Under the pieces are notes generated by a model. It worked only from the letters and a program-made list of their open reading frames with translations. It did no database searches and was not told where the DNA came from. Positions 1 to 64,000 of a DNA stretch of 64,000 nucleotides are shown piece after piece. The DNA is from Rhizaria sp. SCN 62-66 (lineage: Eukaryota). The first letter of the stretch is position 1; the number at the start of each line of letters is the position of its first letter. The translations under genes were made by a program, and so were the position numbers. The stretch is from contig MEDY01000209.1 of the NCBI GenBank assembly GCA_001724265.1, positions 1-64,000 on the forward strand, in the 5' to 3' direction.

Positions 1-228
1 CTTGATCTGCTTGGACTTGGCGATGATGTCCTCGCCGAGCGCCTGCAGGGCAGCGTCGAGCTTCTCGTCCTCGTTCAGGGGAGCGTTGGAAGGGGTGCCA
101 ATGGTCGCGACCTGCACGGGGGCACCGACGGGGACGTCAGCGAGCTGCGCCTCGATGAACGAGGGAGCCTGGGCCATGGCGAGCGCCACAAGAGCCGCAA
201 TGCAAGCGAGGATGAAGGAAAACTTCAT
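1..228 (-). CDS. Secreted protein, N-terminal part (continues off the window edge)
   Basis: Missing from the ORF track. ATG at 228-226 opens MKFSFILACIAALVALAMAQAPSFIEAQLADVPVGAPVQVATIGTPSNAPLNEDEKLDAALQALGEDIIAKSKQIK, open to position 1. Clear signal peptide, GC3-rich codons, start of a helical/coiled-coil region. Confidence 0.8.
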   Translation of the reverse strand, partial: MKFSFILACIAALVALAMAQAPSFIEAQLADVPVGAPVQVATIGTPSNAPLNEDEKLDAALQALGEDIIAKSKQIK

Positions 229-685
229 TTGCCTGACACACACTGCACAGGGACAAAGAAAGAAAGCAAAGCAGACAGAGAAGGGGATGAGGTCGAAGGG
301 GAAGAGTGAGAAAGGGTCGGCAGTGCCTCTAAATTACAGTGCATGGTTTTGTGTGAATAATGTCCGCGTGGAGTATAGCGATGCAAGTCGCTGCAAATGA
401 CTGAGTTGTTCCACAGACACATTGTTCAACCGGAAATAGCCTGCCAAAGTGGGCTCACAAAGCCTCCCTCGAGGAAAGGGGGCGACGGATTGGCAGCGTC
501 AAGGCGGACCAAAGACGACTGATCAAGGCGAACCAATTAAATATCAAGCATGAGCACAGCAAATGCTCTTCATCAAACAATTCCAGAATTCCATTCGGCT
601 GCCACAAGATGCATTAGATCGCTTTTGCTATCCGCTCTATGTCTCCTCCCTCGAAGTTAGGCCGCGCTTTTTTTCGGCCCTGCCA

Positions 686-720
686 CAGCCAGCCAGCCAG
701 CCAGCCACCAGCCAGCCAAT
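686..720. repeat. (CAGC)n tetranucleotide microsatellite in a divergent intergenic region
   Basis: cagccagccagccagccagccaccagccagccaat between two divergently transcribed genes. Confidence 0.8.
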
Positions 721-953
721 GCTCTAACTGTGAATTTTGAGCATAGACCTAACTCTGAAACCATCGTCAAGTGCCTACATATCACCGAGAATGTGGCTTT
801 ATTTACTCATAAGTATACTATCCTAACACAAAAACCTCCTCAGCTGATGTTGACTATGACTTTGACTCGCATTTCTCACCACTGACCTGATATTCATCCA
901 CTTCGCCACCAAACATATCAACTTGTAGCCTTTCGCGGCATCTTCGTTCGTGA

Positions 954-3233
954 ATGGCTACTGACGTTGGTTTTGACGCCAACGAGGCTGTCTCAATGGC
1001 GCTCCTGCAGGCTGAAGTCGCGCGCCTGACCGCGGAGAACGCGCAGCTGACCCTCGCCAACGCCGGTCTGTCGTCGGACCTGTTCGTCGCGCTCAAGGGC
1101 ACCGCGGTAGAGAAGGAGGCCTGGGAGGCCGAGCATCAGAAGCTGCTGCGCGCGCAGAAGCTTCAGTTTCTCGCCGACATTGCCGTGCGCCGCAAGGCCT
1201 TCGAGGACCTCAAGAACCGCTACCTGGCGTCTCTGACGGCACTCGAGGAGCTCAAGACTTCCTCTGCGGCGCGCGAGGCGGAGCTGCAGGCGAGAATCCG
1301 CGACCACGAGACCACGCTCGCCGCGCACAGCTCCCGCGGCACCGTGGACCGCATCCGCAGCGTCGCCGAGAAGCAGACCTCCGCGACCATCCAGGCCGTG
1401 ACCGGGGATGGGCTGTATCTGTACACGCGGCAGCCCGTGCAGCTCGTGCTGCGCGGGCCCATGGCCAACGAGGGCACACAGGGCCACGTGCACTGGTTCC
1501 GCTCCTCGGGCGGCTCCGTCTACACGCCCATTTACGGCGCGGGCGGCCCCGCGGCGCTGGCCGAGGGTGCGCCCACCGCGGAGACCGCCGCCGCGTTCAG
1601 CTACATTCCCTCTGTCGACGACCTGGGCTGCACGCTGCGCGCCCAGTTTGTCGACTCGGCGACGGCGGCGTGCCTGGCCTCGGAGATGGGCCCCGTGATT
1701 CCCGACAACGACCTGCTCGATGCTGCCGTCGATGCCCTCAAGCGCGCGGAGGTCGAGTACACGCTCACGGTCAACGACTCAGAACTCCTTGACGTCGTCC
1801 GCACCGCAGGCTCCTCCTCAGAGGTCGTCGAGCTCGAGAAAGACGTCGCCAAGGCCCGCATGGCCGGCGGCTACACCGGCGTGTCCGCGCAGACACTGGC
1901 CCTGGGTCGCAAGCGCATTAAGATCTGCAAGGGCCGGCGCACACACGTCAAAGTGTCGTTCGAGGAGAACCAGCTCGTGGTGGTTGAGGCGAGCCGCGAG
2001 TCGGGCACGCAGTTCACGCTCTGGGTGCAAGGCCGCGGCGGGCCCGCGCTGACGTGCGAGGCCAGCGACCGCGCGCAGCGCGACGTCGTCATCTGCGTCT
2101 TCCGCCTCTTCATGCAGATGCACGTGATGGAGCGCGACCTGACTGCGCGCGGCAAGAGCGCCCGGCAGGACTACATCGAGCGCGTGTGCAGCGCGATGGA
2201 GATGATGACGACGATGAACACGGCCACGGCCTTCCCGGCGCCTGCCTTTGTGGCCAACTCCAAGCTGCTGCTGGGTGTGCAAGACCTGCTCGCGCAGGCG
2301 GCGCAGGCCGTGCAGCTCACGGCGCCCACGGCGCACGTGCAGGCCTTGTACCTCAACGACCAGGAGCGGTTCGGCGGCATCGGACCCCAGGCCGACGCGC
2401 TGGGTTCCCCCAGCGCCGCCACTGCGCCCGACGGCAGCAACGCGGCCGGCGACGGCAACGCGGCCGGCTCACGGTCGCGTCGCGGCTCTCTCTCCGCCTC
2501 GGTCTCCCGCGCCGGCCCCCACTCGGCCACTATGGGCGCCAGCGCCAGCGCGCGGGGCCGACCCGTGGCGACGGCGACCGAGTACGCGCCGGCGGACATC
2601 GACGACATCGACAACGCGCACGGCGGCCATTGCGGCGGCGACGGCGGCGACGTGCGCGGGTTCGGCGACCTGGTGCCCAAGACGGCTGGCTGGGACTCCG
2701 ACTCTGACGACGATGGCGGCGCCAGTGCCCGGAAGGCCGCCGCGTCCAAGTCTGCCGGCGCCTCCGCCCCTGCAGCTGCTGGTGCGCGCGGCCGCGGCTC
2801 GTTCTCCCAGTCTGGCCCCTCCGCGACCAGCGCTAGCCAGTCATCGCGTCACGCCCACGGCCACGGCCACGGCGACGACGAGGAGGACGGCGCCGGCGCC
2901 CGCGCGCCCGCGATTCGCGTCACGATCAAGCCCAAGTCCGAAGCCGCGACGGCGACGGCGGCTGACCTGGCCGTGTTCAGCCTTGGCGCCAGCGCGCCCC
3001 CCGCGGCCGGCGTCCCGCTAGGCGGCGGCCGCAGGGGCCGCAAGTCGTCGGTGCTCCCGGGGCAGCAGGCCGCCGCGACGGCCGCGCTCGCGCCCACGCC
3101 CACCGCGGCCGGCAGCGCAGGCAAGGTGACGGGGCGCGCCTCGCTCAGCGTCGCGCGGCCCGCGCCCGCGGCAGCGCCGGCGCCAGTGCAGGAGGAGGAG
3201 CCTCAAGGCGGCGGCGGTGACAGCAGCGACTAA
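954..3233 (+). CDS. Coiled-coil + Ig-like + PH-like protein resembling SCAB1 (stomatal closure-related actin-binding protein), with low-complexity C-terminus
   Basis: Single 759-aa ORF with coding-type codon bias. N-terminal coiled coil, Ig-like segment (VHWFRS...YIPSVDDLGCTLRAQF...GPVIP), PH-like segment (LGRKRIKICKG...ASDRAQRDVVICVFRLF). Ends TAA. Confidence 0.7.
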   Translation: MATDVGFDANEAVSMALLQAEVARLTAENAQLTLANAGLSSDLFVALKGTAVEKEAWEAEHQKLLRAQKLQFLADIAVRRKAFEDLKNRYLASLTALEELKTSSAAREAELQARIRDHETTLAAHSSRGTVDRIRSVAEKQTSATIQAVTGDGLYLYTRQPVQLVLRGPMANEGTQGHVHWFRSSGGSVYTPIYGAGGPAALAEGAPTAETAAAFSYIPSVDDLGCTLRAQFVDSATAACLASEMGPVIPDNDLLDAAVDALKRAEVEYTLTVNDSELLDVVRTAGSSSEVVELEKDVAKARMAGGYTGVSAQTLALGRKRIKICKGRRTHVKVSFEENQLVVVEASRESGTQFTLWVQGRGGPALTCEASDRAQRDVVICVFRLFMQMHVMERDLTARGKSARQDYIERVCSAMEMMTTMNTATAFPAPAFVANSKLLLGVQDLLAQAAQAVQLTAPTAHVQALYLNDQERFGGIGPQADALGSPSAATAPDGSNAAGDGNAAGSRSRRGSLSASVSRAGPHSATMGASASARGRPVATATEYAPADIDDIDNAHGGHCGGDGGDVRGFGDLVPKTAGWDSDSDDDGGASARKAAASKSAGASAPAAAGARGRGSFSQSGPSATSASQSSRHAHGHGHGDDEEDGAGARAPAIRVTIKPKSEAATATAADLAVFSLGASAPPAAGVPLGGGRRGRKSSVLPGQQAAATAALAPTPTAAGSAGKVTGRASLSVARPAPAAAPAPVQEEEPQGGGGDSSD

Positions 3234-3487
3234 TTATTGTTTGCCCTTACAGATAAATGTGAAGTTATATGTACAATAGCTCTCTATCTTTGTAATACAC
3301 AAATTTCGTATTCGTCTGACTTTGTTGTGCGTGTAAAATGTATTTTCTTGTAAGATGGTCTGCAGTGACTGGAACGTTCCGAAAAAATCATGAGGAGGCA
3401 ACGAATCGAAAGCGAGCGACGTGTGACGAGGCAAGGGGTGAGCGGGCGAACTTTGACTTCACCCACGTTGGGGAATCAGTGTCAACT

Positions 3488-4292
3488 ATGGCTGATTTTG
3501 GCGAGGTACGTTTGTACACTTTGAGATCTATCTATCCTATTTTTCGCATTGCCTCCCATGCCCACTGAAGTGTCTACCAGGTCCCAGATATACTCGCTTC
3601 CTCGACAGTGTTCCTCTGTACTCTTCAGCTCTCCATATCTGTCATCAGCGTCATACGCCAATCTCTCGACGACCGTTAACCTTATGTTTCATGCACCCCA
3701 CTTGCCTTGATATCTTGCCCCGCTATGTAATCTTCAGCTCGTGCTCGTGCTCGGTGACATCCATATCCCTTCGCGCAAGGCCGAGATGCCCCCTGAGTTC
3801 AAGGACCTCCTTGCTCCCGGAAAGATGCAGCACGTTCTCTGCACCGGCAACCTCGTCTCCAAGCCCATCGAGGACTACCTTCGCACCCTCGCGCCCTCGG
3901 TCCACATTGTCAAGGGCGATCAGGACTCTGCCGCGAGCTTCGCCGACCTCCCCGAGCACAAGGTCGTCAAGATCGGCGAGTTCCGCATCGGCCTCTGCCA
4001 CGGCCACCAGCTGCTGCCCTGGGGCGACCCGGAGTCGCTGGCCAACCTCCAGCGCCAGCTCGACGTCGACATCCTTGTCACGGGCCATACGCACCAGAAC
4101 GATGTCTACGAGTACGGCAACACGTACCTCGTGAACCCCGGCTCCATCACCGGCGCCTACTCCGCCTTCCGCTCTGAGCTCACGCCCTCGTTCGTGCTCA
4201 TGGCCATTAAGGGCTCCAAGGTCGTCACGTACGTCTACGAGCTCAAGGATGGCGAGGTCAGCGTCTCCAAGTCCAGCTTCACCAAGAAGTAA
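3488..4292 (+). CDS. VPS29: Vacuolar protein sorting 29 (retromer/retriever subunit); exons 3488-3505, 3738-4292
   Basis: Spliced product MADFGE|LVLVLGDIHIP...LCTGNL...VKGDQD...HGHQLLPWGD...GHTH...NPGSITGAYS; GTACG...CAG phase-0 intron. Confidence 0.97.
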
Positions 4293-4709
4293 GTGCACAA
4301 CAACTGGTTAACAAACACTCTCTCTCTATCCATGGCAACGTTGTCTTGTTGACGACTGGATACTAATACTACGTAGTTTCGGCAAATGATGATAATAATA
4401 CTACTTACTATAGTCATACTAAAAATAACAAAACCAAAAACAAACAAATTCACCAACACTCAAACAAACGCGTTGCTTTGGACGAAATACTCCGAGCAGC
4501 AAACACGAATACAAAGTTGAATACAAAGCTCACAATCTCAAAAAAATATCGATCTTCTGTATTCCACAATACATGTAAACATAAACACTCGTATAGTATA
4601 GTATGCCAACTCCTATAGCAATCACATTTGTTCACTAAGTCTCTAGGTATGTACATTTTTACACTGTCGATCACTTCTCGACAGGCATCTTCACATCTGA
4701 TCACCACCG

Positions 4710-7700
4710 TTACATCACGGTGCAGCCCTTGTTCTGCCGCTTGGATGACTCGTAATCCGCCTTGGCGCGGAGTTGCTCCCGCTGCCGCCGCTCCCGCTCC
4801 TGTTGCTCGCGATCCTGGCGCCCCATCACCGTGCGCGCGGACTGGGGTCCGCCCGGCGGCGGTTGGGAGCCTCGAGCCGCCGCCGACTGCTGCTGCTGGG
4901 ACTGAGGGGTCGGATAGAGGGACTGGGAGCGCTGGACAGCAGGGGCTGGTCTCCGCTGCTGCTGCTGTTGCTGCTGTTGTTGCTGCGGTTGTTGCTGTTG
5001 TTGCTGAGGCTGCAGCCGGGGTTGCTGCTGCTGCTGCTGCGGCGGCGGCGGCTGCTGCTGCTGCTGCCACTGTTGTTGCTGCTGGTGGTGCTGCTGTTGC
5101 AGCTGATAATGCTCGGGGCCAACTCCCGACAGCTACAGCGGCAGACTCAGCGACTCCTCGTAGCTCGGCGGCGGCGGTAAGTGCTCGTGGAGGTTGCTGC
5201 CATCGCCACCAGCAGCGGCGGCAGCAGGGGCAAATGCGGCACCGCTGCCGTTAGCGATGTATGCGGCACTGCTCACGGTCGCGTACTAGGCCTGCATCTC
5301 GCTCGCACTCGCAAAGCCATCGTTGTTGTTGTGGTTGTTGCTGTAGACGCTGCCGCTGACACTCATCACGCTCATACTCCCCGCGCCATCATAGAACGCA
5401 GGCGGCTGCTGCTGTTGATTAGAGCCGACCGAGCTCGCGTGCACATACGACGGGGGCACTGCGTATGCCTGGCTGTTATATTGCGACTGCGCCTGGAGGT
5501 TCTGGTGGTACTGGTTCACGCTCGCCACACTCACACCAGACTGCTGCTGTTGCTGCCGCTGCTGTTGTTGCTGATACTGTTGCTGTTGCTGTTGCTGGTA
5601 CTGCTGCTGCTGCTGTCGCTGCTGGCACTGCTGGTGCGGTCGTTGCGAGTGCGCCTGCGCCTGAGTGCCATTGATCGCCTTGTGCTTCTCCCAGTCCCCG
5701 CGCCGCTGCTGCTGCACCTCGGTGATCTTGCCCCGGATCAACTGCGCGTGCTCGCGGCGGGACACCGTCGAGCCCGGCAGAGCGCGGCGCGCGCCCGCTT
5801 GCTCCGCCTCAGCGGCCGCAGCGGCCTGGGCGGGAGTCACGGTCACCAACTGCGCCTGCTGCGACTACTGCAGAGACGGAGACTGCTGCAGAGACTGAGA
5901 CTGCGGCTGTGACGGAGACGGTGACTGCGGCTGCGGCATGGACAAGGACGATGCGGGCACTGAGTTGTTGCGCATATTGTGATTGTTATTGTTGTTGTTG
6001 AAATTGTTGTTGCTCATATTATTATGATTGTTGTTAATGTTGTTGTTGTTATTGTTGTTGTTCGAGGCGCGTGCGCGCTCCATACTGCGCGACTCGAGCT
6101 CCGCTGCGGCCCTCGCAGCCTCGGCCTCGGCCTCTTCAGTGGGCGCAGCGGCCGAGTCGCCCATCAGGTACGCCGGGTAGAACGTACCGTCGCCGTCGCC
6201 TACGCCCTCCCACACGATGAGCTTGTCGATCGTTGGACGGGTGAACGGGGGCTCAGACTTGACGCCGGGACCCTGAGACTGCGAGCTGGCGCCGCCCGTA
6301 TTGTTGATGTTGAGGAACCCCATCTGCGCCGTCGTCAGCGCCTCCTCGGGAGCCTGCGACGTGGCCATGGCCTCGCTGGTGACGAGCGCGTAGAGGACGC
6401 CGCCGACCTTGTAGATGACGGAGAAGTGGTTGTTGCGGAACAACACTGCCAGCCCGCGCTCGGGAACGGTGCGCGTGAGCGTGCGTACGCCGTGCGGAGT
6501 CCACTGTTGCGGGTGATCCTCCAGAAACAAAGCCGCCGCCGTGGTCTCGAGGTCGCGCTGGAGGGCAACCTCACGGTCCCGCTGCTGCTGCTGCTGCTGC
6601 TCCCTCTGCTCACGGTCACTCTCACTCTGCTCTTGAGCTTTCTGCTGTGCTTGCTCCGGCTCCTGTTGGTCGGGCTCGTCGTGCTTCTGCTCCGGGTTCG
6701 CGTCCGTCTTGATTGAAAGCTTGTTGCGGTCGCTGCTGTTGTAGTCGATGTCTTCCCAGAAAGTCGGCGTCACCGGTTCGTCGTTGCTATTGCAATCGTT
6801 CGCAGCGTTGTCGTTGTTGTCCTCAGGGGAAGGAGCGACGCCATGCTCACGCATCGTGTTCGGCGAAAACGGGTCACAGCCGGCGAAGGGGTCTTCCTCT
6901 TCCTCACCAGACTTGTTACTACTCGTAATCGTATTCGTATTGGCACTTGCGGCAGCACCACTCTGCATCGTTGAGGTCGCCGCCATGAAGAAGTGCGCGT
7001 TGTCGTTGTTGTGGATCACCGCGGTCGGGTTGTTAATCACCGCGGCGAGCGACCGGGGCGACACCGCCATCGCCAGCGCCTGCTGCTGCTGTTGCTGCTG
7101 CCGTTGACCCGGGGGCAGAAGGGACTGTGACGCGCCGCCGGTCTGGGAGCCCGGCAGCGGTGGCGGGGGCGGAGACGCGTCCAGGAAGATCCCGCTGGCG
7201 GCCAGCACCATTCTGTCGTAGGTGAGGCCGCTGATGACGTCCACGAAGGGGTCGTCGGGGCTGGGCAGCCATGCGTGGAGCAGCGGCACGCCGCACAGCG
7301 CGAAGAGCGCCAGCGCGGGCGTGTCGTCGAAGGCCGCGACGTCGGTGAAGCGGACATTGATGTCCAGGCCGGCGTGCAGAGTGGGCAGCACGGACATGGC
7401 GCGCGAGAGGACCAGGGCGAAGACAGGCTCGGCGGCGGCGCGCGCGGCGTGAGTGCGGCGCAGGTAGTCGGACACGACCTCGACCAGCGTCGCGCCCGAG
7501 AGGCGGTCCGCGCTGCCGTCCCGCGCGGCCGCGGCGCGCACGACAGGGTTGTCGCCGCGCAGAGACACGAGGCCGCGCAGTGATAGGTGGTTGACGAGCG
7601 CGATGAGCGGACATGGCCCGCCCACTGTCTGCATGCAGATCGTGTGGTAAGACCCGCGGAAATAGACGAGCTTGGTGCGGTACAGAGACGCCGCAGTAGG

Positions 7701-7727
7701 GCCCTGGTCAGCGAACGCGGAGGACAT
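4710..7727 (-). CDS. MINDY-1/2 family deubiquitinase of about 1005 aa, containing three in-frame TAG codons and a C-terminal CaaX box
   Basis: Catalytic Cys motif QTVGGPCPLIALVN, GLDINVRF, LLHAWL, catalytic His motif LFRNNHFS. The frame continues through TAG at 5865, 5286 and 5133 to ...KRQNKGCTVM-TAA (4712-4710). The start may lie further upstream. Confidence 0.88.
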
Positions 7728-9209
7728 CTACGCGGTGTGCGGCGCCAGGGTAGGCGGTGAGAGAGGAAGTGACGCTGGAGAGGTTGAGGCTGTTGTTGCG
7801 TCGCTTGTCACTGCAAAACACTGCACTGGCTGGGTGGCGGGTTTTGCGGCTATGAAGCGGGAAAAGGTTTGTGTCGTTTAGCTAAACTGCGTTATGGGCC
7901 AAAAAAACGATGTTAGCCCAAGAAATGGCGCAAGTAAAAGGACAAACGAGGGAAACGTGGATGTTAGTGGGCGTGGATGGGGCTGGCGAGTGCAACGGAG
8001 TCGGGGTGGTTGCATTCACTCCTCGAGTCAAGTCGACGTAGTTCACTGAAGCTACTGTGGTTACTAAATGTTCTTTGTAAGCTCGGAAACAATGCAATAT
8101 AACACTAACTCTTCTTTTAAGACAATATACATGTGTCTCGTTTCGCTTAACGGTCAAACTGGTCCCCAGCACATCCCGGAAGATATCTCGATCGAGACGA
8201 AGATTGAATGGGTCGCGAAACTCGTTTGTGGTGGGTTTCAAATGTTTTAAAATGCCTCACCAGTATTTTGCATATCTGGCCTATACGTGCACAGCACTTC
8301 AAACCACATAGTATGCCTGTTATTTTAATAATATAACTGCTGTTTTTCTGAAAGATTTGAAGATAGCAGTCTCTCTATGCTGTAATTAACTTGTTTGAAT
8401 GGCCGTCACGCAGATATGACCATGATGCTTCGACATAGTTCAAGTCTGACAGCACAGGTTCAAAGGGTATCAATGCGATCGCGCTTGTGTCAGTATTTTT
8501 ATAGCCGATGATATGTGGCTGGGCAGTCTGGTAACAGTTTGCAACAATCGGACGTAGGCACGCTTCAACACAAGTATGCGTAACAGAAACTTGGTGTTTC
8601 CAACTCTGGGCACAGCTGGTGGGCGCATTTAGCAGCCACAAAACATAAAACGCTGGCACCGTATAGTAAAACCTGTTTTAAATGTACGTGTATGCCCACA
8701 TCACTATACGCATTGATCATACAGCTTGGTGTAAGCCGATGCACCATCTCAAGTTGGCACGGACCTTGATAAAGATTCATGAGAATAGCTCATTCTAATA
8801 TCACATTTTAGAAATTATATCTGTGTCTACATATGTAAACCATAATAAACAGGAAGTTTGCGCAGTTTGGTCTGAATTTAACAACATTAATGTCTCCATG
8901 TCACTTGTTTTGTGTTTTCGCAAGCGTGTTGACGAATGGCGTGACTGCAGCGGCCAGGTGGACGCGAAACAGCTCGGCTGACGCACTCCTTTTTGCAAGT
9001 TAGTGTTAGCCCTTCTTGGCCGTTGCAATAACATATCGTGGGTATTTATAGACGTATTGTGTATTACTTTATGTTGTATTCTTTTGATATACTGTAAATC
9101 GTGCGTCTTCGTCTTCAGCGCACTCATTTTCTTCGTCCGCACCCGACTCATATCTCGCACTCGTTGGCCAACCTTTACACGTGCCCAATGTGTGTTGTTC
9201 AGAAGAGCA

Positions 9210-9713
9210 ATGAAGCTTCTGCTTACTCTGCTCGTCTCGCTGCTTGCCGTGCTTACCGCGGCGGCCCGTCTCGAAGGCCCCACGATCGGCATCGACCTCG
9301 GCACGACGTACTCGTGCGTGGCAACCTACCAGAAGGGCCGCGTCGAGGTCATCACCAACGAGCAGGGCAACCGTATCACGCCCTCCGTCATGGCGTGGAC
9401 CGACGAGGGCGAGCGCCTTATCGGCGACTCTGCCAAGAACCAGGCCGCGAGCAACCCGCACAACACGGTGTTTGATGTCAAGCGTTTCATCGGCCGCCGC
9501 TTCAGCGAGAAGTCCGTCCAGTCCGACATGAAGCACTTCCCCTTCACGCTCAAGGGCAAGAACGACAACCCGTTCGTGCACGTTTCCGAGGGCGGCAAGG
9601 ACAAGTCCTACGCGCCCGAGGAGCTCTCCGCGATGGTTCTCTCCAAGATGAAGGAGATTGCGGAGAAGTTCGTCGGTGACAAGGTCGTCAACGCCGTCGT
9701 CACGGTGCCCGCC

Positions 9714-9744
<31 letters not shown>

Positions 9745-11735
9745 TCGACGCCGGCCGCATCGCCGGCCTCAACGTTATCCGCACCGTCAACGAACCCACC
9801 GCGGCGGCCATGGCGTACGGGCTGAACAAGAAGGCCGACGACGCCAAGATCCTCGTCTTCGACCTCGGCGGCGGCACCTTCGATGTGTCGATCCTGACGC
9901 TCGACGACGGCGTGTTCCAGGTAATGGCGACCTCCGGCGACACGCACCTCGGCGGCGAGGACTTTGATCAGCGCGTGATGAAGTGGATGCTGGACCGCAT
10001 CAAGGACAAGACCGGAAAGGACCTCAGCAAGAACAAGAGCGCCCTCGCACGGCTCCGTCGCGAGGCGGAGCGCGCCAAGCGCGCCCTGTCCAGCGACGTC
10101 AACACCAAGATCGAGGTCGAGGGCGTGCTTGACGGCGAGGACTGGTCTGACACCTTGTCGCGCGCCAAGTTCGAGGAGATCAACAAGGACCTCTTCGACA
10201 ACTGCCTCAAGCCCGTCGCTCAGGTACGAACGCAATTTGATATCAAAAGTCATAATGCTCTCTTTGATATCGACGAAGTTGTATTACTGTTTGAACAATG
10301 TGATATTGCTTGTTATTTATGTTTTACATCCAATGCTTTGCAATTCGTCGCTTATTGATGTCCGTATCTTTCCACTATAATTTATTTGCCGGTGCGTTTC
10401 ACGAGTACAGGCGCTCAAGGACGCCTCCGTCGAAAAGGACGAGATCGAGGAGATTGTGCTCGTCGGCGGCTCGACCCGCATTCCCTACGTCCAGACCATG
10501 CTCAGCAAGTTCTTCAACGGCAAGAAGCTCAACCACGAGGTCAACCCCGACGAGGCCGTGGCCGTTGGCGCCGCGCTGCAGGTACGCTTCAGCTCATTAT
10601 CGCTTAGAATAACACATTCAGAATAACACATTCTAATAACGCATTACTTGTGTGCGCACGCATTGTAAGTATGTTTGCTTGTGGTTGCGCGCACAATGAA
10701 TGGCTAATTGAATCTAACTTCCCTACTCTTGTCATATTTGTTTCCTTGTTGCTCTCGTCTGACTTTAGGCTGCGATCGTCGCCGGCCAGGCCCAGGATGA
10801 GGTTGCTGACTGGCTTCTGCTCGACGTTACGCCCCTTACTATTGGCCTTGAGCTTAGTGGTGGCGAGTACATGCGTTTCATTGAGCGTAACACCCCTGGT
10901 ACGTGCTTGCAGTATCTCATATCTGTTCGTCACTCAAAAGCTGTTTCTAGTGTCTCACCGAATTGTATTTCTATCTCGTGATATTTGGTTCGTTTTTGCC
11001 TTGATCTTAGTCCCCGTGACCAAGGTGCGCCACGTGACGACCGAGGACGACTATCAGGACTCGATTCCGATCCGCGTCTTCCAGGGCGAGCGCCCCAACG
11101 TGCGCGACAACGTGCTGCTGGGTGAGTTTGACCTCGAGGGCCTGCCGCCAGTCAAGCGCGGCATCCCCGAGGTCGAGGTCACGTTCGCGATTGACTCCAA
11201 CGGCATCTTGCACGTCTCGGCGGTCGACAAGGCGACGAAGTCGTCCGGCGCCGTTACCATCACGGCTGACCGCAACCGTCTGTCCGAGGCGGACATCAAG
11301 CGCATGATCAAGGACGTCGAGGTCAACGCCGAGAAGGACCGTCTGTGGCAGGCTGCGGTGGACGCGCGCCACGAGCTGGAGCACTACATCTACTCGCTCC
11401 GCAACGTTGTCGAGGGCGACTCCAAGGGCAAGAAGGCCGGCAAGGGCAAGGGCGACGACAAGGACGGCGATGCGAGCTCTCGTGTCACCGAGGCTCTCTC
11501 CAAGGGCGACATCCTGCGCGTCAAGAAGGCCATCCACGACGCCACGCAGTTCGTCGAGGCGGACCGCGGCGACGCTGCCGGCGGGCGCAGTGCGGAGGAG
11601 TACAAGGCCAAGCAGGAAGAGGTCGAGGCCATCTGTGGGCCCATCATGGCCAAGCTCTACGGCGGCAAGGGCGGCGACCGCGGCCGCGGTGACGACTACG
11701 AGGACGACTCTCGTGGCTACCACGACGAGCTCTAA
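9210..11735 (+). CDS. ER Hsp70 (BiP/GRP78-like, divergent); exons 9210-10223, 10411-10581, 10769-10898, 11011-11735
   Basis: Signal peptide [81 protein letters not shown]-terminal HDEL; three GTACG...AG introns that preserve frame. Confidence 0.96.
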
Positions 11736-12485
11736 GTCCTTTAAAGTTCTTGCTATGTAAATTAGCACGCATAAGAGACACTGTCGTGAAATGGCTTTAA
11801 CGGATTAAGTCTGACAAGTGTGCGTAGTTTGCGAGCAGTTAAATAATGCTACGAAATTCATCAGCAAAATATTAATCGAAATCTTGATATGTTTCGTGTT
11901 TCCGTCACTTCCGTCATCTATACTGCTCCTTCCAACCAACAAGGTGGAGATCGCGGATCTTTTGGCGCTCCTGCTCGGACAGGCGCGGCATTTCATTGTT
12001 TCGAAATCACACAGTTCCGATGGAAATCAAGTTTAATAAAATAGTTACCAAAGCTAATACCAAATTAAAGTTACAATACTCTATTTGAAATGCAACTTAA
12101 AGCAGTCATGTATCATTAATGTACATGTATCTCTTCAATGTCATCGGTCATTAACCTCGGTAAGCTGGTAGGGATCATCGTGACTGTGAGCAGGTGGCAT
12201 CTTGTAGTTCACGACTTTTTGTTCCACACATGTGCGGTAATGCACGTTTAAAACGCAACGTTGTGTCAAATCTAAAAATCAAGGTACTCTTCAATGTGTT
12301 CATCTTTCATTGACCTTCTGGAAATAGGGTCGGTCACTCCAAGATAAATGTAAGAACAGTGCACACTCTTGACGGTGTGATATTTTGATATGTATTCAAA
12401 CTAAAATATGACTGAATTAAAACGATAAACAAACAAGCGATACACAGACTATGATAGTTAGTTGTCGTATAAACTGAAACTTGCG

Positions 12486-14785
12486 TTAGTTGGCGTACGC
12501 CATGGTGACATAGAGCGCTAAGTCGGGGTGGCGCATCGTGCTGTAGACCCAGGACAGCGTGGCCGCGCCGGGCAACGACACGCCCTGCACGCGCACGTCG
12601 ACAACGCCGCCGCGCACTGCGCCACGCACTCCGTCACGCACTGCCTCATGTGGTGTGTTCGCGCTGGGAGGAATGGAGGCCATGACATCAGCAGCGACTT
12701 GGGCCCCCGGGGCCGCGGCGGCGACGAGGTCGGCCACAGTCAGCCACCGCACAGGGCCGCAAGTGCTGCTGCTGCTGGTGGTGACATCAACGGAGCCGGG
12801 GGTCGTGGTGACCGGAATTGTGAGAGGCACGCCTGGGAAGATAATGGACAGAAACAAAATTGAGCGAATATAGCAGAAGATGTGAGAAATCCTAGAAGTC
12901 GGAGAGTCGCGTACTACAACATATAGTAACGTCTGTGCAATGGAATTATTCCGTATTTAGAGCTCTTTCATGCGAGTATATCATGCGATGAATTACATCA
13001 TACATGAAACGCACCTGGCAAGAGACGGAACGTATGTGCCGCCGCCATCGAGTCCCAATTGCGCACAATCGCGCCGTCACTCGTCGTATTTGCGTTTTCC
13101 TGTCCGTCCGCACCCCCATTCGCAGCAGTCGCAGTCGCCGCAGCTGCGGGGGCCGCGGTGCCCGCGGCGGTGCCGTTGGGGAAGTTGAGGAAGAGCGCCC
13201 GCACAGGCACCTTGCTCCACAGCGCCGTGACCGCTCTCGCGGGGCACGGCGGGCACCCGGGCCCCGCCACCAGCCCGCCCGCGCCCGCGCCGCCGCCCGC
13301 GCCGCCGCTGCTGTTGCTGTTGGAGGCGGGGGCCGCGCCAGATGTCGCTTTGAGCGCCGCCGCCTGCGCTGCGGCGGCCGCGGCCGCTAGTGCCGAGGGC
13401 GGCAGAGTGCCCTCGTCGAAGGCGGCGGCCGCGGCGGCGGCGGCAGCCGCGGCGGCCTCTGCGTCAGCGGTCGCGCTCAGCTGCAGCGCGCTTGTGACGT
13501 TGCCATGCGCTGTTGCGTTGTTGTTTGCGGGGGAAAAGGGCGTGCCGTCGCCGAGGAAGTCGTTCAGAGACGTCGCGCCCTCGTCCTCGGGCCCCGCGCT
13601 AGCGCCGGCAGCCTTTGCATTCGCGCTCGCAGCGGCTGCGGCGGCGGCGGCGGCAGTGGGTGCAGCGGTTGTGTCGGTGCGATTACTATTGCTCGCCGCG
13701 CCGGTCGGCGGTGTAACTGTGAGCGCAAGGCCTGCAGCTGGTGTGGCAGCGGCAGCGTTGCTAGTCTGGCTCAAATTCGGCCGCCCCAGCTGCTGCGCGA
13801 GCCGACGCTGTAGGCGCGCGTTGCCGGTGGCGGCGAGGCGGTCGACGACTTCGCGCCACTCGAAGTAGCGCGCCGACGTGGCCGCGGAGTAGAGCGTGTC
13901 GGTGTCGTACACCGTGAGGCCCTGGATCGGGTCGGCCGAGTCAAAGCTGGGCCGGGGCAGGGGAGGAAACGAGACAAGTGGGAAGATGAAATCATAGTGA
14001 GAGTGATAGAACGAGTTGTGGTAAAGCATAAGAGAGAGCAAAGAAACGCATTAGAACACATAACAGGCTTGTATCCTCGAAACCTTTGAGCTGTTAACGT
14101 ACAGTATGGCGGATGCCTCCTTAGTAGAGTATAGAAACTGCGCCTTGGCGGCCTCCGCGGCCGTGGTCGCGTCGCTGGGCAGCGTCAGCAAGCCGGAGAA
14201 CTTGGGCGGGACCGCGGCGAAGCTCACGGTCACACGGGCCGGCAGCCGGCCCGCGCGTGTGTCGGCGACGGCGGAGGACGTGGCAAAGTCGCAGGCGTCC
14301 AGCGAGCGCATGTTCGGCAGCGCTGGTGAGGATGATGGCGAGGAGGACGACAAGGAGGCAGCGGTGGCAGCGGCGCTGGCGGCGGCGTCGGACGCCGCGA
14401 GGGCGTCGAGCACAGGCCCGACGGGCAGCCACCACTTCAGAACGTTGCCGTCGCGCGTCGAAAGCCAAAGGTCGTTGCGCGCGGAGGGCCCGGCAACAAG
14501 TGGGGCAAAGCGCGCGCGGAGAGCGGGGAAGAGCGAAGCCCAGGGCACGAGACGGGAGACCATCAGGACCATCGGCTCGGGCGGGGAGTCGTTCGCCACT
14601 TGGTCGCGGGCGAGCTCAAAAATCACTGGAACTTGCCCGCTATACAAGAAAATGGCAGGGAGTGAGTGGAAATTTGGTGTCAGTAAACATTGATCAAGGA
14701 ACAATCTGGTTTAAAAGAGGTAAAAGATTGGATAGGGAGAGAAGGATTCGTACCTCCAGAGCTCAAGAATCGCACCTGAATCCAT
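12486..14785 (-). CDS. ATG5: Autophagy protein ATG5 with low-complexity inserts; exons 14785-14754, 14639-14103, 13946-13015, 12832-12486
   Basis: MDSGAILELWSGQVPVIFEL; DLWLSTRDGNVLKWWLPVGPVLD; FLYSTKEASAIL (conjugation-Lys region); KVPVRALF; VQGVSLPGAATLSWVYSTMRHPDLALYV. Splice phases are consistent. Confidence 0.85.
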
Positions 14786-15589
14786 TGATAGTCGGTGCTT
14801 ACGTCCGTCAGGCGGGACGAGGTGTTTGAATCCAAAAGGACAACAACGCTTTCTATCAAATTGTTAAATTCCTTGCGAATAATATGTCACGGGCACGCGC
14901 TGGCACAACAAAATAAAAAGCAGTCAGCCCTTCATCTCGGTGAGAGGTCGGCTCGGTAACATCACATGTGGTCAGAACAAAAAATACGAGTTTACTCTGC
15001 ATATATCTGAGTCAGCTCTAAAAATAACTCGTCGTGATGCTGTCTAATATGCATTTCTACCTTGATATGCAAGCTGTGACTGAATAAAGTAGTGTTTTGG
15101 TGTATTTTTTGTTGTTTTTGTTAAATGTTTTCTAAAGATGACTAATAGACCGTGGCGTTGTCGTTCGAACGCACCACCACGACAGAATACATAATATTAT
15201 ATGGAACAGGTTTGTTGCCCGACAGCAGCGACGCAACGTACAGAACCAAGCCGAGAGCAAAACAGCCTCACTCACATGACACAGAGGCTTCTTAAACACT
15301 CTGCTCTCTCATAGTAACAAGCTGGTTACGCACGCACGCAGACGCTGCGCTATCGAGCAGTGTGCTCCGCAGCGGGCGCCCCCGGCGGCTGCAAACGGCA
15401 GACCGGGCGGGGGCTCGCGAGCTGTGGAGCGGGGGCGGGAAGGGGCGGTGCGTGGACAGAGCGGCCGCAGGCTTAGACTGCGGCAAGACCCTGAGACGCT
15501 TCAGCACCCTTCTGGGAAAACGAAACGCGGAAAAGTAGACGAAAAAGAGACAATTTGGGGAGCTCCAGCGAGCGCGCACGGCGGCGCGC

Positions 15590-16537
15590 TTACTTGCGCC
15601 ACCAAGCGATGGCCTGGTTGTAGAGGTTCATCTTCTTCTGGAGCTGGAAGATGCCGTACATGTAGGCCTCGGCCGTGGGGGGGCAGCCGGGGATGTAAAG
15701 GTCGATGGGCACGATGCGGTCGCAGCCGCGCACGACGGCGTACGAGTAGTGGTAGTAGCCACCGCCGTTGGCGCAGGAACCCATGGAGATGACCCACTTG
15801 GGCTCGGGCATCTGGTCGTAGACCTTGCGGAGCGCGGGCGCCATCTTGTTGGTCAGCGTGCCGGCGACGATCATGACGTCGGACTGACGAGGCGACGCAC
15901 GGAAAATGACACCGATACGGTCCTGGTCGTAACGGGAAGCACCGGCGTGCATCATTTCGACGGCGCAGCAGGCGAGACCGAAAGTAACAGGCCAGATGGA
16001 GGAGCGGCGGATGTACTGGAAGGCGCGGTCGACCTTGGTGAGGAGGTACTCGGCGCGGTTGTCCATGTCGTTGAGCTTGCGGTTGTCGAAGAAGTCGGTG
16101 ACGTTCGCATCTGTACACAGCGATGCAGGGAATCACAATAGCGAAAACAAATAAGACATAATGAGATCACGAGGTGGGAAATGCGAATGTAAAAGAAAAA
16201 GACGGAAATAATGAAAGCGGCGATGAGGCAGAAGCGTCAAAGTTGACGGGGCAAGACGGTGGCTACGAGCAGGTAGTGGGCGGGTAGCGAGGTAAGAAAA
16301 CGTACCGAGCTTGGCGACCTCGAAGGGCACAGACGCGTTGATGGGGGCCTTGAAGGACGAATTGGAGATGTCGACCTTGGGGATAGCCATGAGGGAGTCA
16401 GTCTTCATGCTCGAAGTGCTGGCAGCCTTGGCAGGAATGCTGATGGTGGGCGCCTGGATGAGGGGAGCCGACGCGGGGGCGAACTTCATCGCCACACCCG
16501 AGAGCTTCGAGAGCTTGCGCAAGGACCGAAGTGACAT
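15590..16537 (-). CDS. NDUFS7: Complex I Fe-S subunit PSST/NDUFS7 (NuoB homologue) with mitochondrial targeting peptide; exons 16537-16306, 16110-15590
   Basis: [84 protein letters not shown]; basic, Ser-rich presequence. Confidence 0.97.
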
Positions 16538-17159
16538 TGTGATAAACCCTAGTTGGGAATAAAACTATGGATGATGACACAGCCGACAAAAGACCCAAAA
16601 CTAAGTCACCAGATCAAACTTTCCTTTGCACGGCGGCTACTTTTACCGGGGACCCAAACCAAAATGCATTAGACTTTTTACGAACCGAGGCAACAGCCAA
16701 AGCTTCAAAAACGAACTACTGACCACTTCGAAAGCGGCGCTCAAACATCATGCATCGTCGTATAATGACCGCAAAATAGCTATTTGAGAGCGTACCTTGT
16801 TTTGCCGCCGTATTTTTGTCTTGATTTTCTGTTTATACTTCTGTGCGAGAGCACCAGAGTGCTCTGTAGACATCTTTCGGACAGCCCTACAGCACTCGAA
16901 CTTAGCAACGGTCGTATTTTGTCTTCCACGCAATCAAGAACCAACAAGAGAGTGGACGTTGTCTGCAACACTCAAGTGTGATATTTAAATACTATCTATG
17001 TCTCTCATATTACCGTACTTGTGCCGTGATGCGTCATATATCTTCCGTAACCCTCTCTCACTCATCTGCCTCCCGTCTACTTCGTTCAACAATGTCACAG
17101 CAACAACAAGTCTCCACCCTGCTCCAGGTTTGTTGTTTTTGCTGTCACATTAGCACACA

Positions 17160-17717
17160 ATGGGTCTGCTTCACATCTTGAAGAAGATCAAGCGCCAGGA
17201 GAAGGAGATGCGTCTCCTGATCCTGGGCCTCGACAACGCAGGCAAGACGACGATTCTGAAGAAGTTCAACGGCGAAGACATCAACGAGATTTCTCCCACG
17301 CTGGGGTTCAACATCAAGACGCTGGTGTACAAGACCTACACGCTTAACGTGTGGGACGTGGGTGGGCAGGTGACGATCCGGTCCTACTGGCGTAACTACT
17401 TCGAGAAGACGGACGGGCTCATCTGGGTGGTGGACTCGGCCGACGCGCGCCGCCTACTGCAGTGCAAGGAGGAACTGCACGCGCTGCTGGGCCAGGAGAA
17501 GCTCGCGGGCGCGTCGCTGCTCATCTTTGCCAACAAGCAGGACGTGCCGGGTGCGCTGACCCCCGAGGAGATCGCCGAGGTGCTCGAGCTGGACAAGATC
17601 AGCGAGAACAGGCACTGGCGCATCCAGTCGTGCTCGGCCGTCACAGGCGCAGGACTCGTGGACGGCATCGACTTTGTCGTCAGCGACATCGCCTCGCGCA
17701 TCTTCATGCTCGACTAA
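17160..17717 (+). CDS. ARL2: ADP-ribosylation factor-like GTPase 2
   Basis: [61 protein letters not shown]; single coding exon. Confidence 0.97.
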
Positions 17718-18283
17718 AAGATAGGGCGCAAGAAGGGTGAGGCTGAGGGGAAGAGCGGGCGCGCGGTGAGCGCGTTGTGCTGTCCAGCAGATTCAAGGTG
17801 ATGACTTGCTCTGTCGTGGGATATATCACGAACAGTGAAGATTATACTAGTGAAAATAGTTATATAGTATGTTCAAAAACAATAAACCGGTTGTTTACAG
17901 TCAAACTTTTTCCATATGTATTGTGAAATAAACCGAAATGTGTCTCAGCCACAAATCGTTTTTTCGCCGTGATGACGTAGAGCCGAGGGGCGAAAGTCAA
18001 CTCTACGGTGTTGCGAGAGCGGTCTGGGTCCGGAGAAAAACCGTATTGATGGAACGACCAACTTGGTCCGGAATCCCCGGGGATTTATTATAAGATACTA
18101 GACTTTCGATACATTCCGTACACGTTATCAAATGCATATTATGCAGGAGCGCAGACCCCTGCATTCAATGCCGGAAAATTGCTACCCCCTCTCCCCTCAT
18201 GCCACCATCCTCTCTTAACCGTTGTTTCCTGCTCTTGTCCGTCACTCCACACTTATATATCGCACACCGCAGAGTTCCTTGCT

Positions 18284-21200
18284 ATGTCAACGGCAGAGAA
18301 CGCGCCTTCTTCAGGCGATAAACCCACTGCGTCGCAGAGCGCTGCTGCTCCTGCGCCGCACGACGTTGACGCTCCCACCTCCACCGCCGCGCCGACGTCC
18401 ACCTCCGCGGCTGTCCCGGCGGTGAACGCGGCCGACATGCCCCGGAACGCTTCTTCGCTTGCTGCGCCTGAGGAGGTAGATGCGGAGGAAGAGCGTATCC
18501 AGAAGCTCATGCTCAAGTACCCGCGTCCCGCCTACTTCGACCAGGACGGCAACGATGATAACCCGGAGGAGCGCGCCAATATCTTCTCCATTTGGTCGCT
18601 CCAGTACCTCTCCGATGTCGTCAGTATCGGTTTCAACCGTCCCGTTATGATCTCGGACATGTGGAAGATCAGCAAGGAGCAGAACACCGCTAACGCTGCC
18701 CCTGCGCTCGAGGCGTTGTGGCTCGACAGGATCGCCAAGGCCGATGAAGAGAACATTGCTAAAGTACGGGAAACGACTCAACCTCATTAAAAAATCAATA
18801 TCCCAACCGATTCCTTGCAGTTTCTTTTACATCAACTGTATACCTACAATATTGTATTATTTATGTCTTCTAACTTCCTTATTTTCTCTGTGTATCTGCA
18901 TCTCCTCGACTCTGTTAACGCAGGGCTTCCCCCCGGTGAACCCCGACCTCAACAACCTCACGCCCGAGTCCCGCAGCACCCGCATGAACTCCATGGGCAG
19001 CCGCAGCGACGCTTCGCGCCCCGCTAGCGGCTCCATCTCCGGCACCGACAACGTCGGCGCTTCGACCTCAAACAGCACCCCCGGCGCGTCCACTGGTGGC
19101 GCCCCCGGCAGCGGTACGGACGGCGACAAGCCGCCCGAGCGCATCGAGCCGAGTCTGTTCAAGTCCTGCGTGGCGCTGATGACGTGGGACATGGGCAAGA
19201 TCTGTTTCCTCCAGGCCGGCATCCGCGTCGAGCAGATCTACGAGTCCGTCGTGCTCGGCTACCTCCTCTCGTGGCTTGCCACCGACTCGCCCGTCCCGGG
19301 CTTCGTCGAGGAGGAGTTCTACAAGGGCTTTATCTACGGCATTGGACTCGTGCTCATGTACGTCGGACAGAACGTGTGCAACAACCGCTCCTACTCGGTC
19401 GGCTTCCACGTCTTCTGCACCATCCGCTCAGCGCTCAACGGTATGATTTACACCAAGGCCATCAAGGTCGCTTCCGTGGACGCCGCCAACGACGCCGGGC
19501 AGCGCACCGGCGTTTCTGGCGGGCCCATGATGGGCGGTGGCGGCGCTGGTGCCGGCAACAGCGGTCAGATCGTGAACCTCATGTCCGTCGACAGTGAAAA
19601 GGTCGGCATGATGTTCTTCATGGGTCTCAACGTCGTCTTCATCCCTGCACAGCTCGCCGTCATCATCTATTTCATCTATGAACTCGTTGGTGTCGCCATT
19701 TTTGCCGGTCTCGGTGTGATCATGATCATTCTTCCCCTGATCTTCTTCATCATGCTCTTCATGGGGTACGTTAACACGTCGTCAACACGTCGCAATATCA
19801 CTATGAAACTTGACTTTTTTTTAGTAACAACTTATCTTATATCACCTTTCCTTTTGAAAGCAACGCATATGCGTATATGTCAACTTAATTTCTCATCATA
19901 TAACACATTTCTTACGTTCTGTTCGCGTACAGTCGTTTCATGGTGAAGCGTGCAATCTTGGGTGACTCTCGCGTCAAGCTCACCAACGAGCTGCTGCAGG
20001 GCATCCGCATTGTCAAGTTCTACGCCTGGGAGTTTTTCTTCGAGCGCCAAGTCGAGGCCATCCGCGCCAACGAAGTGCACGTGCTGTTCCAGACCTCGAT
20101 CGTGCAGATGATCATGACCTTTTTCTTCTCCATCGCGCCCGCACTCATCGCCGCCGTCACCTTCTCCGTGTTCGCCGCGCTTGAGGACGACATGAACCCC
20201 GTAATTGTGTTCCGCACGCTCGCCCTCATCAACTCGCTGCAGGCGCCGCTGATCCAGCTCCCGGCGTCGCTGGCCAACATCATGATGGGCATGATCTCCA
20301 TGGAGCGCATCCGCCAGTTCCTGCTGCTGCCCGAGCTGACCTCGATGCGTGCGCTCACCTCCTCGGGCCCGCGCGACGCCGCGCAGAAGGCCGAGATGGC
20401 GGCGCGCATCGCGGACCCCGCGGTGATGCTCCCGCTCGACGTGCGCTCGGGGCGCGTGACGCTCGCCGCCACCGATGCTGCCGCGGCGGCCGAGGCGGAG
20501 CGCCGCGCCAACCCCGAGCCTGGAGACCTGGTCGACGGCGCCGTGGCGCTGTCACGCGACTCAGAGAACGTGTTCGAGCTCGACGAGTGCGCCTTCTCTT
20601 GGGAGATCCCCTCGCTGCCCGCCGGCCCCTCGCGCGGCGGCCGCGGCGGCGGCGCTGCCGGTGGCCGCCGGCCCCCGCGCGGCGGGCTGGTCGGCATGGG
20701 CCGCGCCAAGCGCGTGCAGGTGCTCAACAACGTCACATTCCACGCGCCCCGCGGCAAGATCACCGCCATCGTCGGTCCCGTCGGCTGCGGCAAGTCCTCT
20801 CTCGTCGCCGGTCTGCTGGGCGAGCTGACCAAGCTGCGCGGCACTGTGCGCAAGGACTTTTCCATGTCGCTGGCGTACGTCTCGCAGTCGGCGTGGATCC
20901 AGACCATGTCTATCCAGCGCAACATCCTTTTCGACACGCCGCTCGACTCTGAGGACAAGCGCGAGCGCTATGAGCACACGATCGACGTCTGCGCGCTGCG
21001 CCCCGACCTTAAGACGCTTGATATGGGCGATATGACCGAGATCGGCGACCGCGGCATCAACCTATCCGGTGGCCAGAAGCAGCGTGTGTCGATTGCGCGC
21101 GCCGTGTACGCCGACGCCGACGTCGTCATCTTTGACGACCCGTTGTCGGCCGTCGACGCGCACGTCGCCGAGCAGATCTTCTCGCAGTGCATCGAGGGCG

Positions 21201-24200
21201 CGCTCGCCGGCAAGACGCGCATTCTCGTCACCAACCAGCTCCACTTCCTCTCGCGCTGCGATAACATCTGCGTCATGGGCCAGAGCTTCGACGACACCTT
21301 CGAGCCCGCCGCGGCCGCTAACGCTGCAGCGAGCGCCGCGGCCGCCGCCGGCAACGTCGCCGGCGCCGTCGCTCTTAGCCCCATGACCGCCGCCCCCGGC
21401 TCTGGCCCTGCTGCTGGCACGCCCCCGTCTGCGCCTCTGCTCGTCAACGCCGCCGCGGCCTCCCCCGGCTCCGGCGCCGGCCCCGGCCGTGGCCCCGCCT
21501 CCGGTCCCGGTGCTACTGCTGGGCCCGCTGACGGACTCCCCGGCGCGGGCCCGTCGGGCAACGTGACGGGCGCGCCGCAGCGCCGCATGATCGGCCACAT
21601 CGCGGAGCAGGGTACGTTTGCGGAGCTGCTGGCCAACGGCGCCGTGCTGCCGGGGCTGTTGCAGCAGTACTACTCGTCGCTGGAGCGCCAGGCCGCCGAG
21701 GAGGAGGCCGCGGCCGCAGAGAAGGCCGAGCTGTTCGCGCACCCAGCGGACCTGGCCAAGGCCGCCGCGGGCGGGGAGTCTGGGTTGCTCAAGGCCTCGG
21801 CCCCGGGGCCGCTGCCGGCGATTGTGCTCGAGACGCCCACGCACGTGCTGTCGCAGGAGGAGCGCGAAGAGCTCGCGCGCACCGTCGAGCGCCGCCGCTC
21901 CGCGTCCAACGCCGACATCGCCACGCCCCACGTCGACACCGGCGCTGGCGCAGACGCGACTCACGGACGCGCGTCCGCGCACGGACACGCGCTCGCCGTC
22001 AAGGACATGTCTCTGCTGACTAGCAACACCACCCTGGGTCACACACCGTCCGCGCCAGCGCCCGTCGTGTTGAGCGCGGGCGCGCGCCGCGAGCATGAGA
22101 GCATGCCGTCCCCGGACACGCAGGACAAGGAGGAGGCGCAGCACCAGGCTGAGGCCGCGCAGGCGGCGTCGATGAACAAGGTCGCCCGCATTGGCGGCGG
22201 GCTCCGCAAGGGCCAGCAGATCACCGACGAAGAGCTCAACACCGATAAGGTGTCGTGGGACGTGTATTTCTATCACTTCCGCACCATGGGTTCGGCGCCG
22301 ATGATCGTCGCGCTATTTGTGACGACGCTTCTGTCGCAGGCGGCGCAGGCGATCATGTCCATCTGGCTGTCGTGGTGGTCCGACGACACGTTCGGCGAGT
22401 CGATGCAGTGGTACCTCGACCTCTACCTCATCCTGCTCGCCTGCCTCGCCGTGCTCACACTGCTTCGCGGCTTCACGTTCGCCGTTGGAAACGTCAACGC
22501 CAGTAAGTACTACCACCACCGTCTGCTGCGCGTCGTGCTGCGCGCGCGCTCCGTGTTCTTCGACACCACGCCGGTCGGCCGCGTGCTGAACCGCTTCTCT
22601 AAGGACATCGACGCCGTCGACAGCATGATCCCGAGCATGCTGCAGCAGGTCCTCACCATGGCTTTCTCGCTCCTCGCCTCGGTCATCACCGTCTCGATCA
22701 TTATCCCGTACTTCACCATCGGCCTCGTGTTCATCATCGTCGTCTTTATCATCCTGCACCAGTACTACAGCGCCGCCGCGATCCAGTTGCAGCGCCTCGA
22801 AAGCAACACGCGCTCGCCGCTGTTCCAGCACTTCTCGGAGACGATCAAGGGCATGACGACGATCCGCGCGTTCCGCCGCATCGAGTCGTTCCAGCGCCAC
22901 AACTTCGCCCTCAGCAACATTAACACCAACATCCTCTATTGCACGCGTCAGATCTACCGCTGGGGTGGCCTCCGCATCGGACTTCTGCAGTCACTCATGT
23001 ACGTAACATTAAGCAACGTCGCCAATCACTCCTTCTTATGTTATTGCATGCATGCGTCGGTGTAATCTTCTTTTGTTGTATATCTCACACCTTTTTCTCG
23101 CCTCCCTATTCTTTCGCCTCAATTCAGGCTCCTCGTTGCCGTGCTCGTCATCGTGCTGACCCGTGGCGACCTCGCCACCGGTCTGGCCGGCTCCGCGCTG
23201 ACCTACATCCTCTCCATCGGCAACACGATGGGTTTCCTCGTCATGATGGCCATCGAGCTCTCGAGCAAGATGAACTCGATCGAGCGTCTCAAGTTCTACA
23301 TGTTCGGCATCGAGTCCGAGCCCTCGCTGAACCACGGCGTGGACGACCACGAGCCCGCCGAGGCTTGGCCGCAGCTCGGCGTGATTGAGTACAAGAACGT
23401 CTACATGCGCTACCGCCCCGAGCTGCCGCTCGTTCTCAACGGTCTCTCGTTCACCATCCAGGTACGCGGAACAACTCTCTGTGTGAACTAAGTTAATTAT
23501 CCCTCACTGCTCACAACATTTACTAATAACTATTTCATGGCATGTATACTCACACTCGTCTCATGTTTTTCTTGTTTTTTCCAACGCCTTCACAGGCTGG
23601 TATGAAGATCGGTGTCGTCGGCCGCACCGGCTCCGGCAAGTCGTCCCTGATGATGCTGCTGATGCGTCTTTACGAGATCGAGTCTGGCCAGATCCTGATC
23701 GATGGCGAGGAGATTTCCAAGCTCGCATTGCACCGCCTGCGCGGCTCCATCGGCATCGTGCCGCAGGAGTCGATCATGTTCTCCGGCACGCTGCGCGAGA
23801 ACGTGGACCCATTCGGACACTTCACCGACGACGAGATCTACGACGCCCTGGACCAGGTCGCGCTCAAGGACTTCGCGCTCGGCCTCGCGGGCCAGCTCGA
23901 CAGCAAGGTCAAGGAGTTCGGTACCAACTTCTCCGTCGGCCAGCGCCAGCTCATCTGCATGGCGCGCGTGCTGCTCAAGCGCCCGCGCATCCTGCTGCTG
24001 GACGAGGCCACGTCCTCGGTCGACTCGGAGACGGACTCGCTGCTCCAGCGCGCGCTGCAAAAGCGCTTCAACGACTGCACTGTGCTTACCATCGCGCACC
24101 GGCTCAACACGGTCATGACCTCGGACAAGATCATGGTGCTCGATCAGGGCACGCTGGCCGAGTTCGACTCGCCGCAGAACCTGCTCAAGGGCACCGGCCT

Positions 24201-24318
24201 GTGGGAGGGTGACGTCGAGGACCCCAACGCCAAGATCGGCATGTTCGCCGCCATGTACAAGGCGTACCTTGCCAACAATCAGGAGAACACCAACAAGGCC
24301 GCCACGAAGGCTCAGTAA
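18284..24318 (+). CDS. ABCC/MRP-family full ABC transporter; exons 18284-18763, 18924-19765, 19933-22998, 23128-23461, 23596-24318
   Basis: NPEERANIFS lasso; GQIVNLMSVD; NBD1 GPVGCGKSS / NLSGGQKQR / IFDDPLSAVDAHV; FFDTTPVGRVLNRFSKD; NBD2 GRTGSGKSS / NFSVGQRQL / LLDEATS / IAHRL; four GTACG introns in frame. Confidence 0.96.
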
Positions 24319-26768
24319 GCACACAACTCAGACTGGTGGGGCGCTTATGTGTGCCGGTGATGTTGTGATCGTTGCGAGTACTACCAACAGGAGCAAGCCG
24401 AGTGCAACGCAAATGGCTGTATTCTAATGCATAACCAGTGCGACTGCAACAGACGTTTGTGTATATGACTAATTGCGGGTGAAATGACAAACAAAGAAGA
24501 AAAAAGCAGCTTTTTCTTTTGTTGTCTTGAATCCGCTTGTCATGTTGATGTCTGTGTTTTTGCACTCACCCTTATTCTGCTGTTTAACTAACCCTATGAT
24601 ATCATATCCAGGGATTATAATTTGTTGATTCTGTTTTTTCGTTTTGTTTTTTGTTTTTTTCACGACGAAGTCATAATCTTAGCATGTCGCGTTTGTTGTG
24701 TGTTAGCACAACGCTCAGTGTTCGCTTATGTGCGACCTTGTAACGTTCGTCGATCGCTGTTGTCGTAGCTGCGAAAGTTCAGCCCCCTTGACATGCGTTT
24801 TGCCATTGCTGTTTTCAGCGTGCATGAAAACGCGCCACGTGCACAAGTAGTGTTTTGTTCTCTTTTTCGCTCATTCTGCCCTCCGCATTCACGTCGCACT
24901 CTCTGATCTGTTCGTGTGAAACCCACGGTCGCCAGCGTGTATCTCGTCGTCTTTGCATCACTGTGCTCTGCCAGTCTTCGCTCATACGGTCACGCATGCA
25001 TTTAGCCTTCCCTCTTTCCCATTGCCGGGAGAAGAGCATTGTGGCTTTGACTAGGACTATGACTGCGACTGTGAGTGACTGTGATACCAAAAAAAGTCCG
25101 CAATATGAAGCAAGCGAGTTTACGAGTTTAAGAGTTTACTCACTGCTCGACCGCTACCGTGTGTCTGCTCGTCATCCTTCCTTCATTCATGATGTGACAC
25201 GCCAACATGCCGCCAACATGCCATCGTCCGCCAAAATCTCTCATTCACTATTTCTTTTTTTTGTTTCTCGTGTTGTTTTGTTCTTTTTCTGTTATTGTCT
25301 CGGCTGTTTACCTGACCTAGCAAGCCCCCAGCGTGCAGCTCAGTGCTGCTCACGTGGGCTTGTTTTGCTTGCCACCGACCTCTTCATGTTTTTGACACCA
25401 TTGTTTTGCTCCGAATGGTGCTCCTTGATGTGTTTTTCTCTCACACGTGTTCTTCGCAGTTCGCGTGTGTGAGTGGAAGTGTTTTCTCCGACTCTACGTG
25501 AGGATAGTGTTGTTGTTGCTCTAAATGTTTTTCGTGTCGTTGTCTCAAGTTTTCTCTTTTACTTTTTGTTTTGCTGAGTTTTGTTGTCATTGCTCAATCG
25601 ACTGCCAGGAGGAAAGAGTGATTGTCTGGCGGAGGTGTCTTTGTGTCAAATTGACGAACGAGCGAAAAGCTGTCTGTTTGTGATTGATGGGAATGCATTG
25701 TTTTCTAGCAACTGGTTTCATCGTGTTAATTCACGGTGGCCTTTGCGCTTAAACTCTTGCCTTTTATGTTATTCGATATGGTGCCTTTTTCTGCACTATG
25801 TATCTTAACAACCCATACACTCGCACAGCAGTTTCACGCTGTATTGTCACAGCAAGTACAAACCTTCGTCTTTCTTGTCGAGCTTGCACGGCCACGAGTA
25901 TTCTCTTTGCGTGCTCGCAATAGTACCGCATTGTTTCTTATTATAATCATCATCTCCTTCTTTCTCCAGCTTCACAACCAGTAATATCGTCGCTGTCGTC
26001 GTTGTCGTCATCACTGTCCACAACTGTGTGTCTTTTGTGAGTATATATGCGTGCGTTTTGTGCTGTAACTTGTTGCGTATTATCTGTCTCTATCATCTTA
26101 AGTATGACCCGTGTAATATGCTTCAAATGTGTAACTCAAGCTCACACCATCTTCATTAAGACGCACACCTTCATCGTTACTTTTTGTTTTTTAATTTGCT
26201 CTTCATATAACCAATACAAAACATGGCCCATTCGTCCCGTACTTCTTCTATCGACTCTGCTTGCTCTCGGGAGTGTCGAGATGTTCCTTCACTAATGCTT
26301 AATCCGTACCTATCGAGTATCGAGTAAGACCAGACAGGAGTTGCGTTGGCTGTGACGAGGCTTAAGGAGTGAGTGTGTGAGCATGACGGGTAGTGTGATA
26401 TCGCAGTGTCGTAATGTAACGCAATGCTTGGCTAAATGGTGTGCCAGATTCTGCGAGGTGGAGGAGTAGAAGTTGGAGTTATAGCGAGTTGGGGAAGCAT
26501 GATAAATGCAGGGCGACAGAGTGTGCAGCCTGAGATAAGATATCTCTTAGTGCTTTGAGTGACAACCATATATTGCAAGTGTATTATTAGAGAATTATTG
26601 TCAAAATTGGTAAATCTATTTGGTGTTAATACCACATTATCGCTGACGGAAAAATCGTTGGGATATCGCGTCTTGTTCAAACCACGTGCTCACTCGGCCA
26701 TACCCGATCCTCTCCCTCCGCGTTATGCAGCGCGCTCCCGTTTCCTCGTCCCTTTATTCCGCCGCGCC

Positions 26769-27231
26769 ATGAGCGTTCCCGTGGTTTCCCCCGCCCGCTT
26801 GTCGGAGCTCGCGCCCGCGACGGCCTTCTTGGTGGCGACCCCGCGCGTGCACGCCGTCCACGCTGTACTTCCTGTCGCCGCCCTCCTCGCGCTTCTCTTC
26901 AGCGCAGCCTCCACATCTGTCACCTCGTCCGCAGACTCCGCGGCGAGCGCTCTCGGCGGCGCCGCTGAGTCGGCCAGCTCGATCACTCTGTCCGCGATGG
27001 CGGGCACGGCCCATGCGGCGCTGTACGCAGGCGCGCGCGCGCTGGACAAAGCCGTCACCGAGGCTGCCACCGCCGCCGCGGCATCCTTCAACGCCGCTCA
27101 ACACGGCGACAGCCCCGCTCCCGCTGGCGGCAGTGGCCGCGACGGTGAGCAAATTGACGTGTGCTTTCTCTTGATTGCGGTCGCTTCTGTCATCATCGCG
27201 ATCCGCGTCCTCTGCTGCCCCGTCTCATACA

Positions 27232-27285
<54 letters not shown>

Positions 27286-28937
27286 GCAGCAGCGTCAGCT
27301 ATAACGGCAGCAACGGCGCTGGCGGCGCGTGCACGGCTGCCGGTGCCAGCGCGACCGCTGCTGCGAGCGCGCGGCGCAGGGACCCGTTTGGCGGCGCCGG
27401 CCCCTCTCTCGTCCGCCGCTGGGTCTATTACCTCTGCAGCAGAGACAATTCCTCGGATATCAACAACATCAACCTTAGCAGCTGCAGTGGCGGCAGGGGC
27501 GGCGCTCTGCGGCGCGTGCGCCGGTGGTGCGCGGTGCTGTCCCGGCTTGCGCCGGTGCCGCCCAACGTTGCGCTGGCGCCAGGCGTCTCCGCCTGTCCTG
27601 CCTCAGGCTCTGGTTCTGTGTGTGAGGATCTGGGCGTGACGCGCGTCGCTGTGCCGACGGGGTGGATTGTCGACTGTGCAAGCGGCCAAAGCAGCGCTTC
27701 TTGTTCCGCTGCTGCGAATCTTAGCATTGATAACGTTATTGACGCCAACAAGAGTGAAACTGCTGCTGCAAGTCGCAACACTCGTCTTGTCGATGCGACT
27801 GCGCCCTCTCTCAACGAAGCTGTTTCCCTCGCCGTCACCCTCGCAACCTCGCACTCCCAGGCGCAGGCGCAGGCCCAGCTGCAGCCTCAGCCTCAGCCGC
27901 AGACTTGCCCCCAACCCCGGTCGCGGCCCCCGCAGCCGCCGCTGGAGCTCACGCAGTGCCGGTCAGTGCTGCCGCTGCCCGTGCCTGCGCTCTCCGCAGT
28001 CAGCGTCGGCGGCGACCGGCTGCTCACGCGCGCGGAGGTCAGGGCCGCCGTGCGCGCCGTCGCCGCGCTCCACGTCCGCAAGCAGGGTGGGCCGCGCAGT
28101 CAGGCCGCCGCGAGCGAGGGAAGTCAGGCCGCCAGCGAGGTGGGGCAGGCGGCGGCGTACTGGGGGTGGGGATGGACGTTCTGCCCGCCGTGCGACGCAG
28201 CGACGCGCCAGGTGACCGTGACTGTGTCCGTGAGCAGCAGCAGCAACAGCAACAGCGGCAGCAGCAGCTGCAGCAACAGCAGTCATAGTCGGAGTGCGGA
28301 TGGGGCTGTGGCAGTATCAGTATGGCACCACTATCCTGTGTACCCCGAGGTCACGGTGGAGGATCACAGTCACCACAGCGACGACGACGGCGACGGCGAC
28401 GGAGACGGAGACGGCGACGGAGACGGAGACGGCGACGACCATGACGAGGGCAGTGGCAGCGACGGCGACGGCGACAGCGACCACACGGACCGCAAGCACA
28501 CGCGCGCCGACGACGGCCGCATCTGCACCGAGAAGGAGACGAAGCACTGCCGCCACAGTCATAGGAGCTCGACCGCCGCCAACAACAGCAGCAGCAGCAC
28601 AAGTGGCAGTGGCAGTGGCGGTGTTGACAGCGCAGTCGGAGGCTGTCTGTACGCGCGGGCCAAGCTACCCGTCGTGGTTGCGCCGGCGCGCTCGGCCGCA
28701 GAGGCCCGCGGGCTGGCGCTGTGGGCGGCCGCGCTGCGGGGCGTCCATGTCCTCGCCGTGCCAGTGCCCGTGCCTGTGTCCACCAGCGCTGCTGCCGCCG
28801 CAGCTTATGAGTCCGAGGCCGCTGGGGCTGCTGCTGAGACGCTGGAGGCTGTGGCGCGGTGGGCGCGAGCGCAGGAGTGGGCCGGCGCTGTTGTCCTTGT
28901 TGCTGCTGATGTCGGCGTCTCTGCTGGGGCTGAGTGA
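26769..28937 (+). CDS. Hypothetical protein with 1-2 predicted membrane segments and Ser/Asp-Gly low-complexity tracts
   Basis: GC-rich open frame from ATG 26769 (MSVPVVSP) to TGA, bounded by AT-rich flanks. Hydrophobic stretches LPVAALLALLFSAA and VCFLLIAVASVIIAIRVLCC. No family recognised. Confidence 0.6.
27231..27293. repeat. (AGC)n coding microsatellite (poly-Ser)
   Basis: About 20 near-perfect AGC units within the 26769-28937 ORF. Confidence 0.85.
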
Positions 28938-29462
28938 GTGTGAGCAGGGCGATGTGTGCGATGCCACATTGGGAGTTGGGGCCATTATTTATATTGAAGG
29001 ATTACGCTCTATATGCGTCCTGATAAGATTCATACAACTTGAAGTTTGACACACCCGCCTTTGAAATGTCTCTATGCTCTTGCAATAACTCGAAGATGCA
29101 CAGGACAAGCTTGGAAAAGAATAAATGTGCGTCGTAGCAGTGACTGTGCGCAAGTGACTGTGGCCACAGCAACAACGCTGGGGCCGTTGCTGCTCGAGAA
29201 AAAACTGTGAGGGTGGTGACGGGGAAGTTGTTTGCCACTCACAACGGCGCTCGAAATGTAATATAAAAGAACTAAAATGTGATATAAGAGCGCAAATACT
29301 TTGTTCAAACCATTTGATGCGTCTCTACGATCATGATGAGCCGATCAAGCCTTGCAAAAATATTCTTTGGGGGGTCGCACTGCCTCCAACAAACCGACTC
29401 TCTCACGCACGTTTCCTGCCCCGCCATTTCGCTCTTCCTGTCTACTGTCCAGCGGTCATTAA

Positions 29463-31833
29463 ATGAGCTCTTCCTCTAGAACCTCTGGTGACAAGCCCGC
29501 CTCCGGTGCGCCCGCCGCGAGCCCGCACACGAGCGGTGAGTTCGAGGTCCCGAAGCCGCAGACGCCATCCAAGCTTCTCAAGAGCCCTGTGCGGCGCTCA
29601 CCCTCGCGCTCCCCGCACGTGGGGCCCTCGCCCATGCGCGTCGCCAAGCGCAACCGCGATGACGGCATTGTGACGGACCTGCGCCTTGACGCCGCCACCG
29701 CGCTGTCGCTGACGGCGCTGCCCGACAGCGCAGACCGCGCCCTGCCCAAGCGCCCCTTCCGCCCCTCGTTCGCCCCCATCGAGTACAGGTACGCACTAAC
29801 ATCTACCAAGAATATTCCAACAATATCAGTTTAACTTGCTTTCTTTTCTTCACTCTGTTTTCTTTTGTCTAATTCCTTTATTGTCCTTTCCTTACAACTC
29901 CTCTCTATTTCACCCCCTCCTCGTCCACGCGCACCCTCCCCTATTCCGCTCTGTCTACCGTTCTCTCCGCAACATCGCTTCTCGCATGGCTCTCGCCCGC
30001 ATCCCACTCTTGCCCGCGCTCGCAGCGAGGAGCAGAACAAGATTCTGGAGACGATGTGGTCGACAGCGACGGTCTCGAGCTTCCTGACGACGCAAAAGGC
30101 CGTCGTGATCGACTCGCACGCCTCGCTCGTATCGGCCTTCAACACGCTCGCGCGCCACGGAATCATGTCCGCACCCGTGTGGGACGCGCCCAACAAGCGC
30201 ATCGTTGGCCTGCTCGACTACCGCGACCTGTGCGCGCTCGTCATTAAGGTCCTCACCTCGGTGGTCACGCCCTGCTCACCGCTCCCGCTCTCCGCCGCCA
30301 GCTCCGGCGCCGGCGCCAGCGGCACTGTGCTCGCGGTCACGGCGTCGGGCGTGTCCCCGCACTCGTCCGCCGCGGCCTCCCCGCTGCTGCGCCCCGCCAC
30401 CACCGTCTCCTCCTCCTCCTCCACCTCCAGCAACAACAGCAGCAACTCCGCCATCACGGCCGCGCGCCGCCTCTCGCGCGCCTCGACCCCGACCGTGGAC
30501 CACAAGGAGCCCGCCGCGGCGACCGGCGCCTCCCCCGCGCCCTCCGCCTCTGGTTCCTCGGGCTCCTCGGGCGCGTTTACCTTCCCCGCCCCGCTGCCGG
30601 CCAGCAGCACCGCCAGCGGCGGCGGCAGCGGCGCGAGCGGCAAGTTCACGCTCGCGAGCGTCCTGTCGTACGCGCCCGCGGGGCTCGTCGCCGACTTCTC
30701 GCACAGGGACAACTTCTACTCCGTGCCTGTACGTCAATCGTCCCAGGTCAAAACAGTGCCAACGTCGCCACTAAGATGAATTATATCACCAAATTACTGT
30801 GTAGCCTTTTCTGACCTCACGATCCGATCAACGTTTTTTTATCAATCAGATCTCCCATTGATCATCTCGCTCACAACAACTCCACATCACTTCTTCGCCT
30901 TTCTCTCTCTTTCTCTCTCTACCCCGCCCTGTCTGCCACGCCCTTTCTGCTCTGCTTGCGCAGCTCACGAGCACGTTCCTGCAGGCGATGCCGTACTTTT
31001 CGATGGGCCTGCACCGCGTGTGCGTGCTCACGGCCGACACGGCGCGCGAGTTCGTCGGCGTCGTCTCCCAGTCCGACGCGCTGCGCCACCTCCAGAAGCA
31101 CCTCGACCAGGTACGTCGCTGCAGCTGTCGAGAATGACGCAAATATATCTTAAATTCATAACTTAATCACGAAGTATCGCAATCAACTGAAAGTCTAACG
31201 CGAACGAAAACGTGCTGCGTATCTCAGGTTCTTTCATCTCAAGCCAATCTTTAACATCAATCTCTACACGTTCTTCTTTTTTTTGTTATCACGACTGCTA
31301 CGCAGGTCTCGTTCCTGGCCGACAAGACCCTTGCGGAGCTGGGCCTGATCCCCTCGGCGCCGCTTACGGCCCCGCAGGACGCCTCGGTGCTGGAGGCGCT
31401 TATCCTGATGCAAGACAACGCCGTATCCTCGCTCGCGCTGGTCGACGGCAAGGGCGCCCTTGTGGCGAACCTGTCCATGACGGACATCAAGCACGTCTTC
31501 GCGTCTGGCCAGCTCTCGCTGCTGCAGCACCCGTGCAAGGACCTGATCCGTGAGGTGCGCCGCCGCCGCGACGAGGAGTCGCACTACGAGACCAAGGTGC
31601 CGGTGTTCCACTGCTCGCCGCACACGACCCTGCGCAAGGTCGTCGGCTCCATGGTCGCCACACGTACGCACCGCATCTGGGTCACGGCCACGCCCTCGCT
31701 CGAGCCCTCGGCGCCGATCGCCGTCGTCACGCTCACGGACATCCTGCGCCTGCTTACTCCCGCCACCGCGGTCAAGCTGCCCGCCGCGGTGCCCAAGAGC
31801 GTCAAGCCCATCAGCTTTGTTCCCGCAGTCTAA
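29463..31833 (+). CDS. Multi-CBS-domain protein (AMPK-gamma/SDS23-like); exons 29463-29788, 30026-30728, 30964-31110, 31306-31833
   Basis: AFNTLARHGIMSAPVWD...IVGLLDYRDL; GLHRVCV...FVGVVSQSD; VSSLALVDGKGALVANLSMTDIK; RTHRIWV...IAVVTLTDIL; three GTACG introns in frame. Confidence 0.88.
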
Positions 31834-32738
31834 GTGCCTGCGCGCTGCAGTGATGGTGTCTCTAGGTGTTTATACTTCTTTGTTGTTGCTTAGTCTGGTG
31901 GGCAAACGACGCACAAATAACACGCGTCTTAATTCGTTTTCGTTTCCTTTTTCACATGAAATCATGTGTTTATTTTGAATTTTGATTTTATTTTTTGTCA
32001 ACAATCATTGCATCAGCCTTCATTCAGTCAATCAAGCAACGCGAGTCGGTATACTCCACGTATTACTTAGCTTATCAACCAGCCAACAGCCACTGCGTCA
32101 CGGTATCAGTCAGTGGCAGTGGCATGTTCTGTGGTATGATCTGTGCGTGCGTTGTGTTTGTTTTACATCGTCCTCTTGGTGTGTTACTATTTTTTGTGTT
32201 TTTTCTTCGTTACATCAGTTTATGTCTTACTATTTTACGTTTTTCGTTACGCATGTAGGTGTACGTATTGCCGTTTTCCCATTGATTCTGTCTGTATGTC
32301 GTCTTTTCTAACTCACACTAGACGGTATACATGTTTATACCAACAGCTTTTTGTCTTGATTGTGTTGCGAATTGACGTCTCTCTTCGATCTCTACTCCAT
32401 TGCCATTGTCTCTGTTACTGACCCAGCCATTGTCATGGTTACAAGAATAAAAAGATCACATTTTTGCTCCACACAAAATCTCACCAGGATAATTTGGGCT
32501 CAAAACCAAACAGTCCCGATCACAGCTCAAGAGACAACGCGATTAAACTATGCGAACAACAAACGTATATAATATCGATATGTGTATGCTGGACACACAA
32601 CGGATAGATCTCTGAATAACCTCTCATATCATAATATTTTAGCAATAACAACTCAAACCAACATCCGAAACCAAACAAAAACAGCAATAACCAATCAGCA
32701 ACAAACCCGAAAATAACACTTCAACTCAACCCCCTCGC

Positions 32739-35700
32739 TTACTCCGCGGCGGCGGCCGCGGCGGCGGCGGCGACGGGGTCGGGCTTGTGCTCGAAGCCGC
32801 CGCCCTCGCGGAGCTTCTTGGCGAGTTCGCGGTACATGCGGCCCTTGCGCGCCACGAGCGCGTCGTAGGTCGCGTCGGCATAGCGCGCGTCGCAGCCCTC
32901 GGGGCTCTTCTTGGCGGCCGACATAAGCTTGTACACGAGCGTGGCCAGCTCCTTGTTCATCGTGAAGGACGCCGCGAGCGTGTTGACCAGGTCCAGCGAG
33001 AGCGTCGAGTGCGCGCGGCGCGCGGCGATGTCGGCCGTGGCGAGCTTCTCCAGGTCCTCCGTCACGAGCTCGATGAGCTTGGCGACGAACTGCGCCAGCC
33101 CGGCCATGTACTCTGCGTCGCCGCCGTAGAGCGTGTCGTTGGACTCGACGCGGTCGATCTTGACCGGGAACCGCGGCTGCGCGTAGGTCGCAAAGAGCCG
33201 CAGGAAGCCCATGTAGGCCTGCAGCTTGACCGCGCGCGGACCCTCCCAGGCCTCGTGCTTCTGGATCGCGTTGAGCAGCCCGTGGACGAGGTAGAACGGC
33301 CCGTACTTGGGGTGGCCGGGGAAGTAGAGCAGGAACGACGCCAGGTGCTGCACGGCGGCCAGCACGCGCGCGTCGGTCGAGCGCCGCGCGCCGTGGTGCG
33401 CGGAGGTCGCCACAGTCGCGGGCAGCTCGGGGAAGAGCGCCAGCGCGGCCTTGACGAAGCCCTCGGACTGGACCACCATCTGGTTCACGAGTGCGACCTC
33501 GGCGCACGCCGTCATGAGGCGCAGGCACTCGAACTTGTCCTCTAGCGAGGGGATCGTGATGTGGCAGTAAGCGAGTGCGGCCTTGACAAACGCGGCCGTC
33601 TTCTTGGTGTGCTTGCCCTTAGTCAGCGCGTGTGCGCGGGAGGCCAGCGCGGCCACGCGCTCGACGAGCTCCACGGTCACGGCGTCGAGCGCGGTGAAGG
33701 CGGCGCGGAAGTCGACGAGCGTGTTGAGCTGCTGCTCGAGATCGCGGCCGAAGTCGACTGTGCGGATGAACGACACGATGGTGCCGCTGACCGCGCGGAC
33801 CTCCTCCTCGGACGACAGCGCGGTGACCGAGTCGTGGAGCGCGCGCGCGGTGTCGAAGAGCGTGTGGATCACAACGGGGTCCGCCGTGGTCTTGCCCACG
33901 CCGGCCCACGCGGCCAGCAGCAGCTTGCCCACGGCGACCTTGTTGTTGCGCGTGAGCAAGTCGAGCAGCGGCAGCAGCGTGTCCATCGTGAGCGTGCGCT
34001 CGACGTCGGCGGCCGAGGACGCGACCTTGACGGCGATCTGCTCCAGCTCGCTCTGCATGGTGCGGTACGCGTCGCCCTGGCGCGCGTGCTTGATCACGTC
34101 CTTGAGGAAGATGTTGACCTCGCGCGGGCCAAAGCACGCGAGCAGGAACTCAACGAACACGGCCGCGATGCGGAGGTACTCGCCCACGTCCTGCACCTTG
34201 GACACCGTCTTCCACACGTCGTTGAGGATCGCCAGCCGCTGCGCCTTGGGCGGCGGGTGGCGGACCAGCTTCTTGGCCAGTGCCAGGTACAAGTGCGCGC
34301 GACTCGCCTGCTTGGTCTCGGCGACCTCCTTGATGAGGGCGTTGATAGTGAGCGCGTTGTTGGCGATCTGCTGCGGCGAGAAGAAGGAGATGATGTGCAC
34401 GAGCAGCATCGACGTGGGGCACGAGTCCTTAAACTGCTGCAGCATCGCGAAAAAGAGCTCGTCCGAGGCGTTGAAGGCGACGTTCTGCACCATCCACTCA
34501 ATGGCGGGTGAAAAAAGGTCGGCGTAGTCCTCGGACGACACCTTGCCATCAGCGACCATGGGCACGGTGGGGTAGGTCCCGGCCTCGCTGCGGATCGCCT
34601 TGAAGGTGAAGAGCGTGTCGTCGAAGGCCTCGAGCACGGCGCGCCGGTAGAGCGGCGCGATCACTGTCTGAAACTGCGGCGCGGGCGCGCACTCGACGAA
34701 GGTGTAGCTCATGCTCAGCGCGCGCGAGGTCAGGAAGGCGCGCGCGTAGGTCGCGATCAGCGGGTTGCCCAGGCCGCGGATCTGCTTCGAGAGGCGGTTG
34801 AAGTTGTCGACGAACGAGTCGTCCTCGAGGAAGCGGTAGCACTTCATAAGCGTGAGGTCGATGTACAGGCGCGGCAGCAGCTCGCGGATGCAGGCCGTCT
34901 TAAAGAACCAGTTGCGGCACGTCTCCTTTGCGCTGGCGCAGACGTCGGAGCTCTTGAACGTGTTGGAGAGCGCTGAGACGGTGATCTGGCGAGTCACGGG
35001 GTGCACGGTCTCCACGCCCACGGCCTTGATGCGGTCGAACACGAGGTCACCGAACGTGTGCAGCACGCGCGTGACGAGCACGAACATTGACGGGTAGAAG
35101 GCCGGCACGCGCACGTCGCCGAGCACCTTGGCGCACTGGATGGCGATGCGCAGTGCGATGACGCGCTCGCCGGCGTCCCACGCCACGCGCAGACGCTTGT
35201 GCAGGTCCTCGAACAGTGCGATGTACTCCTTCTGGTTCAGGTACGAGCGCGCGTCAGAGGCGGTCGCGTCGAGCTCCTCCAGACGGGACGAGGCCTGCGC
35301 GAACATAGTGAGGGAACAGAGGGGTATTTGTTGTGACGTGAGGTATTTCCAAAAAGGAAATGATATTAAAATACAAATAACCCAATAATGTTTGAGTACA
35401 ATACGAAAATGTTCCATGTTCATCGAGCGTACCTGGTCGACGGGCTTAGCGCCCTTGGTCAGCGCGGACTCGGTCGCGTCGGCGTCGTCGTTGAGGAAGT
35501 CGTCGTCGACGGCGATGGAGGCGCTCGTGGTGTACTTAGCGAGAATGCGCGGGCACTTGTCGGCCCAGAACTCGAACTCGCCGCGCTCCTGCACCGTCGA
35601 CGCGCCCGCGGCGCCCGAGCCGGAGCCGGACGAGCCGGACGAGCTGCTGTCGTCAAGGCTGTCAGGGTCTTGCGCGGCGGGCGCGGCCTTGGCGAAAGCG

Positions 35701-36221
35701 GTCAGCGGATCATCATCGTCGTCGTCCGCGTTCGTGGCCTTGAGCGCGCGCAGCGGGTCGTCGTCCATCGACGGCACGGGCGCGCTCGCGGCCGCCGCGG
35801 AGGAAGCAGAGGCAGATGCAGAGGATGACTCGGTCTTGGTGACGTTGGTGATGGCCTTCTTGATGACGAAGAGGGGGTGTTGGGTGGTCTTCTCGCGCGC
35901 CGCGGAAAGCTCCTTGCGCTCCTCCTCGTAATTCCGCGGCAGCGGAATCCTGGAAGAAGTGGTAGACGGGCATGGTGCGAAGAAAATAGGAGGGTGAAAC
36001 AAAGCGGGAGATGACTGTGAGGAGTCGTATCTGGACGCAGGAGAGCTGTCAAAGCACTACAAGGTGAAGTTTAGTTAAATAGAAACAGTAAAACGGAGCA
36101 AGATTATACTTCCTAGCGCAGCGACAGCGGTTGCAAGTGCCGCTGAAGGGTGCTGAGAGGGACGAGAGTGAAAAAGGCGCAGGGGGGCGGCGACGACGTA
36201 CCACTTGGTATCAACACTCAT
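32739..36221 (-). CDS. VPS35L: VPS35-like retriever subunit (C16orf62); exons 36221-36202, 35949-35433, 35294-32739
   Basis: MSVDTKW|IPLPRNYEEE...HPL N-terminus; DDPL motifs; ERVIALRIAIQCAKVL, FYPSMFVLVT, FGDLVFDRI, AKETCRNWFFKTACIRELLPRLY, DFGRDLEQQL, AYCHITIPS, VESNDTLYGGD. Confidence 0.93.
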
Positions 36222-36897
36222 TGCTGTGCAGAGAGGGTATCGCCAGTAAAGGTGATATTAGAGATCCCAACCAAATGCGGCGTGGTAGTTACACTGACAA
36301 AAAAGAAAGTGTATTACACGAATCTCGCGGACGTGGAACAAGCTCGATTTAGCACCCGCCCTACCTCGTCTCTGTTGGTTGGCTCGCTGGATGCAACAGG
36401 GGTCGAAAAATGTAAGTCCCATTTTGTTGACCGAAGAGTGAGAGCGCCCAGCACTACAGAGTCTGAGGTTCACATCGAACAATGTGGGGGGAGATGTGTC
36501 ATCAGTGGTTTTTGAAATGGCTTGGTGCCCCATGCTATATAGAGAAAAAAAATGTTCACCAGCAATTTAGTGCATTTGGCCGCATGAAGCACACGGCGCT
36601 GCGATGCCTCAAAATCCTGCTCGCTTGGGGCTGCAGATGCAGTCGTGACGACTTTGTCACGCCACGAACGCGCCGCTTCGTCCCGAGACCGTGATTGTCT
36701 CTTTCCGCTCGAAAATGGCTCACGATGCATCACTCTCTTTGTCTATTTACCGTCTTCGGGTTTGTTTCTATCTTGTGATCGTTTTTGTGTCATTTCCCGC
36801 CTAGCTACCCCACTTTACCTCACGGCGCGCCACTGTCACGCCGCCCGCTCTCGCGCCCGTCTCTCGACCTCTCTGCGGAGCCCCTTGTGCTGCGCTC

Positions 36898-39239
36898 ATG
36901 AGCACATACGTTCACTCCTCAGACGCATTCTGGGATGCTTACGAACGTGTCCACGGTACGTCGTCTTTCTTTGCTCCCTCTCGCCCACGCATCGTAACCC
37001 CGCTTTGTCACTGCATCTTTCTCTCGCAACCTCAATGTGACCCGAACCCCGACTCTCTCCTTACTAACACATCTTGCCTTCCCGCCCCGTCCTTTCTTCC
37101 CACTTCCCACTGCCCTTCCCGCAGGCCCCGTCGAGGACGCCCCCGCCGCCCCCGCGGGCCTCATCGGCCCCCGCATCGGTCCCTCCTACCAGGCCGCCCT
37201 GCCCCCGCTCCCCTCGCACTCCAGCTCCAGCGCGAGCTCCAGCTCTAGCGCCAGCGCCAGTGCCAGTGCGGGTGCTGCGGGGCAGGACATGACCGACGCT
37301 GACGACGCCACATCCCCCGCCAAGCGCTCCCGCAACGCCGCGAACGCCAACGGTGACATCAAGCCCAGTCCCGACTCTGCCGGCACTGACGCGGCCGTCG
37401 CGATCCCACCGCGGCCCGAGTCCCCGCGCGTGCTGTGGAGCCCCGCGGCGTACCGCGCCGTCGTTGCCACCGCGCGTGCCGCCGCCGCCGCGCCCAACAG
37501 CAATAGCAACAACAACAACGCTCGCGGCGGCTACAAAGACACTGGGAACAACAACGACGAGGACAGCGACGCCGACACGGCCGCGGCGCCCGGCATGGAC
37601 CTGTTCCCGCTCGAGCCCGCGAACGGCAACAGCGCCGGCACCAGCTCCAACGGCAACGGCAACGCTCCTGCTGCGGTGACCGAGACGGTGAACGGCGTGA
37701 CCGTGACGGCCGCCGACGCCGCCGCGGCCGCCGAGTCGCTCTCGCGCCACCTGGCGCTGGTGCGCGGGCTCGTAGACCCGCCACGCGACGAGCTGCTGCT
37801 CGAGGAGGCTCTGGGCGCGTGGCTGCCCGCGCGCTCCTCGAAACACTTCGCGGCCATCGTCGCCGCGCTGCCGCCCGCCGCGCGCGCCGCCGCCATCGCC
37901 GCCGCGGCCTCCGGGACGGCCGCCTCCTCCTCAGCGTACGCCGCCGCCGCCGCTGCGACCGCCGCCGCCGCTGCGGAGGCCGAGGCCGCGGCCGGCGGCG
38001 CGAGTGTCAAGGGCAAGGGCCGGTGGCCGCGCGTGGGCCGGCCGAGCCACGCTTCACTGGCCGCGCAGGCCGCCGCCGAGGCCGCCGCGGAGGCCGCCAA
38101 CGCGCGCGCCAGTGCGGTGGCCGCCGCGCTGGCCGCCAACACTCTGGCGGCCCGCAGACTGCAGCACCGGCCCTTCGGCAGCTCCTGCGAAGGCGACGAC
38201 AACAATCCCAGTTGCAACAGCAGCAGCAGCGGCAAAGCCGTGAACGCCGCCGGCGGCCGGCGCCGCCGCGGCAGAAGCGCGTCCTCCGCCGCCGCGGCCG
38301 CTGCGGGCTCCGAGAGCGACGAAGGCGACAGCGACGACGACGACAGCGACGACGACGGCAAGGCGCGCGCCCGCGAGTGCGGGCACCCCAGCTGCCCGCG
38401 GCCGCTATGCGCGGCCGCGCGCGACCTTGCATACGCGGACCCGTGGCTGGTGTCGCAGCAGCCCGTGCCGGCGCCCGCCGCGGCGGCCTCGCGCCCACTG
38501 ACGGCGGCGGAGCTGTGCGCGGCGCCGCTGGGCCACTGCAGCGAGCTGCGCGCGCTAGTGCTGCTGGCGAGCGAGGGCGCCGCGGGGGCCGAGGGCGCGC
38601 GCGCGCTGCTGCTGACGCGGCCGCGCCGCGAGGAGAGCGAACGTGTGCAGATCGACGACGAGTCCGAAGACGTGTGCTTCCAGTGCGGTGACGGCGGCAA
38701 CGTCATGATCTGCGACGCCAAGCGCTGCGGCAAGGTCTATCACCCGCTCTGCGTCGGGCTCGACAAGGTCCCCAGCGGCGAATGGCAGTGTCCGCGCCAC
38801 CGCTGCACCTTCTGCCACATGCCGGTCGGCGACGCCACTCGCATGTGCCAGGTACGCCGCGGTTTTCGTGAATGAAATTATATGTGTGAGTTTATTTAAA
38901 ACTAAAGCTATTTACTCGCTCTTTTTCCTTCTGATAACTCTCTTAAACTAACATTATGCTCTTTTTCCCTTTGTGTTTATCTCGACTTGTTTAGCGCTGC
39001 CCGACGACATACTGCTCATCGTGCTGCCCCGCTGAGCTGCGCCAGAGTTCGCTCTCGACCTCCCAGAACACTGAATCCTCGTCCTTCCTGTGTCTGCGCT
39101 GCGTGCGCAAGGCCCGCGCCAAGGACGGCGACGCCGCAGCCGACGAGGCCGAGGCCGAGGCCGCCGCCGCCGCCGAGGCCGCGGCCGCGCAGGCCCACGC
39201 CGCCGCCCAGGCCCGCGGCGGCGTCGCCGCTTTCTCCCG

Positions 39240-39317
<78 letters not shown>

Positions 39318-40530
39318 TGGCTCTGGCTCTGGCGCTGGCTCTGGCTCTGGCGCTGGCGCTGGCGGCGGCCGCGTCTCGGGCGCAGCAGGCGCGGCGATGG
39401 AGGACGTGGACGCGGCGGCCTCGAGCGCGGGGGCGCCGACGGACTCGGTGCTGACGGTGCTGCGGCAGCGCGTGTTTCTCTCGGACGTGGCGACGCTGCT
39501 GCGACAGCCGCTGTCTGACAGCCGGCTGCTCGAGGCCAGCCGCCGCGTGCAGGCCGCCGCGCCCTCGCTCAAGCACGCGCTCCGCGCCGCCGCGGCCGCC
39601 GACGCCGCGGGCACGGCCAGCGAATTCCGCCACAGCTGGGACGCCGCCGCCGCCGCCACCGCCACCGCCGCCGCCGCTGCCGCCGCCACCGCGGCTGCCG
39701 GCGCGAGCGCTGATGCGGATGCAGACGCCGAGGGCGCCGCCGCCGCCGCTGCGACGGGCATTCCCCCGGCGCCGACTGGCGAGCCTGAGGGCGTGGGCGC
39801 GGACGCAGGCGCGACCGCGGCTGAGGCTGCGGCGGCCGAAGCGGCTGCGCTGGTCACGGGCACTGGCGCGGGCGCGGGCGCCGACAGCGGCAGCAAGAGC
39901 AGCCCCGGCAGTTCGAGCAACAGCAGCATGAGCTCCACTGCGAGCGCCAACTCGAGCATGAGCTCCACCACCACCACCACCACCGCCGCCAGCGACGAGG
40001 AACGCCGCGCCACGCGCACCACCGCCGCCGCCGCCACGGCCGCCACGGCCGCGGACTCCTCCGCCTCCGGCGCAGCCGCTGCCTCGGGCTCCGCAGCGCC
40101 CGCGGCGACCGCGGCGGCGGGCGGCGGGTTGTCGCGCCTCATGGGCCCATCGGCCAACAGCAGCAGCGGCGGCGGGCCCGGCGGCGCCCCACGCGCGCTG
40201 CCGTGCCGCTTTCTCGGGCTGGCGCTCGAGAGCCTGGAGGAGCTCTTCGTGTGCGTGCACCTGGAGCTGGTCGCGCGCGGTGGGCTCGCGCACATGCTCG
40301 CCAGCGACAACTGGGCACCCGTGGCCGAGCTCGTGGCGCGCAACCGCGCGCTGCTGCCCAGCGAGGCCCCCTTCGGCCTCGGCGTCACGGAGATCGGCGC
40401 GGCCAACGCGGCCGGAGACGTCTACCAGGGCCCCGGCGCGGCCGAGGGCGGCGCGGGCGGCGGCCGCGGGGGCCGAGGCGGCCGCGGAGGCAGGGGGCGC
40501 GGAAGCACCGGCCGTCTGACGCTGATCTAA
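36898..40530 (+). CDS. Chromatin protein with ELM2-like region and PHD finger plus a following Cys/His zinc finger; exons 36898-36955, 37125-38851, 38995-40530
   Basis: [12 protein letters not shown]...VLWSP (ELM2-like); [51 protein letters not shown]...[12 protein letters not shown] (NSD-type PHD-C5HCH); C-terminal GRGG tract. Confidence 0.8.
39241..39360. repeat. (GGCTCC/GGCTCT)n coding repeat (Gly-Ser)
   Basis: Tandem hexamer array inside the last exon of the PHD gene. Confidence 0.85.
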
Positions 40531-41586
40531 GAAACGAAGCTAAGTATACTCGGTATGAGTGAAAGGGACGAGAATGTGTTCGTCAAATAAAACATTTGCT
40601 ATTATGTTCATAAAAGCTACTTCCGCGGGTGGGCTAACAAGAATGCTCCCGCACTCCATTTTAAACGCGTCATCAAATGTGGACCTGCTGGCATAATTCG
40701 CGGAATGTTCGACATGTTGCCACCTAGTGCCAAGGCATGTGCATTGGAGGCGAGGTTTCTGTTTCCACAGCACCCCAAACCGTACTATATCATGAACCGT
40801 CGAGGCGAAATTGTTGATTTGCTCGGTATGGTGCCCCTGCGCGGCTGAGGGCGGCGCGGGCGTGGAAGCGGCTAAGTTACGCCTCGCGACAAGCGACACG
40901 AAGCTAGGTAAGGAGCTGCGATTTTTGAAATGTTTGTATGTCATTCTATATTTTGTGTCATTATCATTTATATATCTTGAATGTTTGTTGTTTTTCGAAT
41001 ACAAACAGCTTATTTTTCATCGGTACAACATGATGCTTGTCACGGTACTGTTTGTGACAAACTCAAACTTGATTTTATAACATGTGCACACGCGTTAGTT
41101 GTTTGAGTATTGTTATGGAATCTTGTTGACAAAAGTTATTGTTAATATAATCTTCAAATATATGTTTTTACAGAAATACTAAACAGCAATAGAGTATTGA
41201 TACCTACAACGCCTACTCTGTTTGTTAGACTCAAATATACTACACTGCACTGCACGCGCTGCGACAAGATTCGTGCGAAAAGTGATTACTTTCTGTCGCT
41301 AACTTAACTCTCGCTAAAACTGTGCGTGTGTGAGGCGTGATAGTCTCGCAGCGCAAGAGAAACTTTGACGCTGGCTGACAGACAAAAAGACAAAACAAAA
41401 AACAATTTCATATAATACACTCTGAAAGTCAATAATAAAAAGAACTAACCGAAAGCTAACTCGACCCAAACAGGACGGCAACGCATCGCAACTTTACGGA
41501 GCTCGAGCGCGTCCTTGTGATTCTTCCATGGCAACATCAACATGCGAAGCATGCGTGCTCTGTGTTCGCTGTTTACTGCTCACTGC

Positions 41587-44074
41587 TCACTGCTTCTGCG
41601 CGGCCGCGGCGGCCACGGCGGCCTCGACGCCTGCCTTGTCGAGCCCACCCTTTGCGGCGACGAAGGCCTCGACGGCGGCGATGACGCGGCCCAGCTTGCC
41701 CTCGAAGTCGGTCGAGTTGTCGAACGTGATGTGCCGCGTGTGCCCGCGCCACGCGTCCCACACGCGGTCGTCCATCTTGCACGCCTCCTCGACCGTCTCG
41801 GTGCGCGCCGCGTTGTTGCCGCGCGTGTAGTGCTGCTCGGCGCGCTTGGCCGCCGTCTCCAGGTGCAGAACCAGGTCGTAGCGGCCGTGGATTGCGGCGT
41901 GCGAGAGCCCCACCAGCGGCAGGATCTCGTCCCACAGCGCGTCGGGCAGGTACGCGCGCGGGTCGCCCAGGCCACGGTCCAGCAGGACCACCGAGGGCTG
42001 GCCCACGCTCGCCGCGATGTGCAAGAACGTCGCCTCGGTCTGCAAGGTCGAAAATAACAAAACACACAATCAGAAAAGAATACAGTTAGCTACAATAGGT
42101 AAAATAGATGAGTAAATCACGCAATTAAAACGTCAAAGCCAATTGATAGGGTGACGTGTGATACAGCGACATGCGAGTGCAGGAACAAACGTACCATCAT
42201 CTGCAAGCGGAGCAACGCGACCTCGAAGGCGATGAGTTGGTCGCGGTCGCCGCCGAGGCCGGGGTAGGAGCAACCGTTGCTGATGAGCGTGGTCGCGACC
42301 TCTGGACAGCTGTGAGAGAGACACCACAGGATGCAAGATGACGCAAGACAGGAGGGCAGATAAGATAGGGAGAAACGACCAAACCAGAAGAAACAAGGCA
42401 ACAAGTAAGAAATGATGCACTGAGAAATGATGAACTTAAAGACCAAGTAACAAAGATACTTAAACATGCTTCAATTAGAAAGATCTTGTTTCATCCAGTG
42501 AGTAATGCAGCTTAGTGTTGATGCTGCAGTGGAAGCACTGGGTGCGTCTGTGCGAGCACGTACCTGTACACGGCAAAGCCGGCCTGCTTGAGGCGCGCGG
42601 TAAGCTTGTCGAGGGAGCTGGTCTTGCCGCCGCAGGGCCCGCCGGTGAGCACAATCGTGTACACGGGGTTCTTGGCTGCGCAGACGTTGGTGAAAGAGAT
42701 ACGCGTCGTGATTGATGCGACGAAGAAAAAATAACAACATCAATATAAATAAGATAAGAATTGAGGGGAAAAACCAGCATCAATTGTTGATACAAATAAG
42801 AAACACATTCAGTGACAAAGAAAAACCGTTACATTGCGAAAAGAGCGATTGATTGTACGAAGCGATAAGCCTATGACGTACTGACGGGGGGCAGGCGCTG
42901 CGCAAGCTCGGCCTCGACCTCGTAGACCATCGGTACGGGCGTCACGGGCGTGGTGGGCGAGCCGGCGGCGCCGAGGGACGCGCACGGAGGGCACTGCGTC
43001 GCAGCGTCAGCGGCACTCTCAGGCGCAGCGGCACCAGCGGTAGCGGCAGTCGGGGCAGGGGCGGGGGCGGCGGCGGCGGCGACGGGCGCAGGCGCGGGGG
43101 CCGGGGCGACCGAGGGGGGCGAGGACGCGGAAACGGAGACGGCGCCCGACACGGCGACGCAGGGCGAGGCCGCGGCGGCCGGAGGCAGCAAGGCTTCGGC
43201 GCTCGCCATCGCAGCGGCGGCCTTGGCGTGGTTGCCGGCGTTGTTGTTCTTGTTCTCGTTCAGAGAGAGAGACTCCGAGTTGAGCAGCAGCGACACGGCG
43301 CCGGTGACGACCGCACCCTCGGTCTCGGGCCCCGCAGCGGCGGCGGCAGCAGCAGCGGCGGCGGCGACGTCGGCGGCCTCGTCGGCGGCTGAGACAGGGG
43401 CGGCGCAGTTAGCGTTGTTGTCGGCTTTGGAGGCGCTCCCACCGTCGAGCGGGGACTGCACCTCGTCGCTGGCTTCGGCGATGGCGTCGGGGTCGGCGAA
43501 GCCGTAGCCGTAGGCGTCGGCTCTGGACCCGTTGCCGCTGCCGTTGCCGTCGCCGTCGTTGGGCGAGACGGGGGCCGAGAGCGCGGGCGCCGCCTGGTAG
43601 CCGCAGCGCGGGCAGTCATGCTCAAACACGGGCGCGGGAAAGCGGATCGCGACCTCGCCCGCGCCGCCGCTGGTGCCCGAGGCGGCGACGGTGGCGCGCG
43701 GGCGCGAGGAGATGGGCGAGCGGCGGCGCGGCACTGAAGGCGAACTGGGGACCGAGTCGGCCACGGCCACGGGGCGCGACTTGACGCCCAAGCGCGCAGG
43801 GTTGTGCGACATGTCCGCGTGGTACTGCGCCGCAACGGAAAAGTTTGACTGTGGTGCGACGAGGCGGCGGACAAGTGGGAGAGTGGGTGCGAGTTAGTGT
43901 GAGCAAAGGTGTGAGCAAGGGGAAGGCAAGGGGGCAGAGCTGGAGGCGTATCTAGCGACTCGAAATGAGGAGCATAGAGGGAAAACGTACCACTTCTGAT
44001 TCCTGTGGAAGAGGGGACAGTGCGCCAAGGATGTCGTTGGCGTCGACAGTCATGTTATTCAGATTGGGATCCAT
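41587..44074 (-). CDS. TTD14-like / AAA_28 (NadR-type) P-loop NTPase with low-complexity N-terminus; exons ~44074-43991, 43848-42882, 42675-42564, 42309-42195, 42039-41587
   Basis: Spliced VYTIVLTGGPCGGKTSSL...VYS|CPEVATTLISNG...LQMM|TEATF...LLDRGLGDPRAYL...RYDLVLHLETAA...NNAARTETVEEA...AWRGH. Four GTACG introns in frame; start codon uncertain. Confidence 0.85.
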
Positions 44075-45403
44075 TTCTGGGCGGCAATGCAAAGCGTGTG
44101 CCATGGAAATGAGGGGAGAATTCAGAATGAGTACAGTGAGTGTCATGTACCTCCGATGAGAGTGCAAAGTAAAAAAATCAATGTTTTAATAACGTGCAAA
44201 GTTCGCATTCACCTCAACACGCTATTCAAAAGAACATAAATGAGGCATATCTTCGCCCAAATGATCGCGTTTCGGAGGCGTGGCCCTCCCCCCACTCTTC
44301 GCCACTACAGTCTGGCATGCCGCCACGCCGCCTTGCTTGCAAGCGCTACATTCGGATTGTTCATGGGCTGAGTTTTGCCGCACTTAAAATATTTTTTACT
44401 ACAACACACTTTCACTTATACGTTGCTGTATTTCGTTGTATATATCTTCACATGTGCCCACTACGTAGATATAATCTTGCTCAAGTGACGCTTAGTCACA
44501 TTTTGAGTAAGATGTCGCACAAAGCCTCTAGCACAACTAGCTGAAGACAAAACACAAAAAAACATGTGTAAAGGTAGTGCAATCTTTTGTCGAAAATATG
44601 AGTCTTTGCTATCTACTTAGTTTTGAGTCATTAAATTGTTGAGTGCTTCGTGTTCTTCGATGAATCGTTGTGCTTGTAACTTAATCCGTTTGTCAGGCTT
44701 GAGTAAGAAAACAACGTTTTTAAGCAACAGGTCTGCATTGCATTATATACCACAGTGCATTGATTATTTTCTTCGACCCTGTGTCAAGTAATTAGCATCC
44801 ATAACATTTACGGCGATGTGAAACACATGCATTCAAATGTCAAGACTTGGCATGCTGACATCAGTGTGGAATACACGTTGTATATCGTATTCGGACTAGT
44901 TTCAACACTAGATATGCACTAGATCCTGCATAGAAATGCAATATATGTCAAGCGCATGCAATTATATCAGCATCTCTCACGGAAACTCAACCGCAATGTG
45001 ACGATTACCAGACTCGTAACGGCTATGAAACCAGAAAACCAACTCCATTTGACATAGTAAATGTTTGGTATTTGCAGGTTAAATATTTAAAAAATATAAG
45101 ATGCATTTGTTTGATCTTGTACTCGCGATTTGGACATAATTCTCAAAGATCTTTCCTGACTTTTATGTAGAGTAAGCTGTTGCTCGATGGCCGTTGCTGC
45201 GACCGTGCGACCCGGCTTGACAAAAAATCGGTTGGATCCGAGCGGCTGGCAGTCATGTTGCGCGGTTCAATGCGACGACTGGCACAGATCAGTTCTCCAC
45301 GTAAAGCGTGCGTATGACTTGTCACGTGACTTCTTGAGTTACAGAGTGTGTGGAAGTAGATTTTCTTTATTTCTCCTTGCTTACCTGTAGCTGCAACACC
45401 GTC

Positions 45404-46195
45404 ATGTCGAGCAGTTTGAACCACCTCATCAAGGCTTCCCAGTACGTCTACCATCCATCCCCTCTTTTCACCTATTTCTACCCTTTCTTTGGTGCTGATG
45501 AAAACGGAGATCAAATGGAATTCCTCGAAGATGAGTTTCGCGCAATGCATTTAATATCTTTTACTGAGCCTTCACTTTAAACCTTGTATCTCTTGAGGAA
45601 CGCTCCCCTTCTCGACCATCGACTCACACCTTGACTTATCTTTGCGCCTCTTCTGCACACTTGTAGGGTCTCTTCCGTGTTAAATGATGACACGGCACAG
45701 TTTGGCAAGTCGTTTCTCTTCGACGGCAACGCGACGACTGCGTGGAACTCGGATGACGGCACCGCGCATTCGATCACGGTGAAGTTCTCGCAGCCCGTGC
45801 GCCTCGCAGGCCTCGCGCTCACCTTCCAGGGCGGCTTCTCGGCCGCTGACGTGACGCTCACTGCCGGCGGCCCGCTCCCAGCCGCCCCCGGGGAGCCCAC
45901 GAAGCTGCACCTGCGCGCGCTGGGCTCGTTCCACGCCGCCGACACCAACTCGAAGCAGACGCTGCTGCTCAACAAGGACAGTGCCAACTCGAGCGCCAGT
46001 GCCAACGACGCCAGTGTGGCTGTTGCGACTGACTCTGCGGTGGCGGCGCCGCTGGTGACTGTGGCCAAGGTCGCGCTGGGCTCGCCCGCGGACTTCCACG
46101 GCCGCGTGGTGGTCTACGAGCTCGTCTTCCTCGGCAGCACTGAGGCCGACGCCACCGTCGGCGCGCAAAGCAACAATCAAGCGTCGCAGCAGTGA
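45404..46195 (+). CDS. NR2C2AP: NR2C2AP/TRA16-like galactose-binding-fold protein; exons 45404-45441, 45667-46195
   Basis: MSSSLNHLIKASQ|VSSVLNDDTAQFGKSFLFDGNATTAWNSDDG...FQGGFS...FHAADTNSKQT...DFHGRVVVYEL. Confidence 0.82.
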
Positions 46196-46517
46196 GGATT
46201 ACTTTGACAAAAATATATTTGTGAATGGTGGTTTTCTTTGTATGATTGCAGAATACAGTATTCATACCCTTCAAACTCTCTTTATCAATACTACACCATG
46301 CCAACTGCTGCATCACAATCTCACGAAGCTCCGCCACAAACTAGCATAAGATGGGGCTCATCACGAAGAAACAGTGAACTGTTTTGTATAAATAAGCATT
46401 ATTGTGTAAATTCAGAAACTCACTATATATCATCACTTCCTGCCGCAATTAATTGTCAGATCGACGTTTGTGGGCAGCAATAATTCGCCATAGTCACACG
46501 CAGCATGACTGACTCCA

Positions 46518-49500
46518 TCACTCTTGATGGGCGTCCTGTCCCATTTCCCCCGCCTCGATCGCGCGCAGCGCCTCCTCGAGCTTCTCGCGCGGCACGGGCT
46601 CCGCGGCGCCCAACCCCAGCGCGACCCTGAGCTCGGCCTCAGCCTCCTCCTCCTCGGCGCACAGCGCGCCCAGCTCCTGCCGGGCCGCGCGCTCGGCCTC
46701 GGCGCGCGCGGCGGCCGCGGCGGCCGCGGTGGCCTCGGCGGCCTCGAGGCGCGCCAGCTCGGCGGCCAGCGCGGCCGTCTCACGGTCGTGCGCAGCCGCC
46801 CAGGCCGCGGCGGCGGACTCGGCAGCCGCGGCGGCGGCGTCGGCGTCCGCGGCCAGCGCCAGGGCCGCCGCGTCGGCCTCGGACAAAGACGGGTCCGCCG
46901 CGAGAGAGGCGCTGCCGTCGCTAGGCGCAAGGCGGGCAGAGTTTGGGCCGGTCTCGGCGTCGGTGTCGAGCATGGCGGCGGAGACGAGGTAGTCCAGCTA
47001 AACGACAACAACGAACAGTGAGCAAGATAGAAACTTAGGTAAGATACAATCAACATGTCAAATGGAATATAAAAAACAAATAAACAAACAAGTGCAAAGA
47101 ATAACGTGATTTCGCTCCATGATACAGTAGTCTAGGGTAAAAACATGGAACCGATATGGTTCTTACTATACTTCGACGTTGTCGAGAAATAGCTGCTATT
47201 AAAGAGTCCAATCAACTTCAAGTTGTCCACTTCAAGTCGGTGGCAGATGTGTAATCAGTGGCGTACCTCGTCTTCGCTAATGCTGGGCCCCAGCTCCGCC
47301 CTCAACGCGGCCGCCAGGTCCCTGCGCACGCCCTCGCTCTCACTCTCGCTCTCGCTGCCTTTGCCGTCGTCATCGCCGCCAGCAAACGTGTCGCCCTCGT
47401 CGTCCTCGTCGACCACAGGGGATGCAGAGGGCTTGAGCTCGTCGTGGGTTTTGCCCGCGCCGCTCGCCTGCAGCTGCTGTTGCTGCTGCTGCCCGCGCTT
47501 AATGCGCCTGCGTTCCTGCTGCTCGGCCAGCGCGACGACGCGCCGCAGCTCCTCCTCCTCGGCCTCGAGCGCGCTCAGCTCGGCCCGCACGGCCCGCCCG
47601 CGCCGCGACGCCGCCTTGCGCGCGCGCCGCGCCGCCGCCTGTTCCCGCGCAGCCTCCGCCGCGCGCGCGGCAGCCGCAGTCGCCGCTAGGGACGCGGCGG
47701 GCGCGGCGGGGCGGCGGGAGCCTCGGGGCACAGCAGCTGCCGCCGTCGTCGTCGACGTCGACGTTGATGCATGCGCAGAGCGGCCCGTCGCGGGTTTTTG
47801 TCGAGCACTATAGCTGTCGCTAGTGGCGAGTGCGTCGTCCCCGTCTCCGTCCCCACCGTCGTCGTCGCTGCTGCTGCTGCCGCTGCCGCTGCCGGCCGCG
47901 TCCTGTTGTTCCTGCGCGCGCAGCAGCGCGTCCAGTCCCTGCTGTAGCCGCTCCGTCTCAGCGTCGAAGGCCGACAAGGCCGCGCTGAACTGCTGCCGCT
48001 GCGCGGGCGGCACGCGCCGCAGCGCGCCCACGGCCGCGGCCGCAGCGGCAGACGCGGCGGCGGACGCCGTTGTGGGCTCAGCGGGGCCGCTCAAGCCCGC
48101 GTGAGAGCCGGAGCCAGAACCAGAGCCGGAGCTGGTTCTAGAGCTGTTGGAGCTGGAGCCAGGGCGGGAGGATGGGAAACTGGAGAGCGGGTTGGAAGGA
48201 GTGACGATGGGGCGGACCGACTGCCCGCGGCGGTGTGGGCCGCCTGCAGCAGCAGCAGCAGGCGCGGACACCTGCGGTGCGTGTGTTGATGCGCGGGTTG
48301 CCGCGGGCACAGAGGCACTGTCGTCCTCGTCACCTTTCCTGTTGCTGTGCTGGCCGTTGTCGTCGCCAATGCTCGCACTCCCAGCGGCGCTTGCGGCAGC
48401 AGCAGCAGCAACAGCAGCTTTGGCGGCCGCGGCGGCCAGCGCCCGCGCCCGCGCCTCGGCCTTGGCCTCGGTCTCCGCCTTGGCCCTGGCCCGGGCCTCC
48501 GCGCGCGCCTCGGCCTTGGCGGCGGCCTCCGCCTCGACCTCCGCCTTGGCCCTAGCCTCGGCCTCGGTTTTGGCCCGCGCGCCCGCCTCGAGCCGCGCCT
48601 TGGCCTGCGCGCGCAGCTCGGCCTCGGCCTTGGCCTTGGCCTCGGCATCGGCCTTCGCTTTGGCCTCGGCCTCAGCCTTAGCTTGAGCGTCCGCCTCGGC
48701 CTTAGCCTTGGCCCTCGCATCAGCCTTCGCCCTGGCCTCCGCCGCAGCCACAGCCGCTGCTGCTGCTGCTTCAGCAACCGCTTCTGCCTTAGACTTCGCA
48801 GCGGCCGCGGCGGCTGTAGTTGCGGCGGCGGCAGCGGCAGCCTCAGCCTCAGCCTTTGCCTGAGCCTCGGCTTCAGCCTCAGCCTCAGCTTCCGCCTCAT
48901 CAGTGGCAACAGTGTCTGTCTCTGACTGGGGCGTCGCGTCTGTCTCCCCAGTCTGCATCGCGGTCTCTGTCTCCGCCTCTGCCGCAGCAACTGCAGCCGG
49001 AGCAGCAGGGTCTGTCGCTGTGGCCTCTGCAGCGGCACTCTGCGCCGCCGCAGCAGCGCCCTTGGCTGGCTTCGCAGCCGCCGCCGCCGCTGCCGCTGCC
49101 GCCGTTGGCTGCTTGGCCCTCGCGGCTGCCGGCAGCGCTGGCTTAGAGCTCGCCGCATTCACTGCCGGTGGTGGCGCGCCTGCCTTGGGTTTGAGCTTGA
49201 GCCTGCCGGCGCTGCTGCCGCGGCGCGCCCCCACTTCCGAGTTCGCAGCTGGTTCTGCTGCTGCTGCTGTTGTTGTTGATGATGATGTGTCTGTGGCGCT
49301 CGCTGCATCAGGAGCTTGCTGCTGCTGCTGCTTCTGCTGTTGCTGCTGCTTCAGCGTCTGCTCCTTAAGCTGTTGCTGTTGTTGCTGTTGCTGTTGCTGC
49401 AGCACTTTCTTTACCAGCTCGGCCGCGGCCGCGCTGGAGCCCGCGCCCACAGTCGCGCTCACGGTCGCGCCCGCGGTCATTGGCTCTGCCGCAGGCGCGG

Positions 49501-50683
49501 CGGCGGCGGCGAGGCGCGTTACGACCGGCCGCGCCGCAGCAGCAGCAGCAGCAGCAGTAGCAGCGGCAGCGGCAGCGGCGGCGTCGGCTTTAGCTTCGGC
49601 CTCAGCCTCAGCCTTAGCCTTGGCCTCCGCAGCAGCAGCCTTGGCCGCAGCCTCAGTCCTGGCCCTCGCCTGGGCCTGGGCCTGGGCTTGCGCTTCGGCC
49701 GCGGCCGCCGCAGCAGCCTTGCGCTCTCGTCGCTCTCGCTCTCTCTGCTGTTCCAGCTCCTGCTCTCGCTCCCGCTGGACGTCCCTCGGCTCCGCGCCCG
49801 CCGCAGCCGCAGCCGCCGCCACTGCAGCGGTAGCCCTCGCGCCCGCGCCCGCGGCAGTGGCGGCACCTTCAGCCCGGACGCGCGCGGCGGCCGCGGCGGC
49901 CACGGCCCGATCGGCCTGGGCCGCCGCCGCTGCAGCAGCAGCCGCGCGCTGCCGTAGCCGCGCGACCTCGGCCTCCGCCTTCGCGGCCTCGGCGGCCGCG
50001 GCCTCAGCGGCAGCGGCAGCGGCGGCGGACTGGCGGGCGCTTGCAGTTGCCGCGGCAGCGTTGCTGCGGCTCGAGGGGCGGCTTGACTTGAGCGCGCTGG
50101 CGACTGCATGCACGGTGGCCGCCGCGCCCGCCACGCCGCCGCCGCTGCCCCCGCCGTGGCCTGCGCTCGCGCCCGCATTAGTTGCAGTGGCTGCAGTGGT
50201 GGTGGCAGTGGTGACAGCTGGCGTCTTGTGCAGGCGTGGGGCGCGGTCGCCGCGCGCGGCCACAATGCGCGCGTAGCGGTCCAGCGTCGACGCGACGCGC
50301 CCGTCCCCCGTGGCGGCGCTCGCGCTGCTGCTGCTGCTGCTACTGCTGGGGGTGGCGGTGGCGGCGGCTGTTACCAGCGTGGCGCCGGGCCGCGGCGGGC
50401 CCAGCGGCGCGCCAGCGCCGCCGCCGCCGCCACCGCCGGGTGGCGTGGCGGCAGCGCGGGGCGGGTGCGGGCGCAGCGCGGGCGCGCCTGTCGCGGCCGC
50501 GGAGGACGTTAAGGCCGAGACTGAGGCGGAGGTGGAGGCCGGGGCAGCGGCGGGCACGGCGGGGGCCACCAGCGCCGACGCCGCTGACGAGGGCAGGAAA
50601 TGCGACAGCAGCTGGTCCGTCGCGTAAACAGAGCCGCTGCTAGTCGTTGTAGGCCCTGAAGCAGGCGTAGGGCGGGACGCCAT
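46518..50683 (-). CDS. Large Ala/Glu/Lys/Gln-rich low-complexity coiled-coil protein; exons ~50683-47267, 46997-46518
   Basis: A frame of more than 1100 open codons joined by a phase-0 GTACG...TAG intron ([14 protein letters not shown]) to a terminal exon ending TGA. KAEAEA-type repeats. No family recognised; start uncertain. Confidence 0.65.
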
Positions 50684-51395
50684 CAGTGAGTGTGACTGGA
50701 GGGCTTGGGCGAGGTAACGTAAGGTTCTCTCGAGTGCTTGAACGAAAACAGGAGTAATGTGAAAGGTATACATCGTCAATGAACGTTTGATCAACTGAAC
50801 TAAATATAAAGAACCAATTTAATTTCAATCACCCTAATTATAATCGCAAATCCTGTGTTTGTACGCAGATATCTCGTTCACAAAATAAGTTTCCGTTGGC
50901 AACCAGCACTGCAAAATTTTTCCCCAGTTCGAGGCCGGGCCGATGCCTGGTTCGGAAGTGAGAATTCTCTGGCTGTTGATCGTCAGTCTTAATTCTGTCG
51001 TTTGCTTATGTTATTCTTGATAGTTTGACAAGTACTTCATGTAATTGTCACTCGTCCTTACGCTTTTGTGAGCTTCTCATGATGCTTTCTTTTTCACTCG
51101 ACGTCGACTGCTTCTGCCCCTGAGTCCCCCCACCGTTTCTAGCCATGTGCGCCAGCTTGGTGAGTGCTTTCGTGGCCAACGACATAAAATGCATAGCACA
51201 CTACCTTTTCTATCTATATTACTTGCTCACAGTCGTTTTCACCGCGTTCCCCCTGCTCGCACGCCCCCCGCAGCTTGCGGTTCCCCGCACTCCCCCCCGC
51301 GCACCTCCCTCCGGCCCGCCCCGCCCCCGCGCCCGGCGCCGCCACCTGCTCTGTTGCCCTCGCTCCGCCTCTGCCGGCGCCTTCCCGCGCGCTTG

Positions 51396-53046
51396 ATGAG
51401 CTTCCACACGCCCGCGCCGCCCGCGACGAAGCGCGCCGCCCCCGCCGCGGCCGCTGAGACGCCCTCGGCCGCGCGCACTGGCACGCTCCCACTGCCGCCT
51501 TCCGCGCAGCGGCCCGCCGCGCTCGCCGGCGCGCTCCCTTTCGCGCTCGCCGCGGCCTCGCCCTACGGCGCCGCCGCGCCCGTGCCCCCCGTCCCCGCGT
51601 TCGGCTACAGCAATGGCAGCGGCGGTGGCAATACTCATACGCACTCGCACGCACTTGCGCATGCGCAGTCGGCAGCGGCATTCGCGTCCTTCGCCTCGCC
51701 GCCCCACTCCGGCGTCCACGGCGGCCACGCGCACTCCGCAACACCGGGCCCCGCCATCTCCCCCTCCTCGTCGTCCTCGTCCTCGTCGTCGTCGTCGTCG
51801 TCGTTGCCTTCTGTGCGGCCGCCGCTGCCATGCGAAAGCTACCTGCTGCCGCGGCTGCCGCAGGCCACCTTGCGCGAGGGCCTCTCCTCGCTCCCGCGCC
51901 CGCTCGTCGAGGCCTTCAGCACCGCGCGCACGGCCGCGCTCGCGCTCCGCGCCGCCGCCGCCGCCAACGTCACCCCCGTCACCAACAACAACAGCGGGAT
52001 GGGGGGCCGACCCAGCCGCACCGTGTCGGCTCCGGTCATCTCGTCCTCGGCCGCCGCCGCGGCGGGCAACCACGCCAGCGGCGGCGGCGGGGCGACTGAG
52101 GCGCCCGGGGACTCGGCGGGGTGCGTGCCTGTGCCTTTCCCGCGCGCGCTCGCAGAGCAGCACATGTGTTTGCTACAGGTGCGTCATTTCGTGCAATTGT
52201 CTTGTTTGAGATATATTTTGGGTCATTATTTAATCATTTGGGATATTTTGTGTACTTCAAGTTTTAACAATCTTGCTTTATTGAAACTAAACTTAAATAA
52301 CTGGTATTACAAGCCCTCACACACACTCACTATTCTTAATTCTCTTTTTGTCCTTTCTTTGCTTTGTTTTGCCACTGCATGCCCCCCCCCCCCCCCCCCC
52401 CCCCCGTGCCCGCCGCGGCCGCGGTTGAGTGTCCCCCGCGCTGGGCGGCGAAGAACCGCTACGGGAACATCGCGCCCAACGACGCCTTCCGCGTCCGCCT
52501 CCGCGCGGGCCCATACACGGTGCCGCAGTCTGCATCCCTCGCGCCTTCCCCGCTCGCGGCCTCGGCCTCCACTTCGAGTGCCGGCTCCGCGGGCTCGAAC
52601 GCGGGCTCCGGCTCCGGCTCTGGCGCGGGCGAGGGGATGACCGACGGCCCCGCCCAGTCGCACCCGCAGTCTCATCAGCAGCCCCCCGCGGCGGTCGGCT
52701 TCGGGGGCGGGCTGGGTGGACTGGGCGCGCGCGCCGGTGCTGCGGGCGGTGGCCGCGACCTCAACCGCCGCTCCGTCAGCTTTACGGGTGCCGCCGCGGC
52801 CGCCGCGGCCCTGGGCGTGGGCCGCGCGCAGGTGCAGGCGCAGGGACAGGGGCACGGGCTCAGTCAAGGCGACAGCAGCCACGCGCTCAATAGTGGCGGC
52901 GGCGGCCTGGACCCGTTTTCGTCGCCGATTGTGCCGCGCTCGATCTCGATGATGGCCGACACGCCCGACGCCGGCGGCAGCGGCGGCATTGCCAACATCA
53001 ACGCCAACTCCAGCTTCTCGATCGCGACCGCGGCTTCCACCCCGGC

Positions 53047-53078
<32 letters not shown>

Positions 53079-53874
53079 GGGGCGGCGGTGGCGCGGGCCG
53101 CCGCGGCGGCGGGGGGCTCACAGTCAGCGTCAGCCCGCCCGTGCCCGGCGCTCACGGTTACGCCCACGGTCACTTCGGCCCGGCGGCCGCGCACGGCGCT
53201 GTCAGCGGCGCCGGAACCGGCGCGAATGCCGGCGGCGACGACTACATCAACGCGTCGCACGTGCCGCCGCTGCTTGCGCGCGCGCCGCAGCGCTACATCG
53301 CTGCACAGGTACGTGTTTATATGTCGATATATCGCTTCACTCAAATTACGCATTGTTAAACTAAATACTCACTCTGTACATCTTCTCATCAAACATGTTT
53401 TCTAACACCCGCCCCACCGCTTTCTTTGCATCTGGTGCACTCGTTGTCTCGCAGGCCCCGACGCGCGCGGCGATCGGGGACTTCTGGCAGATGGCGTGGG
53501 AGCAACAGTCGCCGCTGGTGGTGATGCTCACGCGCCTGCACGAACGCAAGGGCATGCGCACGGTCGTCAAGGCCGACGTGTACTGGCCGCCCACTCCCGC
53601 CGAGCTCGCGGCCGAGGCCCCCAACGCGCTCGGCGCTTCTGAGGCCGCCGCCGAGGACGAGGCCTACTGCCGCTACGTCGCAGACATGCTCAAGCTGCCC
53701 TTCTCCGCCTCTGCGGCCGCTGCGGCTGCGTCGGCGGCGGCAGCGGCGATGAAGGCGGGCAATCCTGCTGGCACTGGCACCTCGAGCATCGCCGGCACGC
53801 CCGCGCCCGCGCCCGTCTCGGTGAATGAGCCCGCGGCGTCGTTCTTCACGCCCGTGCGGCCCTCGCCCACCGCG

Positions 53875-53906
<32 letters not shown>

Positions 53907-54020
53907 GCAGGCGCAGGCGCAGGCGGGCCAGTCTGGGTCATCATTGCTGGCGCAGTCGCCGATGGCAGTGCCCGCCGCGGTGGCCGCCGCCGAGGCTGCG
54001 ACGGCCGCCGCGGACGCCGC

Positions 54021-54051
<31 letters not shown>

Positions 54052-54741
54052 CCGCCGCTGCACTGGCTTGCACGGCGCCCGCGGCTCAGCGCGGGGCCCA
54101 TCACGGCCGTCGCGGGCGCGGTGCTCAGCTGCAGCAACAACGAGTGCATCGTGCGCGAGGTCTATCTCCTCACGCCTCACGCGCTCGCGCTCGCCAACAG
54201 CGCTTCTGGCGCTGATGAAGTGCCCGCGCCGGGCGAGTGCGTGCGGCGCGTGTTCGTGCTGCAGTACGTGGCCTGGCCGGACTTCGCGGTGCCCTCGAAC
54301 CTCGAGTCGCTCTTCGCGCTCTTCGCCATCTACAGGCACTTGCGCGGGCTCTGCGCCACACAGGCCGGCAACAGCGCCGTCGTGCTCTCGTCCCCCAGCA
54401 ACGGCGGCGCTCAGAGCCAGAGCCAGGGCCAGAGCCTGGGGTTGGTGGCGTCGCGCGGCCCCGTGATCTGCCACTGCTCCGCGGGCGTGGGCCGCACGGG
54501 TGCCTTCATTGCCGCCGACGCCGTGCTCGCACACGCCGCCGCGCTCCAGGCCCAGGCCCACGCGGGCGCGGGCGCGGGTGTGGCGGGCGGCGGCGGGCTG
54601 GCGAGCGTGTTACAGGCCGCCGTGGGCATGCGGTTGAGCCGGCCCGGCATGATCCAGACAGCCGACCAGTACGCGCTCGTGTACAACTTCGTGCAGTACT
54701 GCGCCGGCCACGCGCGCAGGGGGCTGTTGGGGCTCATGTAA
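51396..54741 (+). CDS. Classical (tyrosine-specific) protein tyrosine phosphatase with large inserts; exons 51396-52178, ~52406/52430-53308, 53455-54741
   Basis: KNRYGNIAPND.FRVRL, DYINAS, YIAAQ|AP, DFWQMAWEQ, YWP, QYVAWPDFAVP, VICHCSAGVGRTG, RPGMIQTADQY. The exon 2 acceptor is obscured by a C24 run. Confidence 0.9.
52382..52405. repeat. C24 homopolymer at an intron/exon boundary
   Basis: 24 consecutive C. Confidence 0.9.
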
Positions 54742-55155
54742 GCGCGCACGCAGTCGCCGAGTCGAGACTCACGACGACGACTCCATTACAACCATCACCA
54801 ATGGCTGTTGTCGTTAGGGCATTTCACTACAAGTTTTTGTTAGTTGCTGAAGTACTACATTTTATTCGCTTGCACAGTTAGGTATATTGTTTATGTCTCA
54901 ATTCTGTGACCTTAATAATCGTTATCATGCATTTTATCAACATCCCTTTATTGTTCGTTACCAAGGACATGTTTGTCCCCGTGACATTGCTGCTATACGC
55001 GTCCATTTGAATGTATCAAAGCAATCAATACACGAATGTTACGTAATCTCTCGATTTTAAGCGCAAAAACTGCGTGTAAAGTACATTGATCCTATTTATT
55101 ATCACTTGATTAACTCTAGATAAATGTGATTGTTGTGAGTAAAGTCAACCACAGC

Positions 55156-58100
55156 TCACTCATCACACAGAGGCGCGACAGCCCTCAACAGCGCGCGTGC
55201 GGCCCGTGACAGCGTCCATACCGGCGGCGCGCCATCCTCCAAACCGTATACCGCCTTGGGAACTGCAGATGCAGCACCGCCAACAGCAGCACCTGCGCTC
55301 GAGGCAGTAGCAGCCTTCGAGGCCGCGGCGGCGCGCACCCAGCGCAGCCAGCGCGGCGCGGCGAGCGCGGTCCGCAGCGCGCGCGGCGCCGAGGCGCGGC
55401 CCTCCACCGCGGCCGCAGCGCGGGACACGGCGCCCGCGGCCAAGGCCAGCACGCATGCCCATGCCCGCACCTCCTGCTCCTGTGGCTCTTCACAGGAGCT
55501 GCCGTCGCTCCCAGCGCTGCTGCGCATGTGCGCGCAGTGCGGGGACAGCGGCAGTCCCAGCGCCCGCGAGAGCCCGTAGCAGGGGCTGCGCGCCAGCGCC
55601 GCCGCCTGCGGCAGCGCCTGCGGCAGCGCCTGCGGCAACGCTTGCGGCAACGCTTGCGGCAACGCTTGCGGCAACGCTTGCGGCAACGCTTGCGGCAACG
55701 CTTGCGGGGTTGACGCGGTGGGGACAGTCGCGGCAGCCGACTCGCCGCCGCGCTGCGCCGCGAGCGCGGCCCGCCAGAGGGCGCGGGCGCGGGCTGAGCG
55801 CGCGGGCGCGGCGGCGCAGGCGTCGCAAGCGCAGTAACCAATGCCGGGCCGCTGCAGCAGCAGCTCGGCCGCGAATTGCGCAAGCAACAGCGACGACGAC
55901 GATGGTGATGTTGGCATTGACAGAGACACGCCAGCGACATAATGCGCAAGCGCTGCAGTCTCTGCACTGTTCAGACCCAGCAGTGCCGCAAGCCCCATTG
56001 CTGCCGCTGAGCGCACTTCCGCCGCAGCCAGGGCAAACAGCTCATTATGCGCGCTTGTAGACGCGCCAACGTCTGTGACGTGCTGTAGCTGCAGCGTGCG
56101 CAGCCCCGCAAGCGTCCCGTCGCGGTGCCAGCGCAGGAGCAGCGCGCGCGCGGCGGTTGCGGCGGCTGCAAACGTCAGCAGACGCCACAGCCGCGGCTGA
56201 TGCAGCCCGCAGTTGGCGCGCAACAGCCCTTGCCGCAGCGCAAAGTCCTCGCGGGCCTCGCGGGAAGCGCGCGCGGGGGGGCTCTCGCACTCCTCGTCGT
56301 CATCTTCGTCGGCGTCGGCGTTGGCCGCGGCGTCGGCGCAGTCCGAGGTCTTGCTAGTCGCGCTATCGCCGTCAGCGTCGCTGCCAGCATCACTCACACA
56401 CTCGCCGCCAACTTCGCAACCTTTCCCTTTGCCGCTGCGACTATAATCACTGTTGACAGCGTCTGCGCAGTCCGCCGCGCGCAGCTCCCGTCGCAGCAGA
56501 CACGGCGGCACGTGCGGCCGCGGCCCCGCGTCGTCGTGGAACGCACCCGCCAGCGACCGCGCCAGAGCGCCGCACTCGGGCGGACACGGTACGCGCGCGA
56601 CATCGCCGTCAGCAACGCTCGAAGACGCTTTGGTCGCAGGTGTGTTAGTCGCGCTTGTGACAACGTCCTTGCTTCCATTGGCGTGCGCGCGCCTATTCTT
56701 GGCGGCGACGGCGTCGAAGGCGAAGGCGTCGAGCGCGGCGTCGGCGGCGGCGCGGTCGGCGGCGAGCTGCCCCAGCACCGCCGGCAGCGCGGGCGCGGCG
56801 AGCCAGTTGTGGTTGAGCGAGAGACAGGGCGCGAGGTTGTGCACCTCGTGCGCGAACTGCGGCGGGACCAGCACCGCCACGCCGGGGCCCTGCGCCGCCG
56901 CGCACAGCGGCAGCGGCCGCAGGGACCGCAGACGCAGACGCAGCGCCGCACGCGCAGCCACTGCTGCAGATGCCGCAGCTGCCGGCCCTGCTGTCGCGTT
57001 TTCGGTCGTCGTCTCTGCCGCAGTCTCCGTCGGCGGCGCATCGAGCGCGAGAACGCGGAGGCGCGCGCGGGCCACCCACTCCGCCCACAGCGCGGCCGCG
57101 GCGGGCGGGAAGCGCGGCGCGCGGGGGCCCGCCCGCAGCGCCGCGAAGGCCGAGTAAGCGTCGCTCACCGGCGACGCCACGCGCCCCACCTCGGCCCGCT
57201 GCGTTTGCCGAGTGTAGCGCTCGAGCAGCAGGTCGTCCGCGGCGGCTGCAGCGGCAGCGTCTTCGTCAGAGCTCGCGTCACACGCGCTGTGCGTTTCAGT
57301 GAGCGCGATGCGGCTGCGGCGCGCGCTCGCACGCAGCACGGCGGCCGCAGCCGCCGCAGCAGGAAGCAAGTAGCCCGCAGCCTCGGCGCCATCAGCCGCG
57401 GCGGCGAGCGCTGCGGCGTCGGCGGCCGCGGCGACGGGCCCGTTTGAGAGCGCCGCTGCGGCCGCGGGCGCCCAGAAAAGCCAGAGCTTGACGCCGGCGA
57501 GATTAGCGGACCAGGAATTGGAGCCGAAGACGTCGCGGTGTAGCGGCGTCCACGAGCCGCGCGGGCCCAGGTACAGGAAGCGGTAGCTGTGTGCGCTCGT
57601 GCCGCACTCGTCGTCCACAAGCTCATCGTCGTCTTCGTTGCCGTCGTCGTCAAGTTTCTCGGAAGCGTGTTCTCGTTCACGCGGACCGTGCATATCACTC
57701 TGCTCACGCGCACTCTGATCGCGCTCGCTTTGCTCTCGTTCAGACTGCTCGCGCTCGCTCTGCAGCTCCGACTCCCAGTCGTGCAGCTCGTTGAGCCAGT
57801 CGTCGCTCAGCCCCGCGGGCACCGAGTACGCTGCAACCCACTTCGGGCCCGAAGCTGAGCTCGAGTGCTCGCAGTCACTAGCGATCTGCGCCGTCTGCTG
57901 ACCAATGCCACTGCCGGAGCGTTCACAGCCCCAGTCGCCGGCGATGCCGTGTGGATGCGAGTGAGTCCAATGCCAATCGCGCACATACGCATCGAACCCA
58001 CCGCTGTAGCCGCTGACGCTGCCACTGCCGTTAGCGGCAGTACTAGTCGCCGTCGTCGCCACACTGCCCTCGGGGCCCGTCCAGTCGCGGCCAACGCTCT

Positions 58101-58860
58101 GGTTGTCAATACAGCCGCTGGTGTTGAGCGCCTTCTCCCAGCGGCGCACGTACGCCCCCAGCCGCGCGGCGGCGCGCGCCTGTGAATTGCTGTCGCGTTC
58201 ACCGCACGCCACCACGCTCACCACCTCCGCGCCGCCCGCCAAGCGCCCCGCCCGGGGCTTCGCCGCAGCCGCAGCGTCGATGGCGGCAGGGACGGCGCCC
58301 GACGCCGCGATGGCGGCGGGCAGAGGGGCGACCGCGGAGCAGAAGGCCGCGGCGGGCGCGGCGGCGGCGAACAGCCAATGGCCGTACGCGGTGTCCACGC
58401 CGGGGACCGCCTCCAGCGGCAGTGTGGCAATCTCCTGGAAAGACACTGCGTCGGGCACTAGCTCCAGAGCGGCAGCGTCGGTCGAGATAGTGGCGGCGCT
58501 TGAAGCGGACGTCGACGGAGCGGGTAAGCGCAGCGGGGGCAGCGCGGGGCCGGCGACCGCGGCAGCTTCGTCTGCGCTGTGATCGGCGCCAGTAGCGGCA
58601 GGCATCGCGGTGGCCCACGCGCGCTGCGCGGGCCAGTCAGCGGTGGCGCCCGCAATCATGGCGGGCGTGCCGGTCTCGAGGAAGCGGGCGTGGAAGGCAG
58701 GCCAGTGCGCGCGCCCCGCGTCGGCTGCGGACACGGTGGCCACGCGCGCGCCGGGCGCAACAGAGTCAGCGTGGCGCGGGTGAGACAGGTCAAAGAGTGC
58801 CAGAGTAGCCACTTCGGCGCGGTCTGCCGGCGCGGTCAGCCATGCCGGAAGTGTGTTCAT
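55156..58860 (-). CDS. JMJD4: JmjC 2-oxoglutarate/Fe(II) oxygenase, JMJD4-like, greatly expanded (~1234 aa)
   Basis: YVRDWHW, DDWLNE, YRFLYLGPRGSWTPLHRDVFGSNSWSANLAGVKLW, QGPGVAVLVPPQFAHEVHNLAPCLSLNHNW, QGLLRANCG; ATG at 58860 (MNTLPAW). Confidence 0.82.
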   Translation of the reverse strand: MNTLPAWLTAPADRAEVATLALFDLSHPRHADSVAPGARVATVSAADAGRAHWPAFHARFLETGTPAMIAGATADWPAQRAWATAMPAATGADHSADEAAAVAGPALPPLRLPAPSTSASSAATISTDAAALELVPDAVSFQEIATLPLEAVPGVDTAYGHWLFAAAAPAAAFCSAVAPLPAAIAASGAVPAAIDAAAAAKPRAGRLAGGAEVVSVVACGERDSNSQARAAARLGAYVRRWEKALNTSGCIDNQSVGRDWTGPEGSVATTATSTAANGSGSVSGYSGGFDAYVRDWHWTHSHPHGIAGDWGCERSGSGIGQQTAQIASDCEHSSSASGPKWVAAYSVPAGLSDDWLNELHDWESELQSEREQSEREQSERDQSAREQSDMHGPREREHASEKLDDDGNEDDDELVDDECGTSAHSYRFLYLGPRGSWTPLHRDVFGSNSWSANLAGVKLWLFWAPAAAAALSNGPVAAAADAAALAAAADGAEAAGYLLPAAAAAAAVLRASARRSRIALTETHSACDASSDEDAAAAAAADDLLLERYTRQTQRAEVGRVASPVSDAYSAFAALRAGPRAPRFPPAAAALWAEWVARARLRVLALDAPPTETAAETTTENATAGPAAAASAAVAARAALRLRLRSLRPLPLCAAAQGPGVAVLVPPQFAHEVHNLAPCLSLNHNWLAAPALPAVLGQLAADRAAADAALDAFAFDAVAAKNRRAHANGSKDVVTSATNTPATKASSSVADGDVARVPCPPECGALARSLAGAFHDDAGPRPHVPPCLLRRELRAADCADAVNSDYSRSGKGKGCEVGGECVSDAGSDADGDSATSKTSDCADAAANADADEDDDEECESPPARASREAREDFALRQGLLRANCGLHQPRLWRLLTFAAAATAARALLLRWHRDGTLAGLRTLQLQHVTDVGASTSAHNELFALAAAEVRSAAAMGLAALLGLNSAETAALAHYVAGVSLSMPTSPSSSSLLLAQFAAELLLQRPGIGYCACDACAAAPARSARARALWRAALAAQRGGESAAATVPTASTPQALPQALPQALPQALPQALPQALPQALPQALPQAAALARSPCYGLSRALGLPLSPHCAHMRSSAGSDGSSCEEPQEQEVRAWACVLALAAGAVSRAAAAVEGRASAPRALRTALAAPRWLRWVRAAAASKAATASSAGAAVGGAASAVPKAVYGLEDGAPPVWTLSRAARALLRAVAPLCDE
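55603..55707. repeat. 12-bp tandem repeat (CGCTTGCGGCAA) encoding (PQAL)n
   Basis: About 9 tandem copies within the JMJD4-like ORF. Confidence 0.9.
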
Positions 58861-59333
58861 ACAGGGATGTGGGAGCGCGGGGAAAGTGTGGAGAACGACC
58901 TGGCTGTGCGAGGACTTAGCCGCACGGAAATAGAGATATGTCAAGTTCAACAAAGGATAAAAATTCACGCGTATAAGTATAGTGCTCAAACAGTATAAGA
59001 ATCCCAAACAAAAATGTAAAATCTGCAAACTGTAATGTGCATCACCACGAAATGAACTAGCTTTGATGGTGCAAGTCTAAAACGCCTCCGCAGAATTTCT
59101 AAGGTAAATATGTTGATGGTTTGATCGTCAATACAAGTAAAAAATCGATGTCATGTATAAAATAACATTTATTTTCTAGATAAAAGTTCCTATATAAAAT
59201 CTTTCGTGTAGATAACATAATACAGTCATAAAACCCCTCAGCCGCAAGAACCCAAACTTGCGAGTGGAAGTGTCACCAACTTGACAAGACACAAAACTGC
59301 ATTTCACTGAAGTTGCTTCAAGTCCCAGATCAA

Positions 59334-62300
59334 TTATAACACAGCCCAGTCCTGTGGCTCCGGCGCAGCCATCCGAATCGCGCGCACACAAAGCACCCTC
59401 CCGTCAAGTCCGTGCTTCAGCGACTGCTGTTGCTGTTGGTGCGTTTGCTGTTGTGTCGCAGTCTCATGCGCAGGTACAGCTGCGACCAGCGCTGCCACTG
59501 CGGCGGGCACGCTCTCGGCCACAACCTCAGCCGCAGCCTCGTCGGCCCTCCGGTGCAGCGCGCGCCGCACCGCGACGTCCAGCTCCGCCGCCCTGCCACC
59601 GCCACCGCAGCCGCCACTGCCGGCATCGACGAAGCCGCTGGAGCCCGCCTGCGCGCGTGCGTGCGCCAGCGCGTGTGGGTTGGGCAGCAGCGGCAGCAGC
59701 GCGGCGCGCGCCACGGCGGCGGGCCCGGCAACGGCGTCCGCGGGCAGCGCCGGTGCGGGCAGCGCGCGCTCTAGGTGCGCGCTGCGCAGGGCGGCCGCAG
59801 CGTAGCACAGCGCGGCGGGAGGGGCGGGCTGCTGCGGGCTCTGCGGCAGCGCCAGCGCGCGCAGCAGCAGCAGTTCGACCACCGCGGAGGTCAGCGCCGC
59901 GGCGGCGGCCGCAGCGGCGGCGCGCGCGGCGGCCGCAGCGGGACCGGGACCCTCAGCCCCCAGTGCGCGCCCACTGCCGCGCCCAGCGCCACTCTGACTG
60001 CGACCGTGGTCGCAATGACGGTGAGCGGCGCGGGAGAGGCCCAGGAGCGCGAGCGCGGGGGCGCCGGCGAGGACTGCCGCCGCAGCGCCGGTCTCAGTGC
60101 CCAGCACGCACGACACCAGCGGGAACACGCGCCACTGCGCTGTGGGCGCCGACGCGTCAGCGCTGTGGGCGGCGAGCGCGCAGGGGAGTGCGCAGCGGAG
60201 GCAGAGCGCGGCGGGGCGCGGCCCGGCGCGGCGCACGCGCAGGCGCGGGGCGACAGCGCCGCAGCGCGGGCACTGCAGCAGCAGCAGCACCGAGCGCAGC
60301 AGAGAGAGGCGCGCAGAGAAACGCACAAGCGCGGGGCCGCGCTGGAGCAGCAGGGGCGCACGTGGGGGCGGCGACAGCGCCCGCGGACTGGCACTTAGGG
60401 CCCAGCCTGGTTCGAGATCGAAGCTGTCGTCATCATCATCGCTGTCACCGTCACTGCTGAGGTCGATGTCGCTGGAGCTTAAGTTGTTATTGCGAACGTC
60501 ATTGTTGTCTGCATCGTCGGGCGCAAAGCACAGAGGCTGCCGTAACGCATCTGTTTGCTTCGAATGGTGTTGCTCCTGCTGTTGCTTAATAGCGCCGCTA
60601 TAACCACGACCAATGTGGTCAATAGCACTGATGTTAGCATTGTCTTCGACATCGCTATCACTATCATTCTCCAGGTCTGCAGGGTCCCAATCGTATCCAC
60701 TGCCAACGTCCTCATCCTCCTCCAACAGCGACGCCGTCGCAGCTACAGCCGCCGTAGCCTCGCCCCTCGCACTCGCCTTCGTCCTGAGCTGCACACTGGC
60801 CCGCAGCCGCGCGCTGGTCCTGTCCGCCGCGGCGCACAGCGCAGCGGCCGCCACCGCCGGCGCGGGGTGTTGGCGGCGGCGCAGCGGCGGCGCGGCGTCC
60901 ACTGCGAGCGGCGCCCAGGGCGGCAGCAGCCACGCGCGGCGGCCCGTCGCGGTGGCCACCGGCACGGCGCCCGCGGCGGAGACAACCGCGCCCGCCGGCG
61001 GCGGCGGCAGCAGCGCGCCGCCGAGCCCGGAGCAGAGGGACCGCAGCGGCCGGACCAGCCACAGGTCCTGGTCGCAGTCGCTCTCGCCCGTCGCGGCGGC
61101 CTGCTCGGGCTCGCTGCCACCTGGGCGGCCCCCGTCTGAGTCGCAGCCGCTGGAGCTCCAGTCGCGGTCGCGGCGCGCGCAGTCGCCAGCAGCAGACGCG
61201 GCAATCCGCAGCCGCCAGATACCCCACAGCGGCAGTGCGGCCGCTGCAGCCGCGGCGGCGGCAGCAGCCGCAGAGCCGTCGTCCCAGCCGTCGCCGTCGC
61301 CGCCGCCGTTGCTGACAGACAGGGCCGCAGCGGCTGCGGCTGCGGCGCCAGGCAGGAGCAGCGGAAAGCGCGGCAGCAGCGCCGACAGGAACGCCGAGTC
61401 CGCCGCGATAGCAGCGTCTGGATCAGCTGTGGCGTTGGCGGAGGCGGCGCTGAGCGCGGCGAGCAGGGGCGCGAAAAGGCGCAGCGGGCACACGCGCTGC
61501 GCGCGGTCGGGCGCCGCGGACAGCCCCGCTGCGGCGGCGGCCGCGGGCAGCATCAGCGACGCCGCGGACGCCAGGCCGGCGCCAGCGCCAACGCCCGCGC
61601 CCGCGGGGGCAGCGGCGCTGCCACTGGCCGAGGCGGGGGGCGCGGTCAGCGTCGTGTGCAGGGTCACGGCGGCGACGGTGCCCGCGACCGTGCACGAGGC
61701 GGGCGGCGCGGCAGAGGCGGCCAGCGCGGCCAGCGCGTGCACAGTGCAGCGCTCGCAGCCGGCGTCGGCGCCGCAGTCGCCGTCGCAGTCGACGTCGCTG
61801 AGAGCGTCGTTGTCGCTGTCGCCGTCATCGTCGCTATCGTTGATGGCGAGGGCTGTGTTAATAGCCGTTGCTTGAGTGCCGTGAATGCTCGCGTCGCCGC
61901 CGTCCGTCATTGAAACACTCGCCGCGCTCACAGTGACAGCCTCAGCAGCCGCCGATGCGTTCGCAGCCTCTGCATCAGCGCGCGAAAGATAGAATGTGCT
62001 GACGACAGCCATGATGCCCTCACGCGCGCGCAGCCGCGGCGGCACGGCGTCAAGCGCAACGACTGCAGCGCCCGCGGCGGTGGCGGACTCGGCCGCAGCA
62101 CTGCGCACGGTTGCAGCGGCAAGCCACACGCGCGCGCCCGGCGTCAGCGCCGGCGCCCAGGCCAGCGCGGGGCCGCGCAGCAGCAGAACGTCCCCGCGCG
62201 CGCCGGCGGGCGTGGCCAGCAGCACGGCGCACACGCACGCGCTCTCGAGCTCGCAGTCCGCGTCCGTGTCACTGCCGGAGTCAGTCGCGTTGTGCGCTGC

Positions 62301-64000
62301 GCGTGCAAGAGGGTGCGAGTGCGCGTTGGTGAAAACATGCAGCGGCGGACTCACACTAAGCACGGTGACCGCGATCGCACTCTCTGCACCATCCGCCGCG
62401 GCAGCGCTGTCTGCGGCGGCGGCGCAGAGCGCGGGCGCCGGCAGCAGCAGCGGAGCCGGCAGCGCGAGCAGCGCGGCCTGCACGGCCAGCGCCAGCAGAG
62501 GGGCGCGCCACCAGCGCAGCCGCCGCGCGAGCCGCAGCGCTGCGTCCGCATCAAGAGAGACAGCAGTGCGGGCGGCAACTGGAGCGGCAGAGACTGCAGA
62601 GGCGCTCTCAGTGTCGGCAGCGACCTGGTTATTGTTACTGCACTTATCGTTTCCAGCTGTTGCAGCAGTCGTCGCAACAACCATGCGTGCGCAGCTCACG
62701 TCGATGATGAGCGAGAGCACGCACGCGTCGCCATCGCTGTCGCCGTCGCTGTCGCCGTTCCAGCCACGCTCGCCTCTGGGGCGCTGTTGACTGACTCCGC
62801 GGCTCAGGAAACTGGCGACGCCGGCGCGCAGCAGCGGCTCCCTGGGCGGCACAGTGGCGACAATGCGCCAGCGCGGGCACACCGCAACCACGGCCGCTGC
62901 GGGGGTGCCGGCGCTGCAGATGCCGTCATTTGCGCCGTTGCGAGGCCCTCGCTGGCGGGGCGACAGCGTGCGCAGCGCACACATCCACGGCCCCCCGCGC
63001 GATATGCCAACACTCTCGCGGTCACTGCTCGCAAACTGCACCGGAATCGCGAGTCCGTCGCAGCACGCGACCAGCGCTCCGTGCGCGGGGCTGGCCCGCA
63101 GCAACACCACCAGCGGCGCCGCCGTGACAGGCCCACGCCCACCGGCACCGCCCTCGGCAACAGTGCGATTGAGCGCCAGCGCAGCGGCGTCGGAGGAGAG
63201 GGAGCGGAAGCGCCAGCGCAGCGCGCCGAGAGCGGCCCGCGAGGCGGCGGCAGAGGGCAGCAGCGCGGCAACCGCGGCCGCCAGACAGGCGCCCGGGGCC
63301 GGCGCGGGCGCCGCCGCAAACGAGGACGACTCAGCCACGGTCGCAGCGACGGTCGCCGTCGCAGTTGCGGTGTGCGTGGACGCGGTTTGCGTGGACGCGG
63401 TGTGCAAGGACGCGGGGAGGAAGAGCGACGGCGCCCAGAGTGAGCGTAGCGGCAGCGGGGGCAGGTGCGGCGGCAGCAGCGCAAGCCACGCGCTGCTGTC
63501 GCGCGCGGGCCGGAGTGCGGGCCACTGCGCGGGCCACAGCGCGGGCCGCAGCGCGCATGCGGCGCGGCAGCCGCTCTCGCTGTGGCGAGCCAGGCCGCGC
63601 CACGCGCGGTGGCGCAGCAGCAGCGACAGCGGCAGCAGCGGCGGCGGCGCAGCAGTCGTGGCAGCGACGACGAGTTCGCAGTTGTTGCTGCCGCTGTCAG
63701 GGTGCAGGGCCGCGCCGCACGCGACCCGACGCGACGACTCCAGGAAGAGTGCGGAGTCCTCCTCCGTCGCCTCCTTGCAGACGCGCACGCGCACACGCAC
63801 AGGCGCATCATCACCGCTGCCGGAGGTGTTGGAGACTGTGACCGTGTGAGCGCCAACTGTCGTCTTCTCGAGGCGCAGTGCACGACGCACGGCGGACTCT
63901 GCAGCTGCAGCCGCAGCACCCACATCAGTGCCATAGCCGACAGCTGCTCCCGCCGACAAAGCGCGCGCAGTCGCGGCCGCGCAGAGCTCCGCCACCGCCT
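59334..64000 (-). CDS. Probable CTC1-like (CST complex) multi-OB-fold protein, highly divergent; 5' end outside the window
   Basis: More than 1550 open codons to the window edge. Segments recall CTC1: LVVLLRASPAHGALVACCDGLAIPV, LLRGPALAWAPALTPGARVWL, and a C-terminal Zn-ribbon OB fold RFSARLSLLRSVLLLLQCPRCG...CLRC...CVLGTETGAAAAVLAGAPALALLGL. Confidence 0.5.
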   Translation of the reverse strand, partial: AVAELCAAATARALSAGAAVGYGTDVGAAAAAAESAVRRALRLEKTTVGAHTVTVSNTSGSGDDAPVRVRVRVCKEATEEDSALFLESSRRVACGAALHPDSGSNNCELVVAATTAAPPPLLPLSLLLRHRAWRGLARHSESGCRAACALRPALWPAQWPALRPARDSSAWLALLPPHLPPLPLRSLWAPSLFLPASLHTASTQTASTHTATATATVAATVAESSSFAAAPAPAPGACLAAAVAALLPSAAASRAALGALRWRFRSLSSDAAALALNRTVAEGGAGGRGPVTAAPLVVLLRASPAHGALVACCDGLAIPVQFASSDRESVGISRGGPWMCALRTLSPRQRGPRNGANDGICSAGTPAAAVVAVCPRWRIVATVPPREPLLRAGVASFLSRGVSQQRPRGERGWNGDSDGDSDGDACVLSLIIDVSCARMVVATTAATAGNDKCSNNNQVAADTESASAVSAAPVAARTAVSLDADAALRLARRLRWWRAPLLALAVQAALLALPAPLLLPAPALCAAAADSAAAADGAESAIAVTVLSVSPPLHVFTNAHSHPLARAAHNATDSGSDTDADCELESACVCAVLLATPAGARGDVLLLRGPALAWAPALTPGARVWLAAATVRSAAAESATAAGAAVVALDAVPPRLRAREGIMAVVSTFYLSRADAEAANASAAAEAVTVSAASVSMTDGGDASIHGTQATAINTALAINDSDDDGDSDNDALSDVDCDGDCGADAGCERCTVHALAALAASAAPPASCTVAGTVAAVTLHTTLTAPPASASGSAAAPAGAGVGAGAGLASAASLMLPAAAAAAGLSAAPDRAQRVCPLRLFAPLLAALSAASANATADPDAAIAADSAFLSALLPRFPLLLPGAAAAAAAALSVSNGGGDGDGWDDGSAAAAAAAAAAAALPLWGIWRLRIAASAAGDCARRDRDWSSSGCDSDGGRPGGSEPEQAAATGESDCDQDLWLVRPLRSLCSGLGGALLPPPPAGAVVSAAGAVPVATATGRRAWLLPPWAPLAVDAAPPLRRRQHPAPAVAAAALCAAADRTSARLRASVQLRTKASARGEATAAVAATASLLEEDEDVGSGYDWDPADLENDSDSDVEDNANISAIDHIGRGYSGAIKQQQEQHHSKQTDALRQPLCFAPDDADNNDVRNNNLSSSDIDLSSDGDSDDDDDSFDLEPGWALSASPRALSPPPRAPLLLQRGPALVRFSARLSLLRSVLLLLQCPRCGAVAPRLRVRRAGPRPAALCLRCALPCALAAHSADASAPTAQWRVFPLVSCVLGTETGAAAAVLAGAPALALLGLSRAAHRHCDHGRSQSGAGRGSGRALGAEGPGPAAAAARAAAAAAAAALTSAVVELLLLRALALPQSPQQPAPPAALCYAAAALRSAHLERALPAPALPADAVAGPAAVARAALLPLLPNPHALAHARAQAGSSGFVDAGSGGCGGGGRAAELDVAVRRALHRRADEAAAEVVAESVPAAVAALVAAVPAHETATQQQTHQQQQQSLKHGLDGRVLCVRAIRMAAPEPQDWAVL

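Follow-up and report, generated by a model that had tools for sequence, protein, structure and literature searches.

A MINDY deubiquitinase gene with three in-frame TAG codons hints at UAG as a sense codon in an uncultured wastewater eukaryote

A MINDY deubiquitinase gene located in a 64-kb window (the whole stretch of DNA that was analyzed) hints, without proof, that UAG may be a sense codon in the organism from which the DNA derives. We give about even chances to the reading that UAG specifies an amino acid in the host, most likely glutamine (Gln), with UAA and UGA terminating translation. The MINDY frame is unbroken from the ATG at 7727 to the TAA at 4710 apart from three TAGs (TAG1, TAG2, and TAG3), and the protein obtained by reading through all of them has 1005 residues and ends in KRQNKGCTVM. 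An earlier note on this DNA had located the TAGs and the terminal TAA correctly and in a single frame. Its count of about 385 codons past TAG1, with two further TAGs and neither TAA nor TGA, agrees with the 384 codons that we counted (77 CAG, 24 CAA, 2 TAG, 0 TAA, and 0 TGA), and the VPPSY, LPPPPSYEE, and CTVM motifs that it described in this tail were all found. The features of the gene are as follows.

5868..7727, minus strand: MINDY deubiquitinase ORF to the first TAG, codons 1-620 (Pfam MINDY_DUB, PF04424)
5865..5867, minus strand: TAG1, in-frame, codon 621, in a local duplication, same frame as the ATG at 7727
5286..5288, minus strand: TAG2, in-frame, codon 814; its G begins a donor-like GTACGC
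5133..5135, minus strand: TAG3, in-frame, codon 865
4713..5864, minus strand: Q-rich tail in the MINDY frame, 384 codons
5445..5456, minus strand: PPSY, PPxY-type motif 1, residues 758-761, within VPPSY
5160..5177, minus strand: PPPPSY, PPxY-type motif 2, residues 851-856, between TAG2 and TAG3, within LPPPPSYEE
4713..4724, minus strand: CTVM, putative CaaX-type prenylation box, preceded by basic KRQNKG
4710..4712, minus strand: TAA, candidate true terminator; GC drops directly after it

The Pfam profile PF04424 matched residues 16-457 (profile positions 3-242 of 264) with an E-value of 3.5e-50 and a score of 171 bits (cut-off 27), and the MINDY_DUB catalytic domain thus defined lies entirely upstream of TAG1. 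The ORF up to this codon contains a large low-complexity insertion as well as poly-N and poly-Q stretches, the catalytic domain being interrupted by the insertion at about residues 185-400. Three proteins were found at E ≤ 0.001 among 8000 scored candidates, namely the gene's own protein and two named MINDY homologues, P0003 (Mortierella) and P0004, with identities of 35% and 32%. GPCPL (G37 P38 C39 P40 L41) and NNHF (N432 N433 H434 F435) show no variation among these three sequences when aligned, and we take the Cys of the former and the His of the latter to be the catalytic residues. In both homologues a Q-rich linker is present and the chain ends in a CaaX box, CIIQ in P0003 and CTIL in P0004, whose Cys aligns with that of CTVM; P0003 also carries PPPPAY near its N-terminus. 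The LALxLQ-type stretches of the homologues, considered in connection with the MIU ubiquitin-binding motifs that follow the catalytic domain in the MINDY-1/2 family, align poorly. The available part of a prenylome preprint (10.1101/2024.03.03.583211) lists CILL for mouse MINDY-1 and CVIL for mouse MINDY-2, which, together with P0003 and P0004, supports the earlier claim that MINDY-1/2 proteins typically end in a CaaX box. CTVM would be such a family-typical end, reached only through translation of all three TAGs. The window protein resembles MINDY-1/2 (FAM63A/B) in its MINDY_DUB domain, Cys/His motifs, and, given translation of the TAGs, Q-rich linker and C-terminal CaaX, and differs from them in reaching the CaaX via three TAGs and in the insertion that splits its catalytic domain. 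A whole-library HMMER search for relatives of the tail among 1.84 billion representatives revealed none, the 4 matches being two fragments of the gene's own protein and two weak low-complexity hits (E 1.5e-5 and 2.8e-4).

In the MINDY frame, the tail has the character of true coding sequence. Its openness, which had been put forward as evidence, is as claimed, but it does not by itself go beyond chance, because the stretch is of low complexity and a plus-strand frame is as open as the MINDY frame: the stops in the six frames number 2, 13, 5, 2 (MINDY frame), 12, and 5. Codon usage, unlike openness, is beyond chance. When the tail was cut into repetitive and non-repetitive pieces and all six frames were scored with this genome's own codon usage, the MINDY frame was stop-free and had the sole positive score in 5864-5640 (+13.9), 5540-5289 (+27.4), 5285-5136 (+14.2), and 4945-4713 (+2.7), and was again the sole positive frame (+0.2) in the 7-codon piece 5132-5110. 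The codon-usage score is positive on either side of TAG2. In two CAG-repeat pieces, the MINDY frame scored negatively and another frame was higher. The tail pieces reach 0.19-0.33 per codon, equal to other genes of the window; for the 300 nt past each of 18 real stops the range is -0.40 to +0.05. The next in-frame stop follows within 1-49 codons for 17 of these 18 stops and after 192 codons for TAG1. Values for GC1/2/3 in the tail (0.69/0.42/0.81 and 0.83/0.42/0.78) are like those of the catalytic part (0.63/0.47/0.82). The high-GC block that holds the tail (4696-5959) ends 14 nt beyond the TAA, and the GC content of the 120 nt past the stop is 0.78 for TAG1, 0.41 for the TAA at 4710, and 0.30-0.59 for the 18 other genes. 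This block and the frame-specific codon usage in non-repetitive pieces bear out the earlier description of the tail as GC-rich and exon-like. A scan of the window for stops flanked by coding score proved too noisy, yielding, besides the MINDY TAGs, mostly intron sites and frames antisense to known genes.

TAG1 and TAG2 are the same in DNA contigs of other studies and hence are not assembly errors. TAG1 lies within zero-difference contigs of runs X3 and X5 (X5 being labelled RNA-Seq and flagged as probably DNA), and TAG2 within those of runs X3 and X4. A metagenome locus, L001 (3974 nt), is identical over 775 aligned bases spanning both codons. The confirmation of the TAGs in other DNA, part of a check named in the earlier note, was achieved for TAG1 and TAG2, with TAG3 outside every listed piece. 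An intact CAG allele was not seen in contigs of four other runs. Cover by the polyA-RNA run X7 extends over 6068-6467 and 7505-7826, plus 41-47 nt within 5861-5907; TAG1 is touched by these tiny pieces only, and full transcription and translation of the tail are predicted from the DNA. An 84-nt polyA-RNA contig matches 5861-5901 without difference, weak evidence given its margin of 4 nt. Contig joints at 5227-5881 and 5231-7430 were rejected as introns, their sides being 19-21 nt long and inside repeats.

Introns of the window are AT-rich and about 109-250 nt long as judged by low-GC gaps; GTACG-type donors were found in 7 of the 8 shown (the other being GTGCGT), and CTAAC-like branch sites in several introns. 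The earlier statement that the tail is free of a GTACG donor has to be amended, as GTACGC overlaps TAG2; a splice from 5286 to the 'YAG' of TAG3 at 5133 (154 nt; one pairing tried) gives a frame holding 12 TGA. TAG1 is without a usable donor/acceptor pair.

Terminators of the 18 other gene models in the window comprise 12 TAA, 6 TGA, and 0 TAG, a small sample of models made in this analysis, the least certain of these ends being that of the CBS gene, at 30779; the BiP gene ends in HDEL-TAA. GC3 is about 0.70-0.90 in the ORFs holding these genes. TAG makes up 15-25% of stops in GC-rich eukaryotes, and if this share is applied, the probability of finding no TAG among 18 terminators is 0.054-0.006. 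The ORF 42871-43812 only seemed to end in TAG: this codon falls within an intron, behind a GTACGT donor, and the gene goes on in the next exon. Apparent stops at 19946, 38875, and 47255 (TGA) and at 53359 (TAA) proved to lie in introns or, at splice junctions, outside the reading frame, and the genes there were therefore merged. In-frame TAG was absent both from 13,721 codons of other genes in the 64-kb window (375 CAG and 60 CAA) and from the 620 MINDY codons before TAG1. With TAG distributed uniformly among Gln codons, the chance of all three falling in this one tail would be about 0.006. As had been stated earlier, none of the three sites falls in a conserved column, which holds in the three-sequence alignment with P0003 and P0004. 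The window contains 0 tRNA genes, no Rfam match, and no eRF1 gene. The base after the stop is a purine in 14 of the 18 real stops and T, T, and C after the three MINDY TAGs, a contrast that lends weak support to sense UAG. The earlier note's proposal that UAG is a rare sense codon has the coding-type tail, the reality of TAG1 and TAG2, and the 0/18 TAG ends on its side, and against its genome-wide form the 0 TAG in 13,721 codons.

TAG1 lies in a local duplication, TCTCTGCAGCAGTC / TCTCTGCAGTAGTC, with TAG in one copy and CAG in the other, just as the earlier note had paired them. The duplication shows that TAG1 derives from CAG through a C-to-T change, an origin as compatible with a plain nonsense mutation as with a Gln codon. 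The same pairing favors Gln over Leu, and Leu may yet be the residue at LPL*LSG. Ribosomes would presumably pass the TAGs and insert Gln. By analogy with the argument of Pánek et al. 2017 (PMC5304391), tRNA-Gln(CUG) may have given rise to a tRNA-Gln whose CUA anticodon reads UAG, and eRF1 may no longer recognize UAG. In the full MINDY product, the catalytic domain would be followed by a disordered, Q-rich linker that carries the two PPxY motifs, and a polybasic CaaX would close the chain as a prenylation site. The UAG codon would be rare and young, seen in one fast-evolving polyQ stretch where a CAG-to-TAG change would be harmless. We tentatively suggest, at somewhat less than even chances, an independent and early-stage UAG-to-Gln capture, in which UAG has gone from gene ends, UAA is favored despite a GC3 near 0.85, and re-entry of the codon has occurred only in polyQ.

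Under the standard code, a CAG-to-TAG change at codon 621 would have truncated MINDY, and the 1.15-kb tail would be a young untranslated relic that has acquired two more changes (CAG-to-TAG or similar), an explanation that we consider the main rival, at roughly one chance in four. TAG1 differs from its duplicated neighbor by a single C/T difference, the catalytic domain (residues 16-457) is intact upstream of it, and about 14,300 further codons are free of in-frame TAG, observations that all fit a truncation. Moreover, 71-73% of possible nonsense changes in the tail yield TAG, giving a probability of 0.36-0.38 for three of three, and triplet-repeat slippage preserves the frame, which makes the intact frame of the tail less telling. 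However, three stops are required without a single frameshift, TAA, or TGA, with the CaaX and two PPxY motifs untouched. The codon-usage scores of the tail match those of other genes, no CAG allele turned up in the four other runs, MINDY is the only one of 19 genes with a long GC-rich 3' region, and the lack of TAG terminators would be left as coincidence.

UAG could also be generally a stop that is leaky or context-dependent (gene-specific or ambiguous), so that a 620-residue soluble and a 1005-residue prenylated form are made. Selection on the long form would maintain the coding signature of the tail, the pyrimidine after 3 of 3 MINDY TAGs and the purine after most real stops would suit such a context effect, and ambiguous stop/sense codes are described in published abstracts. 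We nevertheless judge this improbable: three leaky stops in series would allow very little full-length product unless suppression were efficient, in which case it equals reassignment; no readthrough context is common to the three sites, and the absence of TAG terminators would be unexplained. It is more improbable still that the TAGs are kept from the ribosome by unusual splicing or RNA editing, or that they are sequence errors. The GTACGC over TAG2, the possible YAG acceptor at TAG3, and the thin RNA cover of the tail leave room for such processing. Against it, the tail is uniformly GC-rich where window introns are AT-rich with mostly GTACG donors, the 5286-to-5133 join enters the frame with 12 TGA, TAG1 has no donor/acceptor pair, and the 84-nt polyA-RNA contig is colinear over 5861-5901, if weakly. 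Sequence error is opposed by the agreement of the X3, X4, and X5 contigs and L001 on TAG1 and TAG2.

Sense coding by UAG would have few precedents. The available parts of three sources (PMC5304391, PMC10553269, PMC11687900) place nuclear codes that split UAG from UAA in very few lineages. In Iotanema spirale, UAG is Gln, and UAA and UGA are stops with UAA predominant (Pánek et al. 2017, PMC5304391, available text). The proposed code shares with it sense UAG, a predominant UAA stop plus UGA, and the implied CUA tRNA unable to read UAA. The Iotanema code, as presented in that text, rests on transcriptome-wide evidence, in contrast to three sites in one gene and 18 stops here. UAG at conserved Gln columns in many genes was not observed within the 64 kb, and absence of UAG terminators together with use of UAA and UGA was observed among the 18 gene models. 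Unlike in Iotanema, an anaerobic fornicate, UAG would be very rare in the present organism, a GC-rich, intron-bearing wastewater eukaryote that is apparently not a fornicate. UAG is Leu in the rhizarian exLh (PMC5304391), whereas Glu or Lys is used by ciliates whose code is UAG-only or splits the meanings of UAA and UAG (PMC10553269, PMC11687900); these codes, as far as the accessible text describes them, likewise uncouple UAG from UAA and differ in the amino acid. Under NCBI translation table 15, MINDY is open all the way between its ATG and the TAA, each of the three TAGs giving Q. Its attribution to Blepharisma is called an error in the available text of PMC5304391, which makes it a formal table and not a related organism. 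Both UAA and UAG are Gln in Amoeboaphelidium protococcarum according to the same text; it is likewise a non-ciliate eukaryote, and the present organism differs from it in that TAA terminates 12 of the 18 window genes, BiP included.

The source eukaryote is GC-rich and uncultured, and recurs in wastewater and bioreactor metagenomes. Amoeboaphelidium protococcarum can live in cultures and reactors. Metagenome contigs searched with the 620-aa MINDY query gave one locus, L001; genome contigs searched with MINDY and with BiP exon 1 gave no match, nor did the viral contigs searched. No dispersed repeats were found in the window, only low-complexity families. The best matches of BiP (84% and 71%) and of an ABC transporter (49%, 47%, and 45%) are metagenome proteins, the 84% BiP match belonging to the P0009 cluster, of which one member lies on a 17.6-kb contig; named matches of both are scattered over animals, Mortierella-type fungi, algae, and amoebae.

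Gene callers that apply the standard code break MINDY up, and public protein sets contain the resulting 620-residue piece as P0002 and the 186-residue piece as P0127. If the sense reading is wrong, the gene is merely that of a truncated deubiquitinase. If it is true, the organism would be another member, and an independent case, of the Iotanema-type code. Genomic contigs exist (one of 143 kb), the codon is rare, and stop usage is skewed, so that the origin of tRNA(CUA), eRF1, and codon re-entry could be studied. If the capture is also at an early stage, the organism would offer a natural snapshot of a stop codon being captured by a nuclear genome, bearing on how a split between UAG and UAA begins.

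The minus-strand MINDY gene begins with an ORF of 620 codons from ATG 7727, which Pfam assigns to the MINDY deubiquitinases (PF04424, E 3.5e-50, residues 16-457), and then meets a TAG. With TAG read as Q, the same frame runs 384 codons more, through two further TAGs, to ...DYESSKRQNKGCTVM and a TAA. The elements of this frame are as follows.

7727, minus strand: ATG of the MINDY ORF
5867-5865, minus strand: TAG1, at the end of the 620 codons
5288-5286, minus strand: TAG2, in the tail (the 384 codons after TAG1)
5135-5133, minus strand: TAG3, in the tail
4712-4710, minus strand: TAA ending the extended frame

Re-reading of the sequence bore out every coordinate of the frame, the TAGs and the TAA in the earlier note, together with its motifs in the tail and the local duplication at TAG1, one copy of which carries CAG and the other TAG. 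The start at 7727 holds under the standard or the variant code, because the 49 codons upstream of an in-frame TAG (7728-7730), which immediately precedes this ATG, contain no in-frame ATG.

The tail is of low complexity (77 CAG, 24 CAA). Its openness had been taken as a sign of coding, a point that did not survive: the stops per frame over this stretch are 2, 13, 5, 2, 12 and 5 in the six frames, one plus-strand frame also having just two, and the openness of the MINDY frame taken alone is not beyond chance. With a codon log-odds table built on 9,179 codons from confident genes in the window, the MINDY frame scored +13.9, +27.4, +14.2 and +2.7 in the four longer tail pieces outside the repeats (75, 84, 50 and 77 codons), in all of which it lacks a stop, and the other five frames were negative there (-3.5 to -39.8). 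It was also the only positive frame (+0.2) in a 7-codon piece at 5132-5110; in two CAG-repeat pieces it scored -5.1 and -12.2, and another frame scored higher. As a control, the 300 nt downstream of 18 real stops scored -0.40 to +0.05 per codon, with a further in-frame stop within 1-49 codons in 17 of the 18; after TAG1 the next is 192 codons away. GC over the following 120 nt is 0.78 for TAG1, 0.30-0.59 for the 18 other stops and 0.41 for TAA 4710, and the high-GC block extends 14 nt beyond that TAA, to 4696. Codon usage and GC composition thus show that the tail codes in the MINDY frame or did so until very recently. The window does contain short GC-rich 3' regions: the TAA of the complex I 20-kDa subunit gene is followed closely by a 194-nt block (15320-15513, GC 0.71) that is non-coding by score in all six frames.

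The search gave only two named homologues, from Mortierella (35% identity) and Branchiostoma (32% identity). In each, the catalytic domain is followed by an extended Q-rich stretch, and a CaaX box preceded by basic residues forms the C-terminus (...KSKEKCIIQ and ...KKEDKCTIL); the Cys of this box aligns with that of the tail's CTVM. In the mouse, a prenylome preprint (10.1101/2024.03.03.583211) gives the CaaX boxes of MINDY-1 and MINDY-2 as CILL and CVIL. These ends suggest that the tail holds the C-terminus expected of the family. The tail also has two PPxY-type motifs, and the Mortierella homologue has PPPPAY. A protein library search found no relatives of the tail.

The window is a eukaryotic contig with GC-rich exons (about 0.62-0.78 GC) and AT-rich introns and spacers. 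Its DNA turned up in public metagenome runs with bioreactor, wastewater or activated-sludge labels, at least in part in 16 of the 17 listed rows (10 studies) and with at least half of the sampled words in 4, and its BiP and ABC transporter have metagenome proteins as best matches. A second contig of sequencing run X4 has 12 listed differences from the window over 3983-4253 (4013 to 4253), every one of them at a third codon position in the metallophosphoesterase gene on the plus strand (3786-4292). The pattern suggests that the sample also contains a related strain or paralogue kept under purifying selection.

Other genes in the window were modelled from GC blocks, frame scores, splice sites and Pfam. 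The splicing profile was drawn from eight introns in window genes and is uniform: seven donors are GTACG-type, usually after CAG or GAG, and one is GTGCGT; bodies are AT-rich and about 109-250 nt (sized by low-GC gaps); several have a visible CTAAC-like branch site, and AG ends the acceptors shown. BiP (in 9210-11735) has three such introns and ends HDEL-TAA. Four apparent stops proved to lie in introns or at splice junctions: 19946 (the ABC transporter spans 18275-24318 as one gene), 38875 (the PHD gene extends to 40530), 47255 (the gene extends to 46518) and 53359 (the tyrosine-phosphatase gene extends to 54741). The only ORF ending in TAG, at 42871, was rejected as a terminator, its end lying inside an intron after a GTACGT donor. 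Several large genes (36998-40530, 46518-50794) consist largely of low-complexity sequence rich in alanine, glycine, serine or glutamine, and they match nothing in Pfam or only one small domain, a PHD finger closing the first exon.

Stop codons of the 18 gene models (TAA 12, TGA 6, TAG 0), by last base
TAA (12 genes): 3233, 4292, 11735, 12484, 15590, 17717, 24318, 31833, 32739, 40530, 54741, 59334
TGA (6 genes): 28937, 30779, 41587, 46195, 46518, 55156

Domains reaching the protein or profile end support the C-termini of BiP (HDEL), the Arf-family GTPase, the 20-kDa complex I subunit, the metallophosphoesterase, the second ABC domain, AAA_28 and the phosphatase. Least secure among the 18 ends is the one at 30779, as its TGA lies 27 nt beyond the GC drop and a CAG|GTCAAA; CBS domains occur both in this plus-strand gene (29463-30779) and in its neighbour on the same strand (30988-31833), and the two may have arisen by tandem duplication. 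The base after the stop is a purine in 14 of 18 genes and G in 12. TAG makes up 15-25% of stops in GC-rich eukaryotes; assuming this share, a background value and not one measured here, the chance of no TAG among 18 stops is 0.054-0.006. TAA is the commonest stop, yet GC3 is about 0.70-0.90 in the ORFs holding these genes; with GC3 near 0.85, such a preference is in itself surprising. UAA is the commonest stop in Iotanema too (Pánek et al. 2017, PMC5304391).

That the TAGs arise from processing or error is very improbable. A GC-block scan found no intron-like low-GC segment in the tail; the earlier note's statement that it has no GTACG donor able to splice the TAGs out needs qualifying, as one GTACGC overlaps TAG2. 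Splicing from this donor to TAG3 as acceptor would cut out 154 nt and lead into a frame that has 12 TGA. Against error, TAG1 is covered with no difference by contigs of run X3 (5627-5971) and run X5 (5627-5966; labelled RNA-Seq, flagged as probably DNA), and TAG2 by contigs of X3 (5155-5537) and X4 (5172-5375); L001, a 3974-nt locus from a metagenome collection, is identical to the window over 775 aligned bases including both. TAG1 and TAG2 are thus confirmed in contigs of other runs, with no CAG allele in the contigs covering them, and none of the listed pieces reaches TAG3. The polyA-RNA run X7 covers the catalytic region in part (6068-6467, 7505-7826) and the vicinity of TAG1 only with 41-47 nt pieces at 5861-5907. 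One X7 contig at 5861-5893 jumps back by 33 and carries 3 additional letters, possibly a tandem duplication of 36 nt that keeps the frame and includes TAG1, which may be a repeat artefact since it is a single 84-nt contig at depth 3.3.

The proposal that UAG is sense and UAA and UGA are stops draws on the coding-type tail, its CaaX end and the lack of TAG terminators. Against it, in-frame TAG is absent from 13,721 codons of the other window genes (375 CAG, 60 CAA) and from the 620 catalytic codons of MINDY, and none of the three TAG sites is conserved in the alignment with the two named homologues. If TAG were an ordinary Gln codon, all three would fall among the tail's 104 Gln-type codons with a probability of about 0.006. 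This clustering would be accounted for if the codon were young, rare and limited to unconstrained polyQ tracts, and also if the gene had been cut at TAG1 and its tail had been coding until very recently; the coding signature is likewise explained by both. Such a relic is unlikely, although it explains why the TAGs are confined to the tail, and 71-73% of the possible nonsense substitutions there give TAG, so that three of three has a probability of 0.36-0.38. It requires three stops without any frameshift, TAA or TGA, CaaX box and PPxY motifs left intact, fixation in every examined run, and TAG terminators missing by chance from 18 genes. Leaky or context-dependent readthrough of UAG appears more doubtful still. 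Reassignment in turn calls for a code of a rare kind in which the new codon is used very unevenly, and the CAG/TAG duplication at TAG1 shows only that this TAG originated from CAG. On balance, the earlier note's interpretation is supported in part, and we give a sense reading of UAG in the source organism an even chance.

By the argument made in PMC5304391, reassignment would involve an eRF1 change together with a tRNA-Gln(CUA) that descends from tRNA-Gln(CUG); no tRNA genes or Rfam matches were found in the 64-kb window. The code would be the same as that of Iotanema spirale, in which UAG encodes Gln and termination is left to UAA and UGA (PMC5304391), and is formally equal to NCBI table 15, whose attribution to Blepharisma is an error according to that paper. 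It differs from the Amoeboaphelidium code (UAR = Gln), since TAA terminates 12 window genes. If true, this would add a new case to a very rare but already known kind of code.
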